From Solirubrobacterales bacterium (GTDB lineage: Bacteria; Bacillota; Syntrophomonadia; Syntrophomonadales; DTU052): a stretch of DNA of 64,000 bases. The notes under the pieces are model-generated. The model ran no database searches, was not told where the DNA came from, and saw nothing but the letters and a program-made list of their open reading frames with translations. The stretch spans positions 6,006 through 70,005 of the forward strand of contig JBLMZI010000009.1 in NCBI GenBank assembly GCA_050258755.1. Direction: 5' to 3'. Shown piece after piece: positions 1 through 64,000 of the stretch (position 1 is its first letter; the number at the start of each line of letters is the position of its first letter). Made by a program: the position numbers and the translations under genes.

Positions 1-621
1 AAAAACGGCGATTTCCCCAGAAGTCAGTTCGATCCGAGCCTGGCTCTCGGCGAATTCATTGCAAACCGCCCATTGAAAGGATGACTTCATCGGGGTGTCG
101 GCCAGCGGATAGGCAAAGCCAGCCAGTGTGATCCGGGCTTCTTCGGACAAGATGATCAAGGACATGGTTTCTCCCGGAACGCCGGTTAATTCAAGGATGC
201 CTTCCCGCATCAGGTGAATCGTCAGCCCAGGTCCTTCAAAACAAACCGCTACGTCTGCGCGCAGCAGCTGCAGAGCGCTCATCAGGGTGGACAGGGTGTG
301 ATCCAGCCGCCCCCCCCATCCGCCCCAGACCGTCACTGATTCGGCCCCGGCCTCTAAGGCCATCGCATAGGCAAGCTGGGTATCAGTCTCGTTTTTCGCC
401 CGAGGATAACCGGCAAAGGTTACCCCTTCGGCCTGATAATGGTCCGCGACCTTCGGATCGATCGAATCCATGTCGCCGAGAATCTGATCCGGCTTGATCC
501 CAATATGCGCTGCCGCATTGGCGCCGCCGTCGGCGCACAGAATCAGGCCAAAGCCGGCTTCCCGGCCCCGGTACCAGTTCCAATCCCCGTATTCCCCATT
601 TACCATGACCAGGATGTCCAT
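1..621 (-). CDS. thiN: thiamine pyrophosphokinase, partial (C-terminal end cut by window start)
   Basis: Own minus-strand translation from ATG 619-621, with AGGAGG just upstream: MDILVMVNGEYGDW..LILCADGGANAAAHIGIKPDQILGDMDSIDP..YPRAKNETDTQLAYAMAL..VWGGWGGRLDHTLS. The GDxDS, K(N/D)xTD and GGRLDH motifs are the TPK signature. The ORF runs off coordinate 1, so it is absent from the supplied track. Confidence 0.8.
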   Translation of the reverse strand, partial: MDILVMVNGEYGDWNWYRGREAGFGLILCADGGANAAAHIGIKPDQILGDMDSIDPKVADHYQAEGVTFAGYPRAKNETDTQLAYAMALEAGAESVTVWGGWGGRLDHTLSTLMSALQLLRADVAVCFEGPGLTIHLMREGILELTGVPGETMSLIILSEEARITLAGFAYPLADTPMKSSFQWAVCNEFAESQARIELTSGEIAVF

Positions 622-796
622 TTCATCCTCCTGCCGGTCGAATCTTGTCAGTTTTTCTTACGATTGGCAGCGGTTTGGCAGCGGTTTTGTTAATTTTTGA
701 TGATGCCCTGGATCATTTATAGACAAACATTTTCTGACCATTATATAATTGCATAGACTCATCTAGATTATAGACCAAACGGGGAGGGAATTGTTC

Positions 797-970
797 ATGG
801 CACACTTCATTACCGACGAGTGCATTAGCTGCGGCCTTTGCGCAGATGAGTGCCCGGTGGAAGCCATCTCGGAAGGCGCGGACAAATATGAGATCGACGC
901 CGAGAAGTGCACTGACTGCGGCGCTTGCGTGGATGTATGCCCGACGGAAGCCACCAAAGCCGGCGAATAG
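797..970 (+). CDS. 2x[4Fe-4S] clostridial-type ferredoxin (57 aa)
   Basis: Own translation (below the track size cut-off): MAHFITDECISCGLCADECPVEAISEGADKYEIDAEKCTDCGACVDVCPTEATKAGE. It has two CxxCxxCxxxCP motifs. A GGGGAGGG RBS lies about 8 nt upstream of the ATG. Confidence 0.9.
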   Translation: MAHFITDECISCGLCADECPVEAISEGADKYEIDAEKCTDCGACVDVCPTEATKAGE

Positions 971-997
971 TTCGCCAAAAAGAATTTATTGATTCAC

Positions 998-1024
998 AAA
1001 ACCCCGCCGTTGCAGCGGGGTTTT
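998..1024. terminator. bidirectional intrinsic terminator between convergent ferredoxin and trmL
   Basis: aaaaccccgc-cgttgca-gcggggtttt forms a 10-bp GC-rich stem flanked by an A-run and a T-run. Confidence 0.75.
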
Positions 1025-1046
1025 GACATTTCTTGCGCTTAATCAC

Positions 1047-1505
1047 TCACTGGATGTCCGGAAAACCCTGCTGCCGAAGGGCTTCGAAAAGAATGACGGC
1101 GACTGAATTCGACAGGTTCAGGGAGCGGCCGATCGGCAGCATTGGAATTCGAAGGCCCTTCCCCGGAAACCGATCCAGGATTGATTGCGGCAGTCCCTTC
1201 GTCTCACACCCGAAGACCAGGAAATCGTCGGGCCCGTATTCAATCTGGTCATAGCTTTGCGTGGCTTTCGTGGTCGCCAGCCGAAAGCAGCCGTCCGGAT
1301 AGGCGGCCAACAGGTCGTCAAAGCTGTCCCAACGAACCAGTTTGACATGTTCCCAATAATCCAGCCCGGCCCGCTTGAGAAACCGGTCTTCCAGCGAAAA
1401 ACCAAGCTGCCCGACCAGATGCAGCGTACTTTTCGTCAAGGCGCAGGTACGCGATATGTTGCCGGTGTTCTGGGGAATTTCTGGTTCGATCAGGACGATA
1501 TGCAT
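1047..1505 (-). CDS. trmL: tRNA (cytidine/uridine34-2'-O)-methyltransferase TrmL (SpoU/TrmH class)
   Basis: 152 aa: MHIVLIEPEIPQNTGNISRTC..LVFGCETKGLP..LRIPM..RSLNLSNSVAVILFEALRQ. This is the typical YibK/TrmL pattern. Confidence 0.85.
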   Translation of the reverse strand: MHIVLIEPEIPQNTGNISRTCALTKSTLHLVGQLGFSLEDRFLKRAGLDYWEHVKLVRWDSFDDLLAAYPDGCFRLATTKATQSYDQIEYGPDDFLVFGCETKGLPQSILDRFPGKGLRIPMLPIGRSLNLSNSVAVILFEALRQQGFPDIQ

Positions 1506-1681
1506 GGCCGGTTCAACCTCCCGGTATTTGGTTTGCCACCCTTTGTTTCACTTTTCCCATTATAGCAAGCTTCCCGCTGTCAGGCACTTCTTACCGCCCG
1601 ATTATCGCGGGACACTCTTTTTCGCATAGCCATTCCTCCCACGGGAAACCGTATAAAAAAAGAAACGGAGGAATGGTCACG

Positions 1682-2668
1682 ATGAATTCGAAACGTGCCT
1701 GGTGGATGACCGGTGCGGCAGCTGTGGTTCTGCTCGCCGCCGTCTTTCTGCCGTCCATGCTGCGCGGTCCGGGTCCGGCCCGGCAGCCGGTGCTCCCCGG
1801 CAATCAGTCCAGAATCGCGCCGGAAATGGCGCAGATGAAAACCGAGCCAACCATCTCGCTTTACCGGCATGCAACCGGTGCCAAGGAGCAAATCAAGTTT
1901 GAAAAATACCTGGAAGGGGTTCTGGCGGCCGAGGTCGGCGGCAAAATGCCGATGGAAGCCTTAAAATCTCAGGCAATCGCCGCCCGCAGCATGTCGATGG
2001 CGAAAATCAAGTATATCAAGGACGTTCAGAAGCTGCACGGCACTGATGCCTGCGATCTACCGGAACATTTTCAGGCCTATAATCCCAATCTGATTACGCC
2101 GAGCATTCGTCAGGCGGTCCAGGAAACACGCGGAATGATGATTCTGGCCGATACCGACGGCCGGGCGGCGTATGCGCTGTTTCACGCCTATTCCCCGCAC
2201 CGGACCGCGGCAATCACCGAAGCTTTCCCGCAGCAGCAGGGCTTGGCCGGCTCCTACATTCGCTCAGTCCCGTCGCCGGGTGAAAAGTACGCGCCTGCCG
2301 AACAGCGGAACTGGACGGTATCTTTCCCGAAAGCCGCTGTTGCGGCCGCATTTGGCACCCAGCAGGATGTCGGCGATATCAAGGTCACCCGAACCGGTCC
2401 GAGCGGCCGAGCCCTGGATGTAACCGCCGGCGGCAAAACCATCAAATCCTATGACCTGCGCACCAAGCTTGGCGGAACCAAGCTGAAATCCACCATGTTC
2501 ACCGTGAAAAACACCGGGGATCAGATCGTATTCACCGGGCAGGGCTGGGGACATGGCTGCGGCATGGCGCAGTGGGGCGCGGTTGATTATGCCAATCGCG
2601 GACAGAAGGCGACCCAGATTCTCAATCAGTATTACCCGAATACGCACCTGGTTCAGGTTTACCGCTAG
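1682..2668 (+). CDS. SpoIID/LytB-domain protein (sporulation-type lytic transglycosylase)
   Basis: Track ORF 1673..2668. I prefer ATG 1682, with GGAGGA 9 nt upstream. It has an N-terminal membrane anchor, then YLEGVLAAEV..EALKSQAIAARS and GHGCGMAQWGA, which match the SpoIID family. Confidence 0.8.
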   Translation: MNSKRAWWMTGAAAVVLLAAVFLPSMLRGPGPARQPVLPGNQSRIAPEMAQMKTEPTISLYRHATGAKEQIKFEKYLEGVLAAEVGGKMPMEALKSQAIAARSMSMAKIKYIKDVQKLHGTDACDLPEHFQAYNPNLITPSIRQAVQETRGMMILADTDGRAAYALFHAYSPHRTAAITEAFPQQQGLAGSYIRSVPSPGEKYAPAEQRNWTVSFPKAAVAAAFGTQQDVGDIKVTRTGPSGRALDVTAGGKTIKSYDLRTKLGGTKLKSTMFTVKNTGDQIVFTGQGWGHGCGMAQWGAVDYANRGQKATQILNQYYPNTHLVQVYR

Positions 2669-2805
2669 CTTCGCGGGGCGAGGCCAAACCCAAAACGAAG
2701 GCTCCGACCGATTCGCCCGGAATGATAACGGCGACGATTGGAGCCTTCACGCATGAATAGCCGGTTGTACAGGGGGCTGCAACAGCTGCCATCACAGGCG
2801 GGGAT

Positions 2806-3567
2806 TCATCGGGATTTCCCAAGGTAGGATTGGATGACCCGTTCGTCGGAGCGCACCACATCCGGGGTTCCCTCGGCAATTTTTCGGCCGTAATCGAGCA
2901 CGCTGATCCGCTCACAGATGTTCATGACCACATTCATGTCATGCTCCACCAGCAGGATGGTAACGCCTAAATCACGGATCTGGCGGATGTAATTTAACAG
3001 CTCTTCTTTTTCGCGGGCATTCATCCCGGCGGCCGGTTCGTCCAGCAGCAGCAGGGACGGATTCAAGGCCAGCGCCCGGGCAATTTCAAGGCGGCGCTGT
3101 TCACCGTATGGCAGGCTGTCAGCCAGTTCCATGGCCCGGTCGGCCAGCCCGACCAGATCCAGAAGTTCACGGGCCCGCTCGCGCTGACGCCGTTCCTCGT
3201 GGTTCCGCTGCTTCGCGGCCAGTAAAGCCGCCAGCGGGGTCGACGGGGTTACGCCGTGCATGCCGACCCGAACATTATCGATCACGGAAAGCTTTTTAAA
3301 AAGCCTGATATTCTGAAAGGTGCGTGCAATCCCTTTCCGTGCGAGCCGGTACGGCGGCTGGCCGGTAATCGGTTTGCCGGCAAAGAAAAGCGCCCCGGCG
3401 GTCGGCTTGTAAATCCCGGTCACCAGGTTGAACAGCGTGGTCTTCCCGGCGCCGTTGGGGCCGATCAAACCGAAGATTTCGTTCTTTTCCACCGCCAGCG
3501 AGACCGAATCCAGGGCGCGCAGCCCGCCGAAATCCTGGCTGACGTTTTTCAATTCCAGAATGTGCAC
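2806..3567 (-). CDS. livG: branched-chain amino-acid ABC transporter ATP-binding protein, LivG type
   Basis: 253 aa. Walker A GPNGAGKTT, ABC signature LPYGEQRRLEIARAL, Walker B LLLLDEPAAGM. Confidence 0.85.
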   Translation of the reverse strand: MHILELKNVSQDFGGLRALDSVSLAVEKNEIFGLIGPNGAGKTTLFNLVTGIYKPTAGALFFAGKPITGQPPYRLARKGIARTFQNIRLFKKLSVIDNVRVGMHGVTPSTPLAALLAAKQRNHEERRQRERARELLDLVGLADRAMELADSLPYGEQRRLEIARALALNPSLLLLDEPAAGMNAREKEELLNYIRQIRDLGVTILLVEHDMNVVMNICERISVLDYGRKIAEGTPDVVRSDERVIQSYLGKSR

Positions 3568-3584
3568 GAAGCGTTCCTCCCCGA

Positions 3585-4505
3585 TCAGGTCTGAAGCCCT
3601 TCCCCGGCCGATGGATCCTTGTCTTTACCCTGGCGCTCACGCCACCAGCGTTTGACGTCATACCAGCGAATATCGCCCAGAATCCCGTTCGGGCGGTAGG
3701 TCATCAGCAGTATCAGCAGAGCGCCGTTAAACAACAGCCGGTATTCCTTCACGAAGCGAAGCTGTTCCGGCAAAACGGTCAATAAGGTGGCCCCCAGGAT
3801 CGTTCCGGGAATGCTGCCCATACCGCCGAGCACCACCATGTTCAAAATCTCTACCGATTTGATAAAGCGGAAGTCCTCCGGATGGATGTAATACATGTAG
3901 TGGGCATAGAGGGCACCGCCGACACCGGCCATAAACGCGCCCATGGCAAAGGCCATGACCTTATACAGGGTGGTGTTGACCCCCGAAGCTGCCGCCGCGA
4001 TTTCATCCTCGCGGATCGCGTACATGGCCCGTCCGGTGCGCGAGCGCAGCAGCAGCCAGTTGAAGAGTATCATCAATACTGCGATGACCCAGACCACTGT
4101 AAATCCCGTAAATTTCGGAATTCCAGACAGTCCCAGGCCGCCGCCGGTGGTTTTCAGATTTAAGAAGACTACCCGGATGATTTCCCCGAACCCGATCGTG
4201 ACCATGGCCAGATAATCCCCTTCCAGACGAAGGGTCGGCGTGCCGATCACGATCCCGACCACAAATGCCATGGCCCCAGCCCCCAGGATGCTGACGGCGA
4301 AAGGCAGGTGGTAGTGCATGACGAGAATCGCCGAGGTATAGGCGCCAATGCTTACAAAGCCGGCATGGCCCATGGATAGCTGACCGGTCACACCGGTGAT
4401 CAGGTTCAGCCCCAGAGCGAGAATGATGTTGATGCCGATCAGAATCATGAGCTGGATAAAAACGGCGTCAAAGGTCTGGGCAATCAAAGCGTCAAACGTA
4501 CTCAT
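3585..4505 (-). CDS. livM: branched-chain amino-acid ABC transporter permease, LivM type
   Basis: 306-aa polytopic membrane protein with GQLSMGHAGFVSIGAYT and GGMGSIPG, typical of HAAT-family permeases. It sits between livH and livG. Confidence 0.8.
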   Translation of the reverse strand: MSTFDALIAQTFDAVFIQLMILIGINIILALGLNLITGVTGQLSMGHAGFVSIGAYTSAILVMHYHLPFAVSILGAGAMAFVVGIVIGTPTLRLEGDYLAMVTIGFGEIIRVVFLNLKTTGGGLGLSGIPKFTGFTVVWVIAVLMILFNWLLLRSRTGRAMYAIREDEIAAAASGVNTTLYKVMAFAMGAFMAGVGGALYAHYMYYIHPEDFRFIKSVEILNMVVLGGMGSIPGTILGATLLTVLPEQLRFVKEYRLLFNGALLILLMTYRPNGILGDIRWYDVKRWWRERQGKDKDPSAGEGLQT

Positions 4506-4507
4506 CG

Positions 4508-5383
4508 CTATACCTTCTTGATGACCGGCTTCCCGAGCAGCCCCTGGGGCCGCACGATCAGCACGAGAATGAGAATACCGAACGCAAACGCATCCTTATA
4601 CGATGAGGCTAGAAATGCGATGCCAAAGGTTTCCAGAATGCCAAGCAGCATGCCGCCGATCATGGCCCCGGGAATGGAGCCGATCCCGCCGAGAATCGCG
4701 GCCGCAAATGCCTTAAGACCCCACTGCATGCCCATGTATGGCTGAACCGCGCCCCAGTTGAGTCCGACCAGTACACCGCCCGCGGCCGCGAGCGCCGAAC
4801 CGATGCCGAAGGTGATCGCAATCACCCGGTCGACATTGACCCCCATGAGAGTCGCGGCATCCACATCCTGCGCGCAAGCCCGCATCGCAAGACCAATTTT
4901 GGTTTTATGGACCAAAATCTGCAGGCCAATCATCAGCAGGGCCGCTGTCACCAGGATGAGAATCTGCAGGCTGGAAATACTGACCGAGGCGACTGTGAAC
5001 GACACCATCGGGAATGCGCTCTCTGGATAGTTTTCAAATCCCGGACCCCGGATTAAAACCATCACCGTGGACAGAATCATGGAAACCCCGATTGCGCTGA
5101 TTAACGCTGATAGGCGGGAAGCTCTGCGCAAAGGCCGGTACGCCAACCGCTCGATCAGCATGCCGAGCAGGGCGCAGAACAGCATCGCCCCAAGAATCCC
5201 GGCAAAGACGTTCAGGCCAAGCACGGTAACCAGGAACAGCCCGACGAACGCACCGATCATGTAGACCTCGCCGTGGGCGAAGTTAATCAGCTGCACAATG
5301 CCGTATACCATCGTGTAGCCAAGGGCGATCAGTGCATAGGCGCTGCCCATGGTGAGACCGTTCACCAGCTGTTCCCATAACAT
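4508..5383 (-). CDS. livH: branched-chain amino-acid ABC transporter permease, LivH type
   Basis: Track ORF 4508..5485. I moved the start to ATG 5381-5383 (GGAG 9 nt upstream), giving MLWEQLVNGLTMGSAYALIALGYTMVYG, the usual LivH N-terminus. The C-terminal GGIGSIPGAMIGG motif is present. Confidence 0.8.
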   Translation of the reverse strand: MLWEQLVNGLTMGSAYALIALGYTMVYGIVQLINFAHGEVYMIGAFVGLFLVTVLGLNVFAGILGAMLFCALLGMLIERLAYRPLRRASRLSALISAIGVSMILSTVMVLIRGPGFENYPESAFPMVSFTVASVSISSLQILILVTAALLMIGLQILVHKTKIGLAMRACAQDVDAATLMGVNVDRVIAITFGIGSALAAAGGVLVGLNWGAVQPYMGMQWGLKAFAAAILGGIGSIPGAMIGGMLLGILETFGIAFLASSYKDAFAFGILILVLIVRPQGLLGKPVIKKV

Positions 5384-5539
5384 ATGGTTCTGCTCCGTTT
5401 CCGAAGTGAAATCCCCGAAATGACGTGGGAGAGGTGGGCCAGCGTCCCCAATCAGGAGCGTACGCCTTGGCCCACCTCTTTTCATTTCGTCACTGCGGCA
5501 GACAAACTGCCAAATCTAATTGTAACCTACCCGGTCAAG

Positions 5540-6700
5540 TTATTGCACCTTGACGTCGATCTTCTGCTTCAGCTTGAACTTGCCATCCTGGACCGTCAGC
5601 AGATAAACCGGGCTCTTGATCGGCTCACGGTCGGCCTGGAAGGTGATCACGCCGGACGCGCCGGGGAAGTTCGCGGTCTTGGCCAGCGCTTTTACATAAA
5701 CCTTCGGATCGGTGCTTTTCGTTTCTTCCATGACCTTGGCCAGGATCATGAGCGCGTCATAGTACTGGGCCGCAAACATGTCGGCTTCCGCGCCATTGTA
5801 CTTCTTGGCATAGGCATCCAGGAACTTCTTGGTTTCCGGGGTCGGCTGCTCGGGGGAGAACCCGCAGTAAACCATGCTGCCTTCCACCGCTTTGCCGCCG
5901 AGTTTAACCAGATCCGGGCCCAGACAGCCATCGCCGCCGACGAACAGCTGCTTCATCCCCTGTTTGCGGACTTCCTTCATAAAGAGGCCCGCTTCGGTAT
6001 AGTAGCCGGTAAAGATGATCAGGTCGGAATTGGCCGCCTTGATATTGGTCACTTGAGCGGCGAAGTTGGTGTCGCCCTTCTGGATGCTTTCCTCGATCAC
6101 GACCGCCGCGCCTTTGTCCTTCACGGCCTTACGGAAGATGCCTGAAAGTCCGACACTGTAGTCGTCGTTGGTCGCCGTGACCAGGGCGATTTTCTTGAAA
6201 TTCTGCCCAAGCAGATACTCGACCGTAGCCGGAGCCGCAACGCTGTCGAGCAGCGTATCGCGGAAGACGTAATCACCGATCTCGCAGACGCCGGTTCCGG
6301 TCGCGCCTGCCGAGATGATGACCATCTGGTTGTCCTGGGCAATCTTGCCGGCCACCTTGGTAATGCCGGTGCATGGGTCACCGACCAGCGCGGCTACCTT
6401 CTCCTGGGTGATGTACCGGGTGGTCAGGTTGGCGGCTTCGGTCTTGTCGCCACGGTTGTCTTCGCCGAGAATCTCGATCGGTTTTCCGAGGATCCCGCCC
6501 TTCGCGTTCAGTTCCTCAGCGGCGAGCTGCAAGCCCTTCAGTCCGGGCTGGCCATAGTTGGCGACGTCGCCGGTCAGTGCGCCTAAAAAGCCGATTTTCA
6601 CTGTCTCTTCCTGTTTCTTGGCACATCCTGCCAAACTGCCCAGCGCGAGAACCAGACAGAGCGCGATGGCCAACATCTTGGTCGTTTTCTTCATCCGCAC
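5540..6700 (-). CDS. livK: Leu/Ile/Val-family ABC substrate-binding lipoprotein
   Basis: 386 aa. Lipobox LALGSLAGC after a basic N-terminus. It has the type-I periplasmic binding fold pattern (KIGFLGALTGDVANYG, GDPCTG). First gene of the liv operon. Confidence 0.8.
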   Translation of the reverse strand: MRMKKTTKMLAIALCLVLALGSLAGCAKKQEETVKIGFLGALTGDVANYGQPGLKGLQLAAEELNAKGGILGKPIEILGEDNRGDKTEAANLTTRYITQEKVAALVGDPCTGITKVAGKIAQDNQMVIISAGATGTGVCEIGDYVFRDTLLDSVAAPATVEYLLGQNFKKIALVTATNDDYSVGLSGIFRKAVKDKGAAVVIEESIQKGDTNFAAQVTNIKAANSDLIIFTGYYTEAGLFMKEVRKQGMKQLFVGGDGCLGPDLVKLGGKAVEGSMVYCGFSPEQPTPETKKFLDAYAKKYNGAEADMFAAQYYDALMILAKVMEETKSTDPKVYVKALAKTANFPGASGVITFQADREPIKSPVYLLTVQDGKFKLKQKIDVKVQ

Positions 6701-6868
6701 TTTCCCTCCTGTTGTTCCTGGACCCTATTCCGTTCAGGCCCGAAAAATCTCAAGTTAAAAGATTCCACCTTGAAGGGAAAATCCCTGCCGGAATGTATCG
6801 GAATTCGGCGTGCAAAGTCGAAATAGCCGTGCAAGAAACAAAGCTGACATGGACCTTCGTCCATGCCC

Positions 6869-6900
6869 ATCGCTTTTCAATCGCTTTTCAATCGTTTTCC
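6869..6900. repeat. three tandem ~11-bp direct repeats (atcgcttttca x2 plus degenerate atcgttttcc)
   Basis: Read directly at 6869-6879, 6880-6890 and 6891-6900. The repeats lie between the stop of the AbrB-like gene (6927) and the livK start (6700). Confidence 0.7.
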
Positions 6901-6926
6901 TGATCGAATCCATCGGAAACTTGGGT

Positions 6927-7202
6927 TTAATGCAGCCCCCACATTTCTTCGTTTTCGCTGCATGGGTCCTGCCGGAAGAGCGACTGGCGCCAGGCGGCGT
7001 TCAAGTGCTCGCGGTAGTCTTCGAAGGTCTGTAACTGCGGGGTCATGACCAGCGGCTTCAGAATCAAAGTGCCGTCGGGCTCCACGCTGGCTTCGAAGCG
7101 GGTGCCTTCGCCCACATTGAGTTGATCCAGAATGTTTTCATTGAGCTGCAGCCAGCCATGATTCTGGAGGGTCAGCAGGGTGGATAAACGGATTCCGTTC
7201 AT
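6927..7202 (-). CDS. small AbrB/SpoVT-like (swapped-hairpin) domain protein, paralog of 9604..9888
   Basis: Track ORF 6927..7244. I prefer ATG 7200-7202, with GAAGGAGAGG upstream. MNGIRLSTLLTLQNHGWLQLNENILDQLNVGEGTRFEASVEPDGTLILKPL fits the AbrB/MazE/SpoVT N-terminal domain pattern. It aligns by eye with 9604..9888. Confidence 0.6.
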   Translation of the reverse strand: MNGIRLSTLLTLQNHGWLQLNENILDQLNVGEGTRFEASVEPDGTLILKPLVMTPQLQTFEDYREHLNAAWRQSLFRQDPCSENEEMWGLH

Positions 7203-7280
7203 GGGTTCCTCTCCTTCAAAACACCTTTTCCTTTCCTGAAGCATTACCGGAATTAACGGGAGGCAAACATGCTTTGAAAG

Positions 7281-7634
7281 TCAGGCGTCTTTCGCGTTCT
7301 TGCGCTTTGGCTCGATGCGCCAGGACATGGTCCGCATTTCGGTGACCGGGTCCATCCAGTCTGAGTCGATTTCCAGACACTTTTCCGGACAGGCCTCAAC
7401 ACAGGCGCCGCAGACGATGCAGCTGTACGGATCGTATTTATACATCCAATCCTTCCGCTTGATTTCGATCGCACCCGCCGGGCAGCGCTTCTCGCACGCG
7501 GTGCACATGATGCACTCGCGCATGTCCAGGACCAGCCGGCCCCGGGCGCTAATGGCCGGTTCGCGGACCACGGCCGGATAATTCATCGTGGCCGGTTTTT
7601 CAAGATTCTTGAACAGGGTAGCACGCATGCGCAT
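7281..7634 (-). CDS. echF: Ech hydrogenase subunit F (2x[4Fe-4S], NuoI-like)
   Basis: 117 aa with two ferredoxin-type motifs, CIMCTACEKRCP and CIVCGACVEACP. The position and size match EchF. Confidence 0.8.
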   Translation of the reverse strand: MRMRATLFKNLEKPATMNYPAVVREPAISARGRLVLDMRECIMCTACEKRCPAGAIEIKRKDWMYKYDPYSCIVCGACVEACPEKCLEIDSDWMDPVTEMRTMSWRIEPKRKNAKDA

Positions 7635-7665
7635 GGCAAATCGGTCTCCTTTGTCGCTTCTCGTG

Positions 7666-8742
7666 CTAACGCTCGCTGCAGCTGATGCACGGGTCGATGG
7701 ACAGCACGATTACGGGAACATCGGCCAGGGCGCAGCCGGGCAGCATATGCAGCAGGGCCGGAATGTTGGCAAAAGTCGGGGTGCGGATGCGCAGCCGGTC
7801 CAGCGTCCGGTTGCGGCTGGCCTTCATATAATAAAACGCTTCACCGCGCGGCTGTTCCATGCGGACAAAGACTTCGCCGTCCAGCATTCCTCGGAAATTA
7901 TATTTGATTTCACCTTCGGGGAGACGCTCCAGTCCCTGCCGGATCAGGTCCAGCGAAACCAACACCTCGCGCGCGCGGACCACGGCTCGGGCAAATGCGT
8001 CCCCTTCCGTTTCGGTGACCGGCTCCCATTCAAGTTCGCTGTAAGCGCCATAGTTCAGCAGCCGAGTGTCTCCGGAAATCCCGCAGGCCCGCAGCATCGG
8101 ACCAACCGCCCCCAATGCCTTGGCGTCGTCCGCGCTGAGAACCCCGACCCCGCAGGTTCGGCTTTGCACCGTGTAGTCCCGGTACAGCACCGGAAGCAAT
8201 GCTTCGTATTCCTCGCGCACCTTTTCGATTTCCCGCAAAAAGGTGCCGACCATGTGCTCGTCCAGGTTTTTTCGCATCCCGCCAATGGTGCAGGTGGACA
8301 TGATGACCCGTCCCCCGCCGCCGGCTTCCTGAAGGTCGAGAATACGCTCCCGAACCCGCCAGCACTGCATAAACAGGCTCTCCAGGCCGAAGGAATCCGC
8401 AAACAAACCCAGCCACAAGAGATGGCTGTGAACCCGCGACATTTCGGAAAAGACCAGGCGCAGCATGGTGGCTCTGGGCGGCACCTGAATCTTCATCATC
8501 CGTTCCACGCACTCGCAGTACAGGTAGGCGTGGATGAAATTGCAGATCCCGCAGACCCGCTCGGCCAGGTAGATGTTTTTCACGTAATCATTGTATTCGG
8601 CCCCTTTTTCCAGGCCGCGGTGGACATACCCGAGCGAGGGCACCGCGTCGACGACAACCTCGTCCTCAACCACCAGATTCAGGTGGATCGGCTCCGGCAG
8701 CACCGGATGCTGGGGTCCGAAAGGAACCAGGGTTCGCGCCAT
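7666..8742 (-). CDS. echE: Ech hydrogenase large [NiFe] subunit E (NuoD-like)
   Basis: 358 aa. The N-terminal RVCGICNFIH (RxCGxCxxxH) and C-terminal DPCISCSER (DPCxxCxxR) nickel-ligand motifs are both present. The protein ends at this motif, so there is no C-terminal extension. Confidence 0.9.
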   Translation of the reverse strand: MARTLVPFGPQHPVLPEPIHLNLVVEDEVVVDAVPSLGYVHRGLEKGAEYNDYVKNIYLAERVCGICNFIHAYLYCECVERMMKIQVPPRATMLRLVFSEMSRVHSHLLWLGLFADSFGLESLFMQCWRVRERILDLQEAGGGGRVIMSTCTIGGMRKNLDEHMVGTFLREIEKVREEYEALLPVLYRDYTVQSRTCGVGVLSADDAKALGAVGPMLRACGISGDTRLLNYGAYSELEWEPVTETEGDAFARAVVRAREVLVSLDLIRQGLERLPEGEIKYNFRGMLDGEVFVRMEQPRGEAFYYMKASRNRTLDRLRIRTPTFANIPALLHMLPGCALADVPVIVLSIDPCISCSER

Positions 8743-8765
8743 GAAAGAGTCTCCTTCCTGTTCGC

Positions 8766-9134
8766 CTATACCGCGTCCTTGTTGACTTCGTGCGGAGCCG
8801 TGGACCGAAGCATCGGCGTTTTCGGCCCGTCCTGGGCCAGCATCAAAAGGCCTTCAAAATCCGGTTTCAGGCCTTCAAACCGAAGGCCGAATTGATCCTG
8901 GATTTCGTTTTCAATCAGAAAGGCGCATGGGAAAGTCCCGGTGATGCTGGGAAACGGCCGGTCTTTGTCCGCCTTGACGCGCAGATGCTCCAGTTCCATC
9001 TCCCGGTCAAAACTGTAGATCAGCTCGAACTGGTCGATCAGGTCAACGCAGGTCATGGTCACAAACCGGGTTTGCTGTTCCTTCATTTTATGAAGGGCTT
9101 CCGGTAAGCTGCCGCGGGTGATTTCGCCGTTCAT
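8766..9134 (-). CDS. echD: Ech hydrogenase subunit D (NuoC/30-kDa-like)
   Basis: 122 aa. Size and position between the small and large subunits fit EchD. The AAAGGGGG RBS lies 8 nt upstream of ATG 9134. The start overlaps the echC 3' end by 47 nt in another frame. Confidence 0.65.
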   Translation of the reverse strand: MNGEITRGSLPEALHKMKEQQTRFVTMTCVDLIDQFELIYSFDREMELEHLRVKADKDRPFPSITGTFPCAFLIENEIQDQFGLRFEGLKPDFEGLLMLAQDGPKTPMLRSTAPHEVNKDAV

Positions 9135-9600
9135 CCGGCTGACCCCCTTTCACGATTTTTTCGCCCAGTTTCTCGACGCCGAGCAGCAGCGCGTCAATCA
9201 CCGCTTCCGGCCGGGGCGGGCAGCCGGGAATCCAGACATCCACCGGAACCGCCTTGGAAGCGCCCCCGATGACGTTGTACGACTGATGAAAAACGCCGAC
9301 CGAGGTGGCACAGATTCCGACCGCGACGACCACTTTCGGTTCGGGCATCTGGTCATACAGATTGCGCAGCACCTTAGCCGACTTGTAATTGACCGTTCCG
9401 GTCACGAGCAGAATGTCGGCATGTCTGGGATTGCCGACATTGACCGCGCCGAAGCGCTCGATGTCATACCGCGGCGTCAGGCAAGCCAGCACTTCGATGT
9501 CGCAGCCGTTGCAGCTGGACGCGTCGTAATGAAGCACCCATGGGGACCGGGTCTGAGCGGACTGAAAGAAATTCACGGCGCACAAGCTCCTGTCTGGCAA
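9088..9600 (-). CDS. echC: Ech hydrogenase small subunit C (NuoB-like, proximal [4Fe-4S])
   Basis: 170 aa. The Cys ligands SCNGCDIE, VGICATS and IPGCPPRPEA follow the NuoB/EchC pattern. Confidence 0.85.
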   Translation of the reverse strand: MPDRSLCAVNFFQSAQTRSPWVLHYDASSCNGCDIEVLACLTPRYDIERFGAVNVGNPRHADILLVTGTVNYKSAKVLRNLYDQMPEPKVVVAVGICATSVGVFHQSYNVIGGASKAVPVDVWIPGCPPRPEAVIDALLLGVEKLGEKIVKGGQPDERRNHPRQLTGSPS

Positions 9601-9603
9601 ATA

Positions 9604-9888
9604 TTAGAGGTGATTGGCAGAAGGATCATCCGGCGGTTCCTTTTCCCGCATGTGATTACCGCGCAAAACGTCCCGCCAGGAATCGTCGACCGCTTTCCAG
9701 TATTCGTCCCAGGTCTTCCATTGCATCGTTTTCGGGATAGGTTTGAGGGTAAGAATGCCATTGGATGCCGATGCGACGGCCAGCTTTGTCCCCTCCTCGA
9801 TTTCCAGAGCGACCCGGGTTTTACGGTCCAGCTGAACCCACCCGTTTTCCTGAACGGTAAGAATGGTAGGCACGTTATTTTCTTTCAT
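9604..9888 (-). CDS. small AbrB/SpoVT-like domain protein inserted between echB and echC
   Basis: 94 aa, with an AGGAGGAATCATC RBS before the ATG. PTILTVQENGWVQLDRKTRVALEIEEGTKLAVASASNGILTLKP fits the AbrB-like fold. It shares TxLTxQxxGWxQL, EGT, LKP and a C-terminal xYxxxxxxxWR with 6927..7202. Confidence 0.6.
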   Translation of the reverse strand: MKENNVPTILTVQENGWVQLDRKTRVALEIEEGTKLAVASASNGILTLKPIPKTMQWKTWDEYWKAVDDSWRDVLRGNHMREKEPPDDPSANHL

Positions 9889-9911
9889 GATGATTCCTCC
9901 TAATTAAGGAT

Positions 9912-9983
9912 AAGGGACACGCTTCGATGCTTCATGTTCCGCTTCGCTTCACAACGCGAGCAAGGAGCAGAAGAATGTCCCTT
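9912..9983 (-). other. intra-operon spacer structure: 8-bp closing stem (AAGGGACA/TGTCCCTT) enclosing four GAAGC repeats (minus-strand sense)
   Basis: The plus strand reads aagggaca(9912-9919)...tgtccctt(9976-9983). GCTTC copies sit at 9921, 9929, 9941 and 9946. The structure lies in the 154-nt gap between echB and the AbrB-like gene. Confidence 0.35.
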
Positions 9984-10042
9984 GTCGACATTGATATCTA
10001 TTTTGTCTTCTAAAGTATTCGAACTGGCGTTAATCGTGTCAT

Positions 10043-10891
10043 TTATAACTTTCTGGTGGCGATATTAAAAAACAGATTGACCAGGCACAGGGTAAAGCCG
10101 ACCGTCCAGCTGGCGGCAACCATCCAGTCCAGCCGCATTCGGGCATACAGGTTGTCGATGATGATTTCCAGGCCAAAGGCGGCGGCGGCCAACAGCACGC
10201 CGGCATACCACGGTGCCGCCCAGAACAGGTAGACAATATACAGTACGATCACAAGTTCCAGCCAGTGCGCAATTTCGGTCAGAGCCAGGTAGCGTCCGGA
10301 AATGTCGGTAGTAACGCCGCGTACCAGTTCCTGATGGGCATGCGCGCCGGATGAAATGTCGAACGGTGATTTGCGCATTTTGATGGTGAGGATGTAGAGC
10401 ACAGCCAGGAAAACCAAAGGATAGCTGAAGAGCAGCGGTGATTCTCGAAAAACGGCGCCGGACAGAAAGGTGCCGTTTTTTACATAGAGCGCAAAAGCGA
10501 CAAATAACAGAACCGGTTCGGCGGAGAGCATCTGAAACAGTTCGCGGCTGCTGCCAATATGACTGTACGGGGAATGGGTGGAAAAACCCGCGAAGGTCAG
10601 GAACACTTCAGCGGCGGCCAGCGCAAAGACAAAAACCAGAAAATCCTGGCCGGTGGCCAGCAGAATCAGCGCGGTCAGCATCCAGACCAGATGGGCATAG
10701 ACGAAAAAAGACTGCCGGCCGCTTGTCACTACGGTATCTTTGTTCCACAGCTTGATCACGTCATAAAAGGGCTGCAGCAACGGCGGGCCGAAGCGCCCCT
10801 GCAGCCGCGCGGTCAGCACCCGGTCCGCCCCCACAATCAGGCCCCCGGCAAGTGGAGCGGCCAGCACCAGCAGCAGAGCACCCCACATCAT
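10043..10891 (-). CDS. echB: Ech hydrogenase membrane subunit B (NuoH/HycD-like)
   Basis: 282-aa polytopic protein. The N-terminus ADRVLTARLQGRFGPPLLQPFYDVIKLWNK is the NuoH/HycD signature. It overlaps echA by 4 nt. Confidence 0.8.
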   Translation of the reverse strand: MMWGALLLVLAAPLAGGLIVGADRVLTARLQGRFGPPLLQPFYDVIKLWNKDTVVTSGRQSFFVYAHLVWMLTALILLATGQDFLVFVFALAAAEVFLTFAGFSTHSPYSHIGSSRELFQMLSAEPVLLFVAFALYVKNGTFLSGAVFRESPLLFSYPLVFLAVLYILTIKMRKSPFDISSGAHAHQELVRGVTTDISGRYLALTEIAHWLELVIVLYIVYLFWAAPWYAGVLLAAAAFGLEIIIDNLYARMRLDWMVAASWTVGFTLCLVNLFFNIATRKL

Positions 10892-12870
10892 ACGTTCACC
10901 ACCCCCATCATGACCGCGATAGCACCAAGTCCGGCCAAACTGAGCCAGAAGTCCAGCCGCCGGTTTAACCGCGCCGGGAAATAGTAACCGCCAAGCCGCA
11001 CCTGGGAAGGCTGCTCCCCTGCGCTCAGGTAGACACCCGCTGGCTCGTTTTCGGCATTCGCGCCGCCCAGGTAAACCGAATCGGTCCGCCGGTCCGGCTG
11101 AACCCTTCCGGCAATCCAGGGTAAAAACAGGGTCGCGGCCACCGCCGCAATCAAGAGCCCGATCGGGAAAATACCTTCATAATAAGGGGACTGCCCGACA
11201 TGCAGTGCGGGATTGAAGAACGGCACCCAGGCGAAGGCCCCTAGATTCAATCCTGGCAAATCGACCAGCGGACTTGGATACCACATGATCAACGCCGGTA
11301 CCGAGAGTCTTTGGGTCACCGCCTCGCAGCCCAGGCTTCCTGCGATGATCAGCATCCCTAATGCGGCCAGCGGCAATTGATACCACCGGGATATCTGATT
11401 TCCGGACTCTTCCGCAGCACCGGGCGGGGCCGAAAGCAGCCGCCCGATCCATTTGGTCCAAAACAGCACGGTCAGTGTGCTGCCGGCGACGAAAAAGGGC
11501 AGCAGCAAAGGCTCGCGAATCGCTGTCTCAAAGAAGGCCCATTTGCCGATCAGCATCCCAAACGGGGGCAGAAACATGGCCAGCGCACCGAAGATTAGGA
11601 AATAGGCCAGGCCGGGAACCCGTCCCACAAGTCCCGCCATGTTTTCGATACTGCGGGACCCGATCCGCTGCTCGATTGCGCCCGTGGTCAGAAACAGGAG
11701 GGCTTTGGTGAGCGCATGAAACAGCATCAGCAGGATCGCCGCATTTAAGGCGAGCGGGGTGTTGGTTCCGGCGCAGACAACGATGAGACCGAGGTTAGCG
11801 ACCGTGGAATACGCGAGCACCCGTTTTGCGTTTTCTTCCCGAAACGCCAGCAGTGAGGCCGCGAAAAAGGTTACCGCACCAGCCAGAGCGATGGCGGAAC
11901 TGAGCAGGACCGCCGTGTAAGCGGGCGCAAGGCGGATCACCAGATAGACGCCGGCCTTCACCATGGTACTGGAATGCAGTAAAGCCGATACCGGAGTGGG
12001 TGCGACCATGGCCCCCAGCAGCCAGTTTTGGAATGGAAACAGGGCGGCCTTGGTGAAGCCGGCCAGCGCCAGGAGCGCAACGGCGGTTAAGAACGGGGTC
12101 GAAATCGTTTCCAGGTCGCTGTTGACCAGGTTATACAGCGAGACCGCGCCGGTTCCAACTTGGGTCAGCAGCAAAATCAGAGCACCGGCAAACGCCAGCC
12201 CGCCGATGCTGTTAAAAAACAAGGCCCGCATCGCGCTGCGCCGTGCTTCTTCGGTGTCTTCAAAGCCGATCAGCTGGAAGGAACAAAGGGTGGTTGCTTC
12301 CCAGAAAAAATACAGCCAGAACAGGTTATCGGAGAAAATAATGCCGTTCATCGCAGCAAAAAAGACGGTGAACCAGAAAAAAAACGGGCGGCTGTCCATT
12401 GGCTTGGTGTGATCGGCCCGTTCGTCCATATAACAGAGCGTAAACAGCAGGATGATTGAACCCACCCCGGCGGCAATGAGATACATCACAACCGAAAGCC
12501 GGTCGATGGTAAGGGTATAAAGACCGGCGGTTTTCGGATGGACCACCAGTTCCAGGTAAATCAAAACCGCTAACTGCAGCAGATTGATCAACATCAGGGG
12601 CTGGTGACCGCGCCGGATCGAAACCGACAGGAAATACGCGAGCAAAATCAGATCAGCCGCGAAAACCAACCGGTCATAACCCGCTAAATCAAGGCGAATC
12701 GGTTCCAGCCCGATCGTCAGGTGCAGCCAGACCGCGCTTCCGGCCAGAACGGCAGCCAGGACAATCAGTAAAAAGCGGCGGATTGGCTGCGCCGGCCAGA
12801 CGTAATTAATCAGCGCAACCCCGATCGGCAGCAGCAGAGCGGTGATGAGAAAGGTGTTGATTGATGACAA
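10888..12870 (-). CDS. echA: Ech hydrogenase membrane subunit A (NuoL/HyfB antiporter-like)
   Basis: 660 aa with many TM helices. It follows the Mrp/NuoL-type pattern (WLLGAMVAPTPVSALLHSSTMVKAGVYL). First of the six ech genes. Confidence 0.8.
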   Translation of the reverse strand: MSSINTFLITALLLPIGVALINYVWPAQPIRRFLLIVLAAVLAGSAVWLHLTIGLEPIRLDLAGYDRLVFAADLILLAYFLSVSIRRGHQPLMLINLLQLAVLIYLELVVHPKTAGLYTLTIDRLSVVMYLIAAGVGSIILLFTLCYMDERADHTKPMDSRPFFFWFTVFFAAMNGIIFSDNLFWLYFFWEATTLCSFQLIGFEDTEEARRSAMRALFFNSIGGLAFAGALILLLTQVGTGAVSLYNLVNSDLETISTPFLTAVALLALAGFTKAALFPFQNWLLGAMVAPTPVSALLHSSTMVKAGVYLVIRLAPAYTAVLLSSAIALAGAVTFFAASLLAFREENAKRVLAYSTVANLGLIVVCAGTNTPLALNAAILLMLFHALTKALLFLTTGAIEQRIGSRSIENMAGLVGRVPGLAYFLIFGALAMFLPPFGMLIGKWAFFETAIREPLLLPFFVAGSTLTVLFWTKWIGRLLSAPPGAAEESGNQISRWYQLPLAALGMLIIAGSLGCEAVTQRLSVPALIMWYPSPLVDLPGLNLGAFAWVPFFNPALHVGQSPYYEGIFPIGLLIAAVAATLFLPWIAGRVQPDRRTDSVYLGGANAENEPAGVYLSAGEQPSQVRLGGYYFPARLNRRLDFWLSLAGLGAIAVMMGVVNV

Positions 12871-12883
12871 AAAAAAGCCCCCT

Positions 12884-13543
12884 TTAGGAAGGGGACGTTT
12901 CTTTCAGGAAGTGTTTCAATGGTATATCGTAATACGTTTCGGCGTTTAAGAAAGCCTCGGTCCCTGGCCAATCGCCGGCTGATTCGATCAACTCGATCAA
13001 AGCCCGGTCGTAACCGGTCAATCCGCGCCGGCCGGTCAGAAGGCCTTCTTGTTCCAAATACCGGATTGTCGCTGTCACGCCGCTGGTCACGATCGCGTAC
13101 ACCAGTTCTTCCGTGTCCCCCAAAATATGAGAACAGAGGTAGAAGCGGCAGATCAATGAGCGCACAGGATAAACCGTACACACGCGGTCATTCAGAAAGG
13201 TGCAGGGACCAGTCTTCAATCGGGCCAGCCCATTGGCCAGCCAGACGGGTTCAAAGTGATTCGCCAGGAACTCCCGCGGCGATCCGGCTGTCGCCTGGCA
13301 CAAGGCTTTGAATGAGATCAGGTCCGGAATCACAAAGGCTGCATTGCAACAATTGTTGACACAACCCTTGCAGGCACCGTCCTCACCGGCATACATTTTC
13401 TCGAGACGGGAATCGCTCGCCAGCGGTTCCCAGGCTTCGAGCAGATCACCGAGTGAGGCCGCTTTGTCAGCCACCTCTACCCCCAGACCTAATTTGCCAT
13501 CTTCGGCAGCAATATATACCCTGACCTTCGGCACTATTCCCAT
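12884..13543 (-). CDS. YkgJ/UPF0153-family cysteine-cluster (putative Zn/Fe-binding) protein
   Basis: 219 aa. ACKGCVNNCC followed by GPCTFLNDRVCTVYPVRSLICRFYLC resembles the CxxCxxCC family. The stop is 13 nt upstream of the echA start. Confidence 0.55.
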   Translation of the reverse strand: MGIVPKVRVYIAAEDGKLGLGVEVADKAASLGDLLEAWEPLASDSRLEKMYAGEDGACKGCVNNCCNAAFVIPDLISFKALCQATAGSPREFLANHFEPVWLANGLARLKTGPCTFLNDRVCTVYPVRSLICRFYLCSHILGDTEELVYAIVTSGVTATIRYLEQEGLLTGRRGLTGYDRALIELIESAGDWPGTEAFLNAETYYDIPLKHFLKETSPS

Positions 13544-14085
13544 GCAACATTTTCCTTAATCACTTTGGCTGGATTCCCAGCCACCATTGTGCGCGGCGGC
13601 ACGTTCCTGGTGACGACCGAATTGTTGGCGATGATCGCGCCTTCGCCAACCTGGACCCCTTTCAGGATAACGGCCCGGGACCCAATCCAGACATGATCGC
13701 CGATGACGACCGGCGCGATTTTGGTTTCGAGTTTCTCGCCGATTTGACCAACCGGATGAGAGGAGGTGTCCATAATCACGACATGCCAGGAAATCGCGCA
13801 CCCGGCGCCGATTTTGATCTCATCGACCGCCAGCACACAGGTGCCGTCCCCAAGATAGGTGTTGTCCCCGATGATGACACGGGCATTGTCTCCCAGCGAA
13901 AGCCGGACCGCCCGTTCCAGCATCACGCCATTCCCAACATGAATCTCGGCCCCTTTGCCCTGAAAAATGAATCCGTTGTTCCGGGCCCGAAGGTTGGTCC
14001 CGCAGCTCTTCAGGTGGCGTTTCACCAGCAAGGTGGTCACCTTATCGGATAAATCGGCAAATGTCAAAATGCTCACACACCTCAA
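13534..14085 (-). CDS. hexapeptide-repeat (left-handed beta-helix) acetyltransferase
   Basis: 183 aa with repeated [LIV]G-x4 hexapeptides (IGDNTYLGDGTCV, IGAGCAISWHV, IGDHVWIGSRAVI, VGEGAIIANNSVV) ending in VAGNPAKVI. Confidence 0.75.
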   Translation of the reverse strand: MRCVSILTFADLSDKVTTLLVKRHLKSCGTNLRARNNGFIFQGKGAEIHVGNGVMLERAVRLSLGDNARVIIGDNTYLGDGTCVLAVDEIKIGAGCAISWHVVIMDTSSHPVGQIGEKLETKIAPVVIGDHVWIGSRAVILKGVQVGEGAIIANNSVVTRNVPPRTMVAGNPAKVIKENVAWE

Positions 14086-14100
14086 TTATTTCTTTCGCGA

Positions 14101-14565
14101 TTATTCCGCGGCCTTCTGGTTGTCCTTGATCGCCTGGCGCGCCAGCTGGTCACAGCGTTCATTCATGGGAACGCCCTTGTGGCCGGCGACCTTGATGATC
14201 TGAACCTTGTTTTCCCGCGTTTTTCGAATCAGCTGAACCCACAGATCCTGGTTAGCCACCGGCTCTTTTTTGGAATTCACCCATCCGTTGCGCTGCCAGT
14301 TCTCAATCCAGCCTTTTTCGAACGCGTTCACGACATAGGCGCTGTCGGTATGAACCTTGACCTCCCAATCCGTGACCTTCAACGTCTTCAAGGCCTCGAT
14401 GACCGCCATCAATTCCATGCGCTGGTTGGTGGTCATCGCTTCATAACCGCTGACTTCTTTAATATTTGAACCATGCTGGAGTACGGCGGCCCATCCGCCC
14501 GGCCCGGGATTTCCGGAACAGGCGCCATCGGTATAGATCGTAATCATCTTATCCATTCTTCTCAT
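14101..14565 (-). CDS. rnhA: ribonuclease HI
   Basis: ITIYTDGACSGNPGPGGWAAV..TTNQRMELMAVIEAL..VHTDSAYVVN..HKGVPMNERCDQLA carries the D-E-D-D catalytic pattern of RNase HI. The start is ambiguous (M1, M4 or M7); the upstream part overlaps the comFB-like stop. Confidence 0.85.
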   Translation of the reverse strand: MRRMDKMITIYTDGACSGNPGPGGWAAVLQHGSNIKEVSGYEAMTTNQRMELMAVIEALKTLKVTDWEVKVHTDSAYVVNAFEKGWIENWQRNGWVNSKKEPVANQDLWVQLIRKTRENKVQIIKVAGHKGVPMNERCDQLARQAIKDNQKAAE

Positions 14566-14854
14566 CAGGCGCAGGCATCGGATGACGCGGTTTTTTCCCG
14601 ACGGTTGATATCGCCGAAGTCAAGGCCGCGATAACGTCCATCCGGAACTGATTGGACAGCACCGCCGCCTTGGAAATGGTTTCCCCTCTTGAGGTCGCCG
14701 CATATCTGGGTTTTAAGTGGTTGAGGGCGAATGCGACGATGTCCGCCCGGCATAGGGCGCAGTCGCAGGCCGGATTCGCACTGCTCATCACGCGGTCCAG
14801 GTTCTCCCACACCAGATCTTCCATTACATTTTTCACTTCAATCTTGAATTCCAC
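14549..14854 (-). CDS. ComFB-family protein (stand-alone)
   Basis: Track ORF 14549..14920. I prefer GTG 14852-14854 (AGAGGGGA 8 nt upstream, just after the HAD stop). NVMEDLVWENLDRVMS..CDCALCRADIVAFALNHLKPRY is the ComFB signature. Confidence 0.7.
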   Translation of the reverse strand: MEFKIEVKNVMEDLVWENLDRVMSSANPACDCALCRADIVAFALNHLKPRYAATSRGETISKAAVLSNQFRMDVIAALTSAISTVGKKPRHPMPAPDEKNG

Positions 14855-14871
14855 GGCTACAGTCCCCTCTT

Positions 14872-15597
14872 TCAGAAAATCTCCAGGAGTTGACGCCAGT
14901 TTCGAATATGCCACGTACATTCCGGTACGGTCCAGGACGACTGCGGTGCGAGCCAGACTGCCTTCATGCCGGCTCGCCGGGAACCAATGACATCGGTCAG
15001 CGGGTCATCACCCATGTGAACGGCCCGCTCAGGTTGGGTGCCAAGCTGTCGCAGCGTATGCCGGAAAATCTCCGGATTCGGTTTCGCCAGCCCGACCTCG
15101 TCCGAAAACACGGTCACTGTGAAGTATTGAAAGATTCCGGCCAGGTCCATGACCTCACGCAGGATGGACCCAGGGGCCGCGCCCGTGTTGCAAATGACCG
15201 CCAACCGGTATTTTTCAGCCAGTTTCGGCAGCACCTCCGCGGCGCCGTCGAGCAGTGCCGGAGGATCAAGTTTAACGACATCGACATAGGTATTGTAAAC
15301 CGCATCGATTAGGGGTTGGTGGTCCGGCAAATCAAGCCAGTGCTGTAAGCGGGCCACATGCCCGGCTGGCCCAACCTCGATACCCATCGCTAACTGCTGA
15401 TACCGGGCGTCATGCCAGGCATTAACGAAGCCGTTTTCAATTTCCGCCGCGCTGCGAATCAACCCGAACCGCTCCAGCGTCATCCTCATCTCTTCAATGC
15501 GGATCATCATCGTCAGCCGGGGATTCAGTTCATGAAATAGCGTGTTCCAAAAATCAAAGGTTATGACCTCGTACACCCGGTTAACCCCCCTATTCAT
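14872..15597 (-). CDS. HAD-superfamily hydrolase (subfamily IA-like)
   Basis: 241 aa. Motif I is ITFDFWNTLF, motif II VICNTG, motif IV HMGDDPLTDVIGSRRAGM. Confidence 0.7.
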   Translation of the reverse strand: MNRGVNRVYEVITFDFWNTLFHELNPRLTMMIRIEEMRMTLERFGLIRSAAEIENGFVNAWHDARYQQLAMGIEVGPAGHVARLQHWLDLPDHQPLIDAVYNTYVDVVKLDPPALLDGAAEVLPKLAEKYRLAVICNTGAAPGSILREVMDLAGIFQYFTVTVFSDEVGLAKPNPEIFRHTLRQLGTQPERAVHMGDDPLTDVIGSRRAGMKAVWLAPQSSWTVPECTWHIRNWRQLLEIF

Positions 15598-15698
15598 GAT
15601 ACGTTCTCCTCAGCGCGGGGGAAATCCTTCACGCTTGCCGCTAGTGCACACACCCAGGGACGACGCTAAAAAAGACTAACCAGGGGCTGTTATGTTAC

Positions 15699-15743
15699 GA
15701 AAAAAGGGCCGCGCACACCGAAATTGCTTCGGGCACACAACCC
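15699..15743 (-). terminator. intrinsic terminator after the FmdB-like gene
   Basis: The minus-strand RNA GGGUUGUGUGCCCGAA-gcaau-UUCGGUGUGCGCGGCCC is followed by UUUUUU. The stem needs G-U pairs, so it folds only in the minus sense. Confidence 0.6.
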
Positions 15744-15769
15744 TTGTTCATCCAAACCCTTCAACCGGT

Positions 15770-16075
15770 CTAAAACCCCTCGGCTGCCTTGGTGTTCGTC
15801 TTGTCCGACTGCGCGACATAAGAATTCAGATCCCCATCTGCCAGGGCCTGCGACTCGGACTGCCGCTCCTTGTTCAGCTTGCGGGCCATCTCTTTCTTCT
15901 GTTTGGAGTCGGTGGCATAAAAGCCGGAACCTTTAAAAATCACAGCCACATTCTTGCTGATAAGACGCTGTACCGGGCTGCCGCATTCCGGGCAGGCCGT
16001 CAGCGGATCAGCCGTTATTTTCTGAAATTCTTCGAAATTTCCGCATTGCGGGCAGTTGTAATCATAGGTTGGCAT
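15770..16075 (-). CDS. FmdB-family zinc-ribbon protein
   Basis: MPTYDYNCPQCGNFEEFQKITADPLTACPECGSPVQRLIS shows the CxxC..CxxC pattern of the FmdB/CxxC_CxxC_SSSS family, followed by a K/E/S-rich tail. Confidence 0.8.
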   Translation of the reverse strand: MPTYDYNCPQCGNFEEFQKITADPLTACPECGSPVQRLISKNVAVIFKGSGFYATDSKQKKEMARKLNKERQSESQALADGDLNSYVAQSDKTNTKAAEGF

Positions 16076-16149
16076 AAGTTCACCTCAAAAAAACGAAGTC
16101 CCATTCATTATATAACGCCAGGTTGATCCCGTCTGTCAAGGGCCGGGAG

Positions 16150-16446
16150 TCAGACCCTGAAATGCTCTTCGATGGGAAGAATATAGATCACCGCGTTGGC
16201 CCGCTGGTATTCCTCTTCTTCCTCTTCGGCCAGAGCCCGGATTTTTTCGTATTCAACAAAATCCTTAATAATTTTGGTCGCAAGCACGGCTTCCTCATCC
16301 TCGACACTGGTGAACAATGTCGTGCCGCCGCGCCGGAAAAAGCCAGCCGATCCGGACAGGCGCGTCACGATAAACCCCCGGTCGTTCAGGCGCTCGGCAA
16401 TCTCCGAAGCCTGTCCTTCAGGGACCACCGCCATCACGAGTTTCAC
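16150..16446 (-). CDS. darA: PII-like cyclic-di-AMP receptor, DarA (YaaQ) family
   Basis: 98 aa. MKLVMAVVPEGQASEIAERLNDRGFIVTRLSGSAGFFRRGGTTLFTSVEDEE...VIYILPIEEHFRV aligns by eye along its length with my recollection of B. subtilis YaaQ/DarA (MKLIVAVV..FRVTKL..GGF..GNTT..GVED..FVLPVDEFHQF). Confidence 0.75.
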   Translation of the reverse strand: MKLVMAVVPEGQASEIAERLNDRGFIVTRLSGSAGFFRRGGTTLFTSVEDEEAVLATKIIKDFVEYEKIRALAEEEEEEYQRANAVIYILPIEEHFRV

Positions 16447-16859
16447 GCGTCATCCCTCCCGGCGATTTCTTTCGCATAAGCCTGCAGAACGTCACTGCGG
16501 CTCAAGATGCCAATCAAGTGATCGGAATCATCCTGATCCACCACCAGCAGCCGCCCGATTTCCTCGTGGGCCATCAGCCGCGCCGCGTCGCGCAGGGTTC
16601 GGTCCATCGCAATGCTGGGCACTTCATCAGTCGTCATTTCCCGCACCGGCGTTTCGCCCGGCAAAGTCTTAGCGGCTTCAAGCAGGTCTTCATACGTCAC
16701 CGTACCGGCCATGTGCTGTTCTTCCATGACCGGATACAGGTAATTCCCATACTGAATGACAATCTCCATCGCTTCCTCCAGCGTCGTATCAACCCCCAGC
16801 GTCACGACCCGGCTGGTCATCACCTCGGATACGGTGATCGAAGAAAGTATGTGTGTCAT
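16443..16859 (-). CDS. CBS-domain pair protein
   Basis: Track ORF 16443..16928. The likely start is ATG 16857-16859 (MTHILSSITVSEVM). There are two CBS motifs (VSEVMTSRVVTLGVDTTLEEA..; VREMTTDEVPSIAMDRTLRDAARLM..IGILSRSDVL). The stop overlaps the darA-like start (ATGA). Confidence 0.75.
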   Translation of the reverse strand: MTHILSSITVSEVMTSRVVTLGVDTTLEEAMEIVIQYGNYLYPVMEEQHMAGTVTYEDLLEAAKTLPGETPVREMTTDEVPSIAMDRTLRDAARLMAHEEIGRLLVVDQDDSDHLIGILSRSDVLQAYAKEIAGRDDA

Positions 16860-16989
16860 CTTGCGTCTGCTAATGTGAATTCCCCCGCTCTCCCCGGTTC
16901 TCCACGCGTCGCCGCGTTCTTTTTTCAAGGAATTATGTACTACTAACGTACCAGCGCCGTAATAAGTCTGTCAATCATTCTCAAACCGT

Positions 16990-17748
16990 TCACAGCAAAA
17001 CCGTAAACGCCATGAAGCCATTCCACAGACCATGCGCGAGCCAGGCTGGGTACAGCGAATCCGTTTTTTCGTAAAGATAGGCCAGGATTACGCCTCCCAG
17101 CGACAGCGGCACCAACCGAACCCAATCAGCATGAACCGCCCCAAAAAATAGTCCCGCCAGCACTAGACCGCCGGCCACCCCGACATAGCGGCGCAAAACC
17201 GGATAGACCATGCCCCGGAAATAGGTTTCCTCCCACAACGGCATGATCACAGCGCCAAGCAGCAACAGCAGAACCTTTTCACCCAACCCCGCGGATTCGG
17301 ACAGCACGGTCTGGAAAGGCTGCGGTTCAAGGTGGGGCTGGAAATACTGCACGATCATGCTTATTCCAATCATGGCGGCGAACGCGGTCAGCCCGCCAAG
17401 GCCTCCCCAGATCGCCCACTTTTTAAATGATAGGCGGCGAAAGCCCATTTCGTTCAAGCCGACCCCACCTATCCAGGCCAGCAGCAGCAGGCCCGCCATC
17501 ATCACCAGAAACTGAACCAGGCTGACCAGCGTGAATTCGGCCACCGGCGAAATCGGCATTCCGTATTCGTACACGAGCCTTGAGTATAAGGCCGGTTCCT
17601 CATAAGAAAAAATCCAGTTAAACAGGATGATAAACAGAAAAAAACCGATCAGGTGGCCCCATTTCCATCCCGGCCGGACCGCACCCGCCGAAATGCTGTC
17701 AGCCGGTTCAACCGGCGGCCGATTCAAATCCTCCCTGTGCTCCATCAC
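16990..17748 (-). CDS. CPBP-family intramembrane glutamic endopeptidase (CAAX protease/Abi family)
   Basis: Polytopic protein with EExxxR (LWEETYFRG), FxxxH (FGAVH) and HxxxN (AHGLWNG) motifs. Confidence 0.8.
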   Translation of the reverse strand: MMEHREDLNRPPVEPADSISAGAVRPGWKWGHLIGFFLFIILFNWIFSYEEPALYSRLVYEYGMPISPVAEFTLVSLVQFLVMMAGLLLLAWIGGVGLNEMGFRRLSFKKWAIWGGLGGLTAFAAMIGISMIVQYFQPHLEPQPFQTVLSESAGLGEKVLLLLLGAVIMPLWEETYFRGMVYPVLRRYVGVAGGLVLAGLFFGAVHADWVRLVPLSLGGVILAYLYEKTDSLYPAWLAHGLWNGFMAFTVLL

Positions 17749-17846
17749 TATCTCCTTACGGGCTTACGGCCTAATTAAGCCTCTTTCCATCTGTATTCAA
17801 ACGCCCTCTGCGCTTATGATATCACACTGCCCGTTCGGGAAAAGCA

Positions 17847-19829
17847 TTACTCGGCTCCTGTTTCGACGGGGGCTTTGCGGTCAAGATACATGGAAACCGC
17901 CGTCACCAGGCCCGCATGGGACCAGGTCAGCGGGCAGACGGATAATGGGGCGCCGGTATATGGATGCATTTGTTCGGGGAGCAAACCCGCCGGCCCGGCC
18001 TGCGCCGACGCCCATTCGATCAAACGCCGGGCCCGCTCCAAATCGCCGGTTTTGTCGCGTTGAATCAGCCATTCCGCGACCCACAGAGTCGTAATAATCC
18101 AGGGATTGCCGGGTACATTCTCAAGATCCTCGCTCCGGCGATGATAGTAATCGCCGGTGTACCGGGCAACCCCGCCAATCGGCGTCTTGACCCAGAGATG
18201 TGCCGCGATCGCTTCCATGGTGGCTTCAATCCGCTCGTCGGATGGCTCAAAAACCCCGAACCCGACCAGTCCATACTGGCTGGCATCCAGCGTAAAATCA
18301 GGGTGGTAGGTCCCATCCGATTCCACATACAGGCCCCGCACAAACCGGCCAACCCCGGTGTGATACAATTGTTCGGCAATGGCCTGCTTTACCCGGCGGG
18401 CGGCGTTTTCGCAGATCCCGGCCAGATGGCCGTCATTCATGCTTTCCGCCATGTGGTTCCCGACCGCCAAGGCCCCATAAACCGAAGCGGCGGTAAATGA
18501 AAAAATACCCCGCCGTTCCTCCCACAGATCCCAGCTCAAACCCGGAAGCCCGGTCAGCGGATCGATGTAGCCCGCCAGAAACAACAAGGCGGGCTTGACC
18601 AGCGGTTCATAAAGTTCAGCCAGGACGTCGTAATCCCCGTACTGGCGGATATGCTCACCCAGTGCCCAGATCACCAGCGCGGTTTCGTCCTCCTGGATCG
18701 GCGGCACTTCCATCCCATGGAGTAGCCGTGGATGCCAGGTCGCGCCGACTGAACCGTCCGGGTTGTAACGCTGCAGAAAAAAGCCCTCCGGCTCAATGAC
18801 GGTGGCACAGAATTTGTAGATCCGCCGCGCTTCCTCTGGGTATCCCGCCTGGTCAAGGCTGCGCGCGATCAAGGCCGCATCGCGCGGCCAGAGATACATG
18901 TAATGGTCTCGGGCAAACTGAAAGGTATCCCCGTCCGGGCTGGCAACCACCGCACCTTTCCGTTCGATCTGGCTTCTGATGGTAAACAGACTGATTTCAT
19001 ACAGTGAAGCGACCGCCGGCGACAGATCCTGAAAATTCCGCTCCGCCCGTTTGATCCAGCTCCGGTAATGAAGACCGACATTGTGAAGCCATTCTTCGAT
19101 GGGCCGTTCCAGTAAATTGCGCTGAAGGGTCCGGACGTCAGAAAGCGAATAACCGCTGATCAGCCAGTAATCGATCACCTCGGACGCGTTCCCGGGAAGC
19201 TGAAGTAAGGCCGACAGTGCGCTGTCGACCGGGCCGTCCGCGATTGGATTCAAGGATAAACGGCCGTCTTCCGCATCCCGGAACGTGCCTTCTTTGCCGT
19301 GATAGCGCTTGACCCCGGCTGAGTATTCGATGGTCCCGCCGCCCGCGGGCCGGCAATTGGCCAGGATATAAATTCCCTTCTTATATTGATAGATTCCGCC
19401 GGTCTGCGGATCGAACACCGCTGAATCCCCGGCCTCGATACCCCGGATCGAAAAGTCCTGGTAGAACAGCACCCGAATTTCACGTGCTTCCGGTTTCAGG
19501 TTCCACACCCTGATGCGCTTCACATAGACATCTTCAGCTGGGTGCAGCGCATCCTGAATTTCCAGCCGAATTTTTAGTTCCGGGTGTTCCGCGCTAATCC
19601 GGGTAATCGGCGTATTGCCGACAACCCCAAAGCTGCGAATCCACTCCGGCTCGAACACCCAGACCATCCGGCCATCCACAAAGACCCCAAAACTGGTCCG
19701 GTTCCGATCGCCATGATTTTCAAATCCGCCGTAAGGCCAGTAAAAATCCCTGAGATTCAGCTCCCGGTCGAAATTGAGCATCATCGATCCATTTCCCAGA
19801 ACCACGTCACGCATGAAGATCCCTCGCAT
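17847..19829 (-). CDS. glycoside hydrolase family 15 (glucoamylase/glucodextranase-like)
   Basis: 660 aa. The N-terminal beta-sandwich is followed by an (alpha/alpha)6 region with YMYLWPRDAALIARSL and WDLWEERRG, characteristic of GH15. The start could be M1 or M6. Confidence 0.8.
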   Translation of the reverse strand: MRGIFMRDVVLGNGSMMLNFDRELNLRDFYWPYGGFENHGDRNRTSFGVFVDGRMVWVFEPEWIRSFGVVGNTPITRISAEHPELKIRLEIQDALHPAEDVYVKRIRVWNLKPEAREIRVLFYQDFSIRGIEAGDSAVFDPQTGGIYQYKKGIYILANCRPAGGGTIEYSAGVKRYHGKEGTFRDAEDGRLSLNPIADGPVDSALSALLQLPGNASEVIDYWLISGYSLSDVRTLQRNLLERPIEEWLHNVGLHYRSWIKRAERNFQDLSPAVASLYEISLFTIRSQIERKGAVVASPDGDTFQFARDHYMYLWPRDAALIARSLDQAGYPEEARRIYKFCATVIEPEGFFLQRYNPDGSVGATWHPRLLHGMEVPPIQEDETALVIWALGEHIRQYGDYDVLAELYEPLVKPALLFLAGYIDPLTGLPGLSWDLWEERRGIFSFTAASVYGALAVGNHMAESMNDGHLAGICENAARRVKQAIAEQLYHTGVGRFVRGLYVESDGTYHPDFTLDASQYGLVGFGVFEPSDERIEATMEAIAAHLWVKTPIGGVARYTGDYYHRRSEDLENVPGNPWIITTLWVAEWLIQRDKTGDLERARRLIEWASAQAGPAGLLPEQMHPYTGAPLSVCPLTWSHAGLVTAVSMYLDRKAPVETGAE

Positions 19830-19936
19830 GAATCAAAATCGGTTTGGGGAAAAATATCCGCGGACTCATTATGTCTCAAATCAAGCGGTTTTATTTGATG
19901 AAGCTGTAGGCAGAAAAACGAAAGGAGGAATGGCTT

Positions 19937-20605
19937 ATGAATCTGGTGCTGGCAATTTTCGCGGTGCTCTTCCTGTTGGCATTGGCATCCTTTTATTTCA
20001 TTCTGCCGGCCGGGCGCCGGCTGGGTGAGCGCAAACCGGCTGTGGGTCCGGAGCCCCGGTTTGCGCCGGAAGAGATTCTTTCCGAGGAATACGCCCTGGA
20101 AGTGGCTCCTATCCCCTGGCCAACTGCCGTGCCGGTGGCCGAACTGCCGCTTTCCTACGAGGAAACCCGGCTGACCTTGCTGGTGCGCGATCCGGAATGG
20201 CTTTTTGCCTATTGGGAAATCAGCCCTGATGATTGGGACCGGCTGCGCGGTCAGCATGGCGATCAACTCTTCCGGCTAGAGCACATCGTGCTTCGTATCG
20301 CTGAAATGGCGGGGGACATGGCATCCTTCGAACTGAACGTGGGCGGGCTGCGCGGCGAATGGCACATCCGGGTGGGCCGGCCTGACACCGCCTATTACGG
20401 CATTCTCGGAGTCCGGCACGGAGACCGCTTCGTCCCGGTGTGCAGTTCCAATGCCGTGATTACCCCACGCAGCGGCTTTTCCAATCAATACGATGACGAA
20501 TGGATGCTGGTCAATGATCATGAACAGCGATTGCTGAAACAGATCGGCGAACTGCCGATTGACCTGACCTCGCCATTTATGTTCAGAAAGGATGGTTCAG
20601 TTTGA
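19937..20605 (+). CDS. DUF4912-like protein with N-terminal membrane anchor
   Basis: 222 aa. LTLLVRDPEWLFAYWEISPDDWDRL is the DUF4912 hallmark as I recall it. The stop overlaps the GH57 start, suggesting translational coupling. Confidence 0.6.
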   Translation: MNLVLAIFAVLFLLALASFYFILPAGRRLGERKPAVGPEPRFAPEEILSEEYALEVAPIPWPTAVPVAELPLSYEETRLTLLVRDPEWLFAYWEISPDDWDRLRGQHGDQLFRLEHIVLRIAEMAGDMASFELNVGGLRGEWHIRVGRPDTAYYGILGVRHGDRFVPVCSSNAVITPRSGFSNQYDDEWMLVNDHEQRLLKQIGELPIDLTSPFMFRKDGSV

Positions 20606-22203
20606 CCAAAGGACTGATCGCCCTGGTGCTCCACGCACACCTGCCTTATGTCCGGCATGCCGAAAACCAGGAACTGCTGGAGGAGCGCTGGTTTTATGAG
20701 GCAATGACCGAAACCTATGTTCCGCTGGTCCGCATCCTCCAGGGACTGCTTCGCGACGGGATCGACTTTCGCGTCACCATATCGCTCAGCCCGCCGCTGA
20801 TCAGCATGATGCAGGACGAACTGGTCATGCGCAAATACCGTCATCACATGGACGGTATACTCCAATTGGCCGAGGCTGAACTGAAACGAAACGAAGACCA
20901 TCCGAAGTTTCGCTACACCTCGCAGATGTACGCCCGGCGTTTTCGGGAAGTCTATGACGAGGTCTTTACCTACCACGGCGGTAATTTGCTGAATGCCTTC
21001 CGTGAATTGGACCGTTCCGGCAAGGTCGAGTTGATCACGTCCTGCGCCACTCACGGTTTTCTCCCGCTGATCGGCACTTCGGACGAGATCGTCCGGGCTC
21101 AGGTTGCGGCCGGTGTTGGTCTGTTCCGCAACGTATTCGGGCACAATCCGCGCGGCATCTGGCTCCCGGAATGCGGCTACCGTCCTGGTCAGGACGCGAT
21201 TCTGCGCGAATTTGGGCTTCGGTATTTCCTGGCCGAAACCCATGGGGTGCTTTACGCATCCCGCCGACCGAAGTATGGGATTTACGCGCCGATTTACTGC
21301 CCGTCCGGCATCGCCGCCTTCGGCCGCGATACGGAATCGTCAAAACAGGTTTGGAGCTCCCAGGAAGGCTACCCGGGTGACGCGGACTACCGCGAGTTTT
21401 ACCGGGACATCGGCTACGATCTGGATTATGACCTGATCCGCGGCTACCTCCCGTCCGGCATCCGCGTCGATACCGGCTTCAAGTACTACCGGATTACCGG
21501 CAAAACCGAACATAAGGAACCGTATGAACCGGATTGGGCCTTTGAAAAAACCGCTCTGCACGCCGGCAACTTTATGTTCAATCGGGAAAAACAGCTTGAA
21601 TACCTGGCCGATTTGATGGATCGGCAGCCTTTGATCGTTGCGCCCTATGACGCCGAACTGTTCGGCCACTGGTGGTGGGAAGGCCCTGACTTCCTGAGCC
21701 ATTTCATGCGCAAATCGGCCTACGACCAGTCCGTCTACCGGCTGGTCACCCCGAGCGAATACCTGTCACTCTATCCGGTCAATCAGGTCGCGGTGCCGAA
21801 TTCCTCCAGCTGGGGGCATAAAGGATACAACGAGGTCTGGCTGGAACAATCCAACGAATGGATTTACCGGCACCTGCACAAGGCCGGCGAACGCATGATT
21901 CAATTGGCCAACCAGCATCCCTGGGCCGACGGCCTGCGGGCCCGGGCTCTCAATCAGGCAGCTCGGGAACTGCTGCTGGCACAGTCCTCCGACTGGGCCT
22001 TTATTATGAAATCGGGAACCATGGTCGATTACGCGGTGCGCCGCACCAAAGAACATCTGAACCATTTCCATCGCCTTTATTACGCTATCCAGGAAGACCG
22101 GGTCGACCCTGAGTGGCTTTGGAGCCTGGAAGAAAACAACAACATCTTCCCCCATCTCAGTTACCGCATCTTTTCGACCGACTACCGCGGTCAAGCCGTG
22201 TAA
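20602..22203 (+). CDS. GH57-family 1,4-alpha-glucan branching enzyme
   Basis: 533 aa. LIALVLHAHLPYVRH..WFYEAMTETYVPL..ELITSCATHGFLPL..APYDAELFGHWWWEG matches GH57 branching enzymes with the C-terminal DUF1957-type region. Confidence 0.8.
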   Translation: MTKGLIALVLHAHLPYVRHAENQELLEERWFYEAMTETYVPLVRILQGLLRDGIDFRVTISLSPPLISMMQDELVMRKYRHHMDGILQLAEAELKRNEDHPKFRYTSQMYARRFREVYDEVFTYHGGNLLNAFRELDRSGKVELITSCATHGFLPLIGTSDEIVRAQVAAGVGLFRNVFGHNPRGIWLPECGYRPGQDAILREFGLRYFLAETHGVLYASRRPKYGIYAPIYCPSGIAAFGRDTESSKQVWSSQEGYPGDADYREFYRDIGYDLDYDLIRGYLPSGIRVDTGFKYYRITGKTEHKEPYEPDWAFEKTALHAGNFMFNREKQLEYLADLMDRQPLIVAPYDAELFGHWWWEGPDFLSHFMRKSAYDQSVYRLVTPSEYLSLYPVNQVAVPNSSSWGHKGYNEVWLEQSNEWIYRHLHKAGERMIQLANQHPWADGLRARALNQAARELLLAQSSDWAFIMKSGTMVDYAVRRTKEHLNHFHRLYYAIQEDRVDPEWLWSLEENNNIFPHLSYRIFSTDYRGQAV

Positions 22204-22216
22204 ACGACATCAACAA

Positions 22217-22252
22217 AAAGCGGCTTCCAGGCAACTGGAAGCCGCTTTATTT
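22217..22252. terminator. bidirectional intrinsic terminator (GH57 / crotonase convergent pair)
   Basis: aaagcggcttccag-gcaa-ctggaagccgcttt forms a 14-bp stem with flanking A/T runs. Confidence 0.8.
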
Positions 22253-22269
22253 GATTCAGGCTTTGGGGT

Positions 22270-23052
22270 CTATTTACCAGTAAAGTTCGGTTTGCGTTTC
22301 TGGATAAACGCCTGGCAGCCTTCTTTAAAGTCGTCCGAAGACCAGGTCAAAACCTGATACATGGCTTCCAGCTCAGCTTGTTTGTAAAAATCGTTGTGGT
22401 ACGCTTCGCGCAGCAGTTTCTTGTCAAGCTTGATCGCCAGCAGCGGACCAGCGGCGAGCTGCTCGGCCCATTTCATCGCTTCGTCCAGCAACTGCTCGGG
22501 CGGAACGATTTTGTTGATCAGGCCCAGGTCGAATCCCTCCTGCGCGGTCAGCAGTTTGCCGAAATACAAAATTTCCGCAGCCTTTTGATACCCTACCTTT
22601 TTCACCAGAAAATGCGAACATCCGCTGTCCGGGCAGAACGCAATCTGGGCAAAGGTAAAGCCGAGTTTGGCTTTTTCCGATGCAATGACCAGGTCGCAGC
22701 CCATCATCAATGAGGTCGAGGCGCCGGCCACCGGCCCATTCAGAGCCGCAATCACCGGTTTTTCAATTTCGTAGAATGCCTGAACCGCCGAGGTCGAGGC
22801 ATCATAAGTCAGTTTCGCCTTTGCCGGGCTGTCCATGCCAAACAACAGTGCGATGTCGCCGCCGGAGGAAAATCCTTTTCCCGCTCCGGTTACGACCACG
22901 ACCTTGACGTTTTCATCCTGATTGGCCTGATTTGCGACTGCCACCATGTCCTGGACCAGTCCTAAATTGAACGCGTTCATGGCTTCCGGCCGGTTCAGCG
23001 TGATCAAGGCCACACCCGATTCGGTGACTTCGTACTTTACATTTTCATACAT
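22270..23052 (-). CDS. enoyl-CoA hydratase/isomerase (crotonase family)
   Basis: 260 aa. VVVTGAGKGFSSGGDI and NGPVAGASTSLMMGCDL form the oxyanion-hole segments. Confidence 0.85.
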   Translation of the reverse strand: MYENVKYEVTESGVALITLNRPEAMNAFNLGLVQDMVAVANQANQDENVKVVVVTGAGKGFSSGGDIALLFGMDSPAKAKLTYDASTSAVQAFYEIEKPVIAALNGPVAGASTSLMMGCDLVIASEKAKLGFTFAQIAFCPDSGCSHFLVKKVGYQKAAEILYFGKLLTAQEGFDLGLINKIVPPEQLLDEAMKWAEQLAAGPLLAIKLDKKLLREAYHNDFYKQAELEAMYQVLTWSSDDFKEGCQAFIQKRKPNFTGK

Positions 23053-23278
23053 TGAATGATCGCCCCCGTATTATTTTTGCTGTCTTTTGTGGCCCGGCCG
23101 ATAACCTAACGTGTTCGAAATATCCCGGGCTATAAGATTTGATCCGCTTACTAATTCCACAGGTGCGTTCAGAATCCTCTTTCCCGTTCGCACTTTTGCC
23201 GTGCTGAGTCACCGATCCGCTGACTGTAATGACCGGCTAACGGGCAAGCTATACAAAACGTTTGAAGAGAGTGGAACC

Positions 23279-24298
23279 GTGAGCCGTAATCAGTCTTTTC
23301 GTCGATGGATTGCTCTGCTGAGCATTGGTCTCTTTGCCGCCCTGCTGGCTGCCGGGTGTGGTGGAGGCGGCGGTAAGTCGCCAGCCTCAAAGCCCGCACC
23401 GAAACCGCCTGCATCCCTGGAAGCCATGAATCGGGATCTGACCGGACTGCTCGGCATGATTGACCAAAAAGTTCAGAAAGCGCGCAAACCAGCCGGAGAT
23501 ATCGGCATGACCCCGCAAACCGGGTCGGCGGGGACGGCCGCTAAATCCCCGAAAAGCACCGCACCCGGAACGTCCAAAACATCATCAGCGGGCGCTTCAC
23601 AGGGCAGCAGCACCAAGAAATCCGTTTCCGGTTCAACCAATCAGAACTCAATAAGCGGAATGGGCCGGACCGGCGGCAGCGGGGGCGGCTCAACCAAGAC
23701 CGGCGGCCAGAGCCCGGGACAACCTGCGGCCAAGCCCGGGCAAACTCAGAAACCGAAAAACCCCTGGCAGCCCGAAGAAAAGCTGGTTGAAAAACTGAAC
23801 AAGGATTGGAACCGGCTTGAGCCGGATGCTTCGTCACACGGGTTTTCACCGGCTGACAGTGAAAGGCTGGAAGCCAGCCTGAACCAGCTGACAACGGCGG
23901 TTTTATCCCGGGATCTTACCCAGGCCGAACATCAGGCCAATTTGCTGTATGGCGAAGTAACCGAACTGTCCGCCCGGTTCCCCGGCACCAATCCCGCTGA
24001 AATCGGCCGGCTTCGTTTCCACCTGCGGGAAAGCCGCCGGCTGGCTCAATTGGGCGACTGGGCCCAGGCCTCGACCCAGGCGGCTGACGGCGTAACGGCC
24101 TGGCGCAGCCTGTCCCCGCAGCTCAAGGATTCGCCTTCGACAGCCCTGCAGCAGATGAATCACGCCATTACCGACGTGGAAAACAGCATCCGGGAGCAGA
24201 ATGAGGCCATTACAACCCTGAAGACCGGGATTGCGCTCGCGGATCTCGATCAACTTGAAAAACATCTGAAAGCCAAAACCGGCCTGACCGGGGGTTAG
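23279..24298 (+). CDS. lipoprotein, low-complexity S/G/T/K/P-rich linker plus helical C-terminal region, function unknown
   Basis: Track ORF 23111..24298. I prefer GTG 23279 because it gives VSRNQSFRRWIALLSIGLFAALLAAGC, a signal peptide plus lipobox. The upstream part has no coding look. Confidence 0.55.
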   Translation: MSRNQSFRRWIALLSIGLFAALLAAGCGGGGGKSPASKPAPKPPASLEAMNRDLTGLLGMIDQKVQKARKPAGDIGMTPQTGSAGTAAKSPKSTAPGTSKTSSAGASQGSSTKKSVSGSTNQNSISGMGRTGGSGGGSTKTGGQSPGQPAAKPGQTQKPKNPWQPEEKLVEKLNKDWNRLEPDASSHGFSPADSERLEASLNQLTTAVLSRDLTQAEHQANLLYGEVTELSARFPGTNPAEIGRLRFHLRESRRLAQLGDWAQASTQAADGVTAWRSLSPQLKDSPSTALQQMNHAITDVENSIREQNEAITTLKTGIALADLDQLEKHLKAKTGLTGG

Positions 24299-24669
24299 TC
24301 GTAGAGATCAACACCCTGGGCGGCCATCCGGTCAATAAATGCTTTCCGGCAGCCACAGCGGGCATCATGTTCACAGAATTCCGTCGCGGACCGGCTGGCG
24401 GCCGTTTTTTTCAACTGGCCGAACCGGTCGGCCGCCGCGCGCTGGCGCCGGGAAACATACACATAGGCTGCCGAAGCTCCCAACCAGAAGCCCATCGCCC
24501 AGATCCCGGCCTGACCGCTGCCAAACAGCACGGAAGGCATCCAAACCAACCCTGCCACCAGCAATGCTGTGGCCACCCAAAAGACCAGCCCTGAAATCGT
24601 CTCATGACGCGCCTGAACCTGAAGCTCGTTATGTGCCGCAATCAACCGTCTTTCCAGGTTTTCCTGCAT
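24295..24669 (-). CDS. small membrane protein (2 TM) with C-terminal Cys motif, unknown function
   Basis: Track ORF 24295..24771. I prefer ATG 24667-24669, with a GGAGGCGGCGGA RBS. Two hydrophobic helices are followed by CEHDARCGC. Confidence 0.45.
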   Translation of the reverse strand: MQENLERRLIAAHNELQVQARHETISGLVFWVATALLVAGLVWMPSVLFGSGQAGIWAMGFWLGASAAYVYVSRRQRAAADRFGQLKKTAASRSATEFCEHDARCGCRKAFIDRMAAQGVDLYD

Positions 24670-24790
24670 TCCGCCGCCTCCTTGTCGCACTCCAATGCCG
24701 CAAGTACAATCCATTCTCCTTTCCCGATTCCGGGAACCGGTGGTATGATGATAAAGAAATTTGAATCGCACTGGAGCTTAATGCTTAACC

Positions 24791-25225
24791 ATGAATTACG
24801 TTTTCATCAGCGCGGCTGCCCTGATAATCATTCTATATTCACCCTACTTCCTGGCTATTCTGGCCGGACGGCCTGAACGGTTTGAAAAGATGCTTCTGAC
24901 CGAAATGGTCTCTTACACGGCCGAACGCAGCCGTGATCACTTATGGCGCTTCTTCCTGATTCTGCTGCTCCCGACGACCTTAATGGAAGCCGGGTATTTC
25001 GGGCTGACCGTCGCCGTATTCGACAGCACGATCTTCCTGGGGATTTCACTTGGCTTCGCGCTTTTTGAATTGTTTCATTTGGTTCGGTATGTCTGGCTCT
25101 TCCGGCGGTACCAGCGCGGTACCCTTGAGATTGGCGAACTGCTGGACTGGCAGATGGAACGGATGAGCTGCCTGCTTTTTGTCGGCCACGCTCTGGCCGG
25201 TACCTTGATCCTGCTCATTCTGTAG
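24791..25225 (+). CDS. membrane protein, unknown function
   Basis: 144 aa with four predicted hydrophobic segments. I recognise no motif. Confidence 0.45.
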   Translation: MNYVFISAAALIIILYSPYFLAILAGRPERFEKMLLTEMVSYTAERSRDHLWRFFLILLLPTTLMEAGYFGLTVAVFDSTIFLGISLGFALFELFHLVRYVWLFRRYQRGTLEIGELLDWQMERMSCLLFVGHALAGTLILLIL

Positions 25226-25405
25226 AGAACGGCGTTATAAACCCATTTTGACAAACAGAGCAAACCGAAGACTTTCTTCGGTTTGCTCTTTGCTTTCATG
25301 GTCGGACTCCTCGCCAAATTGCCGGCGCCGAGTGCAGTCTATGAATATTTTTCAGTCAATTCAAGCACGCTATGGATAAATCAAAAGAAGGAGGGCCATG
25401 TCTTC

Positions 25406-25786
25406 ATGCAAAACCTGTTGGTGAAACTCGTGCTCTTTCCGGCGATCGTATGGCTGTCGACCGTCATCTTTACTCAGGTGCATTACGCCAGTTTTGCGCA
25501 AATTCTCGGGGTTGGCTGGGCGATTGCGGTGCTGTCCTACTTTGCGGACGAATACTTGATTGTACACAACAATTTCACCGGGGACCGCCAATGGTGGCCG
25601 CTGGCCGGCGATTTCATTATCGCTATGGTCGTCGTTTGGGCATCCTCAGGCATCCTGCCGGGCGCCAGAATTACGTTCCTCGGCGCAGCCTTCACCACCA
25701 TTTTGTTAACCATTGCGGAATACGCCATCCACCAGTGGCTGTTCGGCCGGCTGAAAGACCATGCCGGCGGAGATACCGTCGACTAG
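25406..25786 (+). CDS. small membrane protein (possibly DUF2512-like)
   Basis: Track ORF 25283..25786. I prefer ATG 25406, with AAGGAGG upstream. MQNLLVKLVLFPAIVWL.. has four hydrophobic helices. The family assignment is tentative. Confidence 0.45.
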   Translation: MQNLLVKLVLFPAIVWLSTVIFTQVHYASFAQILGVGWAIAVLSYFADEYLIVHNNFTGDRQWWPLAGDFIIAMVVVWASSGILPGARITFLGAAFTTILLTIAEYAIHQWLFGRLKDHAGGDTVD

Positions 25787-26928
25787 GGGGAAGCCGTTTC
25801 CCGTTCGGAATCGAATGGAATCGTCAGGCAATCGTTTTCGACCAGACACCTGGTTCCCAGGCGTCTGGTCATTTCATTGACCTGAGATAACAACTGTAAT
25901 GCATCCGGGCCGGTCATCTGATAAGGTTGGCTTTTATCGATAAAAACAGGTAAAACGGAGACACTCTTCACACCCCGTTTGGCAAGCCGGGTTTGAAGGA
26001 TCAATCCCTGCCGGGTATTGACATGATTGTTCTGATCAAAGACGAAATTGCCGAGGCTGTAGGCGATCAGGCCATTATTATACCGTTCCACTCCCTGAAT
26101 GACATGGGGATGGTGGCCGATAATCAGGGTGGCCCCTTGATCAATCAGGCGGTGGGCCAGTTTCACCTGGTCGGGCTGGGGGGTATGCTGGTATTCAACA
26201 CCCCAGTGCAGTGAAATCACCACGATATCCACCCGCGGCTTCAACGCGGCAAGATCCTCAAGGATCATTTCCTCTTCCAGCGGCGCCACGCCGCTTCGTT
26301 CCTCGGTTGCCCGGAAAGGCCGCTTATACCCGGCGTGGAACCAGGTATCGGCAAAGATGGTGTACGCCAGAAACCCGACACGGACCCCATCTTTCTCAAT
26401 AATGACCGGCTGTCGGGCCTCATCGATGTTTTCCCCGGCCCCAACCGCCGCCACGCCCTTTTCCCAGAGCAGGTTCAGGGTATCCTCCAGGGCCTCGGAA
26501 TCGTAGTCCACCGCGTGATTATTCGCAACACTCAGGACGTCAAAGCCGGTCTGGGCCAGGATTTGGGCCATGACCGGCCGGCCCCGGAACGCGATCTGCT
26601 TTCCGGGCATCGCGCGCCCGCGCCCGGATATTGGCGACTCCAGATTTCCAAACGTCAAATCGGCATCCCGGAGCAGCGCCTGGATTTCGACAAACGGGTA
26701 ATCGTCTCCGTACCGCAGGGTCAGCGTATTTAAGCTTCTGGCCAGCATGATATCCCCGACCGCAAGCAAAGTCACTGTATTCGTCGACTCCTGCTTCGGC
26801 AGCGGCTGGCTGGTGCCTGCCATTGGTGCTTGTTGTGCAAGCCGCCAGCTCATGATCATTCCGCCCACAATCAGCATCAATAGGACCAGAATAACCAGCA
26901 GCGGCTTCTGTCTTCCTTCCCCAGTCAA
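25783..26928 (-). CDS. CapA/PgsA-family membrane-anchored metallophosphatase-fold protein
   Basis: Track ORF 25783..27000. I prefer TTG 26926-26928, with AAGGAGAG upstream. After the TM anchor come LLAVGDIMLARS, GNLESP, SVANNHAVDYD and IIGHHPHVIQG, the CapA pattern. Confidence 0.75.
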   Translation of the reverse strand: MTGEGRQKPLLVILVLLMLIVGGMIMSWRLAQQAPMAGTSQPLPKQESTNTVTLLAVGDIMLARSLNTLTLRYGDDYPFVEIQALLRDADLTFGNLESPISGRGRAMPGKQIAFRGRPVMAQILAQTGFDVLSVANNHAVDYDSEALEDTLNLLWEKGVAAVGAGENIDEARQPVIIEKDGVRVGFLAYTIFADTWFHAGYKRPFRATEERSGVAPLEEEMILEDLAALKPRVDIVVISLHWGVEYQHTPQPDQVKLAHRLIDQGATLIIGHHPHVIQGVERYNNGLIAYSLGNFVFDQNNHVNTRQGLILQTRLAKRGVKSVSVLPVFIDKSQPYQMTGPDALQLLSQVNEMTRRLGTRCLVENDCLTIPFDSERETASP

Positions 26929-26950
26929 CCGTTCTCTCCTTATTCCTTCA

Positions 26951-27106
26951 CTAACCCAGGGTATCCTCTCCCCCGGATGTTCCCTGGGCAAACCAATCAT
27001 TGAGCGCCCGATCGATAATCAGGTCAGCCGGTTCCCCCAAATACTCAACTTCGGACTGGAGCCGGCTGAAGACCATATCAGACAGATTTACACTAATTCT
27101 CGGCAT
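26951..27106 (-). CDS. ribbon-helix-helix (CopG/Arc-like) small protein
   Basis: Track ORF 26951..27136. I prefer ATG 27104-27106, with GAGGAG upstream. MPRISVNLSDMVFSRLQSEVEYLGEPADLIIDRALNDWF reads as a beta-strand plus two helices. Confidence 0.5.
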   Translation of the reverse strand: MPRISVNLSDMVFSRLQSEVEYLGEPADLIIDRALNDWFAQGTSGGEDTLG

Positions 27107-27139
27107 TTTCGCTTGACTCCTCTTTTTTCGTTTCAAACT

Positions 27140-27616
27140 TCATTCCGATTTGTCCAATGAACCCCGGACAAATCGCCGAATCACTGGAATCCATCCGAAC
27201 AAATCCGGCAAAAACACGGCAAACAGGACATACAACGGGGATAAAATCAGATACAGGATGTAGGTCAGGTAGGTCTGGCCCAGCATAACGACCGGAAGCG
27301 CGGCCAAAAACGGAACCGACGCCGAATGCCAGAAATGCAGAAAAAAGTCGTAAAACGTGGAGGCCTGGCCCCATTTTTTCCAGGCGTACAACGATCCGGC
27401 CGTGCCGATCAGGCCCGGCAGCTGCGCGACCGTGACAATCCAGAAAACCCGGAGACGGACCTTGAACCGTTCGCGCAGCCGAATCGAATAAACCCCGAGG
27501 AACACCAGATACCCAATGGCCGCAACAAAATCCAGCCCCGGGAAAAAGCCGGTCAGCCCGACCAGGATGCCAAACAGGACATGACAGCACAGCAGGATCA
27601 GCATTTCTGACATCAT
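27140..27616 (-). CDS. polytopic membrane protein, unknown function
   Basis: Track ORF 27140..27754. I prefer ATG 27614-27616, with GGAGGG upstream; it overlaps the stop of the upstream gene. There are four to five hydrophobic helices. Confidence 0.5.
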   Translation of the reverse strand: MMSEMLILLCCHVLFGILVGLTGFFPGLDFVAAIGYLVFLGVYSIRLRERFKVRLRVFWIVTVAQLPGLIGTAGSLYAWKKWGQASTFYDFFLHFWHSASVPFLAALPVVMLGQTYLTYILYLILSPLYVLFAVFLPDLFGWIPVIRRFVRGSLDKSE

Positions 27617-28233
27617 GGCAGCCCACCCTCCGATTCCGAGATCATGCGCACCGAACCGCTGGCCCGGATGTTGTCCGGGATGACCCAAAGGTCTTGCCCC
27701 CCGTCGATCTCGATCCCGGCCCGCTTGTACGCCAACCAAAGGGTTTTCGTGCAATTCCAGACCTTCTCACCGGGTTTGAACGCGATCGCATAATAGATTT
27801 CGCCTTCATGCGCCGCCATATAGCGGACCGCCGCGCGCCGCTTTTCCGGGCTCGCGTTCACCCGCAGCAGACAGGCGCGGGTGTAGTTCGTAAAATACGA
27901 TACCGGCTTGCGCCGCACACCGGCTTCCAGGCTGACTTCCCAGTAATATCCTTTGCCATCGCACAGCCCGGCATGGGTGTACCGGCCGTAGGTTGCCTCA
28001 TCATTGCCGCCCAGCAGGATATCGCCGGCTTCTATGCCGGAAAGGTCGACCGTGTTGCCATACCAACCGTCACCGGGTCCAATCCAGCCCTTGGCCATGG
28101 CGGCCATGCCCTGCCCGATCACCCGCTGCCGGAAGTTATCCCAAGTATACCCGTTCTCCGAAAGGATCACTCCGGCGAACAGGAGATTCAAAACCAGCAA
28201 AACCGCAATCGATCGCATCGTTCGTCCTTTCAT
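27613..28233 (-). CDS. secreted/anchored permuted papain-like (NlpC/P60 superfamily, YiiX/C92-like) hydrolase
   Basis: 206 aa with a signal/anchor MRSIAVLLVLNLLFAGV. The order GDILLGG..YTHAGL..(R)..WNCTKTLWLAYKRAG places His before Cys, as in permuted YiiX/YaeF-type enzymes. Confidence 0.5.
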   Translation of the reverse strand: MKGRTMRSIAVLLVLNLLFAGVILSENGYTWDNFRQRVIGQGMAAMAKGWIGPGDGWYGNTVDLSGIEAGDILLGGNDEATYGRYTHAGLCDGKGYYWEVSLEAGVRRKPVSYFTNYTRACLLRVNASPEKRRAAVRYMAAHEGEIYYAIAFKPGEKVWNCTKTLWLAYKRAGIEIDGGQDLWVIPDNIRASGSVRMISESEGGLP

Positions 28234-28270
28234 GAAAGGCCATTCTGGTCACCCTCTTACTTTTCCCTGC

Positions 28271-28304
28271 AAAAAGAAAAGTCCTTCTTTTGACGAAGGA
28301 CTTT
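28271..28304 (-). terminator. intrinsic terminator after the VWA gene
   Basis: In the minus sense, aaagtccttc-gtcaaaa-gaaggacttt is followed by tctttttg. Confidence 0.7.
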
Positions 28305-28333
28305 GTGGTTTGGTTTTCATCTTTTCACCGGAC

Positions 28334-29536
28334 CTATTTGTTGGCGCGAAGCTGTTTGATCGCGGAATCAAGGCCTTCCACCGTCAGCTCGAACATCGGG
28401 AAAACACCCTGAATCATTCGAATGGTCTGGGCCCCGCTTTCATAAGGCCAGTAGCGGGCCGGAATCGGATTCAGCCAGACCGAATGACCGTATTGACGCT
28501 GCAGCTTTTTCAGCCAGTCAATACCCGGCTCCTCGTTATACAGGTCCCAATCCGAAATGCCGCCTTTATGGGTCAGCTCGGACGGCGCCATGCTCGCGTC
28601 TCCGACCATGAACACCCGGTATTCGCTGTCCAGCATCCGCATGATATGACTCGTTTCAGTCGCGTTGCTCATGCGGCAGTACGGGTCGTGGTACAGGTAG
28701 TCGTAGATGCAGTTATGAAAATAATAGACTTTTAAGTCCTTAAAGTGCGATGACCGGTTGACCGCGTTGAACAGCTGAGCGCACAAGCGGGTATAGCTGA
28801 TCATGGAGCCGCCCGAGTCCATCAGCAGCAGCACCTTGATGGCATTTTCCCGCGGACGTTCCCAGACCAGTTCCAGCCGGCCCGCGTTCTTGCCGGTCGC
28901 CTCGACCGTGCCGTCCAGATCCAACTCGGTGCGAACCCCTTCCAGCCGCGTGGTAAACTGCCGCAGTTTGCGCAAAGCCAATTGAAATTGGCGCGCATCC
29001 AGGGCGGTATCGGTCCGAAAATCACGGTATTTGCGTTCGCCGGCCACTTTGACCGCGGACTTGTTGCGTGACTGACCGCCGATGCGGATTCCCCCGGGAT
29101 GAAAGCCGGAATGCCCGAACGGCGAGGTCCCCCCGGTCCCAACCCAGAAGTTGCCCCCGTGATGCTCTTCGTTTTGCTGTTTCAGCCGCTCTTCCAGCAT
29201 CTTTTTTAATTCGTCCAAATCATGCTGCTGGATCGCGTCGCGCAATTCCTTGGGAATCGCATCTTCGGGCAGGTTTTTGTCAAGCCAGTCCCAGATGTTT
29301 TCCGGGATTGCTTCCGGCGTCTCAATGCCGAAAAAGAAGGCGTGAAACGCCTGGTCAAAACGGTCGTAGTGCGCTTCGCTTTTCACCAGCACGGCCCGGC
29401 ACAGGTGATAAAAGCCAGACAGGCTGGAGCCGTGCAGGCCTTGTTCCAGCGCATCCAGCATGGTGTACCACTCGTTCATCGAAACGGGTACGCCTTTGGC
29501 TTTGAGGGTATAGTAAAACTCAGTAAACATCGGCAA
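28334..29536 (-). CDS. VWA-domain protein (CoxE-like partner of MoxR ATPases)
   Basis: 400 aa. The N-terminal helical region is followed by a Gly-rich segment, then VLLLMDSGGSM (MIDAS-like), MVGDASM and WLNP. The architecture and its position after a MoxR gene fit CoxE-like VWA proteins. Confidence 0.65.
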   Translation of the reverse strand: MPMFTEFYYTLKAKGVPVSMNEWYTMLDALEQGLHGSSLSGFYHLCRAVLVKSEAHYDRFDQAFHAFFFGIETPEAIPENIWDWLDKNLPEDAIPKELRDAIQQHDLDELKKMLEERLKQQNEEHHGGNFWVGTGGTSPFGHSGFHPGGIRIGGQSRNKSAVKVAGERKYRDFRTDTALDARQFQLALRKLRQFTTRLEGVRTELDLDGTVEATGKNAGRLELVWERPRENAIKVLLLMDSGGSMISYTRLCAQLFNAVNRSSHFKDLKVYYFHNCIYDYLYHDPYCRMSNATETSHIMRMLDSEYRVFMVGDASMAPSELTHKGGISDWDLYNEEPGIDWLKKLQRQYGHSVWLNPIPARYWPYESGAQTIRMIQGVFPMFELTVEGLDSAIKQLRANK

Positions 29537-29541
29537 TCACA

Positions 29542-30414
29542 CTATCGGCCGGTCTGGAACGTCTGGCGGTGCGCCTGCCGGGACTGCGGCCGATTGTGCA
29601 CATGCCACAGGAGCGCGTCCAGGTCCTGGTTCTTCTTGAGCAGAACGCCTAAAAACGGCAGTTCGTCGCCGATCCGTTTCGGATTGATGCCGCCGACCAC
29701 CAGGGCCTGGAGCCAGTCCAGCAATTCACTGGTGCTCGGTTTTTTCTGGATTTCCGGCAGAGTCCGGATCCAGTAAAACGCTTCCATGCACTGTTCCAGC
29801 AAACGCCGTTCGACATTCGGGTAGTGCACTTTCACGATATCCTGCATGCCGGTCGGGTCCGGGAAAGCGATATAGTGGAAGATGCAGCGGCGCAAAAACG
29901 CGTCCGGCAGCTCTTTTTCGGCATTACTGGTGATAATCACGATCGGCCGGTGTTTGGCCTGAACCGTTGCTTTGGTTTCCGGAATATAAAAACTCATCTG
30001 ATCGAGCTCCCAGAGCAGGTCGTTCGGGAACTCCATGTCCGCCTTGTCGATCTCGTCAATCAGCAGAACCACCTGCTCCGGCGAATCGAAGGCTTCCCCG
30101 AGTTTGCCCAGCTTGATGTACTGCCCGATGTTGGCAACGTCATGATCGCCGAACTGGCTGTCGTACAGGCGCTGAACCGTATCGTAGACATACAGGCCTT
30201 CCTGGGCTTTGGTGGTGGATTTGATATTCCAGACCAGCAGCTGTTTTTGAAGGTTGTCCGTAATACTTTGGGCCAGCATGGTTTTGCCGGTGCCCGGTTC
30301 GCCCTTGATCAAGAGCGGTTTCTGCAGCGCGATGGCAATATTGACGGCATTGCGGAGATCTTCCGAGACAATGTATTTTTGCGACCCACTATAGCTGGTG
30401 AACCCTTTGCTCAT
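29542..30414 (-). CDS. MoxR-class AAA+ ATPase
   Basis: Track ORF 29542..30486. I prefer ATG 30412-30414, with a GAGGGAAATATC RBS. Walker A LLIKGEPGTGKT and Walker B VLLIDEIDKA, with the AAA_5/MoxR layout. Confidence 0.8.
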   Translation of the reverse strand: MSKGFTSYSGSQKYIVSEDLRNAVNIAIALQKPLLIKGEPGTGKTMLAQSITDNLQKQLLVWNIKSTTKAQEGLYVYDTVQRLYDSQFGDHDVANIGQYIKLGKLGEAFDSPEQVVLLIDEIDKADMEFPNDLLWELDQMSFYIPETKATVQAKHRPIVIITSNAEKELPDAFLRRCIFHYIAFPDPTGMQDIVKVHYPNVERRLLEQCMEAFYWIRTLPEIQKKPSTSELLDWLQALVVGGINPKRIGDELPFLGVLLKKNQDLDALLWHVHNRPQSRQAHRQTFQTGR

Positions 30415-30789
30415 GATATTTCCCTCGATTCCAAGAAATTCTTCCAATCCATCACACAGAATATCAAATGGCTTTTTCAAAGTCAAAGGGGAAACGAAAC
30501 GGTCAGACCTCCGGAAGCCGGTCCAAGCTTACACGCGTATTATATTAAGGAAGAGAGAAAAGAAAAAACGCAGCATCGACCCGCCGCCCCCGTACCTGTT
30601 CAAGTCCCGTCTTGCTCCGGTCTTTTCGCAGGAAACCCCGGCACAATTCGACTTCTTCCTATAAAAATCTTCCGGTTCAATACGATTTGGAAAGGAATTC
30701 GGTGAACCACGAAGAATACAAAATTTACTTCGCTCTACTATCCGAAGTTGAAAAATTGGAATGCGGTATAAAAAGAAAGGGGAAGGCCC

Positions 30790-31680
30790 GTGCTTCAGAA
30801 ATTAGATCCTCATTTGGTCATGGCTTTTACCGAAAGTGGTTTTTCACATGGCAACTCCCTGCTGATTGAAGACGATGTACGATTGCTGATAGACACCGGG
30901 GCAACCGATATTATACCTTCCATTCAGCCTGAAACCATTGATATCGTGCTGAATTCTCATTATCACATCGATCATATCCGCGGCAACGACTTGTGCGGCA
31001 ATGCGAAAGTCTACCTGCATGCGCTTGACGCGGCATATCTTCAGAACCCAAAGCGGCTTTCCGCCATTGACGAATGGGAAGAACTCATGACCATCAATCC
31101 CCTGGAAGGTCAGCCGTCCGTGAAGAAAATCGCGCCCAATGACGTCATCAAACCCTACCGGGTTGACGGCACTTTTCAGGACGGTGATCAGTATGACTGC
31201 GGCCATACCAAACTCACGGTCCTGCATACGCCAGGGCACTGTGCAGGCCACTGCGCCTTCTTTTTCCCCGATAGCGGGACCGCCTTTCTGGGGGATATTT
31301 GTTTGACCAAGGTGGGACCATGGTATGGTGAAGCCGATGCTGACATCGACGCTTTTATTCAGTCCATCAACCGGATGATCGCCCTTAAACCGGACCGGGT
31401 GGTTACCGGACACGTTGGACAGATCATCACGGAAAACATCCCGGAAGTGCTGACCGAGTACCGCGACCGGATCCTGAAACGGGAAGAACGAATCTACCAA
31501 TCGCTCAAAACCAAAGCGGTCAACATTCACGAACTCGCTGACCAGCACCTGATCTACCGGATGCATCCAAGTTCGTTTGTCCTTTATTGGGAGAAATACA
31601 TGCTGAAAAAACATCTGGCGCGGCTGGAGCAGCAAGGCCGAGCGGAACGGAACGAGGAAAATCTTTTCCGGGCCGTGTAA
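30790..31680 (+). CDS. MBL-fold metallo-hydrolase
   Basis: 296 aa, GTG start with an AAAGGGGAAGG RBS. HxHxDH motif (NSHYHIDHIRGN), then HTPGH and a later GH. Confidence 0.8.
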   Translation: MLQKLDPHLVMAFTESGFSHGNSLLIEDDVRLLIDTGATDIIPSIQPETIDIVLNSHYHIDHIRGNDLCGNAKVYLHALDAAYLQNPKRLSAIDEWEELMTINPLEGQPSVKKIAPNDVIKPYRVDGTFQDGDQYDCGHTKLTVLHTPGHCAGHCAFFFPDSGTAFLGDICLTKVGPWYGEADADIDAFIQSINRMIALKPDRVVTGHVGQIITENIPEVLTEYRDRILKREERIYQSLKTKAVNIHELADQHLIYRMHPSSFVLYWEKYMLKKHLARLEQQGRAERNEENLFRAV

Positions 31681-31753
31681 ACAATCAAGGCCCTCCACGC
31701 ACATCGGACGGTTCTGGGGTGCGAGCTCGAGCACCATCGAATAAGCCGAAAAA

Positions 31754-31784
31754 AGCCCCCCGTTTTGTAAACGGGGGGCTTTTC
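31754..31784. terminator. bidirectional intrinsic terminator (MBL / CoA-transferase convergent pair)
   Basis: aaaaagcccccCG-ttttgtaa-ACggggggcttttcg forms a strong GC stem with A and T runs on both sides. Confidence 0.85.
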
Positions 31785-31807
31785 GATTTCAGATGATGAT
31801 TTCTTGA

Positions 31808-33175
31808 CTATTCGATCTTGTTGGTCGGCCGCCAGATCTTCATCTTTTCGCCTTCCTTAATCAACTCGTCCCGGAAGTCCGGATGGGCGATATTGATCAG
31901 CGCGTCGGCGCGCTCCCAGATCGACAGGGATTTCATATTGACCTTGCCGTACTCAGTCACAACCCAGTTGACCATCGTACGAGGCACAGTCACAGCGGCG
32001 CCCGGCGTCAGCAGGGGACGGATGCGTGAATGCATCTGCCCGTCTTTATCCTTGAAGGTCGAGGAAAAGGCCAGGAAGCTCTTGCCGCCCTTGGACTCGA
32101 ACGCCCCGATGACGAAGTCCAGCTGGCCGCCGGTACCGGAGATCTGGCGCAGGCCCTTGCTCTCCGAACAGATCTGACTCAAAAGGTCGATCTCCAGGAT
32201 GTTGTTGATCGACATGAAGTTGTCATTCAGACGCACCCGCGCCGGGTCGTTGGTGTACACCACCGGGCAGGCTGCGGTTAAGGGGTTGTCATCCAGAAAA
32301 TCATAAGTATCCTGGGTCCCCAGGCAGAATGCATAGGTTGTTTTGAAACGGTCCACCCCTTTAGCGGCGTTGGTGATTTTACCGGCCTCATACAGGGCGA
32401 CAAACGCATCGCAGAACATCTCGCTCTGAACGCCGAGGTCATGCAGGTCGGATTCCGCCAGCATCAAGCCAATCGTATTGGGCAGAGCGCCAATGCCGAG
32501 CTGAATGCAGGAACCGTTATGGATTTCATCCACGATTAATTCAGCGATCTTTCTTTCCTCCGGCGTTGGATCTGGCGCCGCCGGCGTGGAAAAGACCGGG
32601 GTGTTGGTTCCTTCAATAATATAATCAATTTCACTGATATGAACGCCTTCTTCGTAGCCGCCCAGGCAGCGCGGCATGCAGGTGTTCACTTCGACGATCG
32701 CGACCTTGCAGGACAGTGCCATGGCCCGGTTGTGGGAGGCGCCGATCCCGAAATTGAAGAAGCCGTGTTTGTCCATCGGCGTAACCTGAGCACACCAGAC
32801 CTCCGGCCAGCGGGCCGAGTAGTCCTCGTTGTAGCCAATTCCGTTTGCTTCGTGATAATTGAACGGGTAGTGCACGCATAGGCCGTAATCCGACATCTTC
32901 CGGTCGAGCGCGGTGCAATACCAACTGCCGTAACGGAACGATGCCTGCTGCGGGTCGTTTTTCACGACTTCCGGTACCGGCAGCACGCTTCCGGTGGCAC
33001 GGACCGTAACGTTCTTCAGGTCGGGCTGCCCGGCGCGGGCCCCGAGTGCCCGGTCGAAGTCAACCGGTTTGGTGGCAAATTGACCGTATTCCACGATCGC
33101 GTTCGACTTGACCAGTTTTGCGGCCTCGTCCGCAGAGACCAGTTTCCGTTTGTACTCATCCAGATACGACTTCAT
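31808..33175 (-). CDS. acetyl-CoA hydrolase/transferase-family CoA-transferase (butyryl-CoA:acetate / 4-hydroxybutyrate CoA-transferase-like)
   Basis: Track ORF 31808..33199. I prefer ATG 33173-33175 (MKSYLDEYKRKLVSADEAAKLV). It carries the SGTGGQLDF (GxGGQxDF) motif of family-I CoA-transferases. Confidence 0.8.
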   Translation of the reverse strand: MKSYLDEYKRKLVSADEAAKLVKSNAIVEYGQFATKPVDFDRALGARAGQPDLKNVTVRATGSVLPVPEVVKNDPQQASFRYGSWYCTALDRKMSDYGLCVHYPFNYHEANGIGYNEDYSARWPEVWCAQVTPMDKHGFFNFGIGASHNRAMALSCKVAIVEVNTCMPRCLGGYEEGVHISEIDYIIEGTNTPVFSTPAAPDPTPEERKIAELIVDEIHNGSCIQLGIGALPNTIGLMLAESDLHDLGVQSEMFCDAFVALYEAGKITNAAKGVDRFKTTYAFCLGTQDTYDFLDDNPLTAACPVVYTNDPARVRLNDNFMSINNILEIDLLSQICSESKGLRQISGTGGQLDFVIGAFESKGGKSFLAFSSTFKDKDGQMHSRIRPLLTPGAAVTVPRTMVNWVVTEYGKVNMKSLSIWERADALINIAHPDFRDELIKEGEKMKIWRPTNKIE

Positions 33176-33472
33176 TTTTTCCAATTTCCCCCTCACCAAT
33201 AGATTTCAGCAATGCTTTTCCGAAAAAGATTATTCACCTCCGCATTCACATGACATGCCTGTCTAGGGTTCCGCACATAGTAATCGGGCACAAATGTGCA
33301 TAATTATTCTATTTAGGTCCCAAATGACATACCGCTTCCTGATGTCGTCCAGCTCTGGGTTTTTCTCTCTTCCTGAAGAGGCAGACTATTCAGAAAATAT
33401 GCAGATCAGTGTATGCTATGAATACTTCGACACGTCTGTTGTGCCTTCCTTCACACGCGGATAAAAATAATG

Positions 33473-33516
33473 CGCAAAAATCAAACGGCGGGATTCCCTT
33501 CAGAATCCCGCCGTTT
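33473..33516 (-). terminator. intrinsic terminator after ymaF-like gene
   Basis: aaacggcgggattc-ccttca-gaatcccgccgttt. In the minus sense it is followed by gatttttgcg. Confidence 0.8.
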
Positions 33517-33528
33517 CGACATTTTTGG

Positions 33529-33876
33529 TTACTCTGCGTCCATCGCCATCATCGTGGTCATTTCAAAGCTGTGTTTATGGTTATGGTTGAATGACGTTTC
33601 CCCTTCGGCGTAATGAACGTGCTCATCATCGGAGACGAGTTTCTGCGCTCCGGTTTTCACATAGACCTTATGGTAATGCCCGCGGACGTAATCGGTCATA
33701 CCCCGAAACTCGTGCTCGTGCGACCGGGCATCCAAGGAGACCATTTCCCCGGTCACGCCCACGAAGCGATGGGTGTGATCCGACGCGATCTCAGTGGTTC
33801 CCTGCACTTCGTGAACATGCATCTGCTCGCCATTGTCCCGATTCGCAGCCCCAACCATATATTTTCTGATGCCCAA
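33529..33876 (-). CDS. YmaF-family His-rich protein
   Basis: Track ORF 33529..33912. The likely start is TTG 33874-33876, with GAGGAGGGAAA upstream. Repeated H-x-H blocks (MHVHEVQGTT..HTHRFVGVTG..SHEHEF..GHYHKV..HVHYAEGETS..HNHKH) match YmaF as I recall it. Confidence 0.65.
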   Translation of the reverse strand: MGIRKYMVGAANRDNGEQMHVHEVQGTTEIASDHTHRFVGVTGEMVSLDARSHEHEFRGMTDYVRGHYHKVYVKTGAQKLVSDDEHVHYAEGETSFNHNHKHSFEMTTMMAMDAE

Positions 33877-34203
33877 CGGTTTCCCTCCTCTCCATCTCCT
33901 TCCACAGTCCATTATATGGGCATTTTGAACGTGTGGTTCCTCGTTTTAACCATTATTCAGGACTTTTTGCCGCATTTAATGCTTAATCATTCGGTATATT
34001 GGCCATTATATTGATCAAGATCGCGCGGCACCCGGCTTGCCTTCCCGGATATCCCGGCCGTTTTCAGTCAATAATTATGGGAATGGGCTGAAGGATTTTG
34101 TCGAAGAACCGTCGAAGTTAAGTGGGAACGCGGTTGTCTCACCGCTTCCAGCGGAGGGAAAACCGTTTGTTTTACACATTTAAGGAGGAAAGAGTGATTC
34201 GGA

Positions 34204-34575
34204 ATGGGCAAAAAGATATTGATCTGTGACGACTCTCTCATGATCCGCACGCAGCTGCGCGATTTCATTAACAAACTGGAAGGCGGATACGAAGTTATTG
34301 AGGCCGCGGATGGTAACGCGGCCGTAGAAATGTTTACCGCCAACACCCCGGATCTTGTCTTTTTGGACGTCGTTATGCCCGGACGCGGCGGTCTGGAATG
34401 TCTTCGGCTCATGAAAGAAGCGAATGCCGCAACCCCGGTGGTCATGCTCTCTTCAGTCGGCGCCAAGCATGTCTTAAAAGAAGCTCTGGAGGCAGGTGCA
34501 TCAGACTTCGTACAAAAACCGTGGGGTGAAAAATTGATTTCATCGATCATTGAAAGATTTACGGGAGGTGCCTAA
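34204..34575 (+). CDS. cheY: CheY-like single-domain response regulator
   Basis: 123 aa with an AAGGAGGAAAG RBS. KKILICDDSLMIR, the phospho-acceptor in LVFLDVVMPG, MLSSVG and FVQKPW form a complete receiver with no output domain. Confidence 0.8.
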   Translation: MGKKILICDDSLMIRTQLRDFINKLEGGYEVIEAADGNAAVEMFTANTPDLVFLDVVMPGRGGLECLRLMKEANAATPVVMLSSVGAKHVLKEALEAGASDFVQKPWGEKLISSIIERFTGGA

Positions 34576-34578
34576 GTT

Positions 34579-35466
34579 ATGTTCATTCAGTATTTCGGCA
34601 GCTACCTCCTTAACAAAGGGCTTCTGAATCCTGATCAGCTCAAAGAAGCAATCGAACTCGCCAATTCGACCCAGATCAAACTCGGTATTCTGGCTATGAA
34701 CGCTGGTTTTCTGACGGCCGATCAGATCACCGAAGTCCAGATGCTGCAGCGCACCATGGACAAACGCTTCGGCGAGATCGCCGTTTTGAAAGGCTATTTG
34801 ACGGATTCGCAGGTGGACTCACTGCTGAAAACACAGGAAAAAGGCCATTTGGCGTTAAGTCAAGCGATTGCCGATCTTGATTTTCTCAGTCTGAAGCAGT
34901 TGGAAACTGCACTCCAGGGATATAAAAACGAATCCGGATTAACCAATCAGCAGATTTCGGCGATTCAGGCAGGCGATACCGACACCATCGTCAGGGTCTT
35001 CCTCGACTTCTCGGATCTGAAAGCCGGGGACCAATATTACGAGTTCGCTTCCTTGATGATGCGGAATATCATTCGTTTTCTCGGCGAACTGGCCATGATC
35101 GAGGAACAACTGTCTACCAAAGGGTTCGAAGCGCCTGTGATGGTTACCCAGGAAATCCACGGAGGCGTTTCCCTTCATACCGCCCTGGCGATGGACGAGG
35201 AAACCTTTTTGACCATGGCCCGAAAATACAGTGGACTCAAAATGGATGCCGGTTCCGAACTGGCTGATGCATCGATCACTGAATTTTTGAACCTGAACAA
35301 CGGTCTTTTTATCGTCAACCTGAGTAACAACGGGGTGGACTGTGACCTGACACCCCCGGAAATTACCCGTAACTGCCAGCTGACGACAGATCAGGGTTTT
35401 GTAATCCCGTTTTACCTGGGTTCCGGTACGATCAATCTGATTATTTCGCCGGTATCGCTGGGTTAA
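34579..35466 (+). CDS. fusion protein: N-terminal tandem MshEN-like (c-di-GMP-binding type) motifs plus C-terminal CheX/CheC-like CheY-P phosphatase domain
   Basis: 295 aa, starting 4 nt after the cheY stop. Residues 5-86 carry three 24-residue xFGxxLLxxGLLxxxxLxxxLxxQ-type motifs with 5-residue spacers. The C-terminus has DASITEFLNLNNG..(21-22 aa)..PP, which fits D/S-x3-E-x2-N-x22-P of CheC/CheX. Confidence 0.6.
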   Translation: MFIQYFGSYLLNKGLLNPDQLKEAIELANSTQIKLGILAMNAGFLTADQITEVQMLQRTMDKRFGEIAVLKGYLTDSQVDSLLKTQEKGHLALSQAIADLDFLSLKQLETALQGYKNESGLTNQQISAIQAGDTDTIVRVFLDFSDLKAGDQYYEFASLMMRNIIRFLGELAMIEEQLSTKGFEAPVMVTQEIHGGVSLHTALAMDEETFLTMARKYSGLKMDAGSELADASITEFLNLNNGLFIVNLSNNGVDCDLTPPEITRNCQLTTDQGFVIPFYLGSGTINLIISPVSLG

Positions 35467-35480
35467 ATAGCACTCAAACC

Positions 35481-35525
35481 ACACGGTTCGCGTGAGTGAT
35501 TTTCGCGAACCGTGTTTAATTTTTG
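35481..35525 (+). terminator. intrinsic terminator after the cheY / CheX-like operon
   Basis: acacggttcgcg-tgagtgatttt-cgcgaaccgtgt is followed by ttaatttttg. Confidence 0.75.
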
Positions 35526-35786
35526 AAATTTTATAAAAGAAGGATTTCACAAATCCATCTAGAATATCTTTCTTACAATCCCATCTTTATGAGTTACTTT
35601 GATTTTCAAAACGGAAATCAGACGTATCCAATTGGTCCGGAAAGAGGTCCGATTGATATAGTAAAAGCACTTAAGAAGGGGGTATGCTCGGCGGCCATCG
35701 CTGATGGCTTTTTTTGGATTCTCCAGGTAAAACCAAGTTTCTCAAAATCAACAAAAAGACAAACAAGATCGGGAGGTAATTTAAGA

Positions 35787-36545
35787 ATGAATATTGCAGG
35801 CAAAACCGCAATCGTAACCGGTGGCGCATCCGGACTTGGCGAGCATGCAGCAAGAATGCTGGCAGCCAAAGGCGCTAATGTTGTTATCGCTGACCTGAAC
35901 GAAGAGCTCGGCGCAAAAGTTGCCGGTGCAATCGGCGCGAAAGCTGTATTTGTAAAAGCTAACATGACTTCCACCGAGGATGTCAAGAACGTTTGCAAAA
36001 CCGCCATCGACAAATTTGGCGCTGTCCACATCCTCGTCAACAATGCTGGCATCGGCTCCGCTGGCCGGACCCTCGGCAAAGATGGCCCTTGGAACATCGA
36101 CTGGTTCAAAATGGTCATCAACATCAACCTGGTTGGCGCATTTGACATGCTGTCCAATGCTGCATGGGAAATGAAAAAGAACGATGGAGACGAGAAGGGC
36201 GTTATCATCAACGTTGCTTCCGTTGCTGCGTTTGACGGCCAGATCGGCCAGGCCGCTTACAGCGCATCCAAAGCTGGCGTCGTCGGCATGACCCTGCCGG
36301 TCGCCCGTGACCTGTCCCGGGACGGCATCCGCGTTGTAACCATCGCCCCCGGCATCTTCGACACCCCGATGATGAAGCAGCTCCCCGAAGCGGCTCGTGC
36401 ATCCCTGGCACAGCAGGTTCCGTTCCCGCAGAGACTTGGCGATCCGGACGAGTTCGCAGCTCTGGTCTGCGCGATTGCAGAAAACGGCTACCTGAACGGC
36501 GAATCGATCCGTCTGGACGGCGCGATCCGCATGCAGCCTAAATAA
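35787..36545 (+). CDS. short-chain dehydrogenase/reductase, 3-hydroxyacyl-CoA dehydrogenase type-2-like
   Basis: Track ORF 35523..36545. I prefer ATG 35787, with GGGAGG upstream. MNIAGKTAIVTGGASGLG (TGxxxGxG), NNAG and YSASKAGVVGMT (YxxxK) are present. Confidence 0.8.
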   Translation: MNIAGKTAIVTGGASGLGEHAARMLAAKGANVVIADLNEELGAKVAGAIGAKAVFVKANMTSTEDVKNVCKTAIDKFGAVHILVNNAGIGSAGRTLGKDGPWNIDWFKMVININLVGAFDMLSNAAWEMKKNDGDEKGVIINVASVAAFDGQIGQAAYSASKAGVVGMTLPVARDLSRDGIRVVTIAPGIFDTPMMKQLPEAARASLAQQVPFPQRLGDPDEFAALVCAIAENGYLNGESIRLDGAIRMQPK

Positions 36546-36561
36546 GTTTGGTTTGATCTTG

Positions 36562-36594
36562 AAAGCGGCCTCGATTCGAGGCCGCTTTTTTATT
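36562..36594 (+). terminator. intrinsic terminator after SDR gene
   Basis: aaagcggcctcg-att-cgaggccgcttt is followed by ttttat. Confidence 0.85.
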
Positions 36595-36826
36595 TGGGTT
36601 GGCCCCGTTCCCCACTCCGCTCGTCCGAATATTGGCCTCAGGCTGTTACCGTTGATCGTTCGAGGCATGACCTTTCGTTTCCCTTTTGTCCATGCTCGGA
36701 TAGTATGATGGCTAACATTTTAGGACTGGAGTATTTGTGCCATTTTATATATCATGGTCTAGAGAAGATGCTCTCTTCATTGTTTGAAAGAGCCTGATAA
36801 CTGAATACGCGGAAGGGGGAACAGAT

Positions 36827-37246
36827 ATGGAAAACTTCTCAACTTTTGTTTGTTACAACATGAAAGTGACCATGAAGAAGGTCGAGAAATACTTGACGCA
36901 GGAACTCGAGGTTTTCGGGATTAATTTCGCGCAGGCGCTGATCCTGTGGAGCCTGCTGGAAAAGGACGGTTTGACACTGTCCGAAATCGGTCTTCGGGCG
37001 CAAATCGAAAACTCGTCCCTGACCACGATGGTGGATAAACTTGAAAAGGAACAACTGGTGGAACGCCGCTTGGACCCGCAGGACCGCCGGATGATTCGGC
37101 TCTTCCTAACGGATAAAGGCCGCAATTTGGGTGAGCAGGTGATGTCGTCCGCAGCCCAGTTCAACCAGCGCCTGCGCGGCTGCCTGTCGCCTGCGGAAGG
37201 TGATTTTTTAACCGGGTTGTCCCGCATCGCCAACGAGCTTTCCTGA
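36827..37246 (+). CDS. MarR-family transcriptional regulator
   Basis: 139 aa. GINFAQALILWSLLEKDGLTLSEIGLRAQIENSSLTTMVDKLEKEQLVERRLDPQDRRMIRLFLTDKG is the winged-HTH MarR pattern. Confidence 0.85.
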   Translation: MENFSTFVCYNMKVTMKKVEKYLTQELEVFGINFAQALILWSLLEKDGLTLSEIGLRAQIENSSLTTMVDKLEKEQLVERRLDPQDRRMIRLFLTDKGRNLGEQVMSSAAQFNQRLRGCLSPAEGDFLTGLSRIANELS

Positions 37247-37275
37247 GCGGCCCGGCAATCTGGAATAAGACAGTA

Positions 37276-37305
37276 AAAAGCCCGGATTGAATAATCCGGG
37301 CTTTT
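37276..37305. terminator. bidirectional intrinsic terminator (marR / ComFB-PAS convergent pair)
   Basis: aaaagcccggatt-gaat-aatccgggctttt. Confidence 0.8.
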
Positions 37306-37333
37306 GCTGTTGCTCAAGATATGGAGTCGGCCA

Positions 37334-38260
37334 TTAGAGCTCCTTGACTTTGTTCACCAATCTGTCGCCGAGCGCCTGGTTTCGGCCGCCGCGGGCCCGA
37401 TTGGACTCCATGGTGTCGATGCTGCTGATGATCTCCTTGAGTTTCGGATCCTTTGCCGGCTCTAACGCTGCGATTTCTTCCGCGCTCAGTCCGTCAGCGG
37501 GTAATCCCGCGCCCTTTCGTTCTACGGCGGCATCAGCCGAATCAGCCGGGTTTACCGCCTGATCTGGAGGATGTTGGTCCGGTAACCCCGCCTTTTCATA
37601 CTGCGGTGGTATGACTGCTTCATCGGGTCTTTTTTTGTAGGGAACAATTTCCCGATATCCCCGAATCACCAGGATCACCTGCGGCGGTGTCCCAACCCGG
37701 TGCTCCACCGGAACACAGGTCATCTGGACCAGATAGCGGCGAACGCCGCGCCGGCAGATTTCCACGGTAACACGCCGCGTTTCCCCGTCGGATACAACCG
37801 CCCGCAGCTTGGCCATGACGTCGCCCCGGCTCTTTTCATCAATAAAATCGCCCATTTTCCGGCCTTCAACGTACTCCTGGCTGAAGCCAAGCAGGTAAGA
37901 CGCGGAACGAGAAGCGAACTTTACGGTGTAATCGGCGTTGCAAACGATGAGATAGCCATCCAGCGCATCCCCGGTGCTCACACTCGGCGCGCTCCCATGA
38001 CCGGGCTTAGCGCCGACCATCTGAATCGCCTCGGTTAAAAACCGCAGGACATCTACGGTATGCTGCTGTTCGGCTGCTCGTGATTTTTTCAGGGCGACGC
38101 CGGTCTGACTGTTCACGTACGATGGCGGAACCCGGTTCAGAACATACGTCATAATGTCCGCTCTGCAGTCTTCGCAGTCGCAGACCACTGTTCCCTGGGC
38201 GACCGCCAGTTCCAGCTGCTCATTGACGGTTTCTTCCGTAATATTGCGAAGTATCCACAT
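37334..38260 (-). CDS. ComFB-domain / PAS-domain fusion protein with Pro/Asp/Ala-rich C-terminal tail
   Basis: Track ORF 37334..38281. I prefer ATG 38258-38260. The N-terminus NITEETVNEQLELAV..CDCEDCRADIMTYVLNRVPPSY is ComFB. The middle DGYLIVCNADYTVKFASRSASYLLGFSQEYVEGRKMGDFI...VILVIRGYRE is a PAS fold. Confidence 0.65.
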   Translation of the reverse strand: MWILRNITEETVNEQLELAVAQGTVVCDCEDCRADIMTYVLNRVPPSYVNSQTGVALKKSRAAEQQHTVDVLRFLTEAIQMVGAKPGHGSAPSVSTGDALDGYLIVCNADYTVKFASRSASYLLGFSQEYVEGRKMGDFIDEKSRGDVMAKLRAVVSDGETRRVTVEICRRGVRRYLVQMTCVPVEHRVGTPPQVILVIRGYREIVPYKKRPDEAVIPPQYEKAGLPDQHPPDQAVNPADSADAAVERKGAGLPADGLSAEEIAALEPAKDPKLKEIISSIDTMESNRARGGRNQALGDRLVNKVKEL

Positions 38261-38531
38261 ACGATTCCCGCCTTCGATCATGTTGCAGTTTACAGTGCTC
38301 CGAATACTTCCGTTGTTTCTATTCTACCTGTTTCGACAAGATCTTGCATCCTTCGTATAACCCCGTTACGGAAAGCCATGAGCATGACCTAATGCGTAAA
38401 AACGAGAGCTTAATCAAGGAAGGCTGTTGCTAAACCACTTCAGTCGGCCCTCAAGTTCCGGACCGCAAAAACCGAAAAATATAGCAGGATGATTCACGGA
38501 TGAATTCGTCGCTTTCAAGGAGGAGAACGAC

Positions 38532-39344
38532 ATGGCCCCCAAGTCTTTAGAAACAAACCAGCAATCCGCTCTTTCCTCTGCTTTTCAGCCGCGGTGGTTT
38601 TTACTGCAAACACTGGCCTTTTCAGGATTTGCCACGCTCATAGGCACCAGCCTGTTTATGGAGTTATCTCTGCGTGCAAGCCGTTCAGCGTTGGTCACGA
38701 TCCAGATCATGATTCTGGCTCTGGCCGCGCTCATCGCTGTCTCAGCGGTAAAAGTCGCCTACGATCAGCAGGCCAAACACCGAACCAATCTCCTCTCGGC
38801 CCAACAAAACCTTGAGCATGAAAACCTGCTGCTCAGAAATCTTGCCTACCGGGATGGGCTGACCGGTTTGTTCAATTATTCGTATTTCAAAAAGCATCTT
38901 CGGGAAGGTTTGGAAAATGCGGCTCACCATCACGCCTTTTACAGCGTGTTGATGATGGACCTGGATCATTTTAAGCAGTGCAATGATTTGTACGGGCACC
39001 AGTACGGGGACGCGGTTTTAAAAACGGTGGGCGCCATCATTCTCCACACGATCCGGAACTCGGACATCGCCGCGCGCTACGGGGGTGACGAATTCGGAAT
39101 CCTCCTGCCTGGCGCGACCCACGATCAGGCGATGATGGTCGCCGAACGGATCCGGGGCGAAGTCGAGGAATGCTTCAGCCAGATCGACGGTTTGTCGGAA
39201 GGACGGCTGAGCGTTTCGATCGGGATCGGCGTGTTGGAACCGGGTATCCAGGGAGATCCCGACCAACTGCTGAAAACCGCCGATGCCGCCCTGTACCGGG
39301 CCAAAAACCACCGCAATTGGATCGAACTCGACCAGATCGCGTAG
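38532..39344 (+). CDS. membrane-anchored diguanylate cyclase (2 TM plus GGDEF)
   Basis: 270 aa. YRDGLTGLFNYSYF, DLDHFKQCNDLYGH and an intact GGDEF preceded by RNSD (RxxD I-site) in IRNSDIAARYGGDEFGILLP. Confidence 0.85.
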   Translation: MAPKSLETNQQSALSSAFQPRWFLLQTLAFSGFATLIGTSLFMELSLRASRSALVTIQIMILALAALIAVSAVKVAYDQQAKHRTNLLSAQQNLEHENLLLRNLAYRDGLTGLFNYSYFKKHLREGLENAAHHHAFYSVLMMDLDHFKQCNDLYGHQYGDAVLKTVGAIILHTIRNSDIAARYGGDEFGILLPGATHDQAMMVAERIRGEVEECFSQIDGLSEGRLSVSIGIGVLEPGIQGDPDQLLKTADAALYRAKNHRNWIELDQIA

Positions 39345-39391
39345 GCTGATCCACAGCGCGGTATCACCAAAAATTGACGCCACAGTACCCG

Positions 39392-39420
39392 AAAAGCCCG
39401 GAATCATTCCGGGCTTTTTC
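39392..39420. terminator. bidirectional intrinsic terminator (GGDEF / CHASE4-GGDEF-HD-GYP convergent pair)
   Basis: aaaagcccgg-aatcatt-ccgggctttt. Confidence 0.8.
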
Positions 39421-39453
39421 CTTGACGGATTCTCTTTTCCTTAAGACCGCTGG

Positions 39454-42400
39454 TTAACGGCTTTTCTCCAGATCGCCTGAGATCTTGATAAACAGCGGAA
39501 CCAGATCAGGGTCAAACTGGGTTCCCGCCATCCGCGTCAGTTCGAGCAAGGCAGCGGCCCGATCCATCGCGGCCCGCTGCGGGCGCGCATGGGTCATGGC
39601 GTCATAGGCGTCAGCGATGGACAGAATCCGGCATTCAATCGGAATTGAGTGGCCTTTCAAACCCAGGGGATATCCCTGCCCGTTGTACCATTCATGATGC
39701 TTCAAAAGCCAATCCGAAACGGAAGACAAATCCGGCGCCGCCTGCGCAATGCGATGCCCGGTCTCGGAATGACGGCGGACATCCTGCATTTCTTCCGGTG
39801 ACAGCGGCCCGGGCTTGAATAGAACCGCATCGGCGATGCTGACCTTGCCAATGTCATGGAACCGCGCCAATTTCTGCAGTTGGTCGATGTCGTACGCCTC
39901 GCCGAGCGCTTCCATCATTTTCTCCAGATAAACCGCCAGCCGCTCCGGATGCCCATCACCGAAAAAGTCACGGGGTTCCAGCGATTTCAGCAGGTTGTGT
40001 ATCATCGAACTGCGTGCACTGGTGCTGCTCTGCAGCTTTTCCCGGTACATGTTATCGTCCGCCATTTTGTACAGATCATAGACACTCAGCGAAGCATCCT
40101 GCCTCACCGCATAGCCGATCGACAGGCTGACCGGGAAATCGGGATGCTTCTCGTTGTGCTCTACGGTGGTGCGCCGGATCCGGTCACAGACTTCCTGCAC
40201 CGTGGCTTCCGGACTGTTGGGAAGGATCACACCGAATTCGTCACCGCCGACCCGGGCGATGACGTCCCCATCCCGGAGACAGGTTCGCAAGACCCTGGTG
40301 ACTTCAATCAGCAGGGCATCGCCGGCCGCGTGTCCGCGCCCGTCATTCATAAGTTTTAACCCGTCGACGTCACTCACGATCAGCCCGACCGGGTCGTGCC
40401 GGCCGCGCTCCATCCGGTCCAGTTCCTCTTCGAAGTAGGCCCGGTTGTACAAACCTGTCAGCGGATCGTGCATGCCTAGATACCGAAGTTTTTCTTCCAC
40501 GGCTTTTCGTTCGGAAATATCCTCAGCCAGAACCAGGCCGCCGACGATATTGCCGTCCTGGATGATCGGGGATGCGTTTATCCGGGCATCGAAGGCCTCA
40601 CCCTTTTTATTGACCAGCTGTAGATCGAAACTGTCCATTTTCCCCCTGCTCAGCCTGCGAGCCACTTTTGACGCGATTGATGAGCGCTGCTCAGGTTCCA
40701 CCAGCTCCCAGACATAGCGGCCGAGCAGTTCTTCCGGCTGAAATCCCCAGAACTCGACCGATTTGGCATTCACAAAGTTGATCCTGGCCTGATCATCATA
40801 GGTCACAAACAGTTCGTTCAGGCTGTCGATCAAGGTGTTCAGATACAGCACCTGCAGGGCCAGCTGGCGTTCGCTGTCCTCCAGGGCCTGTTTGACCCGC
40901 CGGCGCTGCAGAATCTTCATCAACTCGTTCATCAGAAGGGTAACCTGGCGAATATCCGACTGGTCGTATTCGATATCCTTGTTGGCCACGCCGATCAGGG
41001 ATACCGTTTTGTCCTGTTCGACAATCGGAACGATCAAGGCCCGGCGCAGCCGGACATGACCGTGCGGCAGTTGGGGCTTCGGATCGATGCTTTCGTAATC
41101 ATTGATGATCACCGGCTGCCGGGTCCTGACCGCTTCACCCCAGAAGTTCTTGTTTTCAAGCAGGATCACCGTGTCGCTCTGGTCAGCGAGACAATCCCGG
41201 GCGGTTTGGCGGGACCAGGCGTCAATCACCATGAGCCGCTCATCCTGTACAAAGGCGACAAAGCCGTATTTGCTTCCGGTCAGCCGTACCGCTTCCTCGA
41301 GCGCGTAGTCGGTCAGTTCGCGCGGGTTGGACTCGGCCATCTGGTTCATGCTGAGCAGCGCTTCCAGACGCATTTCGTCCAGGATCAGCCGGGTCTCTAT
41401 CATTTTGCGGTCGTGAACATTGCGCCCGACCGCCTGGAACTCGTGATTCGGTTCCCCTTCCACGCTGATCAGACGGCAGGTCCAGTTGTGCCAGCGGCGC
41501 TCGCCCTGCGCGTTCCGGAACATGCGCTCGAAAAAGACGACTTCGCGGGTGACGATCAGGTGATCAAGGAGTGCCAGAATGTCCTGCCAATCTTTGTCGC
41601 TGACGAGATCCCGCACCCGGGTTTCCAGCACCAGATTCAGCGGGCGCCCCACATACCTGGTAAATGCCTGATTCGCAAAGGTAATGGTTCCGTCCCGGCG
41701 GAAGCGGAAAATCAATTCGGTCTGGTCTTCCACCACAGCCCGATAACGGTTTTCGCTTAAGGTCAGATGCTGTTGAGAAGCCTGAAGGGTCAGCAGCATA
41801 TCGTTAATCCCCTCGCCGAGAGCGGCCAGCTCATCACTGCCGCGGATCGGGACCCGGATCGTGGGGTCATTGGAAGCGCCGATCGTGGAAACCACCGAAG
41901 AGATTTGAAACAGGCGCACCAGCACGAGCTGGCGGAACAGCAGGTAGGCCGCCACAGAACAGAGCGCAATGAAGATCATTAGAAAGAGCATGAAGTTGGC
42001 GAAGAATTCCTTGTTCTTTTGGAAGATGTCGCGCTTCATCGTGACCCCGATAACAGCGGCCGGGCGGCCTTCGATATCGCGGATCGCCTGATAGCCGGCA
42101 AGCTGATCAGGATGACTTACCACCGGTGCAATCACCTGTTCCTTGGACTGAGCCCCGGTTCCAAAGCGGCCAGGTTCGTAAGGACCGATCGAAAAACTTA
42201 GATTGGTCGTGTTTTGCAGGTACTTCATTTCCAACGAATCGACAAAACGGCCCATGATCAGCGTACCGCGAATCGGTCCCCGGTACTGGCTGTTCAGAAG
42301 CGGGCGGGAAACGACCATCAGCGGTCCTTCCGGCAGGAGCAGCATTCCCTGCAAAGTACTGCTTGGGTCAGTGTGCTGAAGCAGTTTTGCGCCCGGCCGG

Positions 42401-42804
42401 ACGTAGCGGTAAAACGATTTTGGGATAGGAACCGGTTTTTCGTTGATGCGGTCATAACCCATCGCCATGACGATACCGCCCTGGCGGTCCACGATCATGA
42501 CCAGATTCAGCCGCAGCTTGCGGAAACTTTCGGGGATGAAATTCTCTGTGATGTATGCGGGGTCGGGGTTGACGACATAGGTGTAGGTGTCATCCCAGCC
42601 GGCATAATCGCCGCACAGGGAATCCATACCGATTAATTCTGAATGAATGGCATTGGTCGCCCGGCTGAGATTCTGCTCCATCTCCCGTTTTTCCAGCTCG
42701 GTGAAGGTCTGGTCGAGCAGGTGATTGGAGATGAGCTTCAGCACGGTTACCGAGAGGAGAACCACCACAAAAAATATGCTGATGATTTTGTCTCGTAAGC
42801 TCAT
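39454..42804 (-). CDS. multidomain c-di-GMP signalling protein: TM-CHASE4-like-TM-HAMP-PAS-GAF-PAS-GGDEF-HD-GYP
   Basis: 1116 aa. The extracytoplasmic region carries DYAGWDDTYTYV (CHASE4-like). HAMP is (..GSDELAALGEGINDMLLTLQ). GGDEF is intact with RDGD (RxxD) upstream. HD-GYP is marked by FHDIGK and HHEWYNGQGYPLGL. Confidence 0.8.
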   Translation of the reverse strand: MSLRDKIISIFFVVVLLSVTVLKLISNHLLDQTFTELEKREMEQNLSRATNAIHSELIGMDSLCGDYAGWDDTYTYVVNPDPAYITENFIPESFRKLRLNLVMIVDRQGGIVMAMGYDRINEKPVPIPKSFYRYVRPGAKLLQHTDPSSTLQGMLLLPEGPLMVVSRPLLNSQYRGPIRGTLIMGRFVDSLEMKYLQNTTNLSFSIGPYEPGRFGTGAQSKEQVIAPVVSHPDQLAGYQAIRDIEGRPAAVIGVTMKRDIFQKNKEFFANFMLFLMIFIALCSVAAYLLFRQLVLVRLFQISSVVSTIGASNDPTIRVPIRGSDELAALGEGINDMLLTLQASQQHLTLSENRYRAVVEDQTELIFRFRRDGTITFANQAFTRYVGRPLNLVLETRVRDLVSDKDWQDILALLDHLIVTREVVFFERMFRNAQGERRWHNWTCRLISVEGEPNHEFQAVGRNVHDRKMIETRLILDEMRLEALLSMNQMAESNPRELTDYALEEAVRLTGSKYGFVAFVQDERLMVIDAWSRQTARDCLADQSDTVILLENKNFWGEAVRTRQPVIINDYESIDPKPQLPHGHVRLRRALIVPIVEQDKTVSLIGVANKDIEYDQSDIRQVTLLMNELMKILQRRRVKQALEDSERQLALQVLYLNTLIDSLNELFVTYDDQARINFVNAKSVEFWGFQPEELLGRYVWELVEPEQRSSIASKVARRLSRGKMDSFDLQLVNKKGEAFDARINASPIIQDGNIVGGLVLAEDISERKAVEEKLRYLGMHDPLTGLYNRAYFEEELDRMERGRHDPVGLIVSDVDGLKLMNDGRGHAAGDALLIEVTRVLRTCLRDGDVIARVGGDEFGVILPNSPEATVQEVCDRIRRTTVEHNEKHPDFPVSLSIGYAVRQDASLSVYDLYKMADDNMYREKLQSSTSARSSMIHNLLKSLEPRDFFGDGHPERLAVYLEKMMEALGEAYDIDQLQKLARFHDIGKVSIADAVLFKPGPLSPEEMQDVRRHSETGHRIAQAAPDLSSVSDWLLKHHEWYNGQGYPLGLKGHSIPIECRILSIADAYDAMTHARPQRAAMDRAAALLELTRMAGTQFDPDLVPLFIKISGDLEKSR

Positions 42805-43002
42805 TGCGCTGTTTGATCCTCCCGATCCCAGGATCGGCCATCCCGGGGCTTTTCCGGGACATTGTCGGCCGGTTACTTTCCGGTAGGATTGCCTGAAAAG
42901 GACCGATCACGAAGGTTCCATCGGGATCGGTCGGGGGTACCCAGCGAAAATGATTGGCTTACCGGCTGCCTGATACACGCAGCCGGTAAAGCGTCACAGA
43001 GG

Positions 43003-43248
43003 TCAGCGACAGCAGACCGTCACATTGTATCCCGGGAAATTGCGCTTGCAGTACTCGGTCGCCTCGTCGCGGGCTCTGAAGACCATCCATCCGCCCTCAT
43101 CGCGCAGCCGGCCAACCCCTTTTACCGGGGTTTCCTCCCGCGAGCCCGCGATGCAGCAATTTTGATTCCCGTGGATCGTGCAGATGCCGCTTGCGGTATC
43201 CACATCGAGCCATACCGCTGGACGTAGAAACACGGGCATCTCCTCCAT
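43003..43248 (-). CDS. hypothetical small Cys-rich protein (81 aa)
   Basis: An ORF with genome-like GC3-rich codon usage lies between two sensor genes. I recognise no motif beyond five Cys (C..CC...C..CC), and the RBS is weak. Confidence 0.3.
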   Translation of the reverse strand: MEEMPVFLRPAVWLDVDTASGICTIHGNQNCCIAGSREETPVKGVGRLRDEGGWMVFRARDEATEYCKRNFPGYNVTVCCR

Positions 43249-43358
43249 TCCCTGTCTCTCTGTATCTTGATCATATCACAAAAAGGCCCGGAATGGCTTC
43301 CTATCTTCCCAGTACTGCCCGGCCAAAAACCGTTGCAAATACCGGTTACACAGGCGGT

Positions 43359-44825
43359 TTATTTCAAACTGGACTCGTCCTCTTTCTGCCCAGAATCGGT
43401 ATGCGGTCCAAGCAGGTGACGGGTCAGGGCAAAGTCTCCATTCGCCGGGTTATAGGATAGAAAGTCGACCGCAACCGGCCCCTGGCCTGGCTGAACCGTG
43501 AGAATTGCCAGAGAGTAGTCAACCCCGCTATCGGTGGAGAAGCCGCGCAGACCCGCGGCCCCCGTCGTACCTGGGTTGATTAGGACCGATTCATGCAGCC
43601 GGCTGATGCCAAGCCGGTGCGTATGACCTGAAACCACAACCGGCGCCAGACCGGCCAGACGCTTGCCCAAACGCGGATTGTGAACCACGATCAAATCCGG
43701 CTTTGCGCTGTTGTCTTCCAACAAAGCCCGGACACTCTGTTCCTGAAGCTCAAGCCCGTCCAGATAGGCCTTCGAATTCACAGCTGGGGTTGGAAAAGCG
43801 ATGGCCGGGTCTGGCAGGCCAAAAACCCGGATGCCCTTGGTTGTAATCGTTTTGCCGTCTAGCATCCGGACCGATGACAGCTGCTTCAAGTAATTCAGCG
43901 TATCCGCCTTGTCATGGTTTCCCGCCGCAAACAGCTGCTGGATGCCGGTTTCAACCAGACTCTGAATAAATGGGGTCTCCAATTTGGTCCCGTAATCGGT
44001 TAAATCGCCTGCGTTGACGATTAAGTCCACCCGAAATTTCCTGGCCACCGAATTCATCAGTGTGATCCCAACCGGATTGGCGTGGAGATCGCTGACCAGC
44101 AATATTCGCCGGGTCCCGGTCTTCTGGTCGGGATTCGCCAGGACCGGAATATCTTCGACCCTGGAATACAGCGAGCGTATGCTGTTCACCACGTTTCCGG
44201 TCGCGGCGGGCAGGTCGCCGCCGCGCTCCCACAATTCGCCCGCCAGGCTGATAACGTCCGGTGCCAGCGCCAGCGTCCCGGTGTAAGTCGGCTCCCGGAA
44301 CGCCGCCGGATTATACGTTCGAAGCATCATGAAAAAAACGCCGCCCACCATCACAGCCCCGCACGCACCGAGCAGCAGCGCCGGCCGAAGCCCGCGGCGC
44401 CAGATCAGCAGCGAGACGGCGAACGCGCCCAGAGCCGCCAGCACAATCTCGCGGACGGCAAACCCGGTCAGACGCGGCTGGATTTCGGCTTCAAAGGTTC
44501 GCATGGCCTGGCGCCGTTCTTCCTGGTTGGCCAGACGTTTTGCCAGGGTTTCGGTTTCGATGTGATCAAGCCGGACCAACAACTCGGCCGGAGCCCGGTG
44601 GGTGTGGGCCTGAATTGTGCCAAGCGGCGGTATTTCCAGGGTGGTAACGCCGGTCAAGGCGGGCTCTATCCGGACGCCAAGGGTCAAGCCGTCAGTCTGC
44701 AGCAATACCATGCCAAAAAGGTGCAGAAACAGAAGCGCACCGCACAGCGCGGTGACCAGATGACCGGAAGAAAGTAAAAAGCCCCGGACCAAATGGCGGA
44801 ATCGGGGCCAGTCCATGGTTTGCAT
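43359..44825 (-). CDS. membrane-anchored calcineurin-like metallophosphoesterase
   Basis: Track ORF 43359..44843. The likely start is ATG 44823-44825. N-terminal TM helices are followed by LLVSDLHAN, NAGDLTDYG, AAGNHD and VVSGHTHR. Confidence 0.75.
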   Translation of the reverse strand: MQTMDWPRFRHLVRGFLLSSGHLVTALCGALLFLHLFGMVLLQTDGLTLGVRIEPALTGVTTLEIPPLGTIQAHTHRAPAELLVRLDHIETETLAKRLANQEERRQAMRTFEAEIQPRLTGFAVREIVLAALGAFAVSLLIWRRGLRPALLLGACGAVMVGGVFFMMLRTYNPAAFREPTYTGTLALAPDVISLAGELWERGGDLPAATGNVVNSIRSLYSRVEDIPVLANPDQKTGTRRILLVSDLHANPVGITLMNSVARKFRVDLIVNAGDLTDYGTKLETPFIQSLVETGIQQLFAAGNHDKADTLNYLKQLSSVRMLDGKTITTKGIRVFGLPDPAIAFPTPAVNSKAYLDGLELQEQSVRALLEDNSAKPDLIVVHNPRLGKRLAGLAPVVVSGHTHRLGISRLHESVLINPGTTGAAGLRGFSTDSGVDYSLAILTVQPGQGPVAVDFLSYNPANGDFALTRHLLGPHTDSGQKEDESSLK

Positions 44826-44971
44826 ATCGTCTCCCTCGTACAAGGCGGCTTATCACCGGGCCGCCTTTGGTGATACTCCAGTATAACACGCCCGTTTCGG
44901 CATCTTTGACTGGTGATTGGCGGGAATAAAGGGATTCTTGCCTAAAGCTCAAGGTCTGGGGAAGGGGCAGC

Positions 44972-47617
44972 CTAATTCGTTTTCTCGGTGACCGCGTCCG
45001 GGTTAAATCGGGGCAGCGTAACCAAAAAAACACTCCCCTGTCCGACCGTTGATTCAACTGAAAACTGTCCGCCATGGTGATCGATGATCAGTTTGCTGAT
45101 CGGAAGCCCCAGCCCGGTGCCGCGCGGTTTGCCGGTCAAAGTATCCCCCGCCTGCTTGAATTTATCAAATATCTGCGCCTGATCGGCCGGATCAATCCCG
45201 ATCCCGGTGTCTTCCACCCGCAGCATGATCGTGTCCCCGAGCCGACCGGCGGTAATATCCACATAACCCCGATCGGTGAATTTGGCGGCATTGGAAAGCA
45301 GATTGATGATGACCTGGATCAGCCGGTCCCGGTCCCCATAAATCGGCGGCAGTTCCTTGGACACTTCCACCCGCAGTTCAACACCTTTCTCCAGGAAAAG
45401 CGGCATCGTGGCTTCTATCGCCCGTTCGACCAGTTCGGACGGCAAGACCGGTTCCATGCGCCAATCGGCTCCGCCGGCTTCCATTTTAGCAAGGTCGAGC
45501 ACATCGTTAATCAAGGCGGTCAGACGAGTCCCTTCAAGCACAATAATCCGCGTGTTCTCCATCACCTGATCCATCGCCCGCTGGACTCGGGGATCTGACA
45601 GATTGATATGCGGGAAGACCACATTCTCCAGCCGGTTCTTAATCAGCTTGGCAAAACCCAGCACAGCGGTCAGCGGTGTACGCAGTTCATGAGAGACGTT
45701 GGACAGAAAATCGGTTTTCAGCTTGTCCAGTTGGGTCAATTTCTCGTTTGATTCAATGAGCGCCTGCTCCATCCGCTTGATCCGGGTGATATCCCGAAGC
45801 GATTCGATCGCACCGACCAGTTCGCCATTCGCGTTGCGAAGCCCGACCGCAGCCACCAGCAGATAGGCTTCCTCACCCAGCAGGTTGGGAATGTACACCT
45901 GTCCCAGGATAACATTGCCACGGGCTTCGTCCGGTTCGAAAACCTCTTCCAGTTCCCGGCTTGGATCAAGCACCTGGTCGATCAGCATGGTCCGATGTTC
46001 GCCATAAAAAGCGAGGGCGTATTCCCGCTCGGTTTTCCCGAGCATGCGGTCGGCCGAATAACCGGTCATTTCCTCCAGGGAACGGTTCCAGGCAATGACC
46101 CGGCCTGCCCGGTCGATGACGAACATCGCATCCGGGAAAAAATCGATGATTTCGGCAAGCCGCCGTTCCGATTCATACAAGGCCTCTTCAGCCCGTTTCC
46201 GCTCGGTAAAATCCCGCACACTGCCAACCATGATGCTGCCGCCGGGGCCCTCACCGACCACCAGCTTCGAATTGATTTCTGACCAGATGGGCAGGCCGCT
46301 GCTTTTAATCATGCGGAAAACAACGCCGGACATATGAAGGTCAGAGCTGCTGAACGCCTGATTGATGGCGTTGAAAACCATTTCGCGGTCGTCCGGGTGA
46401 ATGTACCAGAAAAACGGAGTTCCAATCAGTTGATCGGCGCTGTCATATTCGAGCATGCGGACACCCGCTGAATTGACCGATATCAACCGTCCCTTTTCGT
46501 CCACGGCATAGATGAGGTCCGGGGAATATTCAACCAGATTCCGATAGCGCTCTTCACTGATCACGATGTCGCGCTGGTATTTTTCCAGGGTGCTCATCAT
46601 GGTATTGATGTTATCCGCCAGATTGGCGAGTTCGTCATGCCCTTCCACTCGGATGCGGCGGCTTAAGTTTCCGGTTTGGCCAACAATGGTTACGGTATCG
46701 TTCAAGTCGGCCAACCGGGACAAAACCACCCGGTTCTGGAAGAACAAATTCCCGATCCCCAGGACCAGCGCACTCAAGCAGATCAAGGTGACAAACACGA
46801 TGATGGCCCTGCGCCCCTGAATGGTCACTTCCCGCGGCATGGTTACGCGTAAAACCGTCGCCGGTCCCCCATAGACGTCATTCAGGAAAACATGGCCGCT
46901 GATGAGCTGGCGGTTCAGCACCTGAACGTAGATAGGTTGGCTGCCGCTCAGTTTTGACAAGACCGCTGCCCTAGGCAAGGCCGACGCCTGCTTTGGCATC
47001 AGCCTGATCTTCAACTGGGTCGTTTGTTCCATATCAGCGATATAGTCTGGATCAATAAAGCGGCCAATGACCACGGTTCCGCGAATGGGTCCCTCTCCCT
47101 CACTGGTCAGAATCGGCCGGCTGGAGATGATCATCAATCCTTCCGGCAGTTGAAGCAATCCCTGATTGACGCCTTCTTCGCCGGAAAACGCGAGGAGTCG
47201 GCTGCCCGGTTCCAATTGATGCCGCAATGACTCCGGAACGTCTATTTTGCGGTTGCTATTGAGGTCAAAACCCTGGAGGTAAACCGGTATCCCATTGAGA
47301 TCGAAAAAGCCAAAAACGCTGGCTCCAAGTTGTTCGAAGGTGGTATCGACAAGGTTGGAACGAACATAGGCCGGATCGCCTGTGGCAATGAATTCAACCG
47401 TATCATTCCACATGGCATAATCGGCGATTTTACGGGTCAGGTTTTCCTGCCGGTTGGAAAGTTCACTGAGGACGCGATTGACATCGCGCAGGACGGTTTG
47501 TTCTTCGAGGGTTTCAAAGCTCTGCCACAGGACGAAGTAAAGTACCAGCACAATCGCACAGATCAATGCCAGGGTGGTTAATCCGATAAACGCGAGGACC
47601 TTTTCCCGGACCGTCAT
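44972..47617 (-). CDS. sensor histidine kinase: TM-CHASE4-like-TM-HAMP-PAS x2/3-HisKA-HATPase
   Basis: Track ORF 44972..47722. I prefer ATG 47615-47617, with GAGGGG 9 nt upstream. The sensor region carries DYAMWNDTVEFI. The H-box is SHELRTPLTAVLGF, and the N/G boxes are NLLSNAAKFT, EDTGIGI and GTGLGL. No response regulator gene is adjacent. Confidence 0.85.
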   Translation of the reverse strand: MTVREKVLAFIGLTTLALICAIVLVLYFVLWQSFETLEEQTVLRDVNRVLSELSNRQENLTRKIADYAMWNDTVEFIATGDPAYVRSNLVDTTFEQLGASVFGFFDLNGIPVYLQGFDLNSNRKIDVPESLRHQLEPGSRLLAFSGEEGVNQGLLQLPEGLMIISSRPILTSEGEGPIRGTVVIGRFIDPDYIADMEQTTQLKIRLMPKQASALPRAAVLSKLSGSQPIYVQVLNRQLISGHVFLNDVYGGPATVLRVTMPREVTIQGRRAIIVFVTLICLSALVLGIGNLFFQNRVVLSRLADLNDTVTIVGQTGNLSRRIRVEGHDELANLADNINTMMSTLEKYQRDIVISEERYRNLVEYSPDLIYAVDEKGRLISVNSAGVRMLEYDSADQLIGTPFFWYIHPDDREMVFNAINQAFSSSDLHMSGVVFRMIKSSGLPIWSEINSKLVVGEGPGGSIMVGSVRDFTERKRAEEALYESERRLAEIIDFFPDAMFVIDRAGRVIAWNRSLEEMTGYSADRMLGKTEREYALAFYGEHRTMLIDQVLDPSRELEEVFEPDEARGNVILGQVYIPNLLGEEAYLLVAAVGLRNANGELVGAIESLRDITRIKRMEQALIESNEKLTQLDKLKTDFLSNVSHELRTPLTAVLGFAKLIKNRLENVVFPHINLSDPRVQRAMDQVMENTRIIVLEGTRLTALINDVLDLAKMEAGGADWRMEPVLPSELVERAIEATMPLFLEKGVELRVEVSKELPPIYGDRDRLIQVIINLLSNAAKFTDRGYVDITAGRLGDTIMLRVEDTGIGIDPADQAQIFDKFKQAGDTLTGKPRGTGLGLPISKLIIDHHGGQFSVESTVGQGSVFLVTLPRFNPDAVTEKTN

Positions 47618-47803
47618 CCACGAAGCCCCTCTTTCATCGAGATCATTGCGCCTAATACTTTCTCGCGTCATCCCGCCAAATCCTCTTCCAAACCTGAAAA
47701 TTCGAGCGGAAATACCTGGCAATCATTGCCTGCGTCACAAAACAGTACGCCGCGATCTTTCACGATCGCGGCGTAGCTCATTGGTTAATAGAACCAGTTT
47801 CGC

Positions 47804-49732
47804 CTAGTGACGGGCTCCTTCGGCATACATGCTTTCAATGGTTTCCTTCCAGTTTTTCTGGATAACCCGTTTCTTGGTCTTCTGGGTCGGTGTCAGCTCG
47901 TCGGTTTCTTCGGTGAAACGCCGCGGGATGATCGCGTAGGCTTTCACCACCTCGAATTCCTCCAGCTGACTGTTGGCCTGGGCCACGTCGGCCGCGACCA
48001 GTTCCTGCAGCAGCGGAATCTGAACAAAATCATCCCCGACTTCGACACACATCGGCGCACCCGTCGCGTATGAATACTTGACCTTGCTCTTGTCATACGG
48101 AACATTCTGCTTGTCGAAAAGCTCGATGAAATAATTGAAGTCCGGCACCAGCAAGGCGCTCATGTAATTGCGCTCGTCTCCGACCGGGAAAACCTGCTCG
48201 ACAACCGCACTGGTCGCAAACAGATTCTCGATCTTGGCCGGCGCGACGTTCTTTCCGGTATACAGGCAGATAATCGCCTTCTTCCGGTCGACAATCCGGT
48301 AATAGCCATCCACATCCATTTCCACGATGTCGCCGGTCTTGAACCAGCCATCTTCGGTAAAAGATTCGGCCGTTTCCTCGGGTTTATTCAGGTATTCCTT
48401 GAACACTCCCGCGCCGCTGATTTCATACTCGCCATCCGGTGCCATGCGGCCCACGCTGCCATTGGCCGGCGGCCCCACATAGCCTGGCTTGCAGGCGGTG
48501 ATCGGGTTCAGGTTGCAGGCATTAAACGATTCGGTCGAACCAAAGCCCTCCAGTACCGGGAAGCCCAGTACATAGAAGAAGCGAAGCAAGTCAGGTGAAA
48601 TCCCCGCCGAGGCCGAAAACGCGAACCGGAACCGGTTCCCGAACAAAGCCCTAACTTTGGCGAACAGTTTGTCGGCGATCGCGTATTTGAATTTCAGGAC
48701 CGGCGGCAGGACCGTGCGCACGTCGAAATTGGGCGACATGTTGACCCGGCCGAGCTTGTCGGTCTTGTACTTTAACACCTCATACCCGACCTTTAACGCC
48801 CAGTCGAACATTTTCTTCTTCATCGGGTTGTCGGCCATCTGCTTGTTCAGGGTAATGTAAATCTTCTCGTACAGCCGCGGCACGCAGTTGAACCAGGTCG
48901 GATTGTATTTCTGCATATCCGCCAAAATGGTGGACGGGTTGTCTGCGTATGCAATCGTGGCACCCTGCCAAATCGCCATCCACTGGCAGGAACCGCGGTC
49001 AAAGATGTGCGACAGCGGCAGAAACGAGAGCGTTAGGTCGTTTTCATCCACCAGCATCCCAAACGGTTTGAAATAGTCATAGACGCCGCGCATTCGCTCA
49101 GAGGCATTCTTATGGCTCAGGACAACCCCTTTTCCCTGTCCGGTGGTTCCGGAAGTGTATAGTATGGTCGCCCAGTCCTCCAGCTTGATGGCTTTCCAGC
49201 GCTTCTCATAAACTTCGGCGTGGTCTTTCATATAAGCCCGGCCCATTTCCATCAGTTGGGTCAGACCGATGATCCGCTCATCTTTGCTTTCGTATTGAAT
49301 ATCGAGCATGATGACCTTCTGCACCGTCGGCATTTTATCCAGCCCGGGCTTGATCCGGGCGAGGATCTGCTCGTTCCCGATTAACAGGTAACGGGATTCG
49401 GAATCGTTCACAATATAGTCGACCTCGTGCAGAGAAAGTGTGGGATAAATCGTAACCAGCACAGCACCGCAGTCCAGAGTCGCACAATCGGCCTGCGTCC
49501 AATACGGGCTGCTCGGCGACATAATCGCGACCCGCTCCTTTGGCTCAATCCCAAGCGACAGCAGTCCGCCGGCGATCGCTTCCACCCGTTCCCGCATCTG
49601 ACTCCAGGTGAACTGGCCGCCGCCATCACCATGGTACAGTTCCGGATTGAACATCTGCGCGATCCGATCCGGAAACTGGTTGGCCGTGTGATTGAATGCC
49701 TCACACATCGTCGGGAAGTCTTTGACTTGCAT
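47804..49732 (-). CDS. AMP-forming acyl-CoA synthetase (long-chain-fatty-acid-CoA ligase-like)
   Basis: 642 aa. ILYTSGTTGQGKGV (AMP-binding core), GWFKTGD and YRIVDRKK are present. Confidence 0.85.
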   Translation of the reverse strand: MQVKDFPTMCEAFNHTANQFPDRIAQMFNPELYHGDGGGQFTWSQMRERVEAIAGGLLSLGIEPKERVAIMSPSSPYWTQADCATLDCGAVLVTIYPTLSLHEVDYIVNDSESRYLLIGNEQILARIKPGLDKMPTVQKVIMLDIQYESKDERIIGLTQLMEMGRAYMKDHAEVYEKRWKAIKLEDWATILYTSGTTGQGKGVVLSHKNASERMRGVYDYFKPFGMLVDENDLTLSFLPLSHIFDRGSCQWMAIWQGATIAYADNPSTILADMQKYNPTWFNCVPRLYEKIYITLNKQMADNPMKKKMFDWALKVGYEVLKYKTDKLGRVNMSPNFDVRTVLPPVLKFKYAIADKLFAKVRALFGNRFRFAFSASAGISPDLLRFFYVLGFPVLEGFGSTESFNACNLNPITACKPGYVGPPANGSVGRMAPDGEYEISGAGVFKEYLNKPEETAESFTEDGWFKTGDIVEMDVDGYYRIVDRKKAIICLYTGKNVAPAKIENLFATSAVVEQVFPVGDERNYMSALLVPDFNYFIELFDKQNVPYDKSKVKYSYATGAPMCVEVGDDFVQIPLLQELVAADVAQANSQLEEFEVVKAYAIIPRRFTEETDELTPTQKTKKRVIQKNWKETIESMYAEGARH

Positions 49733-50123
49733 TGGTGTTTACCCTCCTTGTCCTTCGCTTAACCTTCCAAGCCTTAGGCTGATATCCCCGTTTCGACATA
49801 CTCAAACCCGGAAGTTTCAAAACCTGATTCGATCCTTCCGGTTATTTATCAAAGAATTCTAACAGTTCCACTACTATAAATTTCGACTTCGAAAGACCGA
49901 AATCCTTTTTTGCCAAACCAGGCCAGCTCGGGCAAAACAAAGCTGGTTTTCGCCCCAATTCAGGCATTTATAAGCCTTTTCCGCAAAGTAATCCACAAAA
50001 AAAATTTTTTTCTTCGGAATATCCGCGGCATAATAGCTTGGCTTTCGGCAGACCGGGCGGTCAGTTTTATTGTGGTGAAACGTTATCGGCCGTAATGCTT
50101 TAGGGCTAATCCGTTCGAGGATG

Positions 50124-50184
50124 CTGGCGGGACGGTGGGGCGTGGCCCGCTCAGGACTCCAGCCTGCCCCACCGTCCCAGCCAG
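50124..50184. other. long GC-rich inverted repeat (18-19 bp arms, 24-nt loop)
   Basis: ctggcgggacggtggggc (50124-50141) pairs with gccccaccgtcccagccag (50166-50184) with one bulged base. There is no adjacent U-run. It lies in a 530-nt intergenic region. Confidence 0.6.
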
Positions 50185-50207
50185 ATAGCTTTATCTACCC
50201 GGATCAT

Positions 50208-50238
50208 GAGAAAAAGACCGGGCTTTAACCCGGTCTTT
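50208..50238 (-). terminator. intrinsic terminator after the HK / REC-RelE-like operon
   Basis: In the minus sense, aaagaccggg-ttaaag-cccggtcttt is followed by ttctcat. Confidence 0.75.
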
Positions 50239-50265
50239 ACGCCTATTGAGATCATATAAATGCGA

Positions 50266-51027
50266 TCACACTTTGTGGGTGTGGTTGAAATCGATCCATT
50301 TGATCAGCGGTTTTTCATCCTTGCGGTACTGGACGAATACGCGTCCTTTGTGGGAGAAACGGTACTCCCAAACGTTTTCATCCTTCATGTGCCGGTAGAT
50401 CTTCGCATGCATGCTCTCGGTCGGTTTCATCCGCCAATCGATAGTTTTCAAGACCTTGAGCACCCGCTCGTCCATCCGGCTGTCGATCAGTGTGGCCAGA
50501 GCGCCGGTTGTGAATTCCACATCGGAGAAAACGCGTTCAACCGCCTTTTTGATGTCCGTGTCCAATTTGCCATCAACCATGGTTTCCACCATTTCGGCAT
50601 ACTCGGCCAGGTCATCGATCTGGCTCAAAAGCCCCGTCCAGGCTTCCTTTTTGTGCAATGCAGAGCGAATATGGATGATGAGGCTGTTTTCCGAGACCGG
50701 TTTGGGCAGGTAATCGATATGGTAGACCGTCGCTTCTCCGATCAGATCCGGATCGTTCTCCGCGGTCATCAATAAGACCGGGATCGACGGCGCATATTCT
50801 CTGATCTTCGGAAGGGCTTCAATGCCGCTTTCGCCCCCTTCGAAATGGACGTCCAGCAAGAGGACGTCAAGCCCATACGGCTCGTCATAAAGATAATCCT
50901 TTAAACTTGAGGTGTCGTAAAAATGCTCGATTTTCGCATTGGGAAAAGCTTTGGCCGCAAGGCGGTCCAGCCCGTCATGAACATAATGTTCGTCGTCCGC
51001 AACCCCGATGATGACTTTTTCCCCCAC
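50266..51027 (-). CDS. response regulator: receiver domain fused to a RelE/ParE-toxin-like C-terminal domain
   Basis: 253 aa. REC residues: D11-D12, D59 (LLLDVHF), T88 (LLMTAEN), K109 (YLPKP). The C-terminal ~90 aa, VEFTTGALATLIDSRMDERVLKVLKTIDWRMKP..KIYRHMKDENVWEYRFSHKGRVFVQYRKDEKPLIKWIDFNHTHKV, follows the RelE/ParE pattern. The gene starts 2 nt after the upstream kinase gene. Confidence 0.6.
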   Translation of the reverse strand: MGEKVIIGVADDEHYVHDGLDRLAAKAFPNAKIEHFYDTSSLKDYLYDEPYGLDVLLLDVHFEGGESGIEALPKIREYAPSIPVLLMTAENDPDLIGEATVYHIDYLPKPVSENSLIIHIRSALHKKEAWTGLLSQIDDLAEYAEMVETMVDGKLDTDIKKAVERVFSDVEFTTGALATLIDSRMDERVLKVLKTIDWRMKPTESMHAKIYRHMKDENVWEYRFSHKGRVFVQYRKDEKPLIKWIDFNHTHKV

Positions 51028-51029
51028 GC

Positions 51030-52265
51030 TTATCCCCCCCTTACGATCGGCAGCACAATCGTGGTGCGTGCGCCGGTGAGCCCGTCTTCGGTATCATAGT
51101 TGGCGGCTTGAATCCGCCCCCCCATTAATTGGATATAAAACGCCACCCACATGGTGCCTTCCCCTATACGGCCCGGACGGTTCGGATCTGAACTCCGGAC
51201 CGGGTTGACGTACATCTCGTACAGGATATCACGGGGAAACCCCCCGCCGTTATCCGAAATCTCAATTATGAGTTCCGCGGCGTCTCTGGATGCGGCAAAG
51301 TCCATCGAGATAATTCCTTGATAGGGCTGTTCCAGTTCGCGCATCAGATCACGCATCTGCGCGATGGCACGGGCCGAGTTCGTAATAATGTTGTACAGGA
51401 CTTCGTTATAAAACTGGCGGACGTTTAATTCGAGACACAAATGCGATCCGGAGAGTACCTCAGGCAGGTCGCTATACAGAAATTCATACGCCCGCGACCG
51501 GGTGACAGATGGCGGAAGCTCGTCCAGCAGCGCCTGATGAAACCTGGCAATCGGCATGACCTCGTCAACTGCCCCGGTGACCTCGCCGAGCTTGGACAAC
51601 TCGTCCAGAATAATCTGTTCAAACGGCTGCACAACCTCAGAATAAACCATCAGAAGAATGTCGTCCTCATCCCGCAATGACAGATCGCTGTCGCGGAACT
51701 GGGCAAAACGGTTTTTTAACCGATGAATGAAGCTTCGGCTGCGGGATTCCCAATTCAACTCCAAATCCTGCAGGTTGTTCCGGCTGGCCGCCACGCTGCG
51801 CTCCACCGAGCGGCGGACCTTGTTGCTCATTGCCACCATGTTGGCCATAGCCAGCTCCTCGCGCAGTAAACGTTCCCGACGGTCAGAAGGCGATTCGATC
51901 CAATAGAGTATGAAAAACAGGATTAGGTTCAGCAACTCAACAGCGTGCTCCCAGTTGTCACGATAGGAAATTAAAAAAAGAATCTCAAAGTTCCACATGA
52001 TGGTGACCAGAACCAGGGTTTTGCGGCCACCGTACAGCCAGGAAAGAAAGATCGCGCCCATGATACCCAGTGTGTAGAAGAGCACGAAGGAACTGACTAC
52101 ACCGCCGATGACCGGCTTGGCCATTAAGGCCCTGAACCCGGGCCAGGTGAACAGTAAAGTCAGAATCACCACGCCAATGAAGGTTCCGGTGATAAAGATT
52201 TGATTATGATAGAGGCTGTCCATCAGCCGTGATATCCATCGTTTGGAAAGGCTCAATCCAATCAC
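51030..52265 (-). CDS. membrane histidine-kinase-like protein (4-5 TM plus atypical H-box plus GHKL ATPase)
   Basis: 411 aa. The candidate H-box FIHRLKNRFAQF resembles the HisKA_2 HRxKN. N-box NIITNSARAI, G1 EISDNGGGFP, G2 GRIGEGTMW. Confidence 0.6.
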   Translation of the reverse strand: MIGLSLSKRWISRLMDSLYHNQIFITGTFIGVVILTLLFTWPGFRALMAKPVIGGVVSSFVLFYTLGIMGAIFLSWLYGGRKTLVLVTIMWNFEILFLISYRDNWEHAVELLNLILFFILYWIESPSDRRERLLREELAMANMVAMSNKVRRSVERSVAASRNNLQDLELNWESRSRSFIHRLKNRFAQFRDSDLSLRDEDDILLMVYSEVVQPFEQIILDELSKLGEVTGAVDEVMPIARFHQALLDELPPSVTRSRAYEFLYSDLPEVLSGSHLCLELNVRQFYNEVLYNIITNSARAIAQMRDLMRELEQPYQGIISMDFAASRDAAELIIEISDNGGGFPRDILYEMYVNPVRSSDPNRPGRIGEGTMWVAFYIQLMGGRIQAANYDTEDGLTGARTTIVLPIVRGG

Positions 52266-52324
52266 CTTCTCCCTGGAAACTCAATTCGTCTTCGCATGCC
52301 GCCACCGGGCATCCTGCTTTGGTT

Positions 52325-52354
52325 GAACCAAAAGAGCGGCTGTTGGGCCGCTCT
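52325..52354 (-). terminator. probable intrinsic terminator after lipoprotein gene
   Basis: In the minus sense, agagcggc-ccaaca-gccgctct is followed by tttggtt. The stem is short. Confidence 0.5.
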
Positions 52355-52380
52355 GAAGGTTGCTGGAGTACCGAAGATTC

Positions 52381-52956
52381 CTACATATCAAGCTGTTTCT
52401 TCAATGAAGCAAGTTCCTTCCGAAACGTGCCTTTGATCTCTTTTTGATACTTGACTTTCAGTGCAGCGTCCGGTGTATGGGATGAATCATAACAGAAATT
52501 GTACAGTCGAGCGCTCGCATGTTGATACAAACCCCTGACCTGCTGGTATTGCGCTTCCTTTTTCTCACTGGCTGTCAGCGAGAACTCGGTTAAGGAATCG
52601 GTTTCCCGGTTCAAGGGCTCCATCTCATTCTGGATAGTTTGAAGGTCTTCGACAAACCGGTTTACATCAATTTTCCCGGATTCCCATTGGCTATAAGATT
52701 CGTCCACACGGTCGGCGTACGATTCCAACTGGGATGTCCAGCGCATGTATGTCCCGCGAAATGGATCAAGCCCCTTAACAACCTTGACGGTCGGTTCATT
52801 CTGCTGGGCCGGTTCCGAAGTGCTCGGTCCGGGCGTGTATTGGTTTCCGGACGGAGCGGGGTTGGTATTTTTCTTGGTGCATCCAACCGCTAAAACAGCA
52901 ATCAGCGTCAATACGATGAACAGGATGGACAGTTTTTTCTGCATCTTTACTTGCAT
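52381..52956 (-). CDS. lipoprotein, helical, unknown function
   Basis: Track ORF 52381..53070. The start is probably ATG 52954-52956 or 52942-52944. The signal plus lipobox is LTLIAVLAVGC. The mature part is helical and Q/E/K-rich. Confidence 0.55.
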   Translation of the reverse strand: MQVKMQKKLSILFIVLTLIAVLAVGCTKKNTNPAPSGNQYTPGPSTSEPAQQNEPTVKVVKGLDPFRGTYMRWTSQLESYADRVDESYSQWESGKIDVNRFVEDLQTIQNEMEPLNRETDSLTEFSLTASEKKEAQYQQVRGLYQHASARLYNFCYDSSHTPDAALKVKYQKEIKGTFRKELASLKKQLDM

Positions 52957-53172
52957 CCCCCTTTCTTCCCCATATTGTAATAGAAGCGCCCGGTGGAAGT
53001 AAACCGCCGGGCCAGGCCCAGGAAAGGAACTTTCTGCTTTCCCCGCGGAACGCTGTTCTCTTATTTCCAACCTTGTGAAGGAGAAAGTCGAATTACGTCG
53101 AAAATCGAAAGAGATACACTACCAGATGCGCTATTCAATGCTGCTCGCCGTCACAACCGGAGGGATCGTTTC

Positions 53173-54963
53173 ATGGATGATACCAAGCTCGACCACATTG
53201 TGCACGCTTCGCTGGAAGCGCTTCCTGATCTGCTGCACGTCGTGAATGCCGAATTGAATGTGGTCTATGCCAACCGGGCCATGCGGCGAGTCACCCGCGG
53301 CCTTGGCAAATCTGCCGGGCTTTGGTCCGAGCGTCTGCCGGACCTGTTTCCTTTTCTTCCCAAGGCAACCCTGGAACACTATCGCACCGCCTTTCAAACC
53401 GGACGGACCGCCAGGGCGGAAACCTCCCTGCTGGTCAAAAACCGGGCCTATCATGCCGAATTCTATTGGGTGCCGATTCACAGCGGCGGCACCGTGACGC
53501 ATGTTGTGACTTTGATCCGGGACCTGACCCGACTCAACCAGACCGAACGCGCGCTGAACGAAAGCGAAAACCGCTTCCGGCGGATCACCGGCCTGATGTT
53601 GGATCTGGTGGTTGAAATCGACCTGACCGGAATGATTATCTATGCCAGCCCGTCCCACACCGTGGTGACCGGATGGCGGCCTGAACAACTGGTTGGCACA
53701 TATACTTTCCAATACCAGCATCCGGACGATACGCCCCATGTCACTGAAGTCTTTCGGGCCGGCACCGAGCGCGGAAGCTCTGGAAAACTGGCCTATCGGA
53801 TCCGAAAAGCGGATGGCAGCTACATCTGGGTGGAAACTGTCGGGAACCCGGTTTTCGACGAATCCGGGAACTGTACCGGCGCCATTCTTTCCTCACGCGA
53901 TATTGACGAAATGAAACGCACCCAGGACCGGCTGGAATACCTGGCCCACCATGACCCGTTGACCGGATTATACAACCGGCATCATTTTGAGCGGGAATTG
54001 GCGCGCCAAAGTCAGCAGCCGACATTTCCGCTGACGGTTCTGGTTTTTGATGTTGACGGCTTAAAACTGGTGAATGACACCCTGGGCCTGGCGGCTGGCG
54101 ATCTGCTGCTGCAGGCCTGTGCCGGCATTCTCAGGGAAAACTGTGACGCGGCCGACATTCTTTGTCGTACCGGCGGTGATGAGTTCGCGGTGTTGAGTCC
54201 CAACCGCTCACAGACCGGATTGGATCAAAAAATCGAGGCAATTCGGCACGGCATTCGCGAGCATAACCGGATTCACCCCGATTTGCCGCTGAGCATTGCC
54301 ATCGGCTACGCGACCCGCACCAGACCGGAACCGGCGCTGATTGATCTCTTCAAGGATGCCGGCAAGCACATGTACCGCGAAAAGCTGCTGCACAGCCAGA
54401 GCGCCCGCAGCGCCATTGTCGAAGTTGTCATGAAAGCCCTGGAGGTGCGCGACTTTATTACCGAAGGACACACCGACCGCCTGCAGGACCTGGTCTCCAT
54501 GATCGCCCGGGCTTTGCGGTTTGACGATCAGCAGTTGAACGACCTATGCCTGTTCGCCAGATTTCACGACATCGGAAAGGTCGGCATACCAGACCGCATC
54601 CTGTTCAAGCCGGCGGCCTTGACACCCGAGGAATTCGAGGAAATGAAAACACACAGTGAAATCGGATATCGAATCGCACTGTCATCCCCGGAATTGATTC
54701 CGATCGCCGATCTGATTTTGAAACACCATGAATGGTACAATGGCAAAGGATACCCGTTCGGCCTGGCGGAAGAGAATATTCCGATCGAATGCCGCATCCT
54801 GGCGATCGCGGACGCCTATGACGCCATGAGCAATGACCGCCCTTACCGGAAAGCCATGGGCAAAGAAACGATTGTCCAGGAAATCCGCCGCTGTGCCGGG
54901 ACCCAATTTGACCCCCATCTCGTGGCTGTCTTCCTCGAAGTCATCGATTCGACCCTGTTATAG
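53173..54963 (+). CDS. cytoplasmic PAS-PAS-GGDEF-HD-GYP protein
   Basis: Track ORF 52993..54963. I prefer ATG 53173, with GGAGGGA upstream. Two PAS folds, GGDEF intact (CRTGGDEFAVLSP) but the I-site position reads DAAD instead of RxxD. HD-GYP is marked by FHDIGK and HHEWYNGKGYPFGL. Confidence 0.8.
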   Translation: MDDTKLDHIVHASLEALPDLLHVVNAELNVVYANRAMRRVTRGLGKSAGLWSERLPDLFPFLPKATLEHYRTAFQTGRTARAETSLLVKNRAYHAEFYWVPIHSGGTVTHVVTLIRDLTRLNQTERALNESENRFRRITGLMLDLVVEIDLTGMIIYASPSHTVVTGWRPEQLVGTYTFQYQHPDDTPHVTEVFRAGTERGSSGKLAYRIRKADGSYIWVETVGNPVFDESGNCTGAILSSRDIDEMKRTQDRLEYLAHHDPLTGLYNRHHFERELARQSQQPTFPLTVLVFDVDGLKLVNDTLGLAAGDLLLQACAGILRENCDAADILCRTGGDEFAVLSPNRSQTGLDQKIEAIRHGIREHNRIHPDLPLSIAIGYATRTRPEPALIDLFKDAGKHMYREKLLHSQSARSAIVEVVMKALEVRDFITEGHTDRLQDLVSMIARALRFDDQQLNDLCLFARFHDIGKVGIPDRILFKPAALTPEEFEEMKTHSEIGYRIALSSPELIPIADLILKHHEWYNGKGYPFGLAEENIPIECRILAIADAYDAMSNDRPYRKAMGKETIVQEIRRCAGTQFDPHLVAVFLEVIDSTLL

Positions 54964-54985
54964 CGTGCAAGGAGCGTCTTGAGCC

Positions 54986-55894
54986 ATGACGATTTCGGAA
55001 CAATGGAAGGGTGTTGGCTTTGTCCTTGGCGCCGACGCGCTCTGGGCACTGTCGGGCTCAATGGCGAAATACCTGTTTAACCAACATATCAGCCCATTTC
55101 ACCTGGTACAGATCCGACTAACCCTGTCCGCCTTGATTCTGGCGGTCTTTTTGGCTGTAACCCGTCCGGCCTTGCTGAAAATTGAGCGCTCCGACCTGCG
55201 TTATCTGCTCATCTTCGGTATCTTTGGCATGGCCCTGGTTCAGTTCACCTATTTGTTCACGATCAGCGAAACCAACGTGTCGACGGCTGTTTTTCTGCAG
55301 TACCTTGCGCCAGCCTTCGTCGTGCTTTATGAAACCGTGGCATGGCGCCAGGAACTGCGTCCGGTCAAAGCCGCCGCACTGGTACTGGCGTTGGTTGGCG
55401 GGCTGCTGATTCTGAAAGGACCGGGGGGCTGGGCCCTTTCGGTGACCCCCATCGGTCTGGCCAGCGGTCTGACCTCCGCAGCCGCCTTCGGGTTTTATAT
55501 TGTATACGGAAAATATGGGCTTTCCAGATATCACCCATTGACCCTCCTGGTCTGGGGCCTCGGGCTCGGCGCCCTGGCCTGGGCGATCGCCCGCCCGCCG
55601 TGGCTGCTGCCGTCCTTTTCAACCCGGGATTGGCTGTTTTTCCTGTATATTGCAGTCTTCGCAACCATCATCCCGTTTGGTTTGTTCTTCAAGGGATTGA
55701 ATCATCTGACCCCTGCGGTGACGGGCATAACCAGTATGATGGAACCAGTCCTGGCGGGTTTGTTCGCGTTCGTGCTGCTCAACGAAGTGCTGTCTTTGCC
55801 GCAGCTCGCCGGATGCGCTCTGATTATTGCCGGTGTTCTGATCATCCAGCAGACCGGAAATCCCACTGAAACAACCGCCCCCCCAAATGCCTAG
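54986..55894 (+). CDS. EamA/DMT-family transporter
   Basis: 302 aa with ten hydrophobic helices in two EamA-like halves. Confidence 0.7.
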   Translation: MTISEQWKGVGFVLGADALWALSGSMAKYLFNQHISPFHLVQIRLTLSALILAVFLAVTRPALLKIERSDLRYLLIFGIFGMALVQFTYLFTISETNVSTAVFLQYLAPAFVVLYETVAWRQELRPVKAAALVLALVGGLLILKGPGGWALSVTPIGLASGLTSAAAFGFYIVYGKYGLSRYHPLTLLVWGLGLGALAWAIARPPWLLPSFSTRDWLFFLYIAVFATIIPFGLFFKGLNHLTPAVTGITSMMEPVLAGLFAFVLLNEVLSLPQLAGCALIIAGVLIIQQTGNPTETTAPPNA

Positions 55895-55968
55895 TGATAT
55901 AGAAAACCCGGCAGAAACGCAATCCTTTTCGGATGGCTCAGCCGGGTCGTCAATGCTGTCGTAAATGG

Positions 55969-56685
55969 CTATTCCTTATGTCCCAGCGGCACAACATAAA
56001 ACACGCGCCAGTTTTTGCCCAAATACAGGAACCGGCGGGATTGATCCTCGCTGATGCCGCCGATCGTCACACTCCCCAGGTCCAGCGCGGTTGCCTGCAG
56101 GACCGCATTTTGGGCCGCGTGCCCGGCTTCCAGCGTGACATACCGCTCCGCCTGGGACGCACTGAACTGCTGGGTTCGGTCAATCCGCCCGGCGATCACC
56201 AGATTGGCCGCCGCGCCCCAGGGTGTCGGCTGCTGTACTGCAGCCAGCAGCTCGACGGTTAACTTTCCCGATTTGAGCCGGGTCAAGCGGTGGCCGGCCG
56301 GTTCATATCGGTACAAACCCGCGCTCAGTCCTGAAACATGATCTGCCACCACGAAAACCTCAAGCGGATGGACCCCAAATGCCGAAGGCGTGGTTCGTTT
56401 TGCCGCTTTCAAATCCGTGATTCCCTGGGCTGCCCACAAGACCTGTCCCAATTCGGCCAGGGTCATGGGCGCCGAAGCGTAAGTGCGCACCGACCGACGG
56501 TTTTCGATGGCCTGGGTCAGACTCATGCCGCCCTTCACCGACGGTGCCGGAAGCGCGATTCGCTGTCCGGAAGGCAAACCGTTGCCCGAATCAGGCGCCG
56601 GATAGAGCAGCTTCAAGGCAAGCGTTCCGAGGGCAAACAGAATAAAAAGCAGGGATAACCCGAGTACAATTCTGCGTTTCCACAT
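55969..56685 (-). CDS. membrane-anchored nitroreductase-superfamily (SagB/ThcOx-like) protein
   Basis: Track ORF 55969..56703. I prefer ATG 56683-56685, with GGGGGAGGGG upstream. After the TM anchor come AIENRRSVRTY, ..PSAFGVHPLEVFVV.. and LEAGHAAQN. Confidence 0.6.
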   Translation of the reverse strand: MWKRRIVLGLSLLFILFALGTLALKLLYPAPDSGNGLPSGQRIALPAPSVKGGMSLTQAIENRRSVRTYASAPMTLAELGQVLWAAQGITDLKAAKRTTPSAFGVHPLEVFVVADHVSGLSAGLYRYEPAGHRLTRLKSGKLTVELLAAVQQPTPWGAAANLVIAGRIDRTQQFSASQAERYVTLEAGHAAQNAVLQATALDLGSVTIGGISEDQSRRFLYLGKNWRVFYVVPLGHKE

Positions 56686-56751
56686 CGCCAACCCCTCCCC
56701 CACATTAGACGTACAACAAGAAGGTTTTCTGACCGTACGCCGTTTGATGCG

Positions 56752-57423
56752 TTACTCTTCCCGCCACCCCTGGCTCCCGATCAATGGGACAAAGCGAACC
56801 GCAACCGTTTGCTGCTGAAGCATCCGGCCATCTTCGTTCGTGACCAGGATCAACTCCTGCACGGTGTGGCCGCCGACCGGAATGATCATTCGGCCGCCCG
56901 GCCCCAGTTGATTTTGCAGCGTATCGGGAATTTCCGGTGCTCCGGCCGAAACCAGAATACAGTCGAAGGGGCCTTCTTCAGGCCATCCTACGGTTCCATC
57001 CGCCGTTCGGACGACGCAGTTGTCATAGCCGAGATCAATGAAAACGGCGCTGGCCCGCTCGGCCAGCGCCTCAATGCGCTCTACGGTGAAAACCCGGCTT
57101 GCGATCCGGCTGATGACCGCCGCGGCGTAGCCAGAACCCGTGCCGATTTCCAACACCCGGTCATTCGGGCCCGGGGACAGCCTGTCAATCATATAGGCCA
57201 CGATATACGGCTGAGAGATGGTCTGTCCCCAACCGATCGGCAGCGGGTGATCCCCGTACGCCCGCGCAATGTAGGCTTCGGGAATGAACCGATGGCGCGG
57301 CACGGCCTCGCATGCTGAAAGGACAGCTTTGTTCCCGATGCCGCGCGCTAAAAGCTGTTCGCGAACCATCGTTTTTCGCTGTAGGGTCAGTTCTTCTTCC
57401 GTGAATTGGTTTTGGGATGACAT
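56752..57423 (-). CDS. pcm: protein-L-isoaspartate O-methyltransferase
   Basis: 223 aa. HRFIPEAY, GQTISQPYIVAYM and VLEIGTGSGYAAAV (SAM motif I) are present. Confidence 0.85.
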   Translation of the reverse strand: MSSQNQFTEEELTLQRKTMVREQLLARGIGNKAVLSACEAVPRHRFIPEAYIARAYGDHPLPIGWGQTISQPYIVAYMIDRLSPGPNDRVLEIGTGSGYAAAVISRIASRVFTVERIEALAERASAVFIDLGYDNCVVRTADGTVGWPEEGPFDCILVSAGAPEIPDTLQNQLGPGGRMIIPVGGHTVQELILVTNEDGRMLQQQTVAVRFVPLIGSQGWREE

Positions 57424-57481
57424 GTTTTGGGCACCCCCGATTTAGGGCCGGTCAAACCTGAAAGTCGGCAATTTTTAAAGA

Positions 57482-57673
57482 TTAAGCCTCGTCAGGCTGC
57501 TCCTCTTTCAGATCAGCATCGTCCGGTTCACCTTTTTTCTTCTTTTTGCGGTGATCTTTCGCTTCGCCGTAAAAATGACGCTCCCCGCCGCCGCTGTGCT
57601 GCGCGGCGCTCTTTTGTTTTTTCTGTTCAATCATTTTGCGCATCATTTCAACGTTTTTATCCTCTGCCATCAT
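57482..57673 (-). CDS. small highly charged hydrophilic protein (63 aa), unknown function
   Basis: A GGAGGAATAG RBS sits directly upstream. The protein is K/E/D-rich with a KKKKKK run. There is no terminator before pcm, so the two are likely co-transcribed. Confidence 0.45.
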   Translation of the reverse strand: MMAEDKNVEMMRKMIEQKKQKSAAQHSGGGERHFYGEAKDHRKKKKKGEPDDADLKEEQPDEA

Positions 57674-57770
57674 CTATTCCTCCAAATCAAATTTTCCCGT
57701 CTTCAAAGAAAAAGATCCGTTCAACACGGATCATGTTTACATTTTACTTGATTTCAGACGGTTCCCGCTA

Positions 57771-60752
57771 CTACCCAATCCGGGTAATCCGCATCGGGGG
57801 CTGGTCGTATTTTTCGTCTGCACTCGTTGAACGGCCTCCAGCGGGCTCGGAAACCGATTTTGCGGCCGGATCGCTTGGGAAGCAAACCGAAAACACAGTT
57901 CCGGTGGCGGAGGTTTGAAAATGGAGCCGGGCATTGTGACGCTCCGCGATACTGTAGCACACCGCCAAACCTAATCCGGTTCCGCCCTCTTTGGTCGTGA
58001 AAAACGGGGTTCCAATCTTGTCGATAATATCCCCCGGAATGCCAGCGCCCTCGTCGGCCACTTCCAGAATCGCGATCTGGTTCTCGATTTTGGTCCGAAT
58101 CCACAGCCTGCGATCCTGCTCCATGGCGTCCAGACCGTTGCGGACCAGGTTCAGGACCAACTGCCGGATTTCCTTCGGATCAGCCTCAACCTCCGGCAGT
58201 GGCTGCAGGCACAGTTCGATTTGCTTATTTTCCAGCACCGCTTCGGCCATCATCAGCGGCGCGATCGCCTCGATGATCTGATTCAGCTTCTGCGGTGTGC
58301 GGGTAACGACTTTGTCCCTGGCCAGTGACAGGAATTCCGTAATAATCGCGTTCGCGCGATCCAGTTCCTCGATCATCAGCTCGAAGTATTCATGCTCGGT
58401 TTGATAGGCCGCTTTACGAAGCAGCATCTGCAGAAATCCGCGTACCGTCGTCATCGGATTACGGATCTCGTGGCCGATGCTGGCCGCGAACTGCCCGACC
58501 AGGGACATCCGGTCGAACCGAGCCATCTCGGCATCCATGCGCCGCTTATCGGTCAAGTCGGTCATAATGCAGAGAACGTGTTCCCGGCCGTTCATTTCAA
58601 ACACTTCGGAAGAAATCAGGCCGGCCCGCTCTTCTCCAAACCGATTGAAGAAACGGAATTCCCGGTTCCGGAAGCCTTTTGCCATCCGCTCTTCATGCTC
58701 GGGGGTAAAGAATCCAAGTTCACTGGGTGTTATCCCGATGACTTCTTCGGCCGAATACCCGGTGATCGTTACAAAGGCGTCATTCACCTGCGTGAACTGT
58801 TTGTTGTCCAGATGCAGCAGCATTATCGGGCTGGGACTCAACTGAAAAGCCCGCCCAAACAAGGCTTCCGATTCCATCCGTGCCCGTTCCGCCGTCTTGC
58901 GGCGGGTAATGTCGGTAGTTACGGCTGAAGCAGCGGTAATGACGTGATTTTGATCCCGGATTGGGGAGACCGAGGTGCTGACGTCGAACGCGGTCCCGTC
59001 CTTTCTCATCTGCCGACCCTCTAGGTCGCGGAAGACCTGGCCGTTCGTGATCGTTTGATGAATCAGCTCCGCGATCATCACATCTTCCGGCAGCCACAGC
59101 TCCCGGATATTCATCCCGATCGCTTCCTCTGCCGTGTATTCATACATTTCCTCGGCTGCATGGTTCCAGGTCATGATCTTACCATACCGGTCATAGCTGT
59201 AAATCGCGCTGCTCGAGCCCACCACCACCGAAGCCAGCAGTTCCAGCTGCCGGGCGGCTCGGTTTTGATCAGTAACATCCCTTATATGCGCGGAAAGACC
59301 GTTCGACGACGGATATGCCTGGTAATGGTAGATTCGTTGAGTAGCCGGACTGAGCAGCTCGGTTTCCACCGCTCTCCCTTCATGCATCACCTGATGCAGC
59401 TGGGTGTACAGCCCGGTTTTTTGTAAGTAGGGGAAGACGTCCCAAAAGGATTGACCGATCAGACCGCTCCGGTTCCTCTGAAGGATCGGCTCAGCCGCCG
59501 GGTTGACATAGGAGAACCGGAAAGCGCGGTCAAGCGTACAAAATCCGTCCGGAGTCCGTTCCAGGATCTCCAACACGATGCGGCTGGTCGCGTCCAATTC
59601 TTCCGCCAGGATTTTTTCTTCAGTGACATCCCTGGCGACCACGTAAGTCCGGTCCTCTGCCCGGTGTGCCGCCCAGGAAATCCAGCGATATGACTGGTCG
59701 CTGTGCCGAGCCCGGCACTCAAAATTGATCAGCTTGGGATTGCTGTCGATTCGGTTCACGGCAATCCAGGCCTTTTTCTGATCTCCCGGGTGGACGTAGC
59801 GCATCACGGCATCCCAGGTCGAAACGCCTAAAAAATGATCAGGCGGATAGCCGAGCAGGTTGGTAAGATTTTCATTCATCATGATGACGCGCTTGGATGA
59901 ATCGAGGATTATAAATCCATCGGGGGACAAATAGAAAAACCGGTTCAATTGTTCCTGGACATTCAGCCGGGCCTGACGCTCGCGCTCCAGTTCGGTCGCG
60001 CGAAGCCGGATGGTTTCCAAAACCGGTTCCAGTTCAGGCAGCCGCCTGGGATACTGCCCGGGGTGTTCCTCGGCCATTTCGGCTGCGTACTGCATCATTT
60101 CCTTACGGAGCAGGATAAACAAGGCCCAGGTAAGCAGACCGAGAAAAAGCGCAATGGCAACCCCGGTCACCCAGACCCCGGCCACATCGCTGAGCGCATC
60201 ATCATAAACCTCTTTCATCGGAAGAATGCAAAACAGCTGGTATTGTTTCGACAGGGTATCCAGAGGCTGTGCAACCATCACGTATGGCCCGCCGCCCGAG
60301 GCATTGACGATCTTTTTCTCGATGCTGGCACTGTTCAGCAGTCCTGCAGCGTCGGGGTGCTTTAAAACTTCGCCCAGTTCCGGGCGCCAGGTGGAATATA
60401 CTTTGGCAATCTTTCGGTTTTGCCGGTCGTAGACACCAAGAAGAAGCCCCGGCCAGTTCCACTCTTTTTGGGCAACAATTTTTTCAACCAGGTCCGGATC
60501 CAGCTCGTGGGAAGATACCTCTCCCGCCAGCGTCTGCCGGGTATCACGGTCCTTGATAATCAGATTCAAGGTTTGGAGAACGGTGATCATATAGGTTTCG
60601 CGGCGGTTTGTTTCGCGGTCGATGTAGGTTTCTGGAATGGCAATACTAAAATACAGCACGGGTATCAAGGTGAGTGCAGCGATCGCAAATACGACACGAT
60701 GCACTAAACCGGTATTGGCGATTATGTCTCTGATACGCCTGCTAATAGCCAT
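57771..60752 (-). CDS. multi-PAS sensor histidine kinase (KinA-like HEIRNP H-box)
   Basis: Track ORF 57771..60773. I prefer ATG 60750-60752, with GGAGGTGGGG upstream. Two TM helices flank an extracytoplasmic domain, followed by about five PAS folds, H-box SIGHEIRNPMTTVRGF and HATPase (NGLDAM, DEGAGI, GTGLGL). Confidence 0.85.
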   Translation of the reverse strand: MAISRRIRDIIANTGLVHRVVFAIAALTLIPVLYFSIAIPETYIDRETNRRETYMITVLQTLNLIIKDRDTRQTLAGEVSSHELDPDLVEKIVAQKEWNWPGLLLGVYDRQNRKIAKVYSTWRPELGEVLKHPDAAGLLNSASIEKKIVNASGGGPYVMVAQPLDTLSKQYQLFCILPMKEVYDDALSDVAGVWVTGVAIALFLGLLTWALFILLRKEMMQYAAEMAEEHPGQYPRRLPELEPVLETIRLRATELERERQARLNVQEQLNRFFYLSPDGFIILDSSKRVIMMNENLTNLLGYPPDHFLGVSTWDAVMRYVHPGDQKKAWIAVNRIDSNPKLINFECRARHSDQSYRWISWAAHRAEDRTYVVARDVTEEKILAEELDATSRIVLEILERTPDGFCTLDRAFRFSYVNPAAEPILQRNRSGLIGQSFWDVFPYLQKTGLYTQLHQVMHEGRAVETELLSPATQRIYHYQAYPSSNGLSAHIRDVTDQNRAARQLELLASVVVGSSSAIYSYDRYGKIMTWNHAAEEMYEYTAEEAIGMNIRELWLPEDVMIAELIHQTITNGQVFRDLEGRQMRKDGTAFDVSTSVSPIRDQNHVITAASAVTTDITRRKTAERARMESEALFGRAFQLSPSPIMLLHLDNKQFTQVNDAFVTITGYSAEEVIGITPSELGFFTPEHEERMAKGFRNREFRFFNRFGEERAGLISSEVFEMNGREHVLCIMTDLTDKRRMDAEMARFDRMSLVGQFAASIGHEIRNPMTTVRGFLQMLLRKAAYQTEHEYFELMIEELDRANAIITEFLSLARDKVVTRTPQKLNQIIEAIAPLMMAEAVLENKQIELCLQPLPEVEADPKEIRQLVLNLVRNGLDAMEQDRRLWIRTKIENQIAILEVADEGAGIPGDIIDKIGTPFFTTKEGGTGLGLAVCYSIAERHNARLHFQTSATGTVFSVCFPSDPAAKSVSEPAGGRSTSADEKYDQPPMRITRIG

Positions 60753-60892
60753 ATCCCCACCTCCGTGTATCATATCCTAACACTCGAAAACTGCGCATTC
60801 TGTCGAAACAGGTCAGCAATATAGAAAATGTTTTAAATTTTTCACCGAACAATCGTTCAAAGACACTGCTGCAATTGAATCGATTCCCGTAA

Positions 60893-60925
60893 CAAAGCCG
60901 GCTGCAAAGAGCCGGCTTTGTTTTT
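60893..60925 (+). other. terminator-like hairpin plus T-run inside a divergent promoter region
   Basis: caaagccggc-tgcaaaga-gccggctttg is followed by ttttt, about 80 nt upstream of the TPR gene ATG (61004). There is no upstream plus-strand gene to terminate. Confidence 0.45.
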
Positions 60926-61003
60926 CCCGGATTCGACACGCCGCTTCCGGGAAGTTGTTGTATCCTATTACATAGAGATTCAAGGTCACGGGAGGCCTGC
61001 GGT

Positions 61004-62554
61004 ATGGAGTCCCCGGATTTGATCCTGTTTTTTGGCGCTGTAAGCGTGGCGGCGGTCCTGCTGACCGCAGCGGTCAAGCGTATGCTGACCCGGCGGTACC
61101 AGGCGAAGCAGCGGTTGGCGGCCGGCGTCCGCCTGTACAACACCGGACAACCGGCCGAAGCACTGGCGCAGATCGAAGCGGCGCTAGCCATCGTTCCGAA
61201 CCAATTCGACGCCCTCAATCAGAAGGGTCTTGTTCTTACGGAACTGGGTCGTTTACAGGAAGCGGCCGCTGCTTATCGCGCGGCGCTGAAGCTGAATCCG
61301 CGCTCCGGCGCAGTCCATAACAACCTCGGCAACGCCCTGGCTCTGGCAGAATCCTCGCCCGATCAGGCGCTTTCCTGCTATGAACGGGCTATCGCGTTGG
61401 AACCAAAACTGGCGCACGCCCACAACGGCCGCGGCAACGCCTTCTATGACCTGGGACGGTTTCAGGACGCCCTGCAAAGCTATGAAGCGGCGCTTCGTCT
61501 TGATCCTGAGTACATCAGCGCGATCAACGGCCGGGCCATAACCCTTTCGGCCCTTGGACGCTCCGAAGAAGCCCTTCTCGGATTCGATCAGGCGCTTGCA
61601 CGCGATCCGGATTACGTTTACGCCCTCCTGGGCAAAAGCGCGGCGTTGAACGCGCTGGACCGGTATCCGGAGGCGTTGGATTGCATAAAAAGGGCTGCCG
61701 TGCTTCAGCAAACTGAAACTGCGGAGGGCGCGATTCCGGTTGTCGAAACCCATTGGGCCCTGGCGAACACATTATTCCTGTCCGGCCACTTCGCCGAAGC
61801 GGCCGAGCAATACCGGGCCGCGGCCGAGGCGTTCCCCGAGCGGGCTGATGTCTTTTTCTGCCTGGGATTGGCCTTGTTTAACCTGAACCGGTTCAATGAG
61901 GCCCTGGAGAGCTTTTCGCGGGTGATCGAACTGAATCCCGGTAAGGCCGACGGGTACTTGCATAAAGGGCATTGTTTGAAACAAACGGGGCAGTACGAAG
62001 CGGCGGCGGCCTATTATGATGAAGCCCTCCAGATCGATCCCGCTCTGGCCGCAGCCTATCTCAACAAAGGCAACTGCCTGTTTAACCTGGAGCGGTTCGA
62101 TGCCGCCCTGATATGCTGCAAACAGGCCGTTCTGGCCGCGCCAGATCAACCTGACGCACATTACGGCGAGGCGTTAACGCTGCTTTTTCTAGGGCGGGCC
62201 GAGGAGTCGCTGAGGCACTTTGATCTGGCCTTAGAATGCGACCCCCGGTTTGTACCGGCATTGGTTGAGAAAGGAAGCGCTTTAAACGCGCTCGGCCGCT
62301 ATGAAGAAGCGATCTTTCAATTCGACCATGCCCTGTCGATCGATCTCGCCGGCATGGATGCCTACCTGGGCAAAGCGGCGGCCCTCTGGTTCCTGGAACG
62401 CTATGAAGAGGCGCTGGAACAGGTGACCACCGCGCTTAAAATCGATCCGGCCAATGAAGAGGCCCGGCAGCTCCAACAGTCTATGCTGGAAGAGCTGGAA
62501 TTGAGCGATGCCGCCAAAGCCTCACACCAGACCGACAACCCTTATCTGAACTAA
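61004..62554 (+). CDS. membrane-anchored TPR-repeat protein
   Basis: 516 aa. An N-terminal TM helix is followed by about 13 consecutive 34-residue TPR units (recurrent A..Y..AL.L.P....A..N.G). Confidence 0.8.
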   Translation: MESPDLILFFGAVSVAAVLLTAAVKRMLTRRYQAKQRLAAGVRLYNTGQPAEALAQIEAALAIVPNQFDALNQKGLVLTELGRLQEAAAAYRAALKLNPRSGAVHNNLGNALALAESSPDQALSCYERAIALEPKLAHAHNGRGNAFYDLGRFQDALQSYEAALRLDPEYISAINGRAITLSALGRSEEALLGFDQALARDPDYVYALLGKSAALNALDRYPEALDCIKRAAVLQQTETAEGAIPVVETHWALANTLFLSGHFAEAAEQYRAAAEAFPERADVFFCLGLALFNLNRFNEALESFSRVIELNPGKADGYLHKGHCLKQTGQYEAAAAYYDEALQIDPALAAAYLNKGNCLFNLERFDAALICCKQAVLAAPDQPDAHYGEALTLLFLGRAEESLRHFDLALECDPRFVPALVEKGSALNALGRYEEAIFQFDHALSIDLAGMDAYLGKAAALWFLERYEEALEQVTTALKIDPANEEARQLQQSMLEELELSDAAKASHQTDNPYLN

Positions 62555-64000
62555 ACCCGTTCGACCCGGCATGGTACATACCGGTGAATTGGCGTCGCCG
62601 CAAACGGGTCGCGGCTGGTGTTTTTGGTTAACCGGTTGACATTCACACCGTAAGCTTTTCCTTCGTACACGATCCCGAAGCCGTGCGGAATGATCACCTG
62701 ACCCGGCCTGGCATCGGGCGACACCTCCAGCTCGATCTCCTCACTGGCGGCTTCGGTGGTAATCCTCACCGTTTGTCCGTCAGTCAGCCCCAGACTTTCC
62801 GCGTCGGCCGGATTCATCGCCAGGGTGCAGGCCCGGCGGCCTTTGTTCCATTCCGGATTCCGCATCAGTGAGTTCGCGTTCATATCCATATGGCGGCCGG
62901 CCATGAGCACCAGCGGGTATTCCGGCGGCGGAACCAGGGACGCAGCTTCAGACTCAGGCGTTATCGAGTAGATCCAGTCCGCCATTTCCGGGATATGAAC
63001 ATGAACCCTGCCGTCTTCGGTTTTCAAAGCGGTAAAGTTGTCGGCTTCATCAGCACATCCGATCCATATCCCTTCCGGATGGTCCATCAGTGCTTTGAAG
63101 ATTTCTTCACCCATCAGCGGGCCGGGGGTAAATCCGGCGCGGGCCGCATTCGCCCTAAAATCTTTTGTCGTCGCCTGAAGCATGCCCCACAGCGCTGCCA
63201 GATTGGTCGAACCAAGTCCCCTGCCAAGGGTTTTCGCCAGGATAAACGGCATCATCGCGACCGACTTCGGATTCTCCTTGAGGTAATTCATCAAAGCCAT
63301 GCCAAACTGCAGCCGGTCTCCGGTACCGGCTTCAACCAATCCGTCGGGAATCGGCGGAATCAATCCGAGCCGATCCGCGAGCCGGACATGAATCTCGGAA
63401 ATTTCGAGCGGCTCCCCTTCCGGTTCGATCACCGGGCGCCGCATCTGGAAATAGACCTTTGGATACGTCATCGGAAAGAACGTGCCGTCCCAGGACTCGT
63501 AGGTGGACCTTGACGGGAGCACATAGTGCGACAAGACAGCTGTTTCCGTCATGGCGATCTCAGCCGTCACCAGCAAATCCAGCCGGGCAAACGCCTTTTC
63601 AAAGGCGGTCGTATCCGCATACGAGCGCAGCGGGTTAGACTGGGTCACCAGCACCGCGCGCACCCGTTCCGGGTGATCGGAAAGAATTTCCTCGGGCATG
63701 ACGTTTGGGGGGAAAACGCCCATAAGCGCCGGAAAACCGGTTGTAACCGTACGCCAGGTTTTTGAATCGGTTTCATCGGAATGGGACCCCAGCGGCATGA
63801 AATATCCCGGGATCACGCTGCCGCCGGGCACCCCAATCCGGCCGCAGATCGCGAGCAAAATGATTTCAAGATAAGTATTGACCGTACTATGCCGGCCCAT
63901 GAGTATGCCCAGGTCCGAGTGTGAACACCAGCGGCGCGTGGTCATCCACCGGCATAGTTTTTCGACCGGCTCATATTCCAGCCCGCACACCGCCAAAGCC
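62551..64000 (-). CDS. molybdopterin (bis-MGD) oxidoreductase-family protein, partial (N-terminus beyond window end)
   Basis: The ORF is open to coordinate 64000. The C-terminal half of a MopB-type enzyme ends in the molybdopterin-binding beta-barrel (GQTVRITTEAASEEIELEVSPDARPGQVIIPHGFG). The M at 63996 in the track is probably internal. Confidence 0.7.
   Translation of the reverse strand, partial: ALAVCGLEYEPVEKLCRWMTTRRWCSHSDLGILMGRHSTVNTYLEIILLAICGRIGVPGGSVIPGYFMPLGSHSDETDSKTWRTVTTGFPALMGVFPPNVMPEEILSDHPERVRAVLVTQSNPLRSYADTTAFEKAFARLDLLVTAEIAMTETAVLSHYVLPSRSTYESWDGTFFPMTYPKVYFQMRRPVIEPEGEPLEISEIHVRLADRLGLIPPIPDGLVEAGTGDRLQFGMALMNYLKENPKSVAMMPFILAKTLGRGLGSTNLAALWGMLQATTKDFRANAARAGFTPGPLMGEEIFKALMDHPEGIWIGCADEADNFTALKTEDGRVHVHIPEMADWIYSITPESEAASLVPPPEYPLVLMAGRHMDMNANSLMRNPEWNKGRRACTLAMNPADAESLGLTDGQTVRITTEAASEEIELEVSPDARPGQVIIPHGFGIVYEGKAYGVNVNRLTKNTSRDPFAATPIHRYVPCRVERV

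Follow-up and report, generated by a model that had tools for sequence, protein, structure and literature searches.

A receiver gene paired with a four-motif MshEN-CheX fusion, a candidate c-di-GMP-controlled phosphatase cassette widespread in Firmicutes

Within the 64,000-nt stretch of DNA analyzed here (the window), two adjacent genes encode a single-domain, CheY-like receiver (REC) and a 295-aa protein that carries four MshEN-type motifs, two linker helices and a CheX domain (Table 1). Both open reading frames are present as described in an earlier note on this DNA, and only 3 nt separate the REC stop codon from the start of the second gene, a gap consistent with co-translation of the pair. 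Other signs of an operon are the ribosome-binding site of the second gene, which lies inside the REC gene, and a terminator-like hairpin 3' of the second gene. This hairpin has a predicted folding energy of -22 kcal/mol (z -4.1), none of 200 shuffled sequences was as stable, and it marks the end of the two-gene unit. It was missed by a consensus terminator scan because its loop (11 nt) is longer than 8 nt, and was recovered by direct folding. A sigma-70 promoter scan 5' of the REC gene gave no match, and an Rfam search of the 291-nt leader and the whole window for c-di-GMP or other riboswitches gave none either. We set aside a 160-aa minus-strand ORF (34068-34550) as a shadow of the REC gene on its antisense strand; the same artefact of naive gene calling gave rise to a cluster of "151-aa neighbours" at 8 related loci.

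Table 1. Features of the two-gene locus (positions are those of the window; residues are those of the 295-aa protein).
Feature	Residues	Positions	Strand	Basis or remark
REC gene, 123-aa single-domain receiver, CheY-like		34204..34575	+	Pfam Response_reg; ATG 34204, stop TAA 34573-34575
Shine-Dalgarno GGGAGG of the 295-aa gene, within the 3' end of the REC gene		34563..34568	+	Sequence inspection; 10 nt 5' of ATG 34579
295-aa gene: four MshEN-type motifs, two linker helices, CheX domain		34579..35466	+	ATG 34579; profile searches, AlphaFold model
Motif 1, degenerate	5-28	34591..34662	+	YFGSYLLNKGLLNPDQLKEAIELA; then spacer NSTQI
Motif 2, canonical	34-57	34678..34749	+	KLGILAMNAGFLTADQITEVQMLQ; then spacer RTMDK
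Motif 3, canonical	63-86	34765..34836	+	RFGEIAVLKGYLTDSQVDSLLKTQ
Motif 4, degenerate	92-115	34852..34923	+	Conservation among 120 sequences
Linker, two short helices, sensor to CheX helix α1	116-145	34924..35013	+	DSSP of model: H123-131, H134-141
CheX domain	~146-295	35014..35463	+	Foldseek, Pfam CheX
Catalytic E-x2-N (E235-F-L-N238), on long helix 227-250	235-238	35281..35292	+	Alignment to solved CheX
Intrinsic-terminator-like hairpin		35481..35526	+	RNA folding; perfect 12-bp stem, then UUUAAUUUUUG

The four 24-residue units of the N-terminus begin at residues 5, 34, 63 and 92 and so repeat exactly every 29 residues. The three units and the two spacers quoted in the earlier note are exact and the degenerate fourth copy is present, and the MshEN motif with its 5-residue spacer, as given in the note, is word for word that of Wang et al. 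(2016, PMC5013675). The assignment of this region to the MshEN type is borne out by the NCBIfam model NF053729 ("cyclic di-GMP-binding domain, MshE-related"), which matches two stretches of the protein, the better being residues 6-53, with an E-value of 1.7e-15 and 56.6 bits against a cutoff of 38. The scores of NF053729, Pfam CheX (PF13690) and Response_reg place the motif units and the CheX and REC calls far beyond chance. A search with a family profile also retrieved MshE (5HTL, E 7e-6) and PilF (6F8L, E 2.6e-7) and placed R9-Q32 of MshE on motif 2. In the AlphaFold (AF2) model, whose pLDDT is 87.9 and which superposes on both solved CheX and MshE, the N-terminus forms eight helices arranged in four hairpins, and Foldseek aligned it to c-di-GMP-bound MshE (5HTL_B) over 55 columns with an rmsd of 0.9 Å and a probability of 1.00. 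The register of the hairpins on 5HTL could not be taken from this alignment (24% identity over 55 columns); pairing motifs 2 and 3 gives 13/55 identities and some windows over motifs 1 and 2 give as many, which is not decisive. Pfam matches of the N-terminus to FumaraseC_C, DUF4388, a phage holin and Fez1 fell below their cutoffs and were dismissed as generic helical-hairpin similarity.

In MshEN domains the ligand is contacted by Arg at motif position 1, the backbone amides of positions 3 and 4, and Gln at position 24, and the canonical Leu at position 21 is part of a hydrophobic cluster that touches the guanine (Wang et al., 2016, PMC5013675). We examined these positions in 120 homologues that are 34-54% identical to the window protein. 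In motif 2, K34 is Lys or Arg in 119/120, and G36 and Q57 are invariant; in motif 3, R63 is always Arg or Lys, and G65, A68 and Q86 are invariant. The spacer between them contains an invariant D61 and a nearly invariant K62. Residues 34-86 therefore fit the MshEN_N pattern, spacer length included, with a single deviation: position 21 of motif 2 is His, Asn, Cys or Gln across the homologues instead of Leu (Gln in the window protein, His in most members). The close fit of units 2 and 3 described in the earlier note stands for positions 1, 3 and 24 and for the spacer. The outer motifs have diverged further. Motif 1 has Tyr or Phe rather than Arg or Lys at position 1, with the terminal Gln retained in only 43% of the homologues, and motif 4 has mostly Leu at position 1, Gly, Ala or Ser at position 3, and always Tyr or Phe at position 24.

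Such divergence raises the possibility that the hairpins are an MshEN-derived structural or dimerization module that does not bind c-di-GMP (cf. XpsE/GspE), the CheX domain being constitutive or regulated in some other way. Motifs 1 and 4 have plainly degenerated, motif 2 is polar at position 21, and relatives such as the XpsE-type MshEN-like domains have lost c-di-GMP binding through few substitutions (Wang et al., 2016, PMC5013675). We nevertheless regard a non-binding module as unlikely. Motifs 2 and 3 keep Lys or Arg at position 1 in 119-120 of the 120 sequences, together with the invariant Gly, the invariant Gln and D61, at the low overall identity of this set, a pattern that is hard to explain by maintenance of the fold alone, and the cutoff of NF053729, a model built for c-di-GMP-binding motifs, is exceeded by 18 bits.

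The presence of four motifs can be read in two ways. They could form two tandem MshEN_N domains (motifs 1+2 and 3+4), each binding one c-di-GMP through a canonical and an aromatic-substituted half-site, for two ligands per chain. This arrangement is how Wang et al. (2016) aligned Glov_2742, a protein of the same architecture; it also agrees with the two stretches matched by NF053729, the best of which covers motifs 1 and 2, and with PilF domain 1, PilB and NfrB, which align best to residues 61-116. Moreover, "DKRFG" is similar to the "DKRLG" found at the start of PilF domain 1, and a guanine could stack against the aromatic residues Y5 and Y115. Covariation points elsewhere. Among the top 45 couplings from mean-field direct coupling analysis (DCA; Meff ~253), nine link hairpins 1 and 4 and nine link hairpins 2 and 3, whereas the tandem pairs are nearly absent (one coupling for 1-2 and none for 3-4); among the top 100 the counts are 19 for 2-3, 14 for 1-4, two for 1-2 and seven for 3-4. 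The canonical contact between positions 17 and 2, here between motifs 1 and 4, ranks third among all couplings, which again argues against the tandem arrangement. The 1-4 and 2-3 couplings use equal motif positions (19 and 23 with 9), and charge swaps are present. In the model, pLDDT dips at the 1-2 and 3-4 spacers (residues 29-33 and 87-91) with no dip at residues 58-62. The model helices of motifs 1 and 4 begin three residues before position 1 (that of motif 1 at residue 2), so that the amides of positions 3 and 4, the ones that hold guanine in MshE, would lie buried in a helix. On this covariation we consider it rather probable that the hairpins are nested, with 2+3 lying inside 1+4, and that motifs 2 and 3 form a single, fully canonical predicted c-di-GMP site within a degenerate outer bundle of motifs 1 and 4; the tandem arrangement seems to us possible but doubtful.

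The C-terminal half has the CheX fold. Foldseek matched the model to the CheX structures 3HM4, 1SQU, 1XKO, 6VPW and 3HZH with E-values of 2e-10 to 7e-9 and target TM-scores of 0.74-0.81 over 146-158 columns, nearly the whole target, at identities of 13-22%. By sequence the similarity is fainter: Pfam CheX (PF13690) scores 28.8 bits, just above its gathering cutoff of 27, and sequence-only matches to the PDB are weak (E 0.0045). The segment DASITEFLNLNNG (residues 230-242) contains E235 and N238, with P259-P260 following at N+21 and N+22, and E235-x2-N238 lines up with the E-x-x-N motif in the CheX proteins of Borrelia and Thermotoga, among them the one in the 3HZH CheX-CheY3 complex. Across the 120 homologues F236, N238, N241 and G242 are invariant and position 235 is Glu in 102 and Asp in 18. 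The CheC/CheX active-site pattern that had been read in this half is thereby upheld by fold and by conservation, with the qualification that its Pro is not strict (P259 in 85/120).

Not every protein with the CheC/CheX/FliY/FliM fold is catalytic, and docking domains for phosphorylated receivers (REC~P) are known in FliM and in some CheC-like proteins. An alternative is that the CheX-like domain docks REC~P and does not dephosphorylate it, the output of this c-di-GMP effector being to sequester or present the receiver. FliM structures were indeed matched as well (E 1e-4 to 1e-3), and the Pfam CheX score is marginal. On the other hand, the target TM-scores to CheX compare with 0.3-0.56 for FliM or CheC, the homologues all have the Asn, and Glu or Asp at the position of the Glu, aligned with the Borrelia and Thermotoga motif, and the equivalent Asn is essential in Vibrio cholerae CheX, as judged from N94A (PMC12799141). 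We judge pure docking to be quite improbable, and the C-terminal domain is treated below as a CheX-type phosphatase.

The REC protein matches Pfam Response_reg at 3.6e-27, and its closest solved relative is Thermotoga maritima CheY (1TMY, E 6e-19); against the NCBIfam CheY equivalog it scores 83, below the cutoff of 200. The acceptor residues D9, D10, D55, S83 and K105 are present, and 79-80 of the 80 partner RECs share them. A survey of the architecture recovered 464 clusters at 50% identity (proteins of ~290 aa, almost all of 285-315 aa, with end-to-end matches), a family already catalogued by Wang et al. (2016). A REC gene adjoins the fusion gene in 80/81 loci, directly upstream in 77 and directly downstream in three, and some genomes encode natural fusions of the four motifs, CheX and REC in one chain (P0246 and P0248). 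Complete genomes with the pair include those of Rossellomorea marisflavi (CP033051) and Clostridium homopropionicum. The proposal of a two-gene module is well supported by this pairing, and the MshEN-CheX plus REC design is genuine and occurs widely among Firmicutes.

Beyond the pair, the neighborhood is variable. No family other than REC exceeds 16/81 loci, save a larger ABC-ATPase one scattered at varying positions. The earlier note had suggested that the module couples "many" GGDEF/HD-GYP enzymes of the window to a phosphorelay; these amount to three proteins, two of them also with HD-GYP, and a GGDEF protein lies within six genes of the module in only 8/81 loci. With no conserved neighborhood beyond the pair, the local GGDEF/HD-GYP cluster is incidental to the family. 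No che or fla genes were found within the window, in agreement with the note; in some lineages, however, CheA-like HPt kinases, methyl-accepting chemotaxis proteins (MCPs) and CheW adjoin the module. CheA-like HPt kinases adjoin it in 5/81 loci, and MCPs occur nearby in 10/81. A chemosensory origin of the module is likely, given that a minority of lineages place it beside an HPt kinase with MCP and CheW neighbors. Neither the kinase nor the downstream target of REC~P has its gene at the locus.

Given the domain scores, the fold, the conserved ligand-contact and catalytic residues and the obligate REC pairing, gating of partner REC dephosphorylation by c-di-GMP is the best-supported reading of the locus. 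We propose a bicistronic signaling cassette in which the c-di-GMP level tunes the action of the CheX phosphatase on REC~P. REC, the product of the first gene, would be phosphorylated on D55, and the second product would be an aspartyl-phosphate phosphatase of the CheX type, preceded by an eight-helix module of four MshEN-type hairpins. The N-terminal module would bind c-di-GMP, binding would alter the efficiency with which CheX inserts E235 and N238 into the receiver active site, and the cellular c-di-GMP level would thereby set the lifetime of REC~P. We infer ligand binding, phosphatase activity toward REC and the coupling of the two from sequence and model, and assign this explanation as a whole a probability of roughly 0.7. 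That the module acts as an alternative CheY or a phosphate sink is a guess. More tentatively, the inner canonical site (motifs 2+3) might be inserted in the spacer of the outer bundle (1+4), with Y5, Y115 and two flexible 5-residue tethers serving as a lever to CheX helix α1; together with the receiver, this could make a self-contained, c-di-GMP-controlled phosphoryl drain that operates outside chemoreceptor arrays in most Bacillota.

The architecture itself is not new. It was catalogued in 2016 as "(MshEN_N)2 - CheX", with Geobacter lovleyi Glov_2742 (ACD96455) as the example and with members in Deltaproteobacteria and Firmicutes, without a binding test (Wang et al., 2016, Supplementary Table 4, PMC5013675), and a literature search found no bench test for any member. 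That supplement gives the first ~130 residues of Glov_2742, of which residues 1-120 align without gaps to the first 120 residues of the window protein (28% identity, E 5e-17). Glov_2742 also shows the motif pattern of the family, with an aromatic residue at position 1 of motif 1, His at position 21 of motif 2 and an aromatic residue at position 24 of motif 4. The loci are organized differently: in the window copy, from the Bacillota-type genome of a spore-former, REC lies upstream and no kinase is nearby, whereas the Thermodesulfobacteriota-type loci examined have the order CheX fusion, REC, HPt kinase.

Among better-known systems, MshE (5HTL) and PilF/PilB resemble the window protein in their 24-residue motifs, 5-residue spacers and four-helix bundle. 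The window protein differs in having four hairpins, probably nested, where they have two, and a polar residue at position 21 of motif 2. It lacks the MshEN_C/T2SSE_N1 subdomain and the ATPase, and its predicted output is a phosphatase in place of a secretion or pilus ATPase. Stand-alone CheX (Borrelia burgdorferi CheX-CheY3, 3HZH; T. maritima, 1XKO/1SQU) resembles the window protein in its fold, its E-x2-N helix and an adjacent gene for a CheY-like substrate; the window protein adds an N-terminal sensor of ~145 residues, and che and fla genes are absent at its locus. An Aeromonas veronii CheA with an inserted MshEN_N carries the module on a kinase rather than a phosphatase (Wang et al., 2016, Supplementary Table 4). 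In V. cholerae, the c-di-GMP receptor PlzC modulates the CheX phosphatase and hence CheY~P, the inhibition being reported as c-di-GMP-independent (PMC12799141, 2026). PlzC is a PilZ protein that acts in trans as a chain of its own, whereas here an MshEN receptor would be fused in cis.

For PilZ proteins acting at the motor, the input of c-di-GMP to phosphorelays and chemotaxis has been studied well. To our knowledge, input at the level of the CheY-P phosphatase has barely been studied, with PlzC-CheX of V. cholerae as the only worked case. The MshEN-CheX family would be its cis version, a single polypeptide that reads c-di-GMP and dephosphorylates a dedicated receiver. We know of few c-di-GMP receptors in spore-formers, and the nested drain, if real, would place a two-component or chemosensory pathway of theirs under the direct control of c-di-GMP. 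The value of the finding lies in an experiment that awaits and not in a new architecture: the protein is small and soluble and its presumptive substrate is encoded next to it, making an easy biochemical system. Its occurrence in hundreds of Bacillota species makes the family a candidate for the missing c-di-GMP receptor of Gram-positive spore-formers.

The upstream gene of the pair encodes a receiver (REC) domain (Pfam Response_reg, 3.6e-27) whose nearest relatives of solved structure are CheY proteins from Thermotoga (1TMY, E 6e-19). An HMM check of the downstream product had been proposed in the earlier note, and the 295-aa protein exceeded both curated thresholds, that of the MshE-related NCBIfam model NF053729 (56.6 bits, cutoff 38, E 1.7e-15, two stretches) and that of Pfam CheX (28.8 bits, cutoff 27). 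Both open reading frames are as that note described them. The Shine-Dalgarno sequence of the second gene sits within the REC gene, and 3′ of the second gene RNA folding predicts a hairpin (12-bp stem, U-rich tail; -22 kcal/mol, z -4.1). No Rfam family, c-di-GMP riboswitches included, was detected in the leader or the rest of the window. An ORF antisense to the REC gene was rejected as a reading-frame artefact; naive gene calling gives an equivalent shadow ORF in 8 related loci.

Features of the receiver-phosphatase pair and its surroundings (window positions unless given as residues of the 295-aa protein)
Feature	Position	Strand	Remark
REC ORF, 123 aa	34204-34575	+	TAA stop; read from ORFs
MshEN-CheX ORF, 295 aa	34579-35466	+	starts 3 nt past the TAA of the REC ORF
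Motif 1	residues 5-28		unit followed by 5-residue spacer
Motif 2	residues 34-57		unit followed by 5-residue spacer
Motif 3	residues 63-86		unit
Motif 4	residues 92-115		degenerate fourth unit
CheX active-site segment	residues 230-242		DASITEFLNLNNG
Antisense ORF, 160 aa	34068-34550	-	artefact, not a gene
ComFB + PAS protein, 315 aa	37334-38281	-	Pfam ComFB 5.8e-20
GGDEF protein	38532-39344		270 aa
GGDEF protein	39454-42804		also HD-GYP-type HD domain; 1116 aa
GGDEF protein	52993-54963		also HD-GYP-type HD domain
c-di-GMP/sensor cluster	38532-47722		dense
GH15 + GH57 glycogen-related genes	17847-22203		12-16 kb from the pair
SpoIID	1673-2668
YmaF	33529-33912

The three 24-residue units and their 5-residue spacers had been quoted exactly, the MshEN motif given there agrees with the definition of Wang et al. 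(2016; PMC5013675), and the CheX-like segment was found with E235, N238 and P259/P260. The four motifs follow a strict 29-residue period. We scored conservation on the 120 listed of 179 relatives, whose identity with the window protein is only 34-54%. Among these, the positions defined as contacting c-di-GMP (PMC5013675) are essentially fixed in motifs 2 and 3: K/R fills position 1 in 119-120 of 120, the glycine at position 3 and the glutamine at position 24 (G36, Q57, G65, Q86) are invariant, and so is D61 in the spacer between them. Motif 1 has an aromatic at position 1 and Q at position 24 in only 43%, and motif 4 has mostly Leu at position 1, G/A/S at position 3 and always Y/F at position 24. 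In the CheX site, F236, N238, N241 and G242 are invariant and residue 235 is always E or D; E235-x2-N238 aligns to the E-x-x-N of Borrelia and Thermotoga CheX.

A confident AlphaFold2 model (mean pLDDT 87.9, pTM 0.73), built from 120 homologues, consists of four hairpins from eight helices, two linker helices and an α/β domain. In Foldseek searches the C-terminal ~150 residues superpose on solved CheX structures (3HM4, 1SQU, 1XKO, 6VPW and the CheX chain of 3HZH, the Borrelia CheX-CheY3 complex; E 2e-10 to 7e-9, target TM 0.74-0.81), with CheC, FliY and FliM clearly poorer matches, and a 55-column stretch superposes on c-di-GMP-bound MshE (5HTL) at 0.9 Å.

In the annotation of Wang et al. (PMC5013675) the family has two MshEN_N domains in tandem, one of motifs 1+2 and one of motifs 3+4. 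The best NF053729 alignment falls on motifs 1+2 and those of PilF domain 1, PilB and NfrB on motifs 3+4; for MshE and EpsG the matching motifs are 2+3. Sequence profiles thus leave the register unsettled; covariation is clearer. In a mean-field DCA of 338 sequences (Meff 253), hairpin pairs 1-4 and 2-3 each account for 9 of the top 45 N-terminal couplings, pair 2-4 for 4, pair 1-2 for 1 and pair 3-4 for 0. The 1-4 and 2-3 couplings use the same motif positions, p19/p23 with p9 (E23/L27-L100, E52/L56-K71), and the third-ranked, L21-L93 (motif 1 p17, motif 4 p2), is of a contact type described within a single bundle (PMC5013675). Compensatory changes underlie the couplings, among them charge swaps at K13-E118, E23-L100 and E52-K71. 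In the model, spacers 29-33 and 87-91 show a dip in pLDDT that spacer 58-62 lacks, and the helices of motifs 2 and 3 begin at position 2, which leaves the position 3/4 amides free for guanine, as needed; those of motifs 1 and 4 begin three residues earlier. Taken together, couplings, dips and helix starts moderately favor a nested arrangement, in which an inner canonical bundle (2+3) would be inserted in the spacer of an outer degenerate one (1+4). If so, the protein is predicted to have one fully canonical c-di-GMP site.

Across 81 loci, REC lies directly upstream of the CheX fusion in 77 (gap -47 to +40 nt) and directly downstream in 3; the sole locus lacking a REC neighbor is that of Alkalihalobacillus bogoriensis (L037). 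The partner receivers keep D9, D10, D55, S/T83 and K105 in 79-80 of 80. Two relatives (P0246 and P0248, 435 aa) are natural single-chain four-motif-CheX-REC fusions, with phosphatase and substrate in one polypeptide, and provide independent evidence that CheX acts on the partner receiver. The best-supported reading is that of the earlier note, to which we give a probability of about 0.7: c-di-GMP bound by the N-terminal helical module alters the rate at which CheX dephosphorylates its dedicated receiver, and would thereby set REC~P lifetime. Domain identities, the fold, conservation of the residues and the genetic coupling are shown by the results above; ligand binding, catalysis, the coupling of the two and the sign of regulation are what we infer here. 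More speculatively, the receiver could be an alternative CheY or a phosphate sink for a CheA encoded elsewhere.

Besides REC, no neighbor is conserved around the pair in the 81 loci. Only 8 have a GGDEF gene no more than six genes from the module, 2 an HD-GYP gene and 10 an MCP gene, and in 5 an HPt-type kinase lies within two genes. Three Thermodesulfobacteriota-type loci (L064, L066, L081, about 9200-13500) have the order CheX fusion, REC, HPt-HATPase kinase; the kinase (~670 aa) has no CheW domain and gives a weak CBS match in one of the three, and MCPs flank one. In Pelosinus (L077, 7600-16500) the pair lies among two MCPs, a CheW-domain kinase-like protein and a triple-CheW protein. Because HPt kinases, MCPs and CheW proteins adjoin some loci, the module probably derives from chemosensory pathways, with a CheA-type kinase used in some lineages. 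In most Bacillota, and in the window too, only receiver and phosphatase travel together, with kinase and target encoded elsewhere. The window encodes several histidine kinases, but, as the earlier note had said of the pair's surroundings, neither the scanned ORFs nor the matching public contig, by its precomputed annotation, include a che or fla gene.

The ComFB + PAS gene lies next to the GGDEF genes, two genes downstream of the pair. Recent work presents ComFB as a widespread family of c-di-NMP receptors (PMC12448109), which makes the product of this gene the cluster's second candidate receptor for c-di-GMP. The sensor cluster encodes the 270-aa GGDEF protein, a 1116-aa CHASE4-PAS-GAF-PAS-GGDEF-HD-GYP protein, a metallophosphoesterase and a 916-aa CHASE4-HAMP-PAS histidine kinase. 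The CHASE4 sensor type is common to two neighboring proteins that differ in output, which suggests that one signal feeds both c-di-GMP turnover and phosphorelay. Glycogen-related genes also lie in the window; glgC/glgA/glgP-like genes are directly upstream of the CheX fusion in A. bogoriensis (4341-10897), and in ~5 loci each a gene for glycogen phosphorylase or for amylase is found close to the module, a weak association that may be chance.

The database search returned 179 relatives (120 listed, nearly all full-length, ~290 aa), and an exhaustive profile search 464 clusters (50% identity, E ≤ 1e-30), almost all of 285-315 aa and matching end to end. At least 508 relatives were found in species-representative genomes, mostly in Bacillota (Clostridia, Bacillaceae, Negativicutes, Peptococcia) with a few in Thermodesulfobacteriota. 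Listed relatives are publicly annotated as "chemotaxis protein CheX" or "hypothetical protein", and also under the misleading name "bacteriophage adsorption protein". The database entry for the identical protein (P0001) is titled 'MAG: chemotaxis protein CheX [Solirubrobacterales bacterium]' (Actinomycetota), and other near relatives are labeled Acidobacteriota or Chitinophagales MAGs, from one single project. Since the window encodes SpoIID and YmaF and the pair's closest relatives among the matches listed are Bacillota (Desulforudis, Peptococcia), these labels seem to be errors of binning or taxonomy.

The architecture is known from earlier work, and the system is not of a new kind: the main text of Wang et al. 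(2016; PMC5013675) speaks of MshEN fusions to "phosphatase CheX", and their Supplementary Table 4 lists the architecture with no experimental reference. Their (MshEN_N)2-CheX example, Glov_2742 of Geobacter lovleyi, aligns ungapped with the window protein over 120 residues (E 5e-17). Full-text literature searches found no published test of any family member. The closest case with experiments is that of V. cholerae, where the PilZ protein PlzC inhibits a separate CheX in trans and, as reported, independently of c-di-GMP (PMC12799141). The identification is thus correct and well supported, and places the protein in a catalogued but uncharacterised family that is worth an experiment.

Follow-up and report, generated by a model that had tools for sequence, protein, structure and literature searches.

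Response regulators are nearly always viewed as transcription factors or second-messenger enzymes. In CheB-type regulators, the receiver inhibits an enzymatic output until it is phosphorylated, which is the textbook model of autoinhibition; CapRel(SJ46) and EzeT are toxins that are likewise fused or regulated in cis. Fused or cis-regulated and multidomain toxins of the BECR fold have been surveyed by Gerdes 2025 (PMC11980606); that survey explicitly left aside multidomain proteins without an identifiable antitoxin, and neither its text nor its supplements mention a receiver or a two-component partner. An effector of the RelE type that a signal activates allosterically is found in Cami1, described in PMC11229360 as an ancillary effector of type III CRISPR systems: it is a CARF-RelE protein that is activated by cA4 and cleaves mRNA at the A-site (Mogila et al. 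2023, as reported in PMC11229360). In the defensive two-component system named Detocs, the kinase DtcA acts with a buffer receiver, DtcB, and a receiver-effector protein, DtcC; phosphotransfer is needed for its function, and the effectors are modular (bioRxiv 10.1101/2023.01.24.525353).

The locus described here lies in a 64,000 nt stretch of DNA (the window) and consists of adjacent genes for a membrane histidine kinase and a response regulator whose C-terminal domain has a predicted RelE/YoeB-type fold. Like Cami1, as outlined in the source above, the regulator joins an N-terminal sensor to a C-terminal RelE-fold effector without an antitoxin. The Cami1 sensor, however, is a cA4-binding CARF domain and belongs, in that account, to a type III CRISPR context, whereas the sensor of the regulator is a phospho-accepting receiver with a histidine kinase as its partner, and the window contains no CRISPR context. 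The pair resembles Detocs in combining a histidine kinase with a response regulator in which a putative cell-damaging effector replaces the DNA-binding domain. The Detocs kinase, in contrast, is cytoplasmic and contains TPR repeats, while that of the window is a membrane protein with four TM helices and without such repeats; the effectors listed for Detocs are a PNP ATP nucleosidase, REase, TOPRIM and TM types, not a RelE fold; and the third Detocs gene, for the buffer receiver DtcB, has no equivalent in the pair, which gave no PADLOC match either. The pair therefore falls outside the definition of Detocs, and has the receiver-effector logic alone in common with it. As in CheB, a receiver and a presumed enzymatic output lie on one chain, which makes CheB a model for the idea that the receiver serves as a ‘cis-antitoxin’, although its output fold and chemistry are unrelated to the RelE-fold domain. 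The fused toxins surveyed by Gerdes (PMC11980606) are also comparable, since a toxin domain is checked within the same polypeptide, but there the restraint comes from a recognisable antitoxin domain or from a TM segment.

The kinase and response regulator genes

The response regulator gene (50266..51027, minus strand) was taken from the ORF list. It starts with GTG and codes for 253 aa, organised as a receiver, a helical linker and the domain with the predicted RelE fold; an identical gene call is present on a public contig, and 13 full-length homologs were found (32–100% identity). The ORF of the partner sensor histidine kinase (51030..52265, minus strand) codes for 411 aa when read from the GTG at 52265. 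The start of this gene is ambiguous, a TTG at 52256 and an ATG at 52223 (397 aa; the start used by gene callers) being the other candidates. A gap of 2 nt separates the kinase stop codon from the regulator GTG, and a Shine-Dalgarno site, AAGGGGGGGA, is present upstream of the latter. Direct reading of the sequence revealed an intrinsic-terminator-like hairpin with a T-run about 28 nt past the regulator stop codon (50209..50238, minus strand; read from 50238 to 50209 as AAAGACCGGG-ttaaag-CCCGGTCTTTTT), which was absent from the listing of the pattern scanner. The window gave no matches in scans for Rfam families and tRNAs.

A Kyte-Doolittle hydropathy scan of the kinase indicated an N-terminal membrane module of about four TM helices (51891..52205, minus strand), which has very short loops and lacks an extracytoplasmic domain; a W-x-x-NFE motif in this module is conserved across the partner kinases. 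The envelope signal invoked in the earlier note (a reading of this DNA from its sequence) is inferred from this TM-only sensor. The candidate H-box, FIHRLKNRF (51705..51731, minus strand; H181), follows the HisKA_2/HWE-like pattern H-[RD]-x-[KR]-N. Its His and Asn are invariant in the five partner kinases compared, and the Pfam HisKA models did not match the kinase. The GHKL ATPase domain (51045..51410, minus strand) contains the N box NIITNSARAI, the G1 box DNGGGF and the G2 box GEGT; Pfam HATPase_c matched residues 286-407 (E 5.4e-7), and the N (NxxxNS), G1 and G2 boxes are conserved in all five kinases. A kinase of the same type adjoins the regulator in five distinct loci (L001, L002/3, L004/5, L006 and L007), with the gene order reversed in one of them. 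As judged from their sequences, the kinase and the regulator are a cognate two-component pair.

The receiver (REC) domain of the regulator covers residues 9-120 (50668..51003, minus strand), with D59 as the putative phospho-acceptor and with D11/D12, T88, Y106 and K109 at the other characteristic positions. Pfam Response_reg matched these residues with a score exceeding the gathering score (E 8.3e-12). In the alignment of the 13 homologs D11, D12, D59, Y106, K109 and P110 are invariant, and T88 nearly so. The receiver was modelled with a pLDDT of about 88-95 in the full-length AlphaFold2 model. The protein is thus classed as a member of the response regulator (CheY-like receiver) superfamily.

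In the same model, the charged helical linker (residues 121-154; 50566..50667, minus strand) extends helix alpha5 of the receiver, the helix running from 113 to 148; confidence is low at 142-153, and the pTM of the model (0.54) means that the arrangement of the domains relative to each other is not confidently predicted. The linker length is highly variable among the homologs: between 39 and 98 residues separate the KP motif from an invariant Phe, with peaks at 58, 64 and 69. These lengths are not strictly spaced by heptads, and a heptad quantisation was rejected. The 40 residues preceding the C-terminal domain have a net charge of -5 in the window regulator and are acidic in 66% of the family. 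The earlier note had assigned the acidic linker a part as cis-antitoxin; the acidity found in about two-thirds of the members agrees with this proposal, but it fails for the HAD, CARF and TM fusions described below.

None of the ORFs of 30–130 aa that lie up to 700 nt from the pair was conserved among the five loci, and the small ORFs near the pair had no match to Pfam families or to antitoxin families. The pair is therefore not classed as a type II toxin-antitoxin module. Upstream of the pair lies a gene for a lipoprotein-like protein (52381..52956, minus strand; ORF list) of 191 aa, with a signal peptide containing LAVGC and a terminator of its own detected by the scanner (52354-52333). The protein gave no family match. 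A homolog (39% identity) is present only in L007, the closest relative locus, and absent from L002, L004 and L006, so the gene is probably a lineage-specific neighbour and was rejected as a core third component. The earlier note had described this locus as two ORFs spaced by 2 nt with their own terminator, coding for a membrane kinase with a HisKA_2-like H-box and GHKL boxes and for a regulator with a complete receiver, preceded by a lipoprotein gene with its own terminator and accompanied by no separate antitoxin; all these elements were recovered, and the pair recurs in the five loci.

Fold of the C-terminal domain

The C-terminal effector domain comprises residues 155-253, with a core starting at F167 (50269..50565, minus strand). 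A template-free AlphaFold2 model of these residues reached a pLDDT of 87.2 and a pTM of 0.80. [quoted passage not shown] The best structural matches were type II toxins of the YoeB/RelK/YafQ/RelE kind (TM up to 0.73), which have the same order of secondary-structure elements; the domain has in addition an extra N-terminal helix (residues 157-166). A RelE/ParE-superfamily (BECR) fold is thus supported by the predicted structure, in agreement with the RelE/ParE-like layout that the earlier note had read from the sequence.

Comparisons of sequence gave a different picture. The C-terminal region was without a match to Pfam, NCBIfam and PADLOC models in all 13 members, also with the cutoff relaxed to E≤10, and the Pfam models of the RelE/ParE families were among those that failed to match. 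The comparison with ParE_toxin, RelE, HigB, YoeB and YafQ profiles that the earlier note had suggested was negative; its statement that the region shows neither an HTH nor any other recognisable output domain held. Searches of PDB sequences with phmmer and with profiles yielded chance matches only (alphaRep, GID2). A profile built from 51 domain sequences was compared by hhalign with the single sequences of E. coli YoeB and RelE, without significance, and with a family alignment of YoeB, also without significance (P about 0.06). The search for YoeB homologs gave only matches of >82% identity, and diverse PDB-derived sequences were then added; because the homologs were so similar, this YoeB profile is shallow even with the additions. 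In the lack of an HMM match and of a significant profile-profile comparison, the assignment rests on fold and not on sequence. Since the domain is invisible to Pfam, NCBIfam and PADLOC, annotation and defence-finder pipelines will describe the protein just as a ‘response regulator’.

Sensor modules joined to the domain

A set of 1.84 billion proteins contains 46 representatives of the domain family, which is thus rare. The domain is C-terminal in every member, and the modules that precede it are REC, HAD, CARF, ankyrin and TM/coiled-coil. The HAD module, like the receiver, uses phospho-Asp chemistry. A CARF domain is borne only by P0043 and by P0176-P0181 (six sister clusters). The N-terminal part of P0043 falls into the CARF7/CARF_RelE clade (PADLOC, E 2.7e-53) and matches PDB entry 8phb (E 3e-30), which, with 8phj, we take to be a Cami1 entry. 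P0043 carries the C-terminal domain in the effector slot of Cami1-type (CARF-RelE) proteins. In two distant relatives, P0231 and P0235, the CARF_RelE profiles match over nearly the full length. The PADLOC alignment of P0043 with CARF_RelE, which extends to residue 342, was considered as sequence evidence of identity with the RelE part of Cami1 and discarded as such: isolated C-terminal domains gave no match to the CARF_RelE profiles, and the effector of the window regulator has no detectable sequence similarity to their RelE part. For this reason, only the argument of the shared effector slot survives.

These fusions to CARF, HAD, ankyrin and TM/coiled-coil modules, together with the precedents of Cami1 and Detocs, lend weight to the earlier note's general proposal that a toxin-fold effector is gated by a signal. 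A broader proposal, plausible but held with somewhat less than even confidence, is that the domain is an unrecognised RelE/BECR family which acts as a portable, antitoxin-free ‘kill or arrest switch’ on at least five kinds of sensor, and that its REC form would provide phosphorylation-gated cleavage of mRNA on the ribosome. A single-protein search of genome contigs returned only a receiver-only match, in Butyrivibrio. Metallophos genes were seen beside several members; the association was rejected, as the proteins concerned (481/488 aa and 228/231 aa) were unrelated by BLAST.

Proposed mechanism and biological role

The reading preferred here, which is judged fairly probable, is that the two genes form a phosphorelay that acts through a nuclease-type toxin fold and not through transcription, that is, a phosphorylation-gated RNase that arrests translation; by analogy with related toxins, this RNase is probably ribosome-dependent. 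The membrane kinase, with its four TM helices and no periplasmic domain, would sense a membrane-associated or intramembrane cue and autophosphorylate on H181. The phosphoryl group would then pass to D59 of the regulator; the residues concerned are conserved and the genes are paired. Phosphorylation of the receiver may determine whether the RelE/YoeB-fold domain is inert or active, probably via dimerisation passed along the helical linker. Once active, the domain would most likely cut RNA, its target probably being A-site mRNA, as for RelE, YoeB, YafQ and Cami1, with E221, R223, R229 and H249 as the catalytic set. The outcome would be a fast, reversible arrest of translation, and the phosphorylation signal would probably shut down translation directly. 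No antitoxin gene would be needed because the control would sit in the same polypeptide.

The literature search found no published description of a regulator class joining a REC domain to a RelE fold, as the earlier note had supposed for response regulators with this output; the combination of the kinase with such a regulator appears to be undescribed, while its logic has precedents. If the proposal is true, the RelE-fold output would tie phosphorelay signalling directly to the shut-down of translation, and would give two-component systems a new output class and the RelE/ParE superfamily a new way of being controlled without an antitoxin, extending the sensor-fused RelE of Cami1 and the two-component immune switch of Detocs to a new sensor-effector pairing. 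Such response regulators would form a post-transcriptional class; their role would be that of a new defensive two-component system or, alternatively, of a housekeeping brake on translation under membrane stress. The system is small (two genes, ~2 kb) and offers clear point mutants (H181, D59, R229, H249), which makes the hypothesis directly testable.

The biological role could be either abortive-infection-type defence or stress-induced growth arrest. The pair may be dedicated to defence against phages by abortive infection, in the manner of Detocs, with the kinase detecting infection (e.g. the perturbation of the membrane by phage proteins) and the effector stopping translation. This is possible, though less likely than not; it concerns the role and is compatible with the mechanism above. 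Besides the Detocs precedent, such a role would fit the rare and patchy distribution, the variation of neighbourhoods from locus to locus, and the use of the same domain with a CARF sensor of type III CRISPR style. In L002/L003 the pair adjoins a HEPN_AbiU2 gene, the gene for a 1423-aa DEAD helicase and genes for large unknown proteins, and in L004 two YopX prophage-type genes. The window neighbourhood, however, is made up of PAS/GGDEF/HD-GYP signalling genes and is not a defence island; both the window and L007 place the pair among genes for c-di-GMP and PAS signalling, for an EamA transporter and for a lipoprotein. Further, none of the PADLOC defence models matched the regulator or the kinase, and a standalone, DtcB-like buffer receiver gene was absent from every locus examined.

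The catalytic residues of YoeB are E46 (the general base), R65, H83 and Y84. With a YoeB sequence checked against 2a6q, W220-R229 of the regulator could be placed without gaps on W56-R65 of YoeB (motif W..R.[ST]...R); hhalign reproduced this register, without significance. R229 thereby falls on the catalytic R65, and H249 on H83, the latter having been read by eye, so that the conserved Arg and the C-terminal His are in the R65/H83 register of YoeB-type toxins. Across 51 diverse members, R229 is conserved in 98%, S225 in 94%, H249 in 92%, Y222 in 90%, E221 in 88% and R223 in 84%; K239, P240 and D246 are also conserved. The residue aligned with E46 is hydrophobic; E221 and R223 are conserved alternatives, and we conjecture that E221 takes the place of this general base. 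YoeB-type toxins thus differ from the domain, which has no equivalent of E46, matches no sequence profile, has no antitoxin gene and is joined to signalling modules. A basic charge, such as a toxin that binds RNA or the ribosome should have, is found in 96% of the members. Of the targets that the earlier note had left side by side, mRNA and gyrase, RNA cleavage is favoured and gyrase is less likely, because the RNases YoeB, RelK and YafQ rank above ParE by Foldseek E-value and TM-score, and because the Glu/Arg/Arg/His set is conserved.

It is unlikely that the RelE-fold domain is a binding module rather than a nuclease, which when phosphorylated would dock on the ribosome, DNA gyrase or another protein and exert control by sequestration or inhibition, with no cleavage. 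The superfamily does contain non-nucleolytic gyrase inhibitors of the ParE type, which are found among the fold matches (7r5a, 5czf, 8c24), and the general-base position of YoeB is not conserved. In addition, one member (P0024, 139 aa) stands alone with no partner gene, which would be tolerable without an antitoxin if the domain were a non-toxic binder; this member suggests that the domain by itself may have little or no toxicity. The ranking of the RNases above ParE argues against a mere binder, however, as does the CARF fusion, in which the domain occupies the nuclease effector slot of Cami1, and the near-invariant Arg/Arg/His/Glu/Ser residues on the catalytic strands of YoeB are hard to explain by binding alone. 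A phosphorylation-gated RNase remains the preferred reading. Finally, it is very unlikely that a shallow alignment has produced a spurious fold and that the domain is an unrelated small alpha/beta domain (e.g. a family-specific protein-interaction domain): the five models of the domain were concordant (pLDDT 81-87), the topology was identical in the independent full-length model, the top Foldseek matches came from one superfamily throughout with a probability of 0.96-1.0, and the W..R.[ST]...R register fits YoeB.

The kinase–regulator pair and its surroundings

The regulator ORF (window positions 50266–51027, minus strand, 253 aa) starts with a GTG located 2 nt past the stop codon of the kinase ORF (51030–52265, minus strand, 411 aa) and preceded by AAGGGGGGGA. 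Alternative starts for the kinase lie at 52256 (TTG) and 52223 (ATG); public gene calls give a 397-aa form. Visible in the sequence 3′ of the regulator gene is a hairpin plus T-run (AAAGACCGGG-ttaaag-CCCGGTCTTTTT, 50238–50209). It was absent from the list of the terminator scanner, which included a terminator at 52354–52333, after the upstream lipoprotein-like ORF (52381–52956). The ORFs, the 2-nt gap, the hairpin and the terminator of the lipoprotein-like ORF were found as stated, so the coordinates and descriptions in the earlier note were all right. Of the loci compared, only L007, the closest relative, also has the lipoprotein-like gene (39% identity), which is probably a lineage-specific neighbour, not a core part of the system. 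No ORF of 30–130 aa within 700 nt of the pair was conserved between loci and no small ORF near it matched a Pfam family, in agreement with the earlier view that there is no separate antitoxin.

The only Pfam domain detected in the kinase was HATPase_c (residues 286–407, E 5e-7). An alignment of five partner kinases from independent loci showed the His of S-F-I-H-R-L-K-N-R-F (H181) and the Asn four residues on to be invariant. The motif, HRLKN or HDLKN, resembles the HisKA_2/HWE H-box; the N (NxxxNS), G1 (DNGGGF) and G2 (GEGT) boxes were also conserved, so that the HisKA_2-like H-box and GHKL boxes previously recognised recur in all five. Hydropathy of the N-terminal 125 residues indicated some four hydrophobic helices joined by minimal loops, and the protein thus resembles an intramembrane-sensing kinase. 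A kinase of the same type adjoins the regulator in every locus examined (window/L001, L002/L003, L006, L007 and L004/L005), with gene order reversed and a longer kinase (570 aa) in L004/L005. The adjacency is kept while the neighbourhoods otherwise differ, which is good evidence that kinase and regulator are a cognate pair.

The sole Pfam match in the regulator was Response_reg (residues 9–120, E 8e-12). Among 13 full-length homologs (32–100% identity), D11, D12, D59, Y106, K109 and P110 were invariant and T88 nearly so; it follows that the receiver is intact and, presumably, can be phosphorylated.

From the regulator terminator to where the AMP-binding (acyl-CoA synthetase-like) gene downstream (47804–49732) begins, ∼475 nt (49733–50208) are non-coding, which is unusually long. 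An A/T-rich tract (GAAGAAAAAAATTTTTTTTGTGG) and inverted repeats rich in GC lie in this stretch; an Rfam scan of it gave no match and an ORF search no convincing ORF. Positions ∼40000–60700 of the window (equivalent to L001) are dense in large multi-PAS signalling proteins, with CHASE4-PAS-HisKA kinases of 881 and 993 aa and PAS-GGDEF-HD-GYP proteins of 596 and >1116 aa. Clearly, the source organism has invested heavily in signalling by c-di-GMP and phosphorelay.

Fold and candidate catalytic residues of the output domain

The consensus of the C-terminal block in the regulator family is IFPDIEF...A...L....DERV.RVLK.IDWK..P..GM.VK.F......N.WEYRFS..GRIFVQYR...KPLI..ID..H. Neither the isolated domain (E≤10) nor this block in any family member matched Pfam, NCBIfam or PADLOC models or PDB sequences, and the toxin-family HMM comparison proposed earlier returned no profile match. 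A template-free AlphaFold2 model of residues 155–253, built from a 13-sequence alignment, reached a mean pLDDT of 87.2 (all five models ≥81) and a pTM of 0.80. Its order of elements (helix, short strand, two helices, four strands) was obtained independently in a full-length model. [quoted passage not shown] The RelE/ParE-like fold recognised earlier is borne out by these matches. When a 51-sequence profile of the domain was compared with a YoeB alignment using hhalign, the result was not significant (P about 0.06). As modelled, the output domain forms a new sequence family within the RelE/ParE fold, outside the existing Pfam toxin families.

Among polar residues, conservation, counted over 51 diverse domain sequences, was highest for R229 (98%), S225 (94%), H249 (92%), Y222 (90%), E221 (88%) and R223 (84%), followed by K239 and D246 (78% each), and includes a conserved Glu/Arg/Ser/Arg/His set. 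The segment W220-E-Y-R-F-S-x-x-G-R229 pairs without gaps with YoeB W56-S-R-R-I-T-E-E-H-R65, in the register also given by hhalign (at a score that was not significant), so that R229 falls on the catalytic R65. Alignment by eye of LIKWIDFNH249 to LLIAACRYH83 places H249 on the catalytic His of YoeB. The YoeB sequence used agrees with PDB 2a6q; roles for E46, R65, H83 and Y84 of YoeB were reportedly described by Kamada and Hanaoka in 2005. The position opposite E46 is hydrophobic in the regulator family; conjecturally, E221, on the same modelled strand face as R223 and S225, could replace it. The domain is basic in 96% of members (mean net charge +4.7; compare +7 for RelE). Because of the YoeB register, the conserved residues and the basic charge, a RelE/YoeB-type RNase is the favoured prediction over a ParE-like gyrase inhibitor. 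The earlier note had left the target as mRNA or gyrase; the former is thus the better candidate.

Sensor partners of the domain family

An exhaustive HMMER search with the domain profile against 1.84 billion representative proteins (E≤1e-3) found 46 proteins in total, the RelE-fold domain being C-terminal in all. A Pfam scan identified receiver fusions in at least 20 of 38 further representatives. The domain is used in a modular way behind several sensor types. Its other architectures have a HAD-hydrolase-like domain plus long coiled coil (P0037, P0038 and, by sequence similarity, P0047), ankyrin repeats (P0048), TM/coiled-coil segments (P0045), a receiver with helical repeats in a protein of 686 aa (P0016), a weak PUA-like match (P0018) and a CARF domain (P0043; Cas_APE2256, E 8.5e-24). 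Database names are generic (‘response regulator’, ‘YesN/AraC family’, ‘hypothetical’). In the three HAD-type proteins, all metagenomic, ∼190 aa of coiled coil join the domain to a HAD-like N-terminus with the motif I ‘CDVEGT’. Since HAD enzymes, like receivers, act via phospho-aspartate, these fusions may represent a second form of the switch under phospho-Asp control. The 139-aa P0024 (L009:451–870) is a real standalone gene preceded by in-frame stop codons; neither a receiver (in any frame) nor a partner ORF or adjacent small ORF was found. Its N-terminal extension is short and helical, and the gene faces an NtrC-type regulator/kinase pair in convergent orientation.

Over its N-terminal 250 residues, P0043 matches PDB 8phb/8phj (E 3e-30), entries titled only ‘CRISPR-associated protein, APE2256 family’, which we take to be structures of the CARF-RelE effector Cami1. 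P0043 also matches the PADLOC CARF_RelE/CARF7 profiles (E 2.7e-53), and its distant relatives P0231 and P0235 match CARF_RelE over nearly their whole length. Reading the P0043 match as homology of the output domain to the Cami1 RelE was rejected, since the isolated C-termini of P0043 and the window regulator did not match the CARF_RelE profiles. Seven CARF clusters bear the RelE-fold domain, which thus fills the effector slot held by the RelE nuclease in the sensor-fused Cami1; the argument is positional, not one of homology.

The closest CARF relatives of P0043 (P0182–P0225) carry a different, unrelated C-terminal domain of ∼110 aa, conserved as HHG...NSC.NQP.S...ICIVT.I.SD.GYSFL..TTAR...EN..IA.IL.RKYF. 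No Pfam match was obtained for this domain in P0199 and P0186; possibly it is an uncharacterised ancillary effector module of type III CRISPR systems.

Possible mode of action and biological role

The kinase would phosphorylate D59 of the regulator, and this would switch the output domain to another state, probably via receiver dimerisation transmitted through the helical linker. The active domain would then cleave RNA, probably on the ribosome, and arrest translation. The observation behind the signal-gated toxin-fold effector proposed in the earlier note was confirmed, and its interpretation is partly supported; activity, toxicity, signal and direction of control are inferred. In the full-length AlphaFold2 model, a long helix after the receiver prolongs alpha5, with low confidence at residues 142–153. 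It was also proposed that the receiver and acidic linker act as a cis-antitoxin, which an autoinhibition like that of CheB would fit by analogy; this is conceivable but tentative, given that the 40 residues before the RelE-fold domain are acidic in only 66% of members (not in the HAD, CARF or TM fusions), that linker length varies from 39 to 98 residues, and that inter-domain geometry had no confident prediction (pTM 0.54).

As to its role, abortive-infection defence is suggested by the precedent of Detocs (DtcA/DtcB/DtcC), whose regulator is a receiver fused to a toxic effector, by the L002/L003 neighbourhood (HEPN_AbiU2, a giant DEAD helicase and large uncharacterised proteins), by the YopX genes adjoining the pair in L004, and by the use of the same domain with a CRISPR-type CARF sensor. 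The pair differs from Detocs in lacking a DtcB-type buffer receiver and matched no PADLOC model. These two points, and the PAS/GGDEF/HD-GYP, CHASE4, EamA and lipoprotein genes neighbouring the pair in the window and L007, would fit a physiological membrane-stress brake, which the system may instead be.

By analogy, the system joins two known ideas, the sensor-fused RelE of Cami1 and the two-component toxic-effector regulator of Detocs, and is thus not categorically new. Searches of the literature (REC-RelE, response-regulator censuses, toxin-antitoxin plus receiver) found no description of a response-regulator family with such an output, as the earlier note had supposed; their coverage was incomplete and an earlier mention is possible. 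Among surveys of multidomain RelE/ParE toxins, the most relevant one (Gerdes 2025, PMC11980606) started from Pfam families and so could not have found the output-domain family; its text and supplements mention no receiver or two-component fusions, and multidomain proteins without an identifiable antitoxin were left aside. Rare and unannotated, the output-domain family has good structural support, lends itself to experiment and would give response regulators a new class of output.

Genes for Metallophos (calcineurin-like phosphoesterase) proteins occur near several family members (L007:6285–7730, L001:16203–17669, L011:1378–2789), two of them directly after the CARF fusion. A partnership was rejected and the proximity looks like coincidence, since the 481/488-aa membrane-anchored and 228/231-aa proteins lack BLAST similarity to each other. 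The L002 pair (L002:6981–8795 plus neighbours) lies amid a 1423-aa DEAD/Helicase_C, a 282-aa coiled-coil and a 604-aa coiled-coil/TM protein; the locus also encodes a HEPN_AbiU2 protein, a 689-aa uncharacterised protein and an LRAT-family protein. By eye, the 604-aa protein appeared RelE-like at its C-terminus but did not match the domain profile; it gave a weak PADLOC JukA match (E 3e-4). The L002 neighbourhood looks like a defence island.
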